Part shown: one piece after another, positions 1 through 32,000 of the stretch
Position numbering within the stretch: the stretch's first letter is position 1
Layout of the letters: every line of letters begins with the position of its first letter
Source of the DNA: an uncultured Chloroflexia bacterium
GTDB lineage: Bacteria; Chloroflexota; Ktedonobacteria; Ktedonobacterales; JADMIN01
Direction: 5' to 3'
Length of the DNA stretch: 32,000 nucleotides
Assembly (NCBI GenBank): GCA_963718915.1
Contig: CAVRAI010000015.1
Coordinates: 210,001 to 242,000 of the forward strand
Program-made: the position numbers and the translations under genes
The notes under the pieces: model-generated
The model's input: the letters and a program-made list of their open reading frames with translations, nothing else
Database searches by the model: none
Told to the model about the DNA's origin: nothing

Positions 1-124
1 GGTCGTTCGATTCTAGCAGTAATGCAGTGATTCGGCAAGTTGTATAGGTCGCTCCATCGAGTGATTGTTAAAGGTTCGGTCGCCAGCCGCTGATTCGCCT
101 GTCGCCGGAAACGGACGCCATATG

Positions 125-1540
125 CTACGAGCCATGCGGCGAATTATCAGGTCGGGCGCGCTCCTGGGGAGAGAGCCAGAGCGAGACGTGTGCGGGCTGC
201 ATTGTGGAATCTACCGTGGTTAGAAGCTGCTCGGTAAGCTCGCTCAGATCGACGCTGCCGCGCAATGTGCTGCTGAAGGCGGCGATAGTGTGGGCCGCGT
301 CGTATGTGCGGCGGTAGAAGCGGCGGTCGATGACCGACTGAATGCGACGGCGTAGCGGCTGGAAGAGCGCGGCAATCAGCAGAGTCGAGACGACGATCAC
401 CGGCGTGCTGTTCTGGTGGCCTGTCAGGTCGCGCGCCAGCGTCTCAAGCAGCACGACACTCCCAAAGTAGAGCGCGGCAAGAACGCCAGTCAAAAGGCCA
501 TAGACCAGCGTGCGATTGATGAGGGCGTCAATATCCCAGAGCTGTGAGCGCAGAATCGCAACCGCGAATGAGAGCGGAATAAATGCCACCAGCACTGTCT
601 GGATGACGTTACCCACCATATAGACGAGCGCGCCTGCCTTGAAGAAGATTGTCAGCACGACGTAGAGCACGATGATCTCAAGCAGGACGCCGCCGAGACC
701 TACAACCATCCCATAGACCACCCACTTCGTCTGCTGGCGCTCGCGTGGTGTGGAGACCCGGCGATAGCGCACAATCTGCGCGATAACCAGGGTGGACTCC
801 AGGAGTAGAAACAGGATGAAGGACAGGACGGCTATCACCGGTATGCCATTCGTCACGACGGGCGACGCAAAGATATCCGCTGCCCAGTAGATGACTCCGA
901 TGACAAAGACCCAGCGCATCCAGCGGGGAGCAAAGCTGCCGCTTGGAAAGAGATAGAAGACCAGGCTGATGCAGATGTCGCCGCCGAACTGAAGCGTGTT
1001 GACCGCGAATTGCCACGAGGTCGGCAGCGCTATCAGGTTGACGTTGTTGATGGCGATTGGCCCCAGCAGCAACGTATAGGCAACCAGCAGCGCCACGCGA
1101 TTATCCGCCCTGCGCAGAAAAATGATGAGGGCGACGACCGCAAAGATGAGCCATGAGATGAGTGAGAGTGCGACGGTGAAATGCGCGTAGGCGTCGAGCG
1201 AAAGCCCAAGGGCGATGAGATCGCTGCCATTGGCGCTGGCGGTCAGCTGGCCGCCGAAATCTGGCGCATCGCTGGTGGGCAGCACATGATGGAGCGCGGC
1301 GAAGTAGGGTGGAATGCTGGCAAGGGTGAGTCCGAGCGTCGCAATAGCCAGCACGATCCAGCCGATCTGCGCCAGGTGCAGCCAGAATGTCGAACGCTGG
1401 AGTAATCTCGCCTTCATCGGATGTGCGCTCGTTTCTTCGCCAGTGAGTTGCGCGTAGTGTACCGCGTTTAGGGTGTTGTGTGACTCAGTATACGGATGCA
1501 CCGTTACGGCACCGTTACGGGAATTCCTCACCATCGGCAA
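125..1540 (-). CDS. Polytopic integral membrane protein (about 10 hydrophobic spans) with a C-terminal cytoplasmic helical tail; function unknown
   Basis: 471-aa ORF with many hydrophobic segments (WIVLAIATLGLTLASIPPYF, LISWLIFAVVALIIF, VLLEIIVLYVVLTIFF, LLTGVLAALYFGSVVLL). The C-terminal soluble segment is FQPLRRRIQSVIDRRFYRRTYDA...LWLS. The first 41 codons are not hydrophobic, so ATG at 1417 (MKARLLQR) is a plausible alternative start. Confidence 0.7.
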   Translation of the reverse strand: MPMVRNSRNGAVTVHPYTESHNTLNAVHYAQLTGEETSAHPMKARLLQRSTFWLHLAQIGWIVLAIATLGLTLASIPPYFAALHHVLPTSDAPDFGGQLTASANGSDLIALGLSLDAYAHFTVALSLISWLIFAVVALIIFLRRADNRVALLVAYTLLLGPIAINNVNLIALPTSWQFAVNTLQFGGDICISLVFYLFPSGSFAPRWMRWVFVIGVIYWAADIFASPVVTNGIPVIAVLSFILFLLLESTLVIAQIVRYRRVSTPRERQQTKWVVYGMVVGLGGVLLEIIVLYVVLTIFFKAGALVYMVGNVIQTVLVAFIPLSFAVAILRSQLWDIDALINRTLVYGLLTGVLAALYFGSVVLLETLARDLTGHQNSTPVIVVSTLLIAALFQPLRRRIQSVIDRRFYRRTYDAAHTIAAFSSTLRGSVDLSELTEQLLTTVDSTMQPAHVSLWLSPQERARPDNSPHGS

Positions 1541-1645
1541 CAGGAAGGCGGTGTAGCGTGTATATCGCTCGGCGAAGAGAAAGAAGCCCCTCCCACTCTC
1601 TCCACGCCGAGAGAATAAGGAGAGGCTTCGTGTGTTCTGGGTGTG

Positions 1646-3292
1646 TTATCCGACGGTCGCGGGCACGGGTTCCTCCGTGGGCGTTTCGCTGGTGGCCATC
1701 GGGCGGTTACGGCCCGGCAGGAGCAGCGACATCGCCAGCAGGATGAACGAGCCGAAGAAGATCAGCCAGAAGATGCTCTGGATGGCCGCAGTCCCCGCCT
1801 GGACGCCAATCTGTGTCTCGATGGCGCGTAGTATCGGCGCTAGCGCGGGATTGCTCGGGTTGAGCGCGCCCGCTCCCTGGCCCGCCGCTGCCTGCAACTG
1901 CGTGAGAAGATTGGTTGCCTGCGAGCGCGTGTTGTCGATCAGCACCGTCGTCAGGATGGCCACGCCGATGGACGAGAAGATGAACTTGGTGGACATGACC
2001 AGCGACGATGCTTTGGCGAGCGCCTCGCCCTTCAGCGCTTCGAGCGCGAGCGTCTGCACCGAGATGGCGATCATGGCGAACCCTACCCCAATCAGGAGCA
2101 GCGGCCAGCGCACGTCCGCGGCGGCGGCGGTCGCCGGAATCGCGGCATGAGTCTGAACGGAGGCGAGGATCTGGCGGCCATCCGCTGTCGTGTGAATGAT
2201 CTGGGTCAGCAGCCACGCGCTCGCAATCGAGATGGCCGCGCCACCAAAGACAACCCAGCGTGGCCCAACGGCACGGTAGAGCGCGGCGGCAATAATGGTG
2301 CCGAGCAACGTGCCCGCGCCCAGCGGCGCCATCGCCACGCCAGTATCGAGCGCCGAGAGATTCGGCAGGTGAATGGCTTCGAGGTAGAGTGGCAGCAAGA
2401 CCAGCAGACCGAACGTGATGAGCGCCGCCGTCCAGCTGATCAGGTTGCTAATCAGGAAGTCGCGCCGGGCGAACTGGCGCAGGTCCAGCGCGGGATCGCG
2501 GCTGATGCGGAGCGAGTAGAAGGCGAAGATTACCAGCGCCACCGCGCCGCCGCCTATGAGCGCCCAGACTGGCCAGTAGCCCCAGCCGTAGAGATCGCCA
2601 CCCGGATTCGCCGCGGTGACGGTGTCGGGATTGGTCGTCGCAACCAGCTTCAGCCCGTAGAGTATGGCGATGATACCAAGCGTCGAGAGGCCCAGGCCAA
2701 CGTAGTCGAACCGGCCAACGGATCGATCGGCGGCGCTATCAGCGGGCAAGACCAGCAGCGCCAGCAGTATCGCGATGATGCACACAGGCAGGTTGACGAC
2801 GAAAATGCTATGCCAGTCGAAGGTGTCGGTCAGGTAGCCACCGAGAATTGGGCCAAATACCGGCGCGAACAGGATTGGAATGGCGATCAGGGCGCTGGCC
2901 CGCGCGCGCTGCTCCTGCGGGAACTGGTCGAATGCCACCGCCGTCCCGATGGGGAGCAGCATGCCGCCGCCGATGCCCTGCACTACGCGGAAGGCGATCA
3001 GCCAGCCGATGCCAGGTGAGATGGCGCACAACAGCGAGCCAATCGTGAAGATGGAAAGGCCTGCGATAAAGATGCGCTTGCGCCCGAAGCGGCTCGCCAG
3101 ATAGCCACCGACGGCGACGACGGAGGCGTTTGCCAGAAAGAACCCGGTGACGATCCACTGAGCGGTGTTGATGTCTGTATGTAGGTCGTCGCGAATTGGG
3201 TTGAGTGCGACGGTAACGATGGTGGTGTCCAGCACGACGGGAATCAGTCCCAGTGCGGCCACTATGGCGATGAGATAGCGATTGCGCCTCAT
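1646..3292 (-). CDS. MFS transporter, DHA2 (EmrB/QacA-like, 14-TMS) drug:H+ antiporter family
   Basis: 548-aa ORF. The N-terminal region LDTTIVTVALNPIRDDL...AQWIVTGFFLANASVVAVGGYLASRFGRKRIFIAGL and the motif VVQGIGGGMLLP are typical of the EmrB/QacA subfamily. About 14 hydrophobic spans. GGAGGGAG Shine-Dalgarno lies just upstream of the ATG at 3292 (minus strand). Confidence 0.9.
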   Translation of the reverse strand: MRRNRYLIAIVAALGLIPVVLDTTIVTVALNPIRDDLHTDINTAQWIVTGFFLANASVVAVGGYLASRFGRKRIFIAGLSIFTIGSLLCAISPGIGWLIAFRVVQGIGGGMLLPIGTAVAFDQFPQEQRARASALIAIPILFAPVFGPILGGYLTDTFDWHSIFVVNLPVCIIAILLALLVLPADSAADRSVGRFDYVGLGLSTLGIIAILYGLKLVATTNPDTVTAANPGGDLYGWGYWPVWALIGGGAVALVIFAFYSLRISRDPALDLRQFARRDFLISNLISWTAALITFGLLVLLPLYLEAIHLPNLSALDTGVAMAPLGAGTLLGTIIAAALYRAVGPRWVVFGGAAISIASAWLLTQIIHTTADGRQILASVQTHAAIPATAAAADVRWPLLLIGVGFAMIAISVQTLALEALKGEALAKASSLVMSTKFIFSSIGVAILTTVLIDNTRSQATNLLTQLQAAAGQGAGALNPSNPALAPILRAIETQIGVQAGTAAIQSIFWLIFFGSFILLAMSLLLPGRNRPMATSETPTEEPVPATVG

Positions 3293-3598
3293 GGCAGTGT
3301 TCTCCCTCCTCTAGAATGACGCACCGCTCGCCACCTGGAGTGTAGCGCGGCTTGCGGTGGAAGCTGTTCATAGCTGCATCGTAGCCGCCTCAGGCGGTGG
3401 TGTCCCCATGCGGAAGGATGGTTGAGAGGATGGTTTTCGAAGATGGGCTGGTGTGGTGGGCTGGCCCCTGAGTTGAGGTCATACGAGAGTGCGGCATAAG
3501 TCAACCGCAACGTTGGAACGGACAATGCGGTTGTTATTTAAGAGATGGTTGGGACAGCGCGTAGCAGATTTGTATTCACATGAGAAGGGCAGACAAAC

Positions 3599-3970
3599 AT
3601 GGATTGGAAGCTCGAACTGGTGGCGATCCCTGTATCGGATGTGGATCGGGCGAAAGCGTTTTATACCGAGAAGGCCGGATTCCATGCGGATCACGATTAT
3701 CAGGTGAGTGAGGGACTTCGGTTCGTGCAGTTGACCCCGCCAGGGTCGGCGTGCTCGATTGCCATCGGCGAAGGCATCACCGAGGCGGCGCCAGGCTCTG
3801 TGCAGGGCATGCAGATCGTGGTATCAGACATCGACGCCGCACGCACGGAACTGCTTGAGCGTGGCGTGGAGGTCGGCGACGTGCAGGATTTCCCCTGGGG
3901 TAAGTTTGTCTTCTTCAACGATCCAGATGGCAATCGTTGGGCAGTGCAGGCGATCCCTCCCCGCTCCTGA
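3599..3970 (+). CDS. VOC (glyoxalase/bleomycin-resistance/dioxygenase) superfamily protein
   Basis: 123-aa ORF. It has a typical VOC beta-alpha-beta-beta-beta pattern: LELVAIPVSDVDRAKAFYTEKAGF ... VVSDIDAARTELLERGVEV ... FFNDPDGNRWAVQ. Confidence 0.85.
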   Translation: MDWKLELVAIPVSDVDRAKAFYTEKAGFHADHDYQVSEGLRFVQLTPPGSACSIAIGEGITEAAPGSVQGMQIVVSDIDAARTELLERGVEVGDVQDFPWGKFVFFNDPDGNRWAVQAIPPRS

Positions 3971-3992
3971 GGTCGAGGCGCGGGCTATGCGC

Positions 3993-6900
3993 TCAGGCGA
4001 TCAGCCGTAGCTCGCGGGCGCGCGCCACTGCCTGCATCCGGCCACGGACGCCCAGCTTGCGGTAGATGTGCGCGACGTGCCACTTGACGGTGCTAAGCGC
4101 GAGCACCAGATCGCCCGCAATCTCCTCATTCGAGCGCCCCGTCGCCAGCAGCCGCAACACGTCTGCCTCGCGTGGCGATAGGACGTCTAGCGGACTAATA
4201 AGCGTGGGAACATCAACGGTGCGGCCAAACGCCACCAGCAGCCCGCGCGCATGCTCGCGTTCGCGTGATGATGCGATTGACGCTGGCTTGCTGGCCAGGT
4301 AGTGCGCCAGCAGGTCGGCCATGACCTCGCCTTCGTCGAGGAAGACGCGCACGAATCCTTCAGGCGCGCCGATGGTAAGGGCGCCGTGTAACATGCAGGT
4401 CGCCGTTTCGGTATCGCCAGCCAGCCAGCTTGCCAGCGCCAGCAGCATCCGCGCCTCCATCAGATTGCGCCACTGCCCGGTGTCATTCGCCCGTTGCGCC
4501 ACTTGCTCCATGAGGGCGCTGGCCGCGTCGATTTCCCCCCTAGCCAGCAGGACACGGGCTATGGAGAGGTCTTCGAGGTCATTCATAAACGCCAGCGGCG
4601 CCGTCGGACCGGGATCACCTTGCTGGCGGCTGCGCAGACGCCCCTCGGCCCAGCGGCTCGCCTCGTCCAGCTTGCCGGACGCGATCAGCACGCGGGCGCG
4701 CACGATTTCCATCTGATTGAGATCCCAGGGCGCCAGTTGCCTCATTTGTACCATCGTGCGAATCCGTTCGAGGGTGGTTAGCGCCTCGTCATAGCGGCCG
4801 CGCGCATAGAGCACCTGCGCCAGATAGTTCAGTCCATCGTTGATGTACTCCGGGCTGCCCGTGTCTTCGCTGATGGCCACCGCGCGCCGCAGCAGGGTTT
4901 CGGCGGTGTCGAGTTCGTTCCATTCGCGGCGAATCTCGCCATGGATGCAATAGCTCATCGCAGCAAGCGGTATATCCTCATCCGGCAGCATCCGCAGCGC
5001 CTCGGCGCAGACCTGCGCGGCCTCGCGGAGCCGACACTGGTAGACGAGCGCGCTCGCTTTCGTGACCAGCGCGATAAACGCCACCAGCATATTGCCACCA
5101 CGGCGGCTGTCTTCGGCTACCTCGCCAATGGTGCGCTCAGCCTCGGCGAGATTGCCCTCACCAAAGACGCCAATAACATGGCTAATCCAGAGTGTCAAAG
5201 CGCGTAACAGTCGGTCGCTCGGCGGTAATTGCAGCAATGCTTCCTGCGCCTGCGTCGCGCCACCCAGAATGTCACCCGACCAGAGCGCCAGAAACGAGCG
5301 GACCGCAGCAAATTCGCCACGGATATTGGCCGGTAGGCCATCCTTCCCGCCATAGCGCTTTTCCAGGGCATCCAGCCACGCGACGGCGTCAGGCTCCTCG
5401 CCCTGCAAGAGCAGCGCCACGGCAAAGAGCAGGCAGAGGTGCGGATGAGCCAGGATGACATCGCGTGGCAGCGAGCGCCCCCATCGTGCCATCCCCGCCA
5501 CCTCGCCGTGCAGCACCAGGCGGTCGCTCTCCTGTTCGATGTGCGCCGCCGCCTCCGCGAACAATCCGGCGGCCAGCAGATGGCGGATAGCGTCGTCGGG
5601 CATGCCATGCTGCCAGAGCCAGTCTGCCGCGCGCTCGTGGCACTGTTTCACGCTCTCGGGCATTCGCCGCTCCAGCCGCTCGCGCAATACCTCGGCGAAG
5701 AGATGGTGATAGCGATACCAGGTCTGCGCGGCGTCGAGCGGGGTGACGAAGAGTTGCTCCTGCGTCAGCTGCGCGAGCAAGACGGCGCTGTCGTTACGTC
5801 CCGTCACGGCGTCGCAGAGCGGGCCGGTCAGGCGCTCCAGCGGCGAGGTCAGCAGCAGAAACGCCTGGATGTCGTCGGGCTGGCGCTCCAGCACCTCGTC
5901 TATCAGGAACTCGGCGATGTAGCGTGGCGTCGCGGAGCCATCGGTCGCGAGATTGGGGACACCCTGCTGGTTGCGCAGCGAGAGCGCGGCGAGTTGCAGG
6001 CCAGCCACCCAGCCTTCTGTGCGCTCTTCGAGATGCGCCAGTTGCTCCGGCGGCAGGGTGACGCGCATCGTCTCGCGCATGAAGCGGCCTGCTTCGTCCG
6101 CCGAAAAGCGCAGATCGGCGGCGTCTAGCTCGGCAATGCGGCCCTGGGCACGGAGCCGCGCCATCGGAAATGCGGGCGTGGAGCGTGTCGCGACCAGCAG
6201 ATGGAGCATGGCCGGCGCGTGCTCGACCAGGAAGACCAGCCCCTGGTCAATGGCTGGCGTCGCCGCGCGGTGGTAGTCGTCAAGCACGAGCAGGATGGGC
6301 GTCTTGGCGGCGGCCAGGTCGTTGATGAGGACAGTCAGCATCCGCTCGATGGGCGCTGGCCGGGGGAGTTCGAGCATGTGGCGGGCGGTGGCGCTGATGT
6401 CGGGCTGCGCGCCGTCCAACGCGGCGAGCGTATATTGCCAGAAGCGGGTGGGATCCTGTTCAGACTCTTCCAGGCTGACCCAGGCAACCCCCCAGCCCTG
6501 TTGCCGGACCTGCTCGCTCGTCATCATCAGCAGGGTGGTCTTGCCAAAGCCAGCGGGCGCGGCGATGATGGCGCAGGGGCGCTCGACGGCTTCGAGGCAG
6601 CGGGCCATCACCCCCGGGCGCGCCATGAGTGATGGCGTCGCGACCGGCGTGGCGATTTTGGTGGCGATCAGCGGCGAGAGCCAGGCGTCCGCGACGTTTT
6701 CCCGTTCGCGCTTGTCACCGTTCGCGCCCAGCTTTGCCATCTCGGCCAGTGCGCGCGCCGCCTCGTCCAGCCGCTCGGTGGTCAGCTCGACGGAGCGGCC
6801 AAGATAGGTCTTGCGCAGCGTGCCGTCTTGTCGGCGATAGGCATACCAGAAGTGGCTGCCGGAGCGCTCCTCCTGCCGCGCGGTGAAGCGTCCCGCCGCG

Positions 6901-7025
6901 CCGCGATAGGCGAACGACCGCGCCTCGTCCAGCCAGTCGAACCAGTCCGCCGTTCCTACTGGTATTGGCGGGTCGGCTGGGCTTGTCATGAGTATCCCAT
7001 CGCGAACGGTTGGCAGTCGTGTCAT
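3993..7025 (-). CDS. Large ATP-binding LuxR-family regulator (MalT/LAL-type STAND NTPase + TPR-like helical repeats + C-terminal LuxR HTH)
   Basis: ORF 3993..7112. Walker A is AAPAGFGKTTLL and Walker B is ILLVLDDYH. The C-terminal HTH is LSPREADVLRLLATGRSNEEIAGDLVLALSTVKWHVAHIYRKLGV. The N-terminal approximately 110-aa module contains WFDWLDE...FAYRG..GRFTARQEER..SHFWYAYRR. The start is placed at ATG 7025 (MTRLPTV), which is preceded by GGGGGA. The upstream TTG/ATG at 7112 is less likely. Confidence 0.9.
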   Translation of the reverse strand: MTRLPTVRDGILMTSPADPPIPVGTADWFDWLDEARSFAYRGAAGRFTARQEERSGSHFWYAYRRQDGTLRKTYLGRSVELTTERLDEAARALAEMAKLGANGDKRERENVADAWLSPLIATKIATPVATPSLMARPGVMARCLEAVERPCAIIAAPAGFGKTTLLMMTSEQVRQQGWGVAWVSLEESEQDPTRFWQYTLAALDGAQPDISATARHMLELPRPAPIERMLTVLINDLAAAKTPILLVLDDYHRAATPAIDQGLVFLVEHAPAMLHLLVATRSTPAFPMARLRAQGRIAELDAADLRFSADEAGRFMRETMRVTLPPEQLAHLEERTEGWVAGLQLAALSLRNQQGVPNLATDGSATPRYIAEFLIDEVLERQPDDIQAFLLLTSPLERLTGPLCDAVTGRNDSAVLLAQLTQEQLFVTPLDAAQTWYRYHHLFAEVLRERLERRMPESVKQCHERAADWLWQHGMPDDAIRHLLAAGLFAEAAAHIEQESDRLVLHGEVAGMARWGRSLPRDVILAHPHLCLLFAVALLLQGEEPDAVAWLDALEKRYGGKDGLPANIRGEFAAVRSFLALWSGDILGGATQAQEALLQLPPSDRLLRALTLWISHVIGVFGEGNLAEAERTIGEVAEDSRRGGNMLVAFIALVTKASALVYQCRLREAAQVCAEALRMLPDEDIPLAAMSYCIHGEIRREWNELDTAETLLRRAVAISEDTGSPEYINDGLNYLAQVLYARGRYDEALTTLERIRTMVQMRQLAPWDLNQMEIVRARVLIASGKLDEASRWAEGRLRSRQQGDPGPTAPLAFMNDLEDLSIARVLLARGEIDAASALMEQVAQRANDTGQWRNLMEARMLLALASWLAGDTETATCMLHGALTIGAPEGFVRVFLDEGEVMADLLAHYLASKPASIASSREREHARGLLVAFGRTVDVPTLISPLDVLSPREADVLRLLATGRSNEEIAGDLVLALSTVKWHVAHIYRKLGVRGRMQAVARARELRLIA

Positions 7026-7338
7026 CGTATCCCCCACTTTTGGGTAACTTTGGGTAGCCAGAGATATGATAGCACGCGAGGCAGAAAGAACAAGCGGATG
7101 TTGGACGGACATGTTGGGGCGCCGCGCCGTGGCCTAAAGCGCCACGGCTAATCCTGGTGCAACCATTCCCGCTTGCCATCGGAAGAGAGCGCCGAACCAG
7201 CGGGGTTAGCCGCAGGTCTTCAGCCTGCGGCGTGGGGTTACCAGCACGCCCCTCCCACAATCGTCCGCTCTCGCGTATACTACGGGTATATCGCGTGTCG
7301 CTCGCTTCACCTGATTCACTTCTTGAGGAGGCTGTCAC

Positions 7339-8487
7339 ATGGCCAACGCCCTGCCGATCTTTGTCAGCCACAGCCACGAGGATGCCGCCTTCTGCCAGGC
7401 GCTGGTGACGGCGCTCCGTGGCGCGGGCGCCGATGTCTGGTATGACGAGCACAATCTAGGCGCGGGCCATCTGATGGACGTCATTCAGCAGGAGCTTGAT
7501 CGCCGCAAAATCTTCATTGTCATCCTCTCGAAGCGCGCCTTCGCCTCCAAATGGGTCAAGCGTGAGACGGGCTGGGCATACTCGCTCTACGACCGCGACC
7601 CCACCCGCGTCATCTTGCCCGTGACGGCTGCCACCATCGAGCGCGACGACTTTAGCGGCGCGACCGGCTGGCTCTACCTGGAGGAGTTCAAGCGGATCGA
7701 GGCGCCAGGCTACCAGCCGTACCCGCAGGCCGAGGCGGTGGGCCGCGTGCTCCATGCACTTGCGCTGACCCCAGCAGGCGAGGCGCCTGCCCCAACTGCT
7801 CCACAGCCGAGCGAGAGTGTTGACGACCTACTGACCAAGGGCAAAGCGCTCATGGCACAGCACAAGGTGACAGAACCGATGCGGTTCTTTGAACGGGCCA
7901 CCGAGATTGATCCAAACAATTTCGACGCCTGGGCAAACCTGGGTCGTCTCTATCTGTGGGACGGACAGACGCAGCGGGGGCTTGATGCCATTGACCGGGC
8001 ACTCACCTTGCGTGACAACGATCCCTATATCTGGTTTTATCGAGGGCAGAGTATGTTCGGTCTGCAACGCTATGAGGAGGCGCTCGCGTCGTTTGACCAT
8101 GCACTAGCCCTGAACCTAGAGGCTGAAGAGGCTCCGAAACACCCGTTTTCCCGTGTCTATCTCTGGTACCACAAGGCTATTGCTTATGAGAAGTTGCAGC
8201 GCTACGAAGAGGCTTTGGATGCTTACGATCGCCAGCTGGCGAGCGATGACCACTACCGAGTTGACAATAGGCTTTGGTTCGGCAAAGGGCGTGCGCTCAT
8301 AAGCTTAAGGCGCTACAAAGAGGCGCTCGAAGCTATCGAGAACGCGAGTCGGGGTCTGTTTCTGTATCCCGGGGCCGACAAGCTAGAATTAGAATACTAC
8401 CGAGACAGAGCAATTGCTCTGCGCGGATTAGGACGAACTCGTGAAGCGAAGGAGGCTGAGGCGCGTGCGAAGGCACTGGGCGGGTAG
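7339..8487 (+). CDS. TIR-domain protein fused to C-terminal TPR repeats
   Basis: 382-aa ORF with GAGGAGG Shine-Dalgarno upstream. The N-terminus, IFVSHSHEDAAFCQALVTALRGAGADVWYDEHNLGAGHLMDVIQQELDRRKIFIVILSKRAFASKWVKRE, matches the TIR_2-type pattern (IF(V/I)S(H/Y)s..D...a..L...L...G..VW.D ... S.WV..E). The C-terminal half holds about 6 TPR-like 34-aa units (DAWANLGRLYLWDGQTQRGLDAIDRAL, YIWFYRGQSMFGLQRYEEALASFDHAL, and others). Confidence 0.85.
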   Translation: MANALPIFVSHSHEDAAFCQALVTALRGAGADVWYDEHNLGAGHLMDVIQQELDRRKIFIVILSKRAFASKWVKRETGWAYSLYDRDPTRVILPVTAATIERDDFSGATGWLYLEEFKRIEAPGYQPYPQAEAVGRVLHALALTPAGEAPAPTAPQPSESVDDLLTKGKALMAQHKVTEPMRFFERATEIDPNNFDAWANLGRLYLWDGQTQRGLDAIDRALTLRDNDPYIWFYRGQSMFGLQRYEEALASFDHALALNLEAEEAPKHPFSRVYLWYHKAIAYEKLQRYEEALDAYDRQLASDDHYRVDNRLWFGKGRALISLRRYKEALEAIENASRGLFLYPGADKLELEYYRDRAIALRGLGRTREAKEAEARAKALGG

Positions 8488-8494
8488 AGGGTGC

Positions 8495-8697
8495 GGGCGG
8501 TTCAAACCGCGCCTCTTTGACCTCACTCCGTTTGGCCACAAAACCCGCCTGCGCGGGTTTCAGAGACCCGCTCACCATTGGATTCATCATCAGGACAGGT
8601 TCTGGGGAGTCCGCGCAGGCGGACTTCGTGGCGGAGCGGAGCGAGGCCATTTAGGCGCGACTTCAGTCGCCAGCCGTGTGGCGTGTCCCTCCTGTTC
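8495..8697. repeat. Hairpin-rich dispersed repeat element (MITE/REP-like), copy A
   Basis: It shares three blocks with 27869-28130. Block 1 is gggcggttcaaaccgcgcct (8495-8514 = 27869-27888). Block 2 is gccacaaaacccgcctgcgcgggtttcag (8535-8563 = 27917-27945). Block 3 is agtccgcgcagg...gcggacttcgtggc (8608-8632). A similar 3' tail follows. Internal hairpins are aaacccgc/gcgggttt and gtccgc/gcggac. It lies between convergent genes. Confidence 0.65.
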
Positions 8698-8710
8698 ATC
8701 CAAACCCGCA

Positions 8711-9148
8711 TTATCCGCCCGCGCTCCCCGCGTCGCTGTCGGCAGGCGGCGTTTCGGGCATGGCGGCGGCGCGGATGGCGGCCAGTAGCTCGGCAATGCG
8801 TACCGGCTTGTCGAGATAGGCGGCTGCGCCCGCGTTGAGCGCGAGCACCTTCACATTAGGGTCGGCGTAGGCGCTGAGGATGATCACTTTGGTATCGGGC
8901 AGCAGCGCGCGCAGGTCTTTGAGCACCAACCGTTTCGAGATGAAGCGCGTGTCTCCGGTGATGATGTCCATATCCAGCAGCAGCACATCCGGGCACAGGC
9001 GCTCGACCGCCTCGATGACCTCGCTCCCGCTGGCGGCCTCGCCGACAACGCTCATATCCGACTGCCTCGCGAGCGCGCGCCGCAGAATGGCGCGCATGGC
9101 CTGCGTGCCCTCGGCAATCAGTATGGAAATGGTGGCGTTCTCGCTCAT
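8711..9148 (-). CDS. Stand-alone response-regulator receiver (CheY-like) protein
   Basis: ORF 8711..9190. The start is placed at ATG 9148 (MSENATISILIAEG). REC pattern: ILIAEG...PDVLLLDMDI...VIILSAY...LNAGAAAYLDKP. No output domain is present. Confidence 0.85.
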   Translation of the reverse strand: MSENATISILIAEGTQAMRAILRRALARQSDMSVVGEAASGSEVIEAVERLCPDVLLLDMDIITGDTRFISKRLVLKDLRALLPDTKVIILSAYADPNVKVLALNAGAAAYLDKPVRIAELLAAIRAAAMPETPPADSDAGSAGG

Positions 9149-9196
9149 GGTCAACCAGACCTCATTAACGAATGCTCGTCTGCTGACCACATGATA

Positions 9197-9604
9197 CTAC
9201 ATTGCGTCGGTGGCGGGAAGCGTCACGGTCTCGGCAAGCGCTCGAATCGTCTCGGGGAGGGCGGTCAGCGTCTCGAACTTGGAGAGGAAGCAGGTGGCGC
9301 CCGCAGCGAGCGCGCGGGTGCGTGTCATGAGGTCGTCCTCCATGCTGAGGACGATAATTGGCGTATCAGGCAGCACGGCGCGTAGCGCTTTAGTCGCGGC
9401 AATGCCATCCATCTGCGGCATACGCGCATCCATCACGATCACATCGGGACGCAGTTGCAGCGCCAGAGTGAGCGCCTCCACGCCGTTTGCGGCCTCGCCG
9501 ATGACCCGCATATCTGGCTCCAGCCGCAGCCAGAGCTTCAGCCCATAGCGAACCGCCAGGCAATTATCGGCAATCAGCAACGTAATGGTAGATTCCTTGC
9601 CCAT
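9197..9604 (-). CDS. Stand-alone response-regulator receiver (NarL-type REC, no HTH)
   Basis: ORF 9197..9706. The start is placed at ATG 9604 (MGKESTITLLIADN), which is preceded by AGGAGG. REC pattern: LLIADN...PDVIVMDARMPQMDG...IIVLSMEDD...AAGATCFLSK. It ends without a DNA-binding domain. Confidence 0.85.
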   Translation of the reverse strand: MGKESTITLLIADNCLAVRYGLKLWLRLEPDMRVIGEAANGVEALTLALQLRPDVIVMDARMPQMDGIAATKALRAVLPDTPIIVLSMEDDLMTRTRALAAGATCFLSKFETLTALPETIRALAETVTLPATDAM

Positions 9605-10182
9605 CTCGTCTGCCTCCTGCGCTGTTGAATACATGGACAACGTTGGCCAGTGTATCCGCCAACCTGACATATCGTAGTACAGGATGAGGCATCCGAAATC
9701 GCGCAAATGATGTGTTGTCTCTCAGTCTTTGGACTGAATCGGATATCTTTACCCTACACACCGCCACCTGGGCATTCTCAAGCGAGAGAAGGCAAATGCC
9801 TCGCCGCCAGGTCATAGGGCCAGGATGGCGCGCACGTCGTACTATGACCATGAATACTTGCCTTCACCATCCTCAAATCTATGCTCGCCCGCCGTAGTCC
9901 GCATGTTGCTTCGTAAGTTTAGTAAACGAGACTTGATTCTTTCCCGAATTCTGCTATCATGATTTGCACAATCGCGCGTAAGATATTCGCCCGAGTAAGA
10001 GCGTCTAATGACGTAAGAGGGCCGATGGCCAGCGCCATCGTGAGGATGGAAGCGCGGTTTGTCGCCTCGATTGTATATCTACTTGACCAGTTGCAAAAAC
10101 ATGATATCCTCGATTCTGAGTTCGACAGAACGACTATGCATAGTGTGGTATAGTTGGGGAAAACAGGCGACAACAGGAGGCA

Positions 10183-11433
10183 TTGATGGATGTCCAAAAG
10201 CTGGAGGCCGTAGATCCAACACTTGCGCATGAAATCAACACCTTTGCTGTCAGCATTCCGCGCGATGCCAAAATGGGGCTTGGCCGCCTGGAGAGTGTTG
10301 TGCAGCGATTTGACTACCTTTCGCCCGACGCGGCCAACCTGATCCTGGATCCCAACAGTTTTGCGCAAGAGGTCGAACAGATCTATGAAAGAAGGATCCC
10401 TTTCTGGATCATTATGCGCAACATTACCAGCATCCTTCCCTTGTTGGCGACCTGGATCTCCCTTTTTCTGGCATCAAACGCCTACAGCGATTTCATTAAG
10501 CATCCTCTTGAGGGACAAGATACTACGGCATCGTTCTTCGTCTTATGGCAGAACAGCTTTTATGGCCGCCCAACGTACTCTTTCTCCGTCGCCGCGATAA
10601 TCGACGTTGTTCTGCTGGCTCTCTTCCTCTACCTGACGATTTCGGTGCAGCGCCAGGAGCAGAGAGCGCAGACGAAGGCCACGGTATTTGCCAATAACCT
10701 TCAGGCGATCTCCACCCGCCTGGTCGGCTTCATCGCGGAAAAAGGCAGCATCGCGCTTCCTCCCGGCGCCAACGTCCAGACGGTGGCCGATGCGGTCAAT
10801 CGCGCCAGCACGCAGGCGATTCAGGCCAGCAGGCAGATTGCGGATGAGGCGCGGAAACACATCGACGACGCCGAGAAGCGTGTTGATGCCCTGGTGAATC
10901 AGTTATCGCAACGGCTCACCGACATCCAGACGCAGATGAAGGATCTGGCGACCGCGACGAATAGCCTCGGCACGTCGGCGACAACACTCTCGTCGGGCGC
11001 AACTTCACTTGCGGGCAGCGCGGGACAGTATATCGCGGCGGGGCAGGAAATCAAGCAACACTTATCAACCCTGAACCAGACCGAGACGCAGCTGACCCAG
11101 CATCTGGGTACGATTGCCACAAGCGTCAGCACGGCGGTCAACGGGTTCACCAGCGCGACCCAGGAGGTACAGACGCTCTCGAAACTGGTCGATCAGGCGT
11201 CACGGCACGTCGCGGGCGCCACCGGCAGCCTGCAGGCGACAGGGCAATCGCTCTATGACACCGCCCAGGAGCTTAGTCGTTCAGGTAGAGCGATCGAGGA
11301 CGCCTCCCATCAGTTCGAACAGGCCTTGCGGGTCGCTGGCTATAACAGCCGTCGCGGCGGCGGCGGGAGCGTCTTTGACTGGATGTTTCGGCGAGGCTCG
11401 AAGCGTCGCGTCCGAAAGGGAGGTACGCCATGA
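10183..11433 (+). CDS. Membrane protein: N-terminal cytoplasmic segment, 2 TM helices, long Ala/Thr/Ser/Gln-rich alpha-helical (coiled-coil-like) domain, basic tail
   Basis: 416-aa ORF with AGGAGG 6 nt upstream of the ATG. TM candidates are IPFWIIMRNITSILPLLATWISLFLA and FSVAAIIDVVLLALFLYLTISV. The helical region contains AEKRVDALVNQLSQRLTDIQTQMKDLATATNSLG. The C-terminus is RRGGGGSVFDWMFRRGSKRRVRKGGTP. The stop overlaps the next ATG (ATGA at 11430-11433). Confidence 0.8.
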   Translation: MMDVQKLEAVDPTLAHEINTFAVSIPRDAKMGLGRLESVVQRFDYLSPDAANLILDPNSFAQEVEQIYERRIPFWIIMRNITSILPLLATWISLFLASNAYSDFIKHPLEGQDTTASFFVLWQNSFYGRPTYSFSVAAIIDVVLLALFLYLTISVQRQEQRAQTKATVFANNLQAISTRLVGFIAEKGSIALPPGANVQTVADAVNRASTQAIQASRQIADEARKHIDDAEKRVDALVNQLSQRLTDIQTQMKDLATATNSLGTSATTLSSGATSLAGSAGQYIAAGQEIKQHLSTLNQTETQLTQHLGTIATSVSTAVNGFTSATQEVQTLSKLVDQASRHVAGATGSLQATGQSLYDTAQELSRSGRAIEDASHQFEQALRVAGYNSRRGGGGSVFDWMFRRGSKRRVRKGGTP

Positions 11434-12053
11434 TGCGCTCGCTTAGCAGTGAACGCAAGTTGCCGATCTATCTGCTCATCGATACATCGGCAGCAATGAG
11501 TGGGGCTGCGATTGATTCGATGAGAAGTTCTCTGCTCGAGTTGAAACACCAGCTCGTCGAGTCTCCACAGACGTTGGAGAACGCCCTGGTGAGTCTGATT
11601 GTTTTTAGTGATGTCGCGCGACTGTATGAGTTTGTGCCAATCGATGAACTGGACCCGCCTGCCCTGGTTGCGTCGGGAGGGCGATCCGTCGGGGCGGCCC
11701 TGCATGTGCTGGTCGAGTCGCTCCAGCATGATATCGATGCATTGCGGGTTGGTTCTCGCAGTCCGCAGCGTCCGCTGGTGGTCCTGGTTCTCGGCGGGCC
11801 GACAACCGACTCCTACGAGCGCGATCTCAACGCGCTCCTCGCGCTGCCAGCAGGGCGTCGACCAACGTTTGTCGTACTGGCCTGTGGTGATGCGGTCGAC
11901 ACATCGTTTTTGCAGCCGCTTCATCCATTCACATTTCACACAAGAGTGGTCACGCCGGAGACACTGGCGCAAGCGTTTGGCGTTGTCTCGCGGACGATCA
12001 TTCAGTCGTCGCGCGGAGTGCCGCGGGATACCCTGGTTCCGCCAGTCAATTAG
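11430..12053 (+). CDS. TerY-like von Willebrand factor A (vWA) domain protein, MIDAS-degenerate paralog 1
   Basis: 207-aa ORF. The N-terminus KLPIYLLIDTSAAMSGAAI has TerY/COG4245-like architecture. MIDAS DxSxS reads DTSAA, and the TDG position reads LGGPTTD. Confidence 0.85.
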   Translation: MMRSLSSERKLPIYLLIDTSAAMSGAAIDSMRSSLLELKHQLVESPQTLENALVSLIVFSDVARLYEFVPIDELDPPALVASGGRSVGAALHVLVESLQHDIDALRVGSRSPQRPLVVLVLGGPTTDSYERDLNALLALPAGRRPTFVVLACGDAVDTSFLQPLHPFTFHTRVVTPETLAQAFGVVSRTIIQSSRGVPRDTLVPPVN

Positions 12054-12137
12054 TAGTGGCTGGCGCTGCTCGCTCGTATATGCGCCAATGGAGCGAGTGG
12101 CAATGAGGCGATTCAGCCGTGCAGGCATGAAAGGGGC

Positions 12138-12809
12138 ATGGGACGTATGGATCCATCCATGGGTGGGCAGCAACGAAAATTTCCGGTGTATCTCCTGTTA
12201 GACTGTTCCAGTTCGATGTCAGGCGCGCCGATCATCGCCGTCAATGAAGGGCTGGAGCTTGTCTATCGAGAGTTGATGCGAGATCCGCAGGCGCGAGAAA
12301 GTGTCTGGATCAGTCTCATACGTTTTGCGTCCGCGGCTTCGCAGGATCCGCTGACTCCTATCGATCAATTTGTTCCGCCGACGGTCACTGCGAGTGGCAG
12401 CACGGCGATGGGCGGCGCGTTCACGCTCCTCGTCGATTCCATCAAACAGGACCTGGCGGCCAAGTCTGGTAGTCATCGCGGCGACTATCGCCCGCTGGTT
12501 TTCCTGCTGACAGACGGCGCCCCAACCGATAACTGGCAAGGCCCTGTGCAAAACCTGAAGGCGCTCAGCGGCGCGCAGAAACCCGCCATTGTCGCGCTGG
12601 GCTGTGGCGGCGGTGTGAACGCGCCGATGCTCAGTCAGGTCACGAGTGAAGTCTATTTGATGGCCAATGTCACGGGCGATCAGTTGAAGGCGTTCTTCCG
12701 CCTCATCTCGGGGTCTATCGTCTCGGCGTCACGCGCGGCGGGGGCGGGTGGCGAAGCCAGCATGCAGGCGCCAGACGCGATTCCCGGCGTCATCAAGTAC
12801 TCGCCGTAA
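12138..12809 (+). CDS. TerY-like vWA domain protein with canonical MIDAS, paralog 2
   Basis: 223-aa ORF. It contains KFPVYLLLDCSSSMSGAPI (DxSxS intact), ASGSTAMGGAF (Thr) and VFLLTDGAPTD (Asp). ATG 12147 has better spacing to AAGGGG than ATG 12138, so it is an alternative start. Confidence 0.9.
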   Translation: MGRMDPSMGGQQRKFPVYLLLDCSSSMSGAPIIAVNEGLELVYRELMRDPQARESVWISLIRFASAASQDPLTPIDQFVPPTVTASGSTAMGGAFTLLVDSIKQDLAAKSGSHRGDYRPLVFLLTDGAPTDNWQGPVQNLKALSGAQKPAIVALGCGGGVNAPMLSQVTSEVYLMANVTGDQLKAFFRLISGSIVSASRAAGAGGEASMQAPDAIPGVIKYSP

Positions 12810-12850
12810 TTCCCGGCGTTTTTGCCCGCGATGCGTCTCTACCCGGCCCG

Positions 12851-12895
12851 CGCATGTGCCGCATGTGTTGCGTGAGTCGCATGTGTCGTATGAAC
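12851..12895. repeat. Imperfect 9-bp tandem repeat x5 (cgcatgtgc cgcatgtgt tgcgtgagt cgcatgtgt cgtatgaac)
   Basis: Read directly from the sequence. It lies in the 205-bp gap between vWA paralogs 2 and 3. Confidence 0.6.
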
Positions 12896-13014
12896 CGCAG
12901 ACACTGGATGAGATGCATCGCGCCAAATGATAAAGCTCACCGGGCTGCTCTGGCGGCCCGGATAGTTGCGATGTAGCGCGCGATGCGCGACGGAGTCAGA
13001 GAAGAGGCTCAGCG

Positions 13015-13671
13015 ATGTCGGGAACCCGTGTGCGCCCAAGACGACTGCCGGTCTTCTTCCTCGTCGATGACTCCGCGGCCATGATCGGCGCCATGGCGGT
13101 CGCGGCCTCTGAAGGGTTGCAGGCGTTTCAGCGAGACGTACAGGCGCATGACATTGGCGTGCGCAGCGTCTACTTGAGTGTCTCCCTGCTGGGCGAACAG
13201 GCGTACACGTCGCCGCTCAACTCCCTCGCGCTTTTCACCATGCCGTCGTTCCAGGCGCAGGGCGAGTGTTCGCTCACTCCGGGGCTGCGGCACGTGCAAC
13301 GCGAGATTGACGACTCGGTGGTCGCGGACGCGCCCGAACAGTTGCGCGATCTGCACCCTACCGTCTTTGTCATTGTTGGTGGAGCGCTCAAAGACGACCC
13401 CGATGACCTGCGGGCGGCGGTGGATTCCCTTGCGCAGCTCGATGGCGCGCGGCGGCCACGGCTTTTTACCATCACCGCCGCGCGTGACCATGATGCGCTC
13501 AAGCTCCTGGGCGGCCATCTGCTGCAGATGTCGCACGCCGATGGCGACACTGTGGCGAATGCGTTCGCATGGGCCAGGGAACTTGTCATCGCTATCTGCG
13601 AGATGCAGGCGCGCGGTGAGCACGACCTGAATCTGCCAGCCTATCCCGCGGGAATCACACTCCTGTCGTAG
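13015..13671 (+). CDS. TerY-like vWA domain protein, MIDAS-degenerate paralog 3
   Basis: 218-aa ORF. RLPVFFLVDDSAAMIGAMAV has the same layout as the two upstream vWA genes. MIDAS reads DDSAA, and the TDG position reads VIVGGALKDD. Confidence 0.8.
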   Translation: MSGTRVRPRRLPVFFLVDDSAAMIGAMAVAASEGLQAFQRDVQAHDIGVRSVYLSVSLLGEQAYTSPLNSLALFTMPSFQAQGECSLTPGLRHVQREIDDSVVADAPEQLRDLHPTVFVIVGGALKDDPDDLRAAVDSLAQLDGARRPRLFTITAARDHDALKLLGGHLLQMSHADGDTVANAFAWARELVIAICEMQARGEHDLNLPAYPAGITLLS

Positions 13672-13773
13672 TGCTCGTACTGCGCGACTCAATCGAACGC
13701 CTGTGCTGCGCGAATCGCCGCCACTGGCTGGCGGCGCGTGATGCGTCGATCTATCGACCTCCACGGAGGGACA

Positions 13774-14091
13774 ATGGCTGGCATGAAGAAGTTCGGGTCG
13801 GGTTGTCTGAGAATTGCGCTCATGGCAGGCGTGATCGCGATTGTAATCGCGTTTGCCTTTCTCAGTTGGCCTAGGAGCGGCGCCATTCAGCTTTCTTCAC
13901 CGGATCATTCCAGAGACAGTCATGGCAGGGTGTCGCGCGACGTCTGCATTCCATCGAATCGCTATCCTGGCCGCCATCGTTCTGGCTGGTGGCATGCATC
14001 ATCGCTGGGTCTGATATTGGGCCGTGTGTTCTTTGCCAAGAGTCCGCGCCAAGAGACAAGTGCACAAGCGCAGGAGGTCTGGTTCCCATGA
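13774..14091 (+). CDS. Small hypothetical membrane protein (single clear N-terminal TM); reading frame downstream of about 13870 uncertain
   Basis: GGAGGG lies 4 nt upstream of ATG 13774. The product starts MAGMKKFGSGCLRIALMAGVIAIVIAFAFLSW. The remainder of this frame is Arg/Ser/His-rich. The two other forward frames carry hydrophobic stretches (FHRIAILAAIVLAGG; SFWLVACIIAG), so frame errors are possible. Confidence 0.4.
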   Translation: MAGMKKFGSGCLRIALMAGVIAIVIAFAFLSWPRSGAIQLSSPDHSRDSHGRVSRDVCIPSNRYPGRHRSGWWHASSLGLILGRVFFAKSPRQETSAQAQEVWFP

Positions 14092-15615
14092 TGAACGATA
14101 ACGCTCCCCGATACCGACGATGTAGAGCAATTGCGAGCGGATCGCAAGCAATACTATGACGATGCCCAGAACAACCAATAGAATGTACAACAACATGAAA
14201 GCCGACCGGGACAACGTACAGGCCGACCGGGATAATATTCAGCAACAACTGGATCAACTAAAAGCCGACAGGGAAAAAACAGTAAGCCGCGACAAATATG
14301 AGAGGCTTAAGCAAGATTATCAACTACTAGAAAGCGACTTTAAGCGCGCGCAAGACGGCCTATCAAACTGCACAAGAGATCAATCGAATCAGCTGCAACA
14401 GCAGATTGACCAGCCTTAACCGTGAAGTTGCGAACCTGCGCGGTGACAGTAATAACCTCACCTGGCGGCTACGAACCGCGAAAGAGCGCGAGCAGGCGCT
14501 GATGCTGGAGAACCAGGGGCGGGAGCGTGAGGTTCAGCGGTTGCGCGAGCGCCTCACGCAGTTGCAGCGGGGCGGAGCCGCCGGGCCTATCGCGACTGCG
14601 GAGTTTGCAGATCCTGAGCCGGGCGATCCGCCCGATTATGAGCGCGAGAAAGAGAAACACAACCATCGTAAGGTCATTCCTGAAAACGGTGGGCCGTTCC
14701 AACTGGCCGAAGGGTGGCGGCTTATCGGCGCCAGTCGGCGCGGACGCGGGCACGAACTTAACCATAAATATCGCGATGACGATTTCGCGGTACAGGTGTT
14801 TGGGAATGGGCGCGCGGTGGCGGTGGCCATCGCGGATGGCCTGGGCAGCAAGGAGTTCTCCCGCTGGGGCGCTCGCTCGGCGGTCAATGGCGCGATACTC
14901 GCCCTTGAGGAACGTGGCGTGCTGCAACTCGCCACCACGGTCGCAAAGCTGGGTGAGCAGCGACGGCCATCAGCTCGCACAAGCCTCACAAGCCGCACAG
15001 CGCCAGTTCGACGAAGAAATGTTTAACAGGCATAAAGCTCGTGATGAGTTCGCGAAACAACTGATCGAGCAGATGCTAGTTGGGGCGCGCGACATGGTTA
15101 GGCAGAAAGCGGATAAAGAATCCAAATCTGTCGATGAGCTGCACTCGACACTGCTGGTCTTTCTCGCGATTCCGCACAAGATGCCGCACAACGAGCAGTT
15201 CATGTTCTTCGCCAGCGCGCAGGTGGGCGATGGCGCAATACGGTCGGTCAGCCGCGCCACATCGAGCGGACAGTGGACGTTGCAGGAGCAGCCGCAGCTC
15301 AACGGCATCGACAATGAGGTGCAGCCGTTCATGCGTTTCGATCCCAGTCACTACCGCGATCGCGATTTCATTCATGTCACCGACCTGGAATCGCCCGAGT
15401 TCATCGTCGGCATGACCGACGGCACACTGGACGATATCGAGGGTGGTCCCGATGAGAATGGGCTATTCAAGGGCATCGAGGACTTCTATGGTCGCATCAG
15501 GCAAGAGGCGATAGCCACGCGCACACCCGCGTCGGGTTTATACGAGTTTCTGGGCTATCGGAAACGCGCCTCGTTCGATGATCGCACGCTCGTCTGTCTA
15601 TATCGGGGATCGTAG
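14088..15615 (+). pseudogene. Coiled-coil + PP2C-type (PP2C_2-like) Ser/Thr phosphatase, interrupted by about 4 frameshifts
   Basis: AGGAGG lies 10 nt upstream of ATGATG at 14088. The coherent protein requires frame changes 0->1 (about 14100), 1->2 (14160-14181), 2->0 (about 14410-14419) and 0->1 (about 14955-14965). The coiled coil reads QLRADRKQYYDDAQNNQ / KADRDNVQADRDNIQQQLDQLKADREK / LNREVANLRGD...EREVQRLRERLTQLQ. PP2C motifs are GASRRGRGHELNHKYRDDDFAV, AIADGLGS, QVGDGA, GMTDGTLDD and FDDRTLVCLY. Confidence 0.75.
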
Positions 15616-15627
15616 AGGAGAAAGCTT

Positions 15628-17074
15628 ATGCCATCGCCGTCGGTGACTGTGACCTATGCTGACAATACCACTGAAGAGTTCGTAGATGTTATTGGGCAGG
15701 GCGCGCAGGGCATCATTCTTGCCTCGCGGGATGGCCGCAGCGCCGTCAAGCTCTACCCTCCTAGCACCTCACTGGCCGATGCGCAGCGCCGTGCCGAAAT
15801 TATTTTGCGTCTCATCAATGAACTGAACCCGACCAGGGATGATCCCTACTGGCAAGACTACTTCACCTGGCCCGAAAAACTGGTCGTCAGCCCTCTGATA
15901 GGCTATCGTATGCGCCTCGCCGCGAATATGAAGACGATGGCGAATTATGTTTCCCAAAAACATTCAACAGCATGGCCCCCAAAGACCAGGGGTGGTTCCT
16001 GGGACGCATGGCCGCCGCCATCAAGATCGCCAACGTCGCCCAGCGCATGTCGGCGCGTGGCATCTGCTATCCAGACTTCTCCTTCAACAACGTGATGCTC
16101 GACGCCTTCGACGGGCGCATGACGCTTGATCGACTGCGACAGTATTACCGTTCCGGGCACCGTGCCCCCGGAGGTGATTGGCACGTTTAATTTCTGGCGC
16201 CAGAGCTGTGGAGCCAGCAGCAGAAGATTCCCACCGTCACGAGCGACCGCCACTCGCTGGCGACGGTGCTCTACTACCTGCTGGTCGGCTATCATCCGCT
16301 GATAGGGTGACAAAGTCCATTTCCCCGACGATCCTGACAAGGACGATGTGGCGCGCCTTGGCCCGCAGGCGCTCTATATCGAGGACCCCAACGACCAGTC
16401 GAACCGGAATGCTACACCAGCGCATCTTTGCCAGCATGCTCGGTACAGAACTGGACGAACTCTTCCGCGAGGTGTTTGTCGCGGGGCTACATCATCCTAC
16501 CGCTCGCCCGCAGCCGCAGCAGTGGCTTCCGGCGCTTGTGCGTGCCTTTGACCGGATTGTTCCCTGCGAGACGCCCGCGCCGCAGTGCTGGTGGCACAGC
16601 TTTGTCGCGCTTCCGCAGAACAACTTCACCTGTCCCTGCTGCAATCAGCGCCTCCGGGAGCCACGTACGCTGCCGTTTGTCTACCTGTTGCCGCATAACA
16701 AGACCAAAGATCCCGAAGCCTATGACGAGGCCATTGGCCGCGATAAGCATCACATCGTGGGCTGGCCGGAGCGCTCGCTCTTTGAATGGCATACGATCAT
16801 CGGCAAGCCCGCCTGGCACACCGACCCGCAGCATCCGGTCTCGCGCACGCCACAGGCTACATTCCTACATAACAGCGGCAGCGACGAGTGGCAGTTGCGG
16901 AACGATGCGCTGCCGGAGATGGCGGTGCGTAGCGGAGGATCGTGGACCCCGGTGGCGCGGGGAGCGTCCACACCGCTGACCCACGGCACGGTGCTTCGCT
17001 TTGGTCCTGGGCCTGTTGTCGGCTCCGGCCCCGTTTATTATCGCGCGCGGGTTGTGCTGCACCATCTGGCATAA
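15628..17074 (+). pseudogene. Hanks-type Ser/Thr protein kinase (TerY-P/YegI-like) with C-terminal Cys4 ribbon and beta-rich tail, interrupted by about 5 frameshifts
   Basis: GAGGAG Shine-Dalgarno precedes ATG 15628. Kinase motifs are spread over three frames. Frame 1 has IGQGAQGIIL and SAVKLY. Frame 0 has ICYPDFSFNNVML. Frame 1 has LIDCDSITVPG. Frame 0 has LAPELW...SDRHSLATVLYYLLVGYHPL. Frame 1 has DKVHFPDDPDKDDVARLGPQALYIEDPNDQSNR. Frame 2 has LHQRIFASMLGTELDELF...CETPAPQCWWH...FTCPCCNQ.... Junctions lie at about 15945-15955, 16126-16129, 16189-16195, 16305-16310 and 16405-16415. Confidence 0.8.
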
Positions 17075-17084
17075 GGGGGAACGC

Positions 17085-17627
17085 ATGCCATTGCGCGCTA
17101 TTCCGAAGATAGATGAGCGCCAACCGTGGCCGACGATTACGATCTCGACGCGCGAGCGCGAAGTAATCGCCACGCCTGCTCACGCGCCCGCGCCCGTGCC
17201 GGGGTCGAGAAAGACCACCCATCCCTTAGCGCAAAAAAGGGTCACGGCGCCGCCGAGCCACACGCAGGGAACACAGAACCCGCCACCGCTGCCGCCGCTG
17301 TCAGCATCGCCGGGTGGCGCGGGAAGCGTTGTGTTGGGATGGCTCGCCGCTTTCCCCAAGGGTGCGCTGATCGGCGCTACCTTGTTTGCGATCTATTATG
17401 GATTCTTTCTCAATCGCGCGTTCTGGCTGGTCGATTGGCACTGGGCCTATCTCGCGGGTGGAGTGGTTCTGGCCACCATCCTGATTCGCTTCGACCGCAT
17501 GCTGATCCTGCTGGCGGCTGTTGGGTTGTGGTATAGCCGCGCGACCCTGCTAGATGCGCCGGAGCTGTTCGCGGTCTGGATTGCTGGTGGCATTATTGGT
17601 CGGCTACTGTATGAGGCGTTGCCGTAA
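17085..17627 (+). CDS. Hypothetical membrane protein (Pro-rich N-terminal region + 3-4 TM helices)
   Basis: ORF 17001..17627. The start is placed at ATG 17085, which follows AAGGGGGA and lies 10 nt after the kinase stop. TM candidates are VVLGWLAAFPKGALIGATLFAIYYGFF, WAYLAGGVVLATILI, MLILLAAVGLWY and LFAVWIAGGIIGRLLY. Confidence 0.7.
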   Translation: MPLRAIPKIDERQPWPTITISTREREVIATPAHAPAPVPGSRKTTHPLAQKRVTAPPSHTQGTQNPPPLPPLSASPGGAGSVVLGWLAAFPKGALIGATLFAIYYGFFLNRAFWLVDWHWAYLAGGVVLATILIRFDRMLILLAAVGLWYSRATLLDAPELFAVWIAGGIIGRLLYEALP

Positions 17628-17647
17628 GTTTGTCTGAGGAGGCCGTC

Positions 17648-18007
17648 ATGGCAAGAGACCTGCCCTACCTGCCCAGTCCAGCTGCATCCGGGTCGTGGCC
17701 GACGTTTAGTCTCGATATGGGTACCCGCCAGAACATCGCAAGCGGGAGAGGTCCGCGAGCCAGTGGGTCGAATCCTTCCCCGCAAGGCGCTCACGTAGGT
17801 GTGATGCCGCCGCCACCCTTGAACCCTGGCGGCGCACAGGACTCTAACCCCGGCGGAGTAGGGGGCGGCAACGTGGTACGTCGGTACGATCCGGCTACAG
17901 GCCAAATTATTCGTACCCCGCAGGCGCAAACGCATGCCACTAGGCCGGGCGAGCCGGGTGGGATCAAACCGGCGAAACAACCCATCCGGACGGCTGGTCC
18001 GCAATAA
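17648..18007 (+). CDS. Hypothetical Pro/Gly-rich, probably disordered protein
   Basis: GAGGAGG lies 6 nt upstream of ATG 17648, which is 20 nt after the previous stop. The 119-aa product is low-complexity (PPPPLNPGGAQDSNPGGVGGG). Coding status is supported mainly by the SD and the operon context. Confidence 0.5.
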   Translation: MARDLPYLPSPAASGSWPTFSLDMGTRQNIASGRGPRASGSNPSPQGAHVGVMPPPPLNPGGAQDSNPGGVGGGNVVRRYDPATGQIIRTPQAQTHATRPGEPGGIKPAKQPIRTAGPQ

Positions 18008-18082
18008 CGAAAAGAACAAAAGATGGTCTGTGATGCTCCATAGCGGGGCGTGTTTTGGGGTACTGGGTAAGGCAGGATTGTC

Positions 18083-18659
18083 ATGCTGAATCGTCAACGC
18101 GATAGTCATGGGCCAAATGTAGGCTGGCTGTTTGCCGATCTGCTTCTTGCGCTGGCGGTGATCTTTCTGGTCGCCAACGCCTCTGGCTCTATCGCTAAAT
18201 CTGTCAGGCCCATCATGACGCCCACCCCGACGTTGGCGCCAACGCCTGTGCCGCCGCCGCCGCCATCGACCAAGAACTATTTCGCATTTCCCATCAAGTT
18301 TGATGACTTTGCTCTGGAGAGTGGAGACGGTAGCACGGCTACAGCATCGTACGCGACCAGATTGAAGCCCGACTGACAGAGAAGGGCTATGCAATTCGTG
18401 TGGAGCCGTGCTGGTGCTTGTCTTTGGTGGCACCCCTTCACTGGATGATCGCTATGCGACAAATCGTGCGACAAACGCCGCTGATGCCGTCATCAACCAG
18501 TTGAAAGCGGAGGGCAGTCAGGGTTTTGTCTTCACCAAGGCACAATACCATTCGCCGTTCCTCTTCAAAAGCCAGTTTGGCATGGTGCAAGATTCAGGTC
18601 TACTTTTTCAACACCTCCAAACAGTGCGAGCCGTAGCCTGTGATACGAAATACGTTTAG
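18083..18659 (+). pseudogene. Hypothetical single-pass membrane protein (TM + Pro-rich linker + globular domain), interrupted by 2 frameshifts
   Basis: ATG 18083. Frame 2 reads GWLFADLLLALAVIFLVANA...PTPTLAPTPVPPPPPSTKNYFAFPIKFDDFALESGDGST. Frame 1 (from about 18340-18347) reads SIVRDQIEARLTEKGYAIRVE. Frame 0 (from about 18400-18408) reads VLVLVFGGTPSLDDRYATNRATNAADAVINQLKAEGSQGFVF... and runs to the stop at 18659. Confidence 0.6.
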
Positions 18660-18681
18660 CATGTTGTCGTTGGGCGCCTGT

Positions 18682-18810
18682 CTGTAGCGTAAACGCTACG
18701 GCGCGCGCACCAAACCGCAACAACCCAGACGGACTTGGTGTGAGCGGAGAGGCTACAGCGAATTTCCCGTCTGCATCATTTGCCCATTCGCCGTAGCATT
18801 TACGCTTCGG
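18682..18810. repeat. Hairpin-bounded intergenic element between convergent genes (possible bidirectional terminator or REP-like element)
   Basis: ctgtagcgtaaacgctacgg (18682-18701, stem gtagcg/cgctac) and ccgtagcatttacgcttcgg (18791-18810) are related near-palindromes that flank about 90 bp of non-coding sequence. Confidence 0.4.
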
Positions 18811-18820
18811 CCTGCTCCCC

Positions 18821-20509
18821 TTACTCAAGCGTCACATCAGTGCGGACGACCCCGGCGCGGTCGTGGCGGGCGATCAGCTTCACCACGCCGCCCCGAGGCG
18901 CGCGCACGACCCACTCGGCGCTGGCGCGGTCGGTCGTCGGGTCGCCCACATCCCAACCAAAGGGCGACGACGGCTTGTAGGCGCGCCCCTCCACCTGGCC
19001 GAGCACCAGCCGTGTGTGGCCCGATGCCAGCGACGCGCCCTCCGGCAGCTCGATCTCGCAGACCACGCCACGCACCAGCTTATTGTCCAGCGCGCTCTTC
19101 ATCACATAGGTGGGCAGCCAGCCGCTATTCTGCACCGCCAGCCGCACGCGATACGCTCCATCGCCCAGCGGCGCCGCGCTCGCCTCGAAAAGCTCAAGGC
19201 GTGGCGAGATGAGCAATTGCCAGACCAGCCAGCGCGGGAACTTCGCCAGCTCGCGTTCGAGGAACTGCGACGGCGGATTCGAGAAAGCGTAGAACTCATT
19301 CCAGCCGCCCAGTTCCACCGGGCCAAGTTGCGGATGCTCGAAGGGATACCAGTCGATGTAGCCTTTGCCTTCCAGCGCCTCATCGCTCCACTTCAGCAGC
19401 TTCTGGTCGTCCTCCAGCGGATGCTCGCGGAACCAGTCGATATATTTGTAGTCGGTGATGCCGGCCTCACGCTGCGGACTCCATATCTCCACCGTCCAGG
19501 CGAAGACGCCCAGGTGCGCGACCATCCAGTCGTCGAGCGCGCCGGTAATGACCGATTTGGGATGGTACTTGAAGTCGTGAAAGACGGAGATGTTGGGGTA
19601 GCCGCTGATCTCTGTGCCTTTCGCGCCAATCTTCTGATACGTCCAGAGATCCTCGGCGGAGAAGTTCTCGTCGCTCTGGTGGCTGAAGGGCCGGAGTAGC
19701 ACCCCGGCAAACGTGTGAAACGCAACGCCGCCCGTGATGTTGGGATGCTCGGCGATGAAGTGTACCAGCGCGCGTACCTCTGGCTCCGACGTCGGATAGG
19801 CGCCCGCGCCCCGCTGCTCATGCTCCTGCCGCCAGAGCGCTGGAAAGTTGCGGTTGAGGTCCAGACCCTCCTTCGGCGGCTGAATCGTAATCTCCACGCC
19901 GTCAAAGTCGCGCAGTTGACCCTCTGGCAGCACCCGGTAATACTGCCCGCCCGTCTCATCTGGCTCGCGGCGCACCAGCAGGCGCGGCTCATCTGGGCAG
20001 ACCTTCCAGGCGCCATTGGGGTCGGGGATGCGCATGGCCAGGATACGGCCATCGCCGTCAATATCTTCGGTCAGCAGGCCGTGCGTGTGCTCCTCATCGT
20101 AGGGATAGGCGCGCGTGCTAGAGCGGATGAACTTTGGCATATCGGCCAGCGCCCACTCCGCGCCATCGGGATTGACGCGCGGGCAGACGTAGAAGACGCG
20201 CGTATCGAGGCAGCGGGTAATATCGTCGTCGTTGCCATAGCCGCTGGCCAGCGTGTTGAGCAGATAGAGACACGCGCTCGAGGGCGAGACCTCGGTCGCG
20301 TGGATGTTGCCGTCCACCCAGAGCGCGGGTTTCTCGCTAGCCTCGCCCGTGGCGAAGTTCGTCACCGCCACAACCCAGATATCGCGGCCCTCGTGGCTCT
20401 TGCCGATACTCTCAACCCGCATCAACTGGGGATTCTCTTCGGCGAACGCCTGAACCAGCCGCGTCAGGTCGTCGTAGCGATAGAACCGGTCGAATCGTAT
20501 CTCAGGCAT
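18821..20509 (-). CDS. M14-family zinc metallocarboxypeptidase
   Basis: ORF 18821..20557. The start is placed at ATG 20509 (MPEIRFDRFYRYDDL), which is preceded by GGAG. ATG 20521 is an alternative. M14 signatures are GKSHEGRDIWVV, ALWVDGNIHATEVS (HxxE zinc site) and GVAFHTFAGVLLRP. Confidence 0.9.
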   Translation of the reverse strand: MPEIRFDRFYRYDDLTRLVQAFAEENPQLMRVESIGKSHEGRDIWVVAVTNFATGEASEKPALWVDGNIHATEVSPSSACLYLLNTLASGYGNDDDITRCLDTRVFYVCPRVNPDGAEWALADMPKFIRSSTRAYPYDEEHTHGLLTEDIDGDGRILAMRIPDPNGAWKVCPDEPRLLVRREPDETGGQYYRVLPEGQLRDFDGVEITIQPPKEGLDLNRNFPALWRQEHEQRGAGAYPTSEPEVRALVHFIAEHPNITGGVAFHTFAGVLLRPFSHQSDENFSAEDLWTYQKIGAKGTEISGYPNISVFHDFKYHPKSVITGALDDWMVAHLGVFAWTVEIWSPQREAGITDYKYIDWFREHPLEDDQKLLKWSDEALEGKGYIDWYPFEHPQLGPVELGGWNEFYAFSNPPSQFLERELAKFPRWLVWQLLISPRLELFEASAAPLGDGAYRVRLAVQNSGWLPTYVMKSALDNKLVRGVVCEIELPEGASLASGHTRLVLGQVEGRAYKPSSPFGWDVGDPTTDRASAEWVVRAPRGGVVKLIARHDRAGVVRTDVTLE

Positions 20510-21224
20510 CTTGTTCTCCATCGTCCACTGGCTGCGCCGCTGACTCAGCCTGCTCAACGTTATCGGTAACTGCCACGCCGTCCGGAATCTCTGGAATCTT
20601 CGGCGGTGTCTCCTGTTCGCTTGCTGTCTCCGCCCTCTTGGGGATGGCGACGGTTGGAGGCGTCTCGCCGCTTATCTCAGCTACCTCCAGGGCGGCTCGT
20701 AGCGCGGGGTAGCAGGCGCGAGTGACCTCTGGCAGCGTGTAATCGCCCAGCGCGACCGCAACCAGCAGGCGGGCCGTCTCACCACGCGCCAGTTCATAGT
20801 GCTCGTCGGTGATCGCGCCAATCGCGTGCGCGGCCTCCAGTTCCTCCTGGTCGAGCAGCAGGGGCGTACCCTCTGGAATCCAGGCGATGTCGAGATAGAG
20901 ATCGTCGTACCAGGGAATGCCATCCTCACCGATGCCCTGCTCGGCCACCAGATCGATATACTCCTGCACGGGCTGGCCATCGGCGTCGAACATGGTCGTG
21001 TGGGTATAGTTCGCGCCTTCGGGGAAGAGTTGCAGCCACGCATAGCCCGCGTCGGCGATGCAGATGCGCTGCTCGTGATGCATCACCCAGAGCGGCTCGG
21101 CAACCTCCAGCATCAGCAGCAGCGTCGCGTAGCCGTTCACTCGACCGTCGGCAATGCGCTGGCAGATGAAGCGCTGTGCCCGCAGACGTGGCCATCCGGG
21201 CCGGTCGGCGCGCTTATACGTCAT
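20502..21224 (-). CDS. DUF402-like (FomD/nucleoside di- or triphosphatase-like) domain protein with acidic C-terminal tail
   Basis: 240-aa ORF. The pattern YIDLVAEQG...IPWYDDLYLDIAWIPEGTPLLLDQEELEAAHAIGAITDEHYELA resembles the DUF402 core. Its 3' end overlaps the carboxypeptidase start by 8 nt. Confidence 0.7.
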   Translation of the reverse strand: MTYKRADRPGWPRLRAQRFICQRIADGRVNGYATLLLMLEVAEPLWVMHHEQRICIADAGYAWLQLFPEGANYTHTTMFDADGQPVQEYIDLVAEQGIGEDGIPWYDDLYLDIAWIPEGTPLLLDQEELEAAHAIGAITDEHYELARGETARLLVAVALGDYTLPEVTRACYPALRAALEVAEISGETPPTVAIPKRAETASEQETPPKIPEIPDGVAVTDNVEQAESAAQPVDDGEQDA

Positions 21225-21276
21225 GGTTGGGTCCGTTCTTGAGCCTGGGGATTGCCATCCTCTTTATCTATTCAGA

Positions 21277-22374
21277 CTATACGGTACGCAGTCGCCCCCC
21301 AGCCGCCCGGCGCAGACGATCCTCGATGGCCAGGCCCAGCCCCCGTCTGCCGAAGCTATGCGCCAGCAACAGGTCCAGTCCGGCGGCATCCAGCTCGCGC
21401 AGGGCCGCATAGAGTCGGCGCGAGATCGCCGCGAGATCATCCATCGGGCCAAGCCGGGCGACGCGCACGCCAACGCCTTCCAGTGTAGCGGCTTCCTCGT
21501 CGGCTGCCAACGCCCCCACCCGTTCGCCCCGCGCCAGTCCCTCGGCGGCCAGCGCAAGCATGGCGGCGAGCGCCTCCGCGCCAGTGGCGTCGAAGACGAT
21601 CAGCCAGGTGTGTGGGGCGTAGTGGCGCGCCATCTGTCCCGGCGCATGGGCTGGCTCGGTGTTTTCATCGTCCTGACGACCTGATGGCGCAATTTGTGCG
21701 GATTCTAGCGCGTAGAGATCCGGCAGGATAGTGTGTAAGGCTTCCAGTGTGACGCCGCCGGGCCGTAACAGGCGCGGTGGGCTGGTGGTGAGGTCGACGA
21801 CCGTGGACTCGACACCGACGATGGTCGGTCCGCCATCGAGAATGCAGGCGATCCGGCCATCCAGATCGGCCAGAACGTGCGCGGCGGTGGTGGGGCTGGT
21901 ATGCATGAAACGGTTAGCGCTTGGCGCGGCAATTGGAAGGTGTGTTGCCCTCAACAATGCCTGGGCTACTGGATGCGCCGGAACGCGCACGCCGATGGTG
22001 TCGCCGCCCGCCGCGACCAGCGCCGGGATGCGTGCGAGGCGTGGCAGCACCAGTGTCAGCGGGCCGGGCCAGAAGCGTTCCGCCAGTCGTTCCACGTCAG
22101 GTGGGATGGCGCGGGCTACCTCCGCCAGTTGCGACGCATCCGCCAGGTGGACGATCAGCGGATCGCTCAGCGGGCGCTCTTTGGCGGCGAAGATACGTCG
22201 CACCGCTTTTTCGCTGGTGGCGTCCGCGCCCAGCCCATAGACCGTCTCGGTCGGAAAAGCGACAACTTCGCCAGCGCGCAGCAGATTGGCCGCCAGCGCG
22301 ATAGCATCTGGCGGAATGGCGTCTGGCGGCGTCGCCAGTACTATTGTTTGGCGCTGATGTGTGTGGTCTGTCAT
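21277..22374 (-). CDS. tsaC: L-threonylcarbamoyladenylate synthase (Sua5/YwlC long form: YrdC domain + Sua5 C-terminal domain)
   Basis: 365-aa ORF. YrdC-domain motifs are AGEVVAFPTETVYGLGADATSEKAVRRIFAAKERPLSDPLIVHLA, FWPGPLTLVL and GVRVPAHPVAQALL...PIAAPSANRF. A C-terminal Sua5-type extension is present. Confidence 0.9.
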   Translation of the reverse strand: MTDHTHQRQTIVLATPPDAIPPDAIALAANLLRAGEVVAFPTETVYGLGADATSEKAVRRIFAAKERPLSDPLIVHLADASQLAEVARAIPPDVERLAERFWPGPLTLVLPRLARIPALVAAGGDTIGVRVPAHPVAQALLRATHLPIAAPSANRFMHTSPTTAAHVLADLDGRIACILDGGPTIVGVESTVVDLTTSPPRLLRPGGVTLEALHTILPDLYALESAQIAPSGRQDDENTEPAHAPGQMARHYAPHTWLIVFDATGAEALAAMLALAAEGLARGERVGALAADEEAATLEGVGVRVARLGPMDDLAAISRRLYAALRELDAAGLDLLLAHSFGRRGLGLAIEDRLRRAAGGRLRTV

Positions 22375-22596
22375 AGCGCGCTTCTAGGGCAATGTGGCTC
22401 AACTATTCCGGCAGAGTCGGCGAATCTCTCGTCAAACTGGCGGAAAATGTTCTTCATGTGACTTTCGCTCGTTTGTTAGTGTAGTCACATTCCGTCGCGC
22501 TCATGCCGACGGTCGTACGCGGCGCTCTACCAGAGGTGGTACTCTGTCGTTGCGCTTTCAGTGCGGTCGGTGTATGATTGCGGCGTTCGTCTACGC

Positions 22597-22612
22597 CGTT
22601 CATATATGAACG
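22597..22612. promoter_or_regulatory. Perfect 16-bp palindrome CGTTCATATATGAACG, candidate operator
   Basis: Read directly from the sequence. It lies 27 nt upstream of the TTG start at 22639, in the divergent tsaC/PP2C intergenic region. A 5-bp hairpin (ggcgt/acgcc, 22582-22597) abuts it. Confidence 0.35.
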
Positions 22613-22638
22613 ACCGCTTACTAATGGCGAGGTAGATT

Positions 22639-25116
22639 TTGTTGGCCAGAACACTCCGCCTCGAAGCCGCTGAATTATCCGATGTGGGTCGCAGGCGCGA
22701 ACGTAATCAGGACAATGTTGCGCAACGGATCCCCTCGGATCCGCAAGTGCTGGATGAAAAAGGCGCTCTCTTCATCGTCTGTGACGGCATGGGTGGGCAT
22801 GCCGCTGGCGAGGTCGCGTCTGAGCTTGGGGTCAAGACAATCGCTGAGGAGTATTACAACACCTCAGGGAACGACGTGATCACTGCGCTTGCTACCGCAG
22901 TCGAGCGCGCCAATGACACCATATTCCGTCATGCCAGCGAAAACGCGGAATACGGCGGCATGGGCACCACCTGTGTAGCGCTGGTGATCGCGGGAGGGCG
23001 GGCATTTGTCGTCAATATCGGCGATAGCCGCGCCTACATTATTCGCGATGGCAAGATGCACCAGGTCACGCGCGATCATTCGTGGGTGGCGGAGCAGGTG
23101 CGCGTTGGGCTGTTGACCGAGGAACAGGCGCGTAACCACAGCCATCGCAATGTCATTACCCGCAGCCTTGGCACCCAGCCAAATGTGACCGCGGATCTGT
23201 TCGTCCAGACGATGCAGAATGGCGACCGCGTGCTGCTCTGTAGCGACGGCCTGCACGGCTACGTCGATGAAGGCGAGATCGAGCGGGTGGTGACGGGCGA
23301 TGTGGAGCCTGATGCCGCCGTCCACGAACTGATTGATATGGCGAACGCCAACGGCGGACCGGATAACATTTCCGCGACGCTGGTGTATCTGATTGATGTG
23401 CCGGAGCCGAAGGGTGCGCTCATGTTGCCCGATTCGGCGATACCCGCCGAGGGCATCACACAGCCATTGCCAGCCGTCGGCACGCGCGCTGCATCAAAGA
23501 GCATCCAGACGGCGAAGGCAGCGCGATCGGCGAAGGCACGCGCGCAACGGCGGGAGTCGTCGCGACGTCGGCTGGTGACGAATGGGTTGCGCGCGCTGGT
23601 GGCGGTCTTGATCGTGGCAATTGTCGCGGGCTTCTGGTACTTCGCATTCGGACCGTATGGTCAGCGGCAGGCGGCGAACCAGGAGTTTCAGCGCAATGTC
23701 ACGCAGGCGCAGCAGGCGATTTCGCAGGCCTCGCAGCAGGACCCCGCGACGGCGCTGACCTCGCTGGCGCGTGCGCGGGATATGGTGGTCGATGACCTGG
23801 ATAACCCTAATCTCGATGCGTCCTATCGCGCCGTTGGCGAGGATTTGCTGGCGAAACAGCTTCAGCCAGCGGTGCAGCAGGCAATCCAGCGGTATAACAG
23901 CGCGGCGCTGGTGACACCTGTCAACGTCACCACGACGCAGTTCTATAAGCTGACGTGCCAGACCTCGGGCGGGACGCCGACGACGCTGACCAGCGTGAGC
24001 CAGCTGACCGCGATGAATCAGGCTCTCCCAGCGCTTGCCTCCTCACAAATCCTCTACGTTGTCAGCGCGGGCCAACTCTACCAGGTGGTTGTTCCAGCAG
24101 ACAATGGTGTGCCACAGTCTGGCGCCAGCTGCTTGCAGATCTCGCTGAGCGGGATCGCGACGGTGGTGGCGATTACCGGTGACGGGACGACACTCAACAT
24201 CCTGGCGGAGCAGCCGAGTGGCCAGTATCTTGTGATGATGGTGACGACGAACGGCGTCAACGGCGATGGCACACCCAGAACGACGGTCGCGAACCGTTTC
24301 AATGTCGCGACGGCGGGTGGTGAGACACCGGAGTTGATCGCGGCGTCGGGCGCGGATGTCTATATCTCGTATTCGCGCGCGACGGATGGTGTCTACGGCG
24401 TCTGGCACTATAGCAGTTCGTTGCAGGCGCCCAAGCCCGCGAAGCCTGGCGCGAAGGCTCCACCCGCGCCAAAACCGCCGACTGGCCCCGCGCAGACCGT
24501 TCTGCTCCAGCGCGACCCTGTCTCGTTAGCGTTCTCGCACGGCATCCTCTATATGCTGGATAGCGCGGGCGGTCTGAGCCAGGTCAACGCGAACGACAAA
24601 TTCGCGTTTTCGGCGCTACCGATACGGATTCCAAGCCCACTACAGCCCGTCTCGCCTGATGATTACTCGGTCGCGACGCCGGTGCCGACGCCCGAACCCA
24701 CGCCCGCGAGTGGCGCGGCGCAGTCTTCAAGCGGCGCGATCAGTGTATCGCCTCATCTGGCGGCGTTTTTCGCGGCTGCCACGGCGACGCCAGTTCCGAC
24801 GGCGACGGCTGTTCCAGTGACTCCATCGGCCTCGACCGGCACGCTCTTTGGCAAGACCGGCACGCTGGCGATTGATCCTGCCTTCCCAACCAATGTGCTG
24901 ATCTGCGACGCCACGCAGAGTCGGCTGGTACGGCTGGTGGCCAGCGCCTCTGGGCCGGGACTTGGCTTTGCGGCGCAATACGCCTACGACGCGCCATTGC
25001 GAGGCGCCACCCATGTCGCCGTGGCGCCGGCCGCTGGCTCGCAACTGGTCGTCTACACCTGGGCTAATAACGCGCTGGCCGCCTACACAGTGCCAGAGAC
25101 CGCCGCAGGCGCATAG
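22639..25116 (+). CDS. Membrane-anchored PP2C Ser/Thr phosphatase (Stp/PrpC-like) with large extracytoplasmic C-terminal domain
   Basis: 825-aa ORF starting at TTG, with GAGG 7 nt upstream. PP2C motifs are SDVGRRRERNQD, FIVCDGMGGHAAGEVAS, NIGDSRAY, LLCSDGLHG and GGPDNISATLV. The TM helix is LRALVAVLIVAIVAGFWYFAF. About 480 aa of repeat-like beta-rich sequence and a Pro-rich linker follow. Confidence 0.85.
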   Translation: MLARTLRLEAAELSDVGRRRERNQDNVAQRIPSDPQVLDEKGALFIVCDGMGGHAAGEVASELGVKTIAEEYYNTSGNDVITALATAVERANDTIFRHASENAEYGGMGTTCVALVIAGGRAFVVNIGDSRAYIIRDGKMHQVTRDHSWVAEQVRVGLLTEEQARNHSHRNVITRSLGTQPNVTADLFVQTMQNGDRVLLCSDGLHGYVDEGEIERVVTGDVEPDAAVHELIDMANANGGPDNISATLVYLIDVPEPKGALMLPDSAIPAEGITQPLPAVGTRAASKSIQTAKAARSAKARAQRRESSRRRLVTNGLRALVAVLIVAIVAGFWYFAFGPYGQRQAANQEFQRNVTQAQQAISQASQQDPATALTSLARARDMVVDDLDNPNLDASYRAVGEDLLAKQLQPAVQQAIQRYNSAALVTPVNVTTTQFYKLTCQTSGGTPTTLTSVSQLTAMNQALPALASSQILYVVSAGQLYQVVVPADNGVPQSGASCLQISLSGIATVVAITGDGTTLNILAEQPSGQYLVMMVTTNGVNGDGTPRTTVANRFNVATAGGETPELIAASGADVYISYSRATDGVYGVWHYSSSLQAPKPAKPGAKAPPAPKPPTGPAQTVLLQRDPVSLAFSHGILYMLDSAGGLSQVNANDKFAFSALPIRIPSPLQPVSPDDYSVATPVPTPEPTPASGAAQSSSGAISVSPHLAAFFAAATATPVPTATAVPVTPSASTGTLFGKTGTLAIDPAFPTNVLICDATQSRLVRLVASASGPGLGFAAQYAYDAPLRGATHVAVAPAAGSQLVVYTWANNALAAYTVPETAAGA

Positions 25117-25158
25117 CCTCTGCCAGGAATTTGGATGCATTGCCAAAAATGCCAAAAA

Positions 25159-25185
25159 TCGCCGACTCCATCGCGGGGTCGGCGA
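25159..25185. terminator. Strong hairpin (11-bp stem with one G-U pair, 5-nt loop) downstream of the PP2C gene
   Basis: The structure is tcgccgactcc-atcgc-ggggtcggcga. It is preceded on the + strand by tgccaaaaatgccaaaaa, which gives a U-rich tail only when read on the minus strand. No T-tract follows it on the + strand. Confidence 0.3.
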
Positions 25186-25219
25186 CGCGCGTTAGATGCG
25201 CGTGATGAGGAGGCGCTCC

Positions 25220-25717
25220 ATGCAAGGACGACATTGCTGGCGCTGGCGACCTTATCTGCTGGGGATTGGGCTGGTCGCGCTGCTGGTCGCGAGTGTAACA
25301 GCCTGTGGTCGTCCTCCAGCCTCAACCGCTGTCACGTCGTTGTTCTCCGCGGATGCGTTGTACGTCGAGGTAACACAGCACGGAGGAACGCAGTATCAGG
25401 ATCCAACCGTCTACACGCGCACTATCAGGGATGAAACAACTATCACGCAGGTCAGGCAGGCTATTGCGTCAGTCAAAGTCGTACCTCCCAATGCGATATT
25501 CAACTGTCCAATTGGGTTAATGCAATATTACGTCTACACGCTCAAGTTCTATCAGACCGCCAGGCTGGTCGAAGTCGTCACCATTGATGCGACAGATTGC
25601 GAGTTTATACAGGTCAAAGACGCGGGCACAGGCGCAACTCTAGATCGCTGTTGCCCCGGCTTGGACTTCTGGACGTGGCTACAGCAGGCGACAGGCGCTC
25701 CCCTGCCAGACGAGTAG
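25220..25717 (+). CDS. Hypothetical lipoprotein
   Basis: ORF 25196..25717. The start is placed at ATG 25220, 7 nt after GAGGAGG. The signal peptide MQGRHCWRWRPYLLGIGLVALLVASVTAC ends in the lipobox VTAC. Confidence 0.7.
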   Translation: MQGRHCWRWRPYLLGIGLVALLVASVTACGRPPASTAVTSLFSADALYVEVTQHGGTQYQDPTVYTRTIRDETTITQVRQAIASVKVVPPNAIFNCPIGLMQYYVYTLKFYQTARLVEVVTIDATDCEFIQVKDAGTGATLDRCCPGLDFWTWLQQATGAPLPDE

Positions 25718-25987
25718 TGTGTCGCCTGCCCAATCTATTGCGAACGGACTGAGACGGCGACAACAGCCATCCAAATCGCTATAATAGAATGTCGGGGACG
25801 TGTTTCCCTGTTTCGATACTGCCCAACCTGGGAGGAGAAATATTCGCGTGGCTGCATCATCACGAAAGAAATCATCTGTACCCCTGAACCTGGGGAACGC
25901 TCGCCCTTTGCGACGGCGCTGCGTACCGCCTCCTGTGGCGAGCTGACCGTCGCCGATGTTGGCCGCAATGTCATCATCACCGGCTGG

Positions 25988-27703
<1,716 letters not shown>

Positions 27704-27737
27704 CCTCTCCCAGACGCGGGGAGTCTGAGTCGAGTGT

Positions 27738-27760
27738 GCCGCAGGCTAAAGACCTGCGGC
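27738..27760 (+). terminator. Hairpin 35 nt downstream of the aspS stop (candidate terminator, no U-tract)
   Basis: The structure is gccgcagg-ctaaaga-cctgcggc, an 8-bp GC-rich stem. It is followed by taatcacgg. Confidence 0.3.
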
Positions 27761-27868
27761 TAATCACGGCTGTCCAGTGTCTTTGCTGATGGCAGGCGAA
27801 TACGTTAGGACGGGATTAGCCGCAGCATGATGTGGTTGTAGCATGTGCGACGGACAGGCCATGGCGGT

Positions 27869-28130
27869 GGGCGGTTCAAACCGCGCCTGAGCGGCCTCGC
27901 CTGCTGTGCACGCTCCGCCACAAAACCCGCCTGCGCGGGTTTCAGCGATCCGCTCGCCAACGGGATACCCGCTGGCGAGCGATCTGGGCAGTCCGCGCAG
28001 GGCAGCCGTGCGAGCCGAAGGTGAGAAGCGCGCGACGAGCGCGCGGAGCGGCAGCAGCCCGCAGGGCGGACTTCGTGGCCGCAGGCCCTTCAGGCGCGGT
28101 TTCAACCGCCGCGCATCGCCACCCGGTGTC
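27869..28130. repeat. Hairpin-rich dispersed repeat element (MITE/REP-like), copy B, with nested extra insert
   Basis: It has the same three blocks as 8495-8697. The termini are near-inverted: ggcggttcaaaccgcgcc at 27870-27887 versus ggcgcggtttcaaccgcc at 28092-28109. An extra, roughly 60-bp GC-rich segment (about 28002-28060) sits inside the gtccgcgcagg/cgcagggcggac hairpin. It lies between convergent genes. Confidence 0.65.
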
Positions 28131-28235
28131 CTCGGTAATTTGGAAAACCACATCATGCCGCGATGCCGGTTTACCACTCTTTTGCCCCTTAGCGACCCAC
28201 ACTCGCGCATTCCACAGGCCGAGTCGCATGCAACC

Positions 28236-28631
28236 CTACGCAGGCAGCGCCAGAATATCCGGCTCGATCCACTGCGCGCGGGCGGCTGGGCTGAGCATCG
28301 TCTCGCGCCGCCAGTGCCGGTAGGGCAGGTCTTTATCCAGCAGCATCGGGAAAGCCGCCAGGAAGTCGTCGAATGTCGTGATGTCGGGCCGCGCCGCGAC
28401 CATATGGCCGACGAGCAGCACCCAGAAGCGCGTCATTGTTTCGTGGTATTTCTCGGCCTGGCCGTGCAGCGTCGCGAAGTAGCGGATGCCGCTGGTGATC
28501 CGTTTCATCGCCGCCTCGATGCCTGTCAGGCGAACCAGCGTCCACGTCAGCCGCAGATGGTCGCGATGGTGAAATTGCGTTGGTGGCAGCGAACCTGATA
28601 AGAATGCCTGTACAAACTCGTCGTCGGTCAT
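28236..28631 (-). CDS. Hypothetical protein co-transcribed with the MarR regulator
   Basis: 131-aa ORF. Its ATG overlaps the MarR stop (ATGA at 28628-28631). The product looks helical (FHHRDHLRLTWTLVRL...YHETMTRFWVLLVGHMV). I do not recognise the family. Confidence 0.65.
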   Translation of the reverse strand: MTDDEFVQAFLSGSLPPTQFHHRDHLRLTWTLVRLTGIEAAMKRITSGIRYFATLHGQAEKYHETMTRFWVLLVGHMVAARPDITTFDDFLAAFPMLLDKDLPYRHWRRETMLSPAARAQWIEPDILALPA

Positions 28632-29053
28632 GTCAGTTCCTCCTCCAGCGCGTGAATGACGGCAAAAAAGTCGGCGATAGCTGCCTCGCCCGCCTGCGCG
28701 CGCACCCGTTCCTCGATGGCATCCAATGCGCTACTGACCCGCTCGCCGATTGCGCTGCCAGCCTCGGTCAGCTCCACCGCGACGAGGCGGCGAGAGGTTG
28801 GATGTGGCAGCCGCCGAACCCAGCCGCGTGCTTCGAGGCGGTCGAGGATACTTGTCAGGGTCGAGCGTTTGTGGCCAAAGCTGGTATGCAGGTCGTTGAT
28901 GGCGGCGTCGGGATGTCGCGCAAGATACGCGAGCACGTGCGCCTCGGCCTGCGTCAGCCCCACTTCGCGAAAGGCGCGCTCGACCCAAAGCCCCAGCACG
29001 TGGGTGGCGTGTTCCAGTGCGGGCGCCAGTGGCGGCGCGGTGTGGTCATCCAT
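28628..29053 (-). CDS. MarR-family transcriptional regulator
   Basis: ORF 28628..29245. The start is placed at ATG 29053 (MDDHTAPP). The winged-helix pattern is GLTQAEAHVLAYLARHPDAAINDLHTSFGHKRSTLTSILDRLEARGWVRRLPHPTSRRLVAVELTEAG. Confidence 0.85.
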   Translation of the reverse strand: MDDHTAPPLAPALEHATHVLGLWVERAFREVGLTQAEAHVLAYLARHPDAAINDLHTSFGHKRSTLTSILDRLEARGWVRRLPHPTSRRLVAVELTEAGSAIGERVSSALDAIEERVRAQAGEAAIADFFAVIHALEEELT

Positions 29054-29089
29054 ACGAATATGTATAATACGAAAACGTATAATTGTCAA
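29054..29089 (-). promoter_or_regulatory. Candidate sigma-70-type promoter for the MarR operon, with embedded palindromic operator; possibly leaderless mRNA
   Basis: On the minus strand: TTGACA (29084-29089), a 17-nt spacer, TATACA (29061-29066), then 7 nt to ATG 29053 with no SD. The spacer contains the perfect 5-4-5 palindrome ATACGTTTTCGTAT (29067-29080). Confidence 0.45.
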
Positions 29090-29168
29090 GAGTGGCGGTT
29101 GTGAGACATACGGACCAGTCTGGCGTACTATTTTGTGATGAACCCGATGAACAGGAGAGAACGCGCCT

Positions 29169-29609
29169 ATGCCAACACCTATGGTCGATCTGCGCCAGGT
29201 AAGCATGCTCGCCGAGATTGTCCTACGAGGTGGCGATTTCAGCAATCCGCGTTCGCGAGAAAGCTTGCGCGGTCAGTATGAACAGCCTAATAACTACTAT
29301 CCCGACCTTGCCGCTGGACTCTCCTGCCTTTTTCGTCCTGGTGCGTCACTTGACGAATTGGCGCGTGAAGGCGCATATCCTAACGCCAGGTTGAGCGTCG
29401 CGATTGTTGAGCGGCTTGTCAACGAACTAGCAACGGTCGGATGCGAGTTGGCGCTCTATATTACGCCAGTTGGACGCTTTCCCGATCATCACACGCTTGT
29501 TATCATACGTAATGGGTTGATGGAGACAACCTTGCGAGATGAGGCACTTGACGCGCTCATTCGTGCAATGTCTAGTGTAACTAACCCGTATAGGCGAACG
29601 AAACGCTAG
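29169..29609 (+). CDS. Hypothetical protein
   Basis: 146-aa ORF with AGGAGAG 9 nt upstream of the ATG. It is less G+C-rich than its surroundings. I see no recognisable motifs. Confidence 0.55.
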   Translation: MPTPMVDLRQVSMLAEIVLRGGDFSNPRSRESLRGQYEQPNNYYPDLAAGLSCLFRPGASLDELAREGAYPNARLSVAIVERLVNELATVGCELALYITPVGRFPDHHTLVIIRNGLMETTLRDEALDALIRAMSSVTNPYRRTKR

Positions 29610-29619
29610 GAGGAAGCCT

Positions 29620-29910
29620 GTGCGTACCATCGAGACAGCACTCTGGCCGCCAGAACAGCCCGCATCATTCGGTGAAGGCGTATACATTGGGCTGGAAAAT
29701 GATCCACGCCTGGCTGCCCTCGCCGAGGGTGAACGTGTCCTCTTGCTGGAGACGAATGAAGTACAGGTTGAAGCAATAGTCCATAAGGTGCTGTTGAATG
29801 GTCGTCGGGTCTGGTTTGGCGAATTCCAGGGTGAGATTGAGGTAATCTATTCAGGCGACGAGACGACCGACGCACAGTCTGCTTCGAGCGGTGTTGTGAA
29901 AGAGCACTGA
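29620..29910 (+). CDS. Hypothetical small protein, translationally coupled to the upstream gene
   Basis: 96-aa ORF starting at GTG 29620. AGGAGGA overlaps the upstream stop (TAG 29607-29609). I see no recognisable motifs. Confidence 0.5.
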   Translation: MRTIETALWPPEQPASFGEGVYIGLENDPRLAALAEGERVLLLETNEVQVEAIVHKVLLNGRRVWFGEFQGEIEVIYSGDETTDAQSASSGVVKEH

Positions 29911-29981
29911 GTCCATATTCGTGCGATACTGGCGAGAGAGGCGCCGCAGCGTTGCGCGCTGGAAAATCGAGGAAGATGACT

Positions 29982-31064
29982 ATGGACACACAAACAACAG
30001 AGAAGACGCTCGATACGCTCATGGGCGCCTGGGACGGCGAAGAGATTATTGTCCGCCGCGACCAGCCGACCGGCGCCACCATCATCATTGCGGTGCATTC
30101 GACGCGGCTGGGGCCAGCATGTGGTGGCACGCGCATGAAAACCTATCCCACCCTCGAAGAGGCTGTCCTCGATGCCCAGCGGCTGGCCGAGGGGATGACC
30201 TTCAAGTTCGCCGCCGCTGGTCAGCAACGGGGCGGCGGTAAAGCGGTGATCGCGATTCCCGCGGGTCTGGATGCCGCCGCGCGTGATGATTTGTTGCGGC
30301 GTTATGGCGCGCTCATCCACCAGCTGGGCGGGATCTTCGCCTGCGGCGCCGATGTTGGCACCACGGCGCATGATATGGATACTATCGCCGAGACCGGCGC
30401 ACCCTATGTCTTTGGCCGGACGTCCGAGCACGGCGGGTCCGGCGATCCCAGTCCAGCGACGGCGATTGGGGTATTCTCAGGCATCAAGACCACATGCGCC
30501 CGGCTCTTTGGAAGCGATGCGCTCGCTGGTCGGCGTATCGTCGTGCAGGGCGCGGGCAAGGTTGGCTATTCCCTGATGCGTCTGCTGCGCGATGAAGGCG
30601 CCGAGGTAGCCTGCGGCGATGTGGACGCTACCATCGTCGAGCGGGCGCGGGCGGAACTGGGTGTATCGGTCGTGGCTGCCGATGCGGTCTACGACGCCGA
30701 ATGCGACATCTTCAGCCCCTGCGCGCTCGGAGCCGTTCTGAATACCGAGACGATCCCCCGGCTACGTTGTCGTGCGGCGGTGGGCGCGGCCAATAATCAG
30801 TTGGCCACTTCAGCGGACGCGGAACGCTTGCGCGAGCGCGGTATCCTCTATGCGCCGGACTTTGTCGTCAACAGCGGCGGAGCAATCTATCTGATTGGGC
30901 GCGAGGTGTTGGGCTGGTCTGAGCAAGAGACGCTGGATCGCGTCAGAACCGGCGTCCGTGATGGGCTGACCCAGGTCTATGCGCTGGCCGATGAGCAGGG
31001 CATAACAACCGGCGCGGCGGCCGAACAGGTGGCGCGGCGGCGTATCGCTGGCGGCCAGGGTTAG
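29982..31064 (+). CDS. Leucine/valine/phenylalanine dehydrogenase (Glu/Leu/Phe/Val dehydrogenase superfamily)
   Basis: ORF 29952..31064. The start is placed at ATG 29982, 8 nt after GAGGAAG. Motifs are GPACGGTRMKTYP, AQRLAEGMTFKFAAAGQQRGGGKAVI (catalytic Lys region) and the NAD fold VVQGAGKVGYSL. Confidence 0.9.
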   Translation: MDTQTTEKTLDTLMGAWDGEEIIVRRDQPTGATIIIAVHSTRLGPACGGTRMKTYPTLEEAVLDAQRLAEGMTFKFAAAGQQRGGGKAVIAIPAGLDAAARDDLLRRYGALIHQLGGIFACGADVGTTAHDMDTIAETGAPYVFGRTSEHGGSGDPSPATAIGVFSGIKTTCARLFGSDALAGRRIVVQGAGKVGYSLMRLLRDEGAEVACGDVDATIVERARAELGVSVVAADAVYDAECDIFSPCALGAVLNTETIPRLRCRAAVGAANNQLATSADAERLRERGILYAPDFVVNSGGAIYLIGREVLGWSEQETLDRVRTGVRDGLTQVYALADEQGITTGAAAEQVARRRIAGGQG

Positions 31065-31184
31065 CGCGCGACATACACCATAGCATAGGACAACATGGCT
31101 GGCATGTCTTTAGCGTCCACATCGGCGCTAGAGCGCGTGCCAGCTTTATGTTATGCTTATAGGGAAGAGACAACGCACTCGCAT

Positions 31185-31217
31185 GTGTCCTCCACGTGTC
31201 CTCCACGTGTCCTCGTT
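31185..31217. repeat. 11-bp tandem repeat x3 (gtgtcctccac gtgtcctccac gtgtcctcgtt)
   Basis: Read directly from the sequence. It ends 28 nt upstream of ATG 31245. Confidence 0.6.
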
Positions 31218-31244
31218 GCTGGTCCATCTCCCGGAGGCGTGCGC

Positions 31245-32000
31245 ATGAAACGACATGTATCGGCGCTCGGCAGATTCGCGCTGGCAGGCCTGTTCGCCAC
31301 TGTTCCCCGTCTAACCCTCTCCGTCAAAATCCATGGCCTCGCGAACGACATCCGCGCGCCGCGTACCTTCTACGTCATCACCCATAAGCGCGACTTCGAC
31401 GCCTTCGTGCCAGTTCCCCTGCTGCTCGCGCACCGCGGCAGGCGTGCCTTCACCAGCGAACTCCATTTCGCCATGCGCGGCGATGGATTCCAGATGGGAT
31501 TCCTCTCGCGCATCGTCCGGCGGCCCGCGTGGTTCTCGCACATGCTGCGCCCGATCAATGTCGGGCCGATTCTGCGTGGAGTCGGCGTCCATCCGCTCGA
31601 TAGCCTGCATCTGCGGCCCATGGAGATCTGGATCCGCGAGGCGCTCCGTGTCGATGGGGATACGACCATCGGCGAACTGCTGGCGCCCGCAACCATCGAA
31701 ATGCTCGCCGCGCGGACTGGAACGCGCGTCGCGAAACTGGCGGCGCGGCCGGCCTCCTCGCTGCTCAAGTGGCGCTATTTCCCGTTCCTGCAGGAGGAGA
31801 CTGGGCCAGAAATCTTCACGCCAGCGGCTCATCGGCGCGCGGAGCTACGGGCGCTGGCGACGGCGAAAGAGCAACTGGCCGACTGTGTGGACTGGCTGCG
31901 CGCTGGTGGATCGCTCTATACCTCGCCCGAAGGCCTCCTTTCCACCGATGGCCGCCTGAGTCCCCTGCGTGCCGGGCTGACGCGAGTGCTGCGCGCGGCG
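31245..32000 (+). CDS. PlsC/LPLAT-family acyltransferase (1-acyl-sn-glycerol-3-phosphate acyltransferase-like), 3' end beyond the window
   Basis: This open-ended frame is absent from the ORF track because it has no stop in the window. GGAGG lies 7 nt upstream of ATG 31245. The product reads MKRHVSALGRFALAGLFA...FYVITHKRDFDAFVP (HX4D acyltransferase motif) ... GGSLYTSPEGLLSTDGRL (xPEG motif). The two tracked ORFs here (31333..31959 +, 31311..31832 -) are off-frame shadows. Confidence 0.75.
   Translation, partial: MKRHVSALGRFALAGLFATVPRLTLSVKIHGLANDIRAPRTFYVITHKRDFDAFVPVPLLLAHRGRRAFTSELHFAMRGDGFQMGFLSRIVRRPAWFSHMLRPINVGPILRGVGVHPLDSLHLRPMEIWIREALRVDGDTTIGELLAPATIEMLAARTGTRVAKLAARPASSLLKWRYFPFLQEETGPEIFTPAAHRRAELRALATAKEQLADCVDWLRAGGSLYTSPEGLLSTDGRLSPLRAGLTRVLRAA

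What the first reader, a model, noticed from the sequence alone, without database searches (positions are those of the whole stretch)
10183..18659. Ten-gene, membrane-associated, expanded TerY-P-triad-like locus without any Ter genes
All ten genes are on the + strand with overlaps or very short gaps:
- ATGA overlap at 11430-11433.
- 12-nt gap at 15616-15627.
- 10-nt gap at 17075-17084.
- 20-nt gap at 17628-17647.

Gene order is as follows:
1. A 2-TM coiled-coil protein.
2. Three TerY-like vWA paralogs.
3. A small TM protein.
4. A coiled-coil PP2C phosphatase.
5. A Ser/Thr kinase with a Cys4 ribbon.
6. A 4-TM protein.
7. A disordered Pro/Gly-rich protein.
8. A TM protein with a Pro-linker.

Established knowledge: vWA (TerY) + PP2C + Ser/Thr kinase is the TerY-P triad, defined by comparative genomics of tellurite-resistance (ter) operons. 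The E. coli yegL/yegK(pphC)/yegI genes are an example. As far as I recall, TerY-P is also catalogued as an anti-phage system in defence-system databases.

Unusual here: the vWA genes are triplicated, there are five extra membrane or disordered partners, a coiled-coil extension sits on the phosphatase, and TerB/TerC/TerD/TelA are completely absent.

Inference: this is a membrane-tethered vWA scaffold controlled by a kinase/phosphatase switch, possibly sensing envelope or phage stress.
Basis: partly seen in the sequence, partly recalled or inferred. Interest (0 to 1): 0.85.

Follow-up and report, generated by a model that had tools for sequence, protein, structure and literature searches.

The report
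TerY-P kinase–phosphatase operon with stator-like membrane pair
This is a nine-gene operon that joins a known signalling trio (adhesion-type vWA proteins, a phosphatase and a kinase) to an undescribed pair of membrane proteins that may resemble a flagellar-stator-type ion motor; this genome's copy is riddled with frameshifts, but close relatives carry it intact.

Summary
The vWA–PP2C–kinase core is a genuine TerY-P triad, homologous to E. coli YegL/PphC/YegI.

Three corrections are needed:
- There are nine genes, not ten. The "small TM protein" is most likely the severed two-TM anchor of the PP2C.
- Here the PP2C, the kinase and the last gene carry about 15–17 frameshifting indels. g1, the three vWA genes, g8, g9 and all flanking genes are intact. 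Relatives at about 89% nucleotide identity (L051, L053) and more distant ones (L038, L042, L003) are intact.
- Multiple vWA copies, a coiled-coil PP2C and the absence of ter genes are ordinary for this subfamily.

What is new is the accessory set. g1 (two TM helices plus a long helical tail) and g10 (one TM with an invariant GWLFADL motif, a Pro/Thr linker and an α/β domain) form a conserved pair in Chloroflexota and an actinobacterium. In one metagenomic contig the pair sits beside an HSP70–vWA system instead.

The g10 TM aligns its Asp with the proton-relay Asp of ExbD, TolR and MotB. The g1 model most resembles TolQ/ExbB. Each of these signals is weak on its own. No Pfam, NCBIfam or PADLOC model covers g1, g8, g9 or g10.

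Verdict: a new variant of a known kind, of moderate interest.

The parts
10186..11433 (+). g1: N-terminal helical domain, two TM helices (about residues 77-100 and 134-157; invariant Thr89 and Trp121, near-invariant Asp140) and a roughly 250-residue Q/T/S/A-rich helical tail. Intact.
   Evidence: P0132 is this protein, on a 1.04-Mb public contig; 260 representative clusters share the N-terminal module; AF2 pLDDT 93.6; the best PDB fold matches are TolQ/ExbB chains, not significant.
11430..12053 (+). vWA1, a TerY-type vWA paralog whose MIDAS motif reads DxSxA. Intact.
   Evidence: (VWA 21.6 bits).
12159..12809 (+). vWA2, the best-conserved vWA, with a complete DxSxS MIDAS motif. Intact.
   Evidence: VWA 32.1 bits; 79% identical to L038; 34% identical to E. 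coli YegL, E 1e-28.
13015..13671 (+). vWA3, a divergent vWA paralog with no Pfam hit and a degenerate MIDAS motif. Intact.
   Evidence: (cross-matches the vWA ORFs of relatives, E down to 3e-27).
13774..15615 (+). Membrane-anchored coiled-coil PP2C phosphatase, disrupted.
   Evidence: (PP2C_2, E 5.4e-20 after frame correction).
13866..14005 (+). Cluster of six single-base insertions (13866, 13890, 13914, 13956, 13987, 14005) and one 3-nt insertion, relative to the 89.5%-identical relative L051. The cluster destroys the second TM helix.
15628..17074 (+). YegI-type Ser/Thr kinase with a zinc ribbon and a C-terminal beta-rich domain. It is disrupted by five 1-nt indels (15951 -1, 16126 +1, 16188 -1, 16304 +1, 16410 +1). 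The catalytic motifs are otherwise preserved.
   Evidence: 77-78% identity over the full length to intact homologues; L053 has an intact 479-aa kinase.
16565..16642 (+). Cys4 zinc ribbon of the kinase (C-x6-C-x14-C-x2-C, read from the frame-2 translation).
   Evidence: sequence; C315, C322, C337 and C340 invariant in 41 homologues.
17085..17627 (+). g8: a Pro-rich N-terminus with a PWPT motif, followed by a multi-TM C-terminal half. Intact. It follows the kinase in relatives.
   Evidence: Logan contig L052 encodes the identical protein; only an in-frame indel relative to L053.
17648..18007 (+). g9: a small Pro/Gly-rich protein with the same N-terminal WPT motif. Intact.
18083..18636 (+). g10: an N-terminal TM helix with the invariant GWLFADL motif, a Pro/Thr linker and an extracytoplasmic alpha/beta domain. 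It is disrupted by two or three frameshifts (about 18350, about 18400, about 18561).
   Evidence: (the truncated 97-aa ORF is in the public record as P0111).
9933..10110 (+). Two sigma-70-like promoter matches in the 476-nt intergenic region upstream of g1. This is weak evidence.

Best explanation
The locus is one operon with two layers.

**Layer 1 (shown by homology).** This is a TerY-P phospho-signalling triad of the YegL/PphC/YegI type. It has three cytoplasmic TerY-type vWA proteins, of which only vWA2 keeps a full MIDAS motif. It has a PP2C phosphatase whose ancestral form carries a two-TM anchor and a coiled coil. It has a Ser/Thr kinase fused to a Cys4 zinc ribbon and a beta-rich C-terminal domain.

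**Layer 2 (conservation shown, mechanism inferred).** Four accessory proteins have no described family. g1 and g10 are an obligate pair. I infer that they form a membrane complex built like the MotAB/ExbBD/TolQR/ZorAB ion-driven stators:
- g10 would be the 'B' subunit. It has a cytoplasmic basic N-terminus, a TM helix with an invariant Asp, a linker, and a wall-facing alpha/beta domain.
- g1 would be a minimal two-TM 'A' subunit, with a long cytoplasmic helical tail comparable to that of ZorA.

**Proposed working (inferred).** A disturbance of the envelope or cell wall, such as phage entry or wall damage, changes the state of the g1/g10 complex. The g1 tail passes this to the vWA proteins and to the membrane-tethered PP2C/kinase pair, which set a phosphorylation threshold. 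g8 and g9 share a (P)WPT peptide motif and are candidate vWA ligands or kinase substrates. No classical toxin or nuclease is encoded in the cassette, so the output may be membrane-based or act in trans.

**State of this copy.** The PP2C, the kinase and g10 are broken by about 15-17 frameshifting indels. The copy is therefore either recently inactivated or locally mis-assembled. The intact state is seen in close relatives.

**Confidence.** The figure of 0.6 applies to the whole picture. Layer 1 and the synteny of the accessory genes are near-certain. The motor reading of g1/g10 alone is about 0.35.
For: **Triad**
- PP2C_2 at E 5.4e-20.
- vWA2 against YegL at E 1e-28.
- Kinase profile against YegI at 98.9% probability.
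- Invariant Gly-loop, Lys, catalytic Asp/Asn, DxD, APE and four Cys.

**Operon and synteny**
- Overlaps or gaps of 20 nt or less at four junctions.
- The same nine genes in the same order in L038, L042 and L003.

**g1-g10 pair**
- Adjacent in L005, L008 and L011, in Streptosporangium L045 (g1-g10-vWA-PP2C-kinase) and in L046.
- Wherever g1 was found on a long enough contig, g10 was found too.

**g10**
- GWLFADL is invariant in 37 of 37 sequences.
- The Asp aligns with ExbD D25 (E 0.08), TolR D23 (E 0.03) and MotB D32 (E 0.015).
- The AF2 model has pLDDT 88.5. Its C-terminal domain best matches OmpA-like domains and the peptidoglycan-binding domain of SiiA (E 4e-3, probability 0.98).

**g1**
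- The AF2 model has pLDDT 93.6.
- About 27 of the top 50 PDB matches are TolQ or ExbB chains, with probability up to 0.96 and TM-score 0.42-0.49.
- An invariant Thr in TM1 and a near-invariant Asp in TM2.

**Conflict context**
- A g1 homologue ends in a TIR domain, and a kinase homologue starts with one.
- The TerY-P form with an OB-fold kinase is a tested anti-phage system (PMC11090510; PMC7699616).

**Selection**
- g8 and g9 differ from L053 only by in-frame indels.
- The part of g1 covered by L051 (from 10975) and vWA1-3 show no coding indels against L051.
Against: - No sequence-level link between g1 and MotA/ExbB/TolQ was found. Pfam hit none of 70 family members. The profile search of PDB sequences gave only spurious TALE-repeat sums. 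hhalign against TolQ and ExbB was not significant.
- All Foldseek E-values for g1 are above 0.28. Two-TM helical hairpins are easy to superpose.
- The TM matches for g10 are short (16-20 residues) and individually non-significant.
- I saw no OmpA-type peptidoglycan-binding motif in the g10 family consensus (read by eye).
- In the window g1 and g10 lie 6.6 kb apart, at opposite ends of the operon.
- Outside one Chloroflexota clade and one actinobacterium, the triad occurs without g1/g10, so the pair is accessory.
- No effector is identified.
- An anti-phage role is not tested, and PADLOC does not recognise the locus.
Confidence: 0.6

Rival explanations
1. g1 and g10 are passive structural proteins, not an ion-driven motor. 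g1 is a membrane-anchored helical scaffold, comparable to EzrA or to chemoreceptor-like bundles, that tethers the vWA, PP2C and kinase proteins. g10 is a single-pass wall-contacting anchor. The resemblance to ExbBD/TolQR is convergent.
For: - No significant sequence similarity of g1 to MotA, ExbB or TolQ.
- The Foldseek hits also include chemoreceptor cytoplasmic domains, AhlC and HlyD helical hairpins.
- Pfam, NCBIfam and PADLOC hits to g1 all fall in the coiled-coil tail.
Against: - A charged Asp inside a single-pass TM helix is invariant in 37 of 37 g10 homologues, within a seven-residue invariant motif. That is hard to explain for a mere anchor.
- The Asp falls on the functional Asp of three different stator B subunits.
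- TolQ and ExbB make up about half of the top 50 fold matches among 350,542 PDB chains.
- g1 TM residues Thr89 and Asp140 are conserved across 260 clusters.
Confidence: 0.3
2. The frameshifts are assembly or polishing errors in the public contig, not biology. The organism carries an intact, functional operon.
For: - The frameshifted genes show no excess amino-acid divergence relative to L038 and L042.
- By eye, the catalytic and Cys4 residues are intact in the corrected proteins.
- The indels cluster tightly (seven in 140 nt, five in 460 nt). Most sit next to multi-base differences from the 89%-identical strains L051 and L053, as expected where a consensus mixes co-occurring haplotypes.
- All six 1-nt changes at 13866-14005 are insertions.
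- A related ENA record has a Flye-style name ('contig_26862'), which suggests long-read metagenomes in this data series. This is an inference and was not checked for this contig.
Against: - About 20 kb of flanking and interleaved genes in the same window have no frameshift. A general error rate therefore cannot explain the pattern.
- Few of the indels lie in long homopolymers.
- The density (about 1 per 220 nt) is below the indel density of the intergenic spacers against L051 (5 in 391 nt). Neutral decay of dead genes could produce it.
- The only independent 100%-identical contig (L052) covers an indel-free stretch and is uninformative.
Confidence: 0.5
3. The cassette is not an anti-phage system. 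It is an envelope-stress or developmental signalling module of filamentous, multicellular bacteria (Ktedonobacteria, Actinobacteria).
For: - The window flanks are largely housekeeping (Sua5, AspRS, M14 peptidase) and contain no mobile-element genes.
- No nuclease or toxin effector lies in the cassette.
- Kaur et al. 2020 (PMC7159879) find kinase-ZnR/PP2C/vWA and HSP70 themes strongly tied to a multicellular habit.
- PADLOC is silent on the locus.
Against: - TIR fusions occur in both the g1 and the kinase families.
- A TIR-TPR gene and a STAND-like regulator lie just upstream.
- L001 sits beside IS elements and cas3.
- The cassette shows patchy distribution, weaker GC3 contrast than its neighbours, and rapid divergence of g1, g9 and g10.
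- Kaur et al. themselves read these systems as conflict systems.
Confidence: 0.35

Closest known systems
TerY-P triad (TerY-type vWA + PP2C + Ser/Thr kinase-zinc ribbon; E. coli YegL/PphC/YegI; Anantharaman, Iyer & Aravind 2012, as summarised in PMC11090510)
   Same: All three components are present, adjacent and homologous to the E. coli proteins. The kinase carries the C-terminal zinc ribbon. The triad occurs independently of ter genes, as in E. coli.
   Different: - There are three vWA paralogs.
- The PP2C is membrane-anchored through two TM helices and a coiled coil.
- Four extra conserved genes (g1, g8, g9, g10) are embedded in the same operon.
- The Pfam Pkinase score is below threshold.
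TerY-P anti-phage system of Gao et al. 2020 (PADLOC model STK_OB)
   Same: The same three enzyme classes in one cassette.
   Different: [quoted passage not shown]
- The STK_OB model does not hit the window kinase, and hits only 5 of 41 relatives, weakly.
- No PADLOC model hits the vWA or PP2C proteins.
Zorya ZorAB, and the wider 5:2 stator family (MotAB, ExbBD, TolQR, SiiAB)
   Same: - A two-gene membrane pair.
- The B-like subunit has an N-terminal TM helix carrying an invariant Asp, and an extracytoplasmic alpha/beta domain with its best fold matches to OmpA-like and SiiA domains.
- The A-like subunit has a TM hairpin that best matches TolQ/ExbB, and a long cytoplasmic helical tail as in ZorA.
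   Different: - g1 has two TM helices, where I recall ExbB/TolQ having three and MotA four (background knowledge, not tested here).
- g1 has no detectable sequence homology to MotA_ExbB.
- No ZorC, ZorD or ZorE match appeared for any cassette protein in PADLOC.
- The partner module is a phospho-switch.
DO-GTPase/GAP1-N2 conflict systems with kinase-ZnR/PP2C/vWA or HSP70/GrpE/DnaJ-FNIII themes (Kaur et al. 2020, PMC7159879)
   Same: - The same accessory themes are seen next to the g1-g10 pair: L045 has vWA-PP2C-kinase, and L046 has GrpE-HSP70-HSP70/vWA-DnaJ/FN3.
- The phyla are the same (Actinobacteria, Chloroflexi).
   Different: No DO-GTPase or GAP1 protein is present in the window or in the loci read. 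In the passages of that paper that I read, I found no description of the g1-g10 pair.
Motor-coupled vWA proteins (TolQ-like pentamer plus TM-tethered vWA; PMC12204202)
   Same: It is a precedent for 5:2-type motors working together with vWA proteins, including an Asp-bearing trans-pore helix.
   Different: There the vWA domain is periplasmic and fused to the trans-pore helix, and the TolQ homologue is recognisable by sequence. Here the vWA proteins are separate, with no predicted TM helix in vWA1 or vWA2, so they are probably cytoplasmic.

Membership tests
TerY-P triad (YegL/PphC/YegI type) | TerY-type vWA protein | tested here: met
   vWA2 against E. coli YegL: 34% identity over 156 aa, E 1e-28. 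Pfam VWA 32.1 bits, above the cut-off. vWA1 and vWA3 are divergent paralogs.
TerY-P triad (YegL/PphC/YegI type) | PP2C-family phosphatase encoded next to the vWA gene | tested here: met
   Frame-corrected protein: PF13672 PP2C_2, E 5.4e-20. N-terminal PP2C motifs align with PphC, E 9e-4.
TerY-P triad (YegL/PphC/YegI type) | Ser/Thr kinase fused to a C-terminal zinc ribbon | tested here: met
   hhalign of the 41-member family against YegI: probability 98.9%, E 1.8e-17 over 295 columns. Four invariant Cys. Pfam Pkinase reaches only 17.4 bits, below the cut-off.
TerY-P triad (YegL/PphC/YegI type) | The three genes form one conserved cassette | tested here: met
   vWA-PP2C-kinase order in most of the 35 genome loci, across Chloroflexota, Planctomycetota, Verrucomicrobiota and Lentisphaeria.
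TerY-P anti-phage system as catalogued (Gao 2020 / PADLOC) | Kinase matches the STK_OB model (kinase plus OB fold) | tested here: not met
   No STK_OB hit for the window kinase at E up to 1. Only 5 of 41 relatives hit, best E 2.3e-4. The C-terminus is a zinc ribbon plus a beta-rich domain.
TerY-P anti-phage system as catalogued (Gao 2020 / PADLOC) | Protection against phage | not testable with these tools
   Requires expressing an intact homologue and challenging it with phage.
5:2 ion-driven stators (MotAB/ExbBD/TolQR/ZorAB) | B subunit: single N-terminal TM helix with an essential, conserved Asp | tested here: met
   GWLFADL is invariant in 37 of 37 sequences. The Asp aligns with ExbD D25, TolR D23 and MotB D32. 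Each alignment is short, with E 0.015-0.08.
5:2 ion-driven stators (MotAB/ExbBD/TolQR/ZorAB) | B subunit: extracytoplasmic wall- or partner-binding domain (OmpA-like or TolR-like) | tested here: inconclusive
   The AF2 model (pLDDT 88.5) best matches OmpA-like and SiiA peptidoglycan-binding domains (E 4e-3 to 5e-2, TM-score 0.43-0.51). I saw no OmpA-type peptidoglycan-binding motif in the family consensus (by eye).
5:2 ion-driven stators (MotAB/ExbBD/TolQR/ZorAB) | A subunit homologous to MotA/ExbB/TolQ | tested here: inconclusive
   By sequence, not met. By fold, TolQ and ExbB chains make up about half of the top 50 PDB matches, but E is at least 0.28.
5:2 ion-driven stators (MotAB/ExbBD/TolQR/ZorAB) | A and B genes are co-inherited, usually adjacent | tested here: met
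   Adjacent in L005, L008, L011, L045 and L046. In one operon but at opposite ends in the window, L003, L038 and L042.
5:2 ion-driven stators (MotAB/ExbBD/TolQR/ZorAB) | 5:2 stoichiometry and ion flux | not testable with these tools
   No multimer prediction tool was available. Experiments are needed.
Zorya | ZorC/ZorD/ZorE-type effectors next to ZorAB | tested here: not met
   No PADLOC hit to ZorB-E. The ZorA hits cover only the coiled-coil tail of g1.
DO-GTPase/GAP1-N2 systems (Kaur 2020) | DO-GTPase and GAP1 core proteins | tested here: not met
   No GTPase or GAP1 Pfam hit among the window ORFs or among the genes listed for L045 and L046.

The most novel reading that the evidence does not exclude
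g1 and g10 found a new, highly diverged family of 5:2-type ion-driven membrane motors. The family would have a minimal two-TM 'A' subunit with a long cytoplasmic tail and an Asp-bearing 'B' subunit anchored to the wall. In monoderm filamentous bacteria it would act as an envelope sensor wired to a TerY-P phospho-switch, or alternatively to HSP70-vWA modules. It would be a Zorya-like defence logic with a kinase/phosphatase/vWA output in place of ZorC/D.
Probability: 0.3. Interest if true: 0.8.

Novelty: new variant of a known kind. Interest (0 to 1): 0.55.

Why it matters
The TerY-P triad is widespread and is listed as a defence system, but none of the papers I read gives its input or its output. 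A conserved membrane pair with stator-like hallmarks, embedded in the same operon, offers a concrete and testable input: an envelope or wall disturbance sensed at the membrane.

The same pair also occurs beside an HSP70–vWA module. This suggests it may be a portable sensor for vWA-based systems in general.

If the motor reading holds, it would extend the MotAB/ExbBD/ZorAB family to a minimal two-TM form in Chloroflexota and Actinobacteria.

For this particular genome the practical message is more modest. The copy is frameshifted and should not be annotated or cloned as it stands. Intact templates exist (L038, L042, L003 and L053).

Tried and rejected
- **Pfam, NCBIfam and PADLOC on g1, g8, g9 and g10.** Only coiled-coil noise for g1, and nothing for the others.
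- **Profile of the g1 N-terminus against PDB sequences.** The top hits were TALE repeat proteins. I rejected these as sums of many sub-threshold repeats (each with i-Evalue above 300).
- **hhalign of g1 against TolQ and ExbB.** Not significant.
- **Direct BLASTP of the 'small TM' ORF against the N-terminus of the L042 PP2C.** Not significant. The link came instead from the 89.5%-identical L051.
- **The search for homologous proteins with full-length g1.** It was swamped by low-complexity words and returned only 6 hits. I solved this by an exhaustive search with residues 1-200.
- **The Anantharaman 2012 paper.** It is not held.
- **Rfam.** No RNA family in the window.
- **Promoter and terminator scan.** It gave nothing decisive about sub-operons. 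There is only a weak 5-bp hairpin at 12802-12818.
- **Relative-rate comparison.** It could not separate a pseudogene from an assembly artefact.
- **GC3 frame plot.** It was too coarse to survey frameshifts elsewhere.

Full report
**1. What is in the sequence**

Between 10183 and 18659 every substantial ORF is on the + strand.

The region does not contain ten intact genes, however. Three-frame translation shows that the phosphatase, the kinase and the last gene each continue in another frame.

After joining the frames:
- The phosphatase (485 aa) matches Pfam PP2C_2 at E 5.4e-20.
- The kinase (479 aa) aligns over 99% of its length, at 77-78% identity, with intact proteins of 473-478 aa from other assemblies.

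**2. The frameshifts**

I wrote a frameshift-aware protein-to-DNA alignment and ran it against two intact relatives. It places five frameshifts in the kinase at the same positions with both references. It finds none in g1, vWA2, vWA3 or g9, and only weakly supported ones at the divergent C-terminus of vWA1 and, with L042 only, in the Pro-rich linker of g8; tblastn shows all six of these genes in a single frame over their full length.

Two short contigs from a strain about 89.5% identical at the DNA level settle the details.
- L053 encodes an intact 479-aa kinase. Against it the window has single-base indels at 15951 (-1), 16126 (+1), 16188 (-1), 16304 (+1) and 16410 (+1). g8 and g9 differ only by in-frame indels of 6, 6 and 3 nt.
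- L051 covers the end of g1 through the start of the phosphatase. In the part of g1 it covers (from 10975) and in vWA1-3 there is no coding indel at all. Between 13866 and 14005 the window carries six single-base insertions and one 3-nt insertion.

In L051 the ATG at window position 13774 opens an ORF with two TM helices that runs off the contig. In the window the second helix is scrambled by the insertions.

Phosphatase ORFs in L003, L004, L005, L007, L008, L009, L011 and L042 all carry two TM helices ahead of a coiled coil and the PP2C domain.

Further shifts lie between about 14064 and 14160, at about 14333-14414 and at about 14955-15008 in the phosphatase, and at about 18350, 18400 and 18561 in g10. 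The homologous g10 reading frame ends near 18636.

The total is roughly 15-17 frameshifting indels in 3.9 kb. About 20 kb of other genes in the window are intact, with full-length domain matches. These include an MFS transporter, a MalT-like regulator, a TIR-TPR protein, two response regulators, an M14 peptidase, Sua5, an 825-aa PP2C and AspRS.

The truncated 97-aa g10 ORF and the g1 protein are present as such in NCBI/ENA on a 1,044,980-bp contig. The frameshifts therefore belong to the public assembly.

**3. Real decay or artefact?**

I could not decide this.

For an artefact:
- The broken genes show no extra amino-acid divergence.
- By eye, their catalytic and Cys4 residues are preserved.
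- The indels are tightly clustered, and most sit beside multi-base differences from the co-occurring 89% strain. This is what a mixed-haplotype consensus would produce.

For real decay:
- The rest of the window is clean.
- Few of the indels are in long homopolymers.
- The indel density is lower than in the intergenic spacers against L051 (5 events in 391 nt).

The only independent 100%-identical contig (L052, from run ERR11563127) spans 16582-17757, which has no indel. Mapping the reads would settle the question.

**4. The core is a TerY-P triad**

- vWA2 is 34% identical to E. coli YegL (E 1e-28).
- The 41-member kinase alignment matches YegI with 98.9% probability over 295 columns, ending in the CPxC of the zinc ribbon.
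- The phosphatase N-terminus aligns with PphC.
- The kinase family keeps the Gly-loop, the Lys, the catalytic Asp/Asn, a DxD in place of DFG, APE, and four invariant Cys.

The definition I used comes from Bell et al. (PMC11090510): a TerY-like vWA, a PP2C and a Ser/Thr kinase fused to a zinc ribbon. The same paper notes that the experimentally tested anti-phage version (Gao et al. 2020) has an OB fold instead.

Consistent with that, PADLOC's STK_OB model does not hit the window kinase and hits only 5 of 41 relatives, weakly. No PADLOC model hits the vWA or PP2C proteins.

A scan of one genome per species found 35 loci with this kinase family. They come from Ktedonobacteria, Anaerolineae, Planctomycetota, Verrucomicrobiota and Lentisphaeria, and most have vWA-PP2C-kinase in that order.

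In that set, two or three vWA genes are common (L009, L021, L023-25, L036), and long N-terminal extensions on the PP2C are the rule. E. coli yegL-pphC-yegI also has no ter gene in the stretch read.

**5. The accessory genes do co-travel**

The same nine genes in the same order occur in:
- L038-41 (Logan, SRR345022xx);
- L042-44 (NCBI GCA_037025105.1 and a sister assembly);
- L003 (a Ktedonobacteria MAG whose kinase is 52% identical).

These are shown.

In L005, L008 and L011 the order changes. g10 sits immediately after g1, upstream of the vWA genes, and g8 still follows the kinase.

A g10 homologue from Streptosporangium lies in g1-g10-vWA-PP2C-kinase order (L045). A g1 homologue from a farmland metagenome is followed by a g10 homologue, and is preceded by GrpE, HSP70, an HSP70-vWA fusion and a DnaJ-FN3 protein (L046).

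So g1 and g10 are a pair that travels with vWA-based modules. More distant triads (Verrucomicrobiota and others) lack them within 10 kb, so the pair is accessory to a subclade.

**6. What g1 and g10 look like**

g10:
- g10 homologues (37 aligned) share an invariant GWLFADL at the start of their single TM helix. A Pro/Thr linker and a roughly 100-residue α/β domain follow.
- The profile's only TM match in the PDB is ExbD, with the Asp on ExbD D25.
- hhalign puts the same Asp on TolR D23 and MotB D32. All three matches are short, with E between 0.015 and 0.08.
- The AF2 model (pLDDT 88.5) has a β-α-β-α-β-β domain. Its best PDB matches are OmpA-like domains and the peptidoglycan-binding domain of SiiA, which is itself a MotB-like protein by my background knowledge (E 4e-3, probability 0.98, TM-score 0.43-0.51).

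g1:
- The first 200 residues of g1 define a family of 260 representative clusters.
- The family shares a conserved 'RN..sL.PLI.TW.aL' helix, a 'PFL.LWQ.GF' loop, and a 'TFs..A..DV.LL' helix. The helical tails that follow vary, and protein lengths run from about 400 to 750 aa.
- The AF2 model of residues 1-185 is confident (pLDDT 93.6).
- About 27 of its 50 best PDB matches are TolQ or ExbB chains (probability up to 0.96, TM-score 0.42-0.49, about 160 aligned residues). E-values are 0.3-3.
- Sequence methods show nothing.

The stator reading thus rests on several weak signals that agree:
- an Asp-bearing B-like helix;
- a B-like outer domain;
- an A-like hairpin with a conserved Thr and Asp;
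- strict gene pairing;
- a ZorA-like tail.

From memory, GldL is a precedent for an A subunit with two TM helices; I did not check this. PMC12204202 describes TolQ-like motors working with vWA proteins.

**7. g8, g9 and hints of a conflict role**

g8 (Pro-rich N-terminus, multi-TM C-terminus) and g9 (Pro/Gly-rich) share an N-terminal motif, 'lP…(P)WPT[ILF]x[ILV]'. The g8 HMM even picks up the g9 protein of L001. They could be common ligands of the vWA proteins or substrates of the kinase. This is speculation.

Several observations point to a conflict role:
- One g1 homologue (P0153) ends in a TIR domain.
- One kinase homologue (P0064) begins with a TIR domain. That domain is closely similar (phmmer E 1e-36) to the TIR of the TIR-TPR gene at 7339-8487, 1.7 kb upstream of the cassette.
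- L001 sits next to IS elements and cas3.
- The cassette has a weaker GC3 contrast than its housekeeping neighbours.

Kaur et al. 2020 describe kinase-ZnR-β-rich/PP2C/vWA and HSP70/GrpE/DnaJ-FNIII themes within DO-GTPase/GAP1-N2 conflict systems of multicellular bacteria (PMC7159879). No GTPase or GAP1 is present here. In the passages I read, I found no description of the g1-g10 pair.

**8. Verdict**

There are nine genes, and three of them are broken here.

The TerY-P assignment is supported, and membership of the YegL/PphC/YegI-type triad is met on all sequence criteria tested. Membership of the catalogued anti-phage TerY-P (STK_OB) is not met.

The new element is the conserved g1-g10 (plus g8 and g9) membrane set and its possible stator-like nature. 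I put that reading at about 0.3-0.4 for the full motor hypothesis.

I rate the locus a new variant of a known kind, with interest 0.55.

Noticed in passing
window 7339-8487 (+): A TIR-TPR protein lies 1.7 kb upstream of the cassette. Its TIR domain matches (phmmer E 1e-36) the N-terminal TIR domain that is fused to a homologue of the cassette kinase in another organism (P0064, 637 aa). This suggests a possible effector link.
   Followed up: partly
protein P0153 (g1-family member, 747 aa): A g1 homologue carries a C-terminal TIR domain at the end of its helical tail.
   Followed up: partly
window 17085-17160 and 17648-17720; alignments: g8 and g9 share an N-terminal short motif, 'lP..(5-8)..(P)WPT[ILF]x[ILV]', which is conserved in L001, L003, L006, L038 and L042. 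The g8 HMM cross-hits the g9 protein of L001.
   Followed up: partly
L046:289-10081: A g1-g10 pair lies directly after GrpE, HSP70, an HSP70-vWA fusion and a DnaJ-FN3 protein, with no kinase or PP2C called on the 12.6-kb contig. In E. coli the HSP70-family gene yegD sits next to yegI.
   Followed up: partly
window 13866-14005: Six single-base insertions, all insertions, spaced 24, 24, 23, 19, 31 and 18 nt apart (counting one 3-nt insertion in the series), relative to the 89.5%-identical L051. They net to zero frame change, so the ORF stays open although its middle is scrambled.
   Followed up: yes
L052 (Logan ERR11563127) = window 16582-17757: An independent contig is 100% identical to the window, but it covers only an indel-free stretch. 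The same run could be used to check the frameshifts.
   Followed up: partly
L001:2604-6018 and 14770-19497: In this relative the triad is flanked by several transposase genes upstream and by HD, WYL and Cas3-like genes downstream. It has one vWA gene and lacks g1 and g10.
   Followed up: no
window 22639-25116 (+): A second, unrelated 825-aa protein has an N-terminal PP2C domain, 4 kb downstream of the cassette.
   Followed up: no
window 3993-7112 (-): A 1039-aa MalT-like regulator (AAA_16 ATPase, MalT-type TPR region, LuxR/GerE HTH) lies upstream, next to the TIR-TPR gene.
   Followed up: no
window 12802-12818 (+): A weak terminator-like hairpin (5 G-C pairs followed by TTTTT) sits at the end of vWA2, at the start of the 205-nt spacer before vWA3. 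That spacer also differs by a 20-nt indel from L051.
   Followed up: no
window 10001-19000: The cassette has a lower G+C content (0.55-0.63) and a weaker third-position GC contrast than the flanking housekeeping genes. This is consistent with horizontal acquisition.
   Followed up: no

Follow-up and report, generated by a model that had tools for sequence, protein, structure and literature searches.

The question raised by this locus is whether the frameshifts that break up three of its nine genes exist in the organism or only in the deposited sequence. The locus lies in a 32,000-nt stretch of a Ktedonobacterales genome (the window; all features described are on the + strand). A PP2C phosphatase gene, a Ser/Thr kinase gene and the last small gene are frame-broken, and six genes are intact. 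Reading frames were followed by homolog-guided frameshift-aware alignment, by DNA alignment and by a codon-usage frame model, a Viterbi model trained on intact genes without the use of homologs. Frame-hopping was confirmed at the places given below, far beyond chance. The frameshifts are present in the deposited sequence and probably absent from the organism, and we infer a technical origin.

Gene content of the locus

The locus is a vWA–phosphatase–kinase ("TerY-P"-like) island and an ordinary member of the TerY-P kind. Its first gene (10183..11433) encodes a membrane and coiled-coil protein of 416 AA, the ortholog of which is also first in the loci L001 and L004; frameshift-aware alignment with the 428-AA ortholog of L004 gave 66% identity and no frameshifts. 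Three TerY-like vWA proteins follow, all intact and aligned to L004 without internal frameshifts. vWA protein 1 (11430..12053, 207 AA) has a weak Pfam VWA match, 54% identity to its ortholog and a degenerate MIDAS-like motif (DTSAA). vWA protein 2 (12138..12809, 223 AA; Pfam VWA, E=1.7e-7) has 79% identity and a complete DxSxS MIDAS motif (DCSSS), and the single gap in its DNA alignment is 24 nt long and in-frame. vWA protein 3 (13015..13671, 218 AA), recognized by L004 alignment and tblastn, has 59% identity and a degenerate motif (DDSAA); tblastn shows it to be paralogous to vWA proteins 1 and 2. Downstream of the phosphatase and kinase genes, homolog alignment delimits an intact small membrane protein of 180 AA (17085..17627) and an intact small Pro/Gly-rich protein of 119 AA (17648..18007).

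The locus is an accessory island, which is missing from the syntenic relative L058. A TIR-TPR gene adjoins it, and an integrase fragment adjoins the related copy in L008. Ktedonobacteria MAGs hold several paralogous loci of TerY-P-like type (L014 and L028 belong to one MAG). A closely related locus is intact; 14 contigs, which stem from at least 10 independent sequencing runs, carry its kinase in identical form. Just one independent assembly was found, Logan contig L059 (run ERR11563127). It is 100% identical to window positions 16582-17757, a stretch without frameshifts, and breaks off at both ends after 1.2 kb. The product of the gene at 17085..17627 is encoded without any difference on L059 and is also recorded on a contig of >1 Mb; the latter suggests a long-read source assembly.

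Frameshifts in the phosphatase gene

Stitching of the frames 2>0>1>2>0 gives a PP2C_2 phosphatase of ~507 AA with an N-terminal coiled coil (14088..15615; Pfam, L004 and L001 alignments). The Pfam PP2C_2 domain is divided over two ORFs in different frames and becomes one 72-bit match after stitching, and the motifs ADGLG, VGDG, MTDG and FDDRT are kept. An AGGAGG precedes the ATG at 14088 by 10 nt. All four shifts are +1. The first (14100..14110, frame 2>0) lies at a CCCC run at 14106-14109; the second (14160..14175, ~14165, frame 0>1) was found by the alignments and the codon model; the third (14405..14416, ~14411, frame 1>2) has the context CAGCCTTAAC. The fourth (14953..14960, ~14955, frame 2>0) sits in a variable linker of the catalytic domain and was found by DNA alignment, where a window-specific gap of 16 nt (15+1) occurs at 14953, as well as by the other alignments and the codon model. 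The final 650 nt of the gene are free of frameshifts.

An open frame-0 ORF directly upstream (13738..14091) ends in a TGA overlapping the ATG at 14088. The L001 phosphatase, 575 AA long, is a fusion that bears TM helices at its N-terminus; in L004 the ORF upstream of PP2C is in frame with PP2C. By this comparison, the segment, which the preliminary description took for a small TM gene of its own, corresponds to the N-terminal membrane anchor of the relatives' PP2C protein. The suspicion that it is affected too may be right: low-penalty alignments and the codon model show frame hops, at low identities, between ~13858 and 14065, and tentatively 1-4 additional shifts may be present there.

Frameshifts in the kinase gene

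The kinase (15628..17074; homologs, AlphaFold2, Foldseek) is a stitched protein of 480 AA with a C-terminal four-Cys zinc ribbon and a beta-rich domain. End-to-end alignment with intact 473-AA homologs, at 77-80% identity and 99% coverage, requires the frames 0>2>0>2>0>1, with junctions at 15952, 16125, 16189, 16305 and 16414 in the frameshift-aware protein alignment. A MAFFT nucleotide alignment with two intact orthologs contains exactly five window-specific 1-nt gaps, and all remaining gaps are multiples of three. These are a deletion at 15951 (15949..15953) in the third position of a GTn codon beside a T run, an insertion at 16126 (16124..16128; CTG>CTTG, beside GATC), a deletion at 16191 (16188..16192; AAn TTT > AATTT), an insertion at 16308 (16305..16309; ATAGGG-GAC > ATAGGGTGAC) and an insertion at 16415 (16412..16417) within GCTACACCAG. 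The first 320 nt and the last 660 nt of the gene are free of frameshifts; the five events occupy only 32% of it (P ~0.04).

In the stitched product, K41, D150, N155, D169, E192 and the four zinc-ribbon cysteines are kept, C312, C319, C334 and C337 being invariant in 22 sequences. The AlphaFold2 model has a pLDDT of 91.1 and a pTM of 0.91, and Foldseek finds a protein-kinase fold (GSK3, BRAF and PknB at E ~1e-10). Within the 460-nt patch carrying the five indels, 0 of 39 near-invariant columns are altered; for clade-conserved residues the count is 1/89 in the patch vs 8/181 outside, and pN is 0.06 vs 0.157 in the rest of the gene. Identity to L004 runs smoothly along the gene and peaks in the indel patch.

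This profile bears on a chimeric consensus, in which two diverged strains or paralogous copies were collapsed or cross-mis-polished and indels mark the places where the copies differ. It is a sub-type of artefact, which was kept apart as it predicts heterogeneity and not low coverage. Several paralogous loci in Ktedonobacteria MAGs (L014 and L028 in one MAG), the strain variability of the island and the ends of the short matching Logan contig, as with branching or low coverage, would suit it; however, there is no sign of divergent segments forming a mosaic in the stitched sequence, and the paralogs found are only 33-53% identical at the protein level and therefore too diverged for collapse. 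We consider a chimera highly unlikely.

Frameshifts in the last gene

The last gene (18083..18636; homologs and codon model) encodes a small membrane-anchored protein of ~180 AA after stitching of the frames 1>0>2>0. Two -1 shifts, at ~18340 (18336..18345, frame 1>0) and ~18400 (18398..18406, frame 0>2), were found by alignment and codon model and agree with the preliminary description, which overlooked a third at ~18583 (18560..18590, +1, frame 2>0). The latter brings back the C-terminal motif KIQVYFFNT, common to the homologs of L004, L025, L001, L015 and L022, and is supported by a DP alignment with L004; it was not called by the codon-usage model, and its support is moderate.

The other junctions of the three genes were also found by the Viterbi model, which produced just two short spurious excursions on 19 control genes. 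The frame hops proposed for phosphatase, kinase and last gene were borne out by alignments and codon model, with the proposed junctions right to within a few bases.

Every in-frame segment is stop-free and conserved, so that the information for full-length proteins is present, and expression despite the shifts was considered, i.e., programmed ribosomal frameshifting, transcriptional slippage or RNA editing at ~12 sites. However, sequence inspection revealed no slippery heptamer, prfB-like or dnaX-like motif or long homopolymer at any junction, the P-site tRNA would be unable to re-pair in the new frame at 15951 and 16191, both +1 and -1 shifts would be required 60-180 nt apart, and the orthologs all encode these proteins in one frame. 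Recoding is very unlikely.

A frameshift outside the cluster

A thirteenth frameshift was found in aspS, in an ORF of 571 AA described before as uninterrupted. A 1-nt shift at ~25881 (25848..25890; L058 comparison and NCBIfam AspRS profile) severs it from its conserved start codon. Frame 2 holds the GTG start and the first 11 codons, frame 1 the remainder up to 27703. The first 11 AA and the ribosome-binding site GGGAGGAG are identical to the syntenic relative L058; frame 1 contains no ATG, GTG or TTG before 25988, and the match to the AspRS profile (positions 3-588 of 590) begins already at ~25916. Since aspS is a housekeeping gene with the same type of 1-nt lesion, indel errors are likely elsewhere in the assembly too.

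Distribution and character of the indels

The cluster comprises 12 frameshifts (four in PP2C, five in the kinase, three in the last gene). Coding sequence validated by homologs amounts to ~22.8 kb, of which 3.55 kb contain 12 of the 13 frameshifts (binomial P ~2e-9), a ~60-fold clustering over the rest of the window. Three patches (~14.1-15.0 kb, 15.95-16.42 kb and 18.34-18.59 kb) hold one frameshift every ~100-300 nt, as against one every ~19 kb in the remainder of the window. The strong clustering reported before therefore holds; confinement to the enzymatic and distal part is nearly true, the exception being aspS. The six intact genes of the locus (4.1 kb) contain no frameshift (P ~1e-6 under a uniform rate across the island). 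The events disregard gene boundaries, and both genes lying between kinase and last gene are clean throughout, which corrects the preliminary description.

The five kinase events are exactly 1 nt, and the other seven of the cluster are each consistent with ±1 nt. There are eight insertions and five deletions. As for the suggested involvement of homopolymers, runs of ≤ 4 bases are indeed touched, but no event falls in the A6 runs at 14274 and 17233. Insertion excess and spared long homopolymers are unlike replication slippage or the natural deletion bias. No stop codon was found in the three stitched ORFs (3.5 kb), as claimed before, a result that discriminates only moderately (P 0.14 if five substitutions occur per indel, 0.02 if ten do). 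The stitched genes have a dN/dS vs L004 of 0.12–0.21 (kinase 0.12, PP2C 0.21), like their intact neighbours (0.12 to 0.25).

Origin of the frameshifts

Bacterial pseudogene decay is a mixture of substitutions, nonsense codons and larger deletions, and recent pseudogenes usually have one lesion, not 3-5 per gene. If the indels were real, PP2C, kinase and last gene would have been inactivated very recently after acquisition of the island and in a nearly indel-only manner, while the vWA and small membrane genes were kept under selection or simply escaped. The island is accessory, with an integrase fragment beside its relative in L008, the clustering is highly non-random, the affected genes are enzymatic so that their loss could relieve cost or toxicity, and L059 confirms at least one neighbouring stretch of the assembly (1.2 kb) as exact. 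Nevertheless, 3-5 independent ±1 events per gene are unlike known decay, all 12 occurred without a stop codon, and only one of the 89 clade-conserved residues of the kinase patch is altered, whereas 3-5 substitutions per indel would predict ~6-11 such changes. Insertions outnumber deletions, the longest homopolymers are spared, six genes of the same operon-like locus are free of shifts, and aspS carries the same lesion type. Real inactivation is therefore judged unlikely.

The proteins are otherwise conserved and the indels are not accompanied by substitutions, hence local sequencing or assembly error is likelier than biology. The single-base indels would be a residue in the consensus of an indel-prone assembly, such as one from long reads, confined to short stretches of low quality that had, for example, low coverage or no polishing; for a strain-variable accessory island, coverage or polishing was probably poorer than for the chromosomal backbone. 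Long-read assemblies show deletions after short homopolymers and insertions mostly outside homopolymers (PMC12007338), a profile which matches direction and context of the indels here and was counted in favor of consensus error. Also counted in its favor were the ±1-nt size of the events and their disregard of gene boundaries, the retained catalytic residues, the confident fold of the stitched kinase, the intact relatives and the hint of a long-read source. Two points were counted against it. The clustering is extreme and hits the enzymes of an accessory-island module that may be costly, and genuine inactivation would surprise least in such a setting; L059 spans no junction and neither supports nor contradicts any of them. 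Error, inactivation and something more exotic had been left open before; error is now favored, because accompanying substitutions, stop codons and larger deletions are absent, purifying selection is neighbour-like and a housekeeping gene has the same lesion.

The underlying genes would then form an intact, selectively maintained nine-gene TerY-P-like module of a membrane/coiled-coil protein, three TerY-type vWA proteins, a membrane-anchored coiled-coil PP2C, a kinase-zinc ribbon protein and three small membrane proteins. By analogy with the TerY-P triad, its role may be that of a phosphorylation switch for the sensing of stress or phages.

Comparison with known systems

Programmed frameshifting (prfB +1, dnaX -1, IS3-family -1) uses one site per gene with a slippery sequence and stimulators and is conserved among orthologs. 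A full-length product needs a change of reading frame here as well, but at 12 sites, which lack such motifs and of which none is common to the orthologs. Frameshift pseudogenes share the multiple neighbouring ORF fragments homologous to one protein, but the genes studied here have 3-5 independent, insertion-biased ±1 indels each and neither nonsense mutations, larger deletions nor raised dN/dS. The long-read indel errors of PMC12007338 are similar in that single-base indels split conserved genes into adjacent ORFs in different frames, with deletions beside short homopolymers, insertions mainly outside and no substitutions or stop codons, a housekeeping gene being affected too; unlike those, the events here are strongly patchy and not genome-wide.

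According to PMC11090510, which summarizes Anantharaman et al. 2012 and Gao et al. 2020, the TerY-P triad consists of a TerY-like vWA protein, a PP2C phosphatase and a Ser/Thr kinase-zinc ribbon fusion. PADLOC yielded no matching model for the vWA and PP2C proteins and nothing but weak PD-T4-6 matches for the kinase. All three component types are present and adjacent in this locus, the kinase has the C-terminal four-Cys zinc ribbon, and the accessory island lies beside a TIR-TPR gene. Unlike the triad, the locus encodes three vWA paralogs, of which just one has a complete DxSxS MIDAS, and adds the membrane/coiled-coil protein, the membrane-anchored coiled-coil extension of PP2C and three small membrane proteins.

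Frameshifts in the kinase, phosphatase and last genes

Orthologous proteins were aligned to the window using a purpose-written protein-to-DNA aligner, which allows frameshifts. The hops between reading frames reported for the locus in the preliminary description were confirmed by this alignment, by DNA alignment and by a codon-usage model. A full-length alignment of the kinase needs the frame path 0>2>0>2>0>1, with junctions at 15952, 16125, 16189, 16305 and 16414; the segments have 75-97% identity each and contain no stop codons. In a nucleotide alignment of the kinase with two orthologs (MAFFT), five window-specific gaps of 1 nt were found, of which two are deletions (15951, 16191) and three are insertions (16126, 16308, 16415), and all remaining gaps are multiples of three.

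When the segments are joined in their correct frames (stitched), the kinase aligns to the closest intact proteins with 77-80% identity and 99% coverage. All 66 columns which are invariant across 22 sequences are retained, including the catalytic residues K41, D150, N155, D169 and E192. Among these columns are also the cysteines 312, 319, 334 and 337, which follow the kinase domain and form a predicted zinc ribbon. The stitched kinase was modeled confidently as a single chain by AlphaFold2 (pLDDT 91.1, pTM 0.91), and the model has a protein-kinase fold according to Foldseek (E about 1e-10 to GSK3, BRAF and PknB). The Pfam Pkinase match has 27 bits, slightly under the cut-off. Close to the C-terminus of the kinase, an in-frame insertion of 18 nt (17012-17029, encoding VVGSGP) is specific for the window and absent in 21 of 21 homologs.

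The Pfam PP2C_2 domain of the phosphatase is divided over two frames before stitching. The frame path is 2>0>1>2>0 with junctions near 14106, 14165, 14411 and 14955, and the stitched protein gives a single PP2C_2 match of 72 bits (cut-off 24), which runs from position 1 to 191 of the 209 in the profile. The protein has the motifs for metal binding, ADGLG, VGDG, MTDG and DDRT. A small transmembrane gene (13738-14091) had been regarded as possibly affected, too. In the related loci L001 and L004 this region is the N-terminal membrane anchor of the phosphatase; the suspicion that it may hold further shifts was kept. Shifts within 13858-14065 are unproven, as the aligner with a lowered frameshift penalty hops frames at very low identity. 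Two tandem units of 21 nt (14190-14231, 81% identical) encode a repeated heptad, NNMKADRD/NVQADRD, in the coiled-coil part of the phosphatase; this is an in-frame duplication and no frameshift site.

The last gene follows the frame path 1>0>2>0 and changes frame near 18340, 18400 and 18583; the third of these junctions restores a C-terminal motif common to five homologs. Its indels could not be placed by DNA alignment since the orthologs are too diverged (47-53% nucleotide identity). A homolog-free Viterbi model of codon usage, trained on intact genes (GC3 = 0.76), finds the junctions of the kinase, of the phosphatase and the first two of the last gene within a few bases, and gave two short excursions only in 19 control genes. 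The stitched ORFs contain no stop codons, in agreement with the earlier observation that nonsense codons are absent.

Relatives and genomic setting of the locus

The nine-gene locus extends from 10183 to about 18636 on the forward strand. Fully intact, closely related copies with identical gene order exist in public assemblies, i.e., L001-L003 (NCBI GCA_037025105.1, GCA_037025085.1 and one Logan run) and L004-L013 (Logan runs). In these relatives, a membrane and coiled-coil protein of about 430 aa is followed by three vWA proteins; the other products are a PP2C_2 phosphatase (486-575 aa), the kinase (473 aa) and three small proteins (about 160-176, 96-109 and 167-174 aa). The first vWA gene of the window (11430-12053) has a Pfam VWA match under the gathering score (E=2.7e-4) and the second (12138-12809) one above it (E=1.7e-7), and the relation of a third paralog (13015-13671) was seen with tblastn. 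Only the second has an intact DxSxS motif.

More distant relatives of the kinase are chiefly found in Ktedonobacteria and other Chloroflexota, and those at 28-30% identity belong to MAGs of Bacteroidales, Verrucomicrobiota and Planctomycetes. Relatives from the genome-contig scan have at most 53% identity, and no PP2C homolog closer than 52% was found in the third protein search. For the kinase homologs P0001, P0005 and P0006 (80%, 59% and 56% identity), no PP2C partner was found among the PP2C matches. The word-based collection of candidates may have been too limited for this, as its 8000 candidates were saturated by coiled-coil words, or the partner may be unannotated in these genomes.

The housekeeping backbone of the window has 75-88% DNA identity to the ENA soil contig L058, the closest syntenic contig. 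L058 lacks the region of the TIR-TPR gene (about 7113-9240 in the window) and the entire locus (about 9740-18820). Therefore, the locus is an accessory island in a Ktedonobacterales genome; the best matches of the M14 peptidase are Ktedonobacterales MAGs (88%). The spot between the MalT/STAND regulator gene and the M14 peptidase gene is variable and defence-island-like.

Compared to L058 11696-12867, the window has two insertions. One comprises the TIR-TPR gene (7339-8487) and an extra response-regulator gene, the other the whole TerY-P-like locus, in place of which L058 has an aminoglycoside-resistance-like gene. The response-regulator genes at 8711-9190 and 9197-9706 (minus strand) are tandem paralogs, for which L058 has a single gene, and two direct repeats (D2 and D3) lie there 456 nt apart. 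A long imperfect inverted repeat (8493-8674; 77-nt arms, 70% complementary, 28-nt loop) is located between the TIR-TPR and response-regulator genes, which are convergent. Searches for repeats, tRNAs and Rfam families as marks of island ends or regulatory RNAs gave nothing relevant.

Distribution and sequence context of the indels

The validated coding sequence amounts to 22.8 kb, and of the 13 events detected in total, 12 fall into 3.55 kb of it (P about 2e-9), so the clustering noticed before stands. No internal frameshift is present in the other six locus genes or in 12 backbone genes. Insertions outnumber deletions (8 vs 5). Homopolymer runs at the events have at most 4 bases, and the longest ones of the region, A6 at 14274 and 17233, are unaffected. 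The events disregard gene boundaries, and two entire genes between the affected ones are free of indels.

Neither slippery sequences (X XXY YYZ, CUU UGA-type) nor long homopolymers were found at any junction; for this reason, both programmed recoding and hot spots of slippage were rejected. Recoding, e.g., by programmed ribosomal frameshifting, is also at odds with the orthologs, all of which are single-frame, and is considered extremely improbable. The phosphatase, kinase and last genes are hit three to five times each and the vWA and small membrane genes are spared, a pattern which could also be read as genuine indels from a localised, almost purely indel-generating process or from repeated selection for loss of function. 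We regard this as very improbable; if true, it would imply targeted mutagenesis of the enzymatic genes or an unknown expression route for multiply frameshifted genes.

The thirteenth event concerns aspS. The ORF of 571 aa, previously listed as uninterrupted, is aspS lacking its beginning due to a 1-nt frameshift at about 25881. L058 has an identical ribosome-binding site, GTG (25848 in the window) and run of 11 first codons, but in the window these are in frame 2. From about 25883, the gene continues in frame 1, where no canonical start codon precedes 25988; the AspRS profile match begins already at about 25916. The window has ACCCC at this site vs AACCCCC in L058, and adding back one base restores the gene, for which ORF callers would give a truncated product of 571 aa starting at 25988. 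The same type of lesion in an indispensable gene argues for an artefact, unless the genome has another copy of AspRS.

Selection on the stitched genes

The dN/dS comparison proposed in the preliminary description was conducted on the frame-corrected genes against L004 and gave values of 0.12 (kinase) and 0.21 (phosphatase), within the range of the intact neighbours (0.12-0.25); dS is saturated (1.1-1.9) and, therefore, a very recent relaxation is invisible to these values. Signs of relaxed selection, i.e., raised dN/dS, nonsense codons or loss of catalytic residues, were not found. Since absence of stop codons has moderate power only against a pseudogene, a test of conserved columns was added. 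Within the 460-nt kinase patch holding the five indels, 0 of 39 near-invariant columns are changed. Among residues conserved in the four closest homologs, 1 of 89 is changed in the patch vs 8 of 181 outside. Neutral decay usually shows 3-5 substitutions per indel, and at this ratio about 6-11 changes of conserved residues would be expected in the patch (own calculation).

Real pseudogenisation would have to be a very recent, almost indel-only inactivation. Its plausibility gains somewhat from the module being accessory and possibly costly, yet the properties of the indels are unlike known pseudogene decay, and we consider it unlikely. As expected for an artefact, the events are indels of ±1 nt, and the substitutions, stop codons and larger deletions that come with real decay are absent.

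Independent sequence support and cause of the frameshifts

The independent Logan contig L059 (1176 nt, run ERR11563127) is 100% identical to window positions 16582-17757, a stretch holding no junction. Judging by this identity, the same strain is present in the public run. Among the products looked up, only that of the intact 180-aa gene had an exact match, namely on L059; an entry for the same product exists for a contig of >1 Mb, too. Exact-product look-ups gave no match for the frameshift-created fragments 15628-16095 and 18083-18376, nor for vWA2, vWA3, the M14 peptidase, gene 1 and the 119-aa gene. A JGI metagenome scan with a pattern across or tolerating the junction at 16126 was also without a match. 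The contig of >1 Mb together with the lone 1.2-kb L059 hints at a long-read, possibly metagenomic source with patchy support.

Indels alone, maintained selection, more insertions than deletions, short runs, disregard of gene boundaries and absence of slippery motifs fit consensus errors, and not pseudogene decay or recoding. We conclude that the frameshifts of the locus are probably errors of a low-coverage or unpolished consensus. The cause is most likely technical and the underlying biology ordinary. The indels would be residual consensus errors of an indel-prone technology in patches of low coverage or without polishing; the error profile of long-read assemblies resembles that of the window (PMC12007338). 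A variant of this explanation, in which the consensus is a chimera of strains or paralogs, is improbable.

If the frameshifts are artefacts, their value is for quality control only: annotation pipelines would report three pseudogenes and a truncated aspS, and a complete Ktedonobacterales TerY-P-like module would be missed or mis-scored in censuses of defence systems. The real proteins are recoverable from the stitched sequences. Should reads confirm the indels, the enzymatic core of a putative defence module would have been inactivated by multiple hits, all of them indels, which would be unusual.

Comparison with TerY-P systems

In the TerY-P triad, a TerY-like vWA protein is combined with a PP2C phosphatase and a Ser/Thr kinase, which is fused at the C-terminus to a zinc ribbon in the Anantharaman type and to an OB fold in the Gao type (PMC11090510). 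The functions associated with the triad are tellurite or stress resistance and phage defence. The module examined here has a TerY-like vWA protein, a PP2C-like phosphatase adjoining the vWA genes, and a Ser/Thr kinase whose C-terminal zinc ribbon is predicted. The HMMs of PADLOC 2.0.0, whichever TerY-P models these include, gave no match for the three vWA proteins or the PP2C domain, and the kinase has weak PD-T4-6 matches only (E=1.7e-7 or weaker). Therefore, the locus is placed in the TerY-P kind and not listed as a catalogued defence system. By analogy to the family, it is presumed to act as a vWA-scaffolded, membrane-associated phosphorylation switch. Beyond the components of the triad, the locus has two more paralogs of the vWA protein, membrane and coiled-coil parts, and three small proteins of the membrane.
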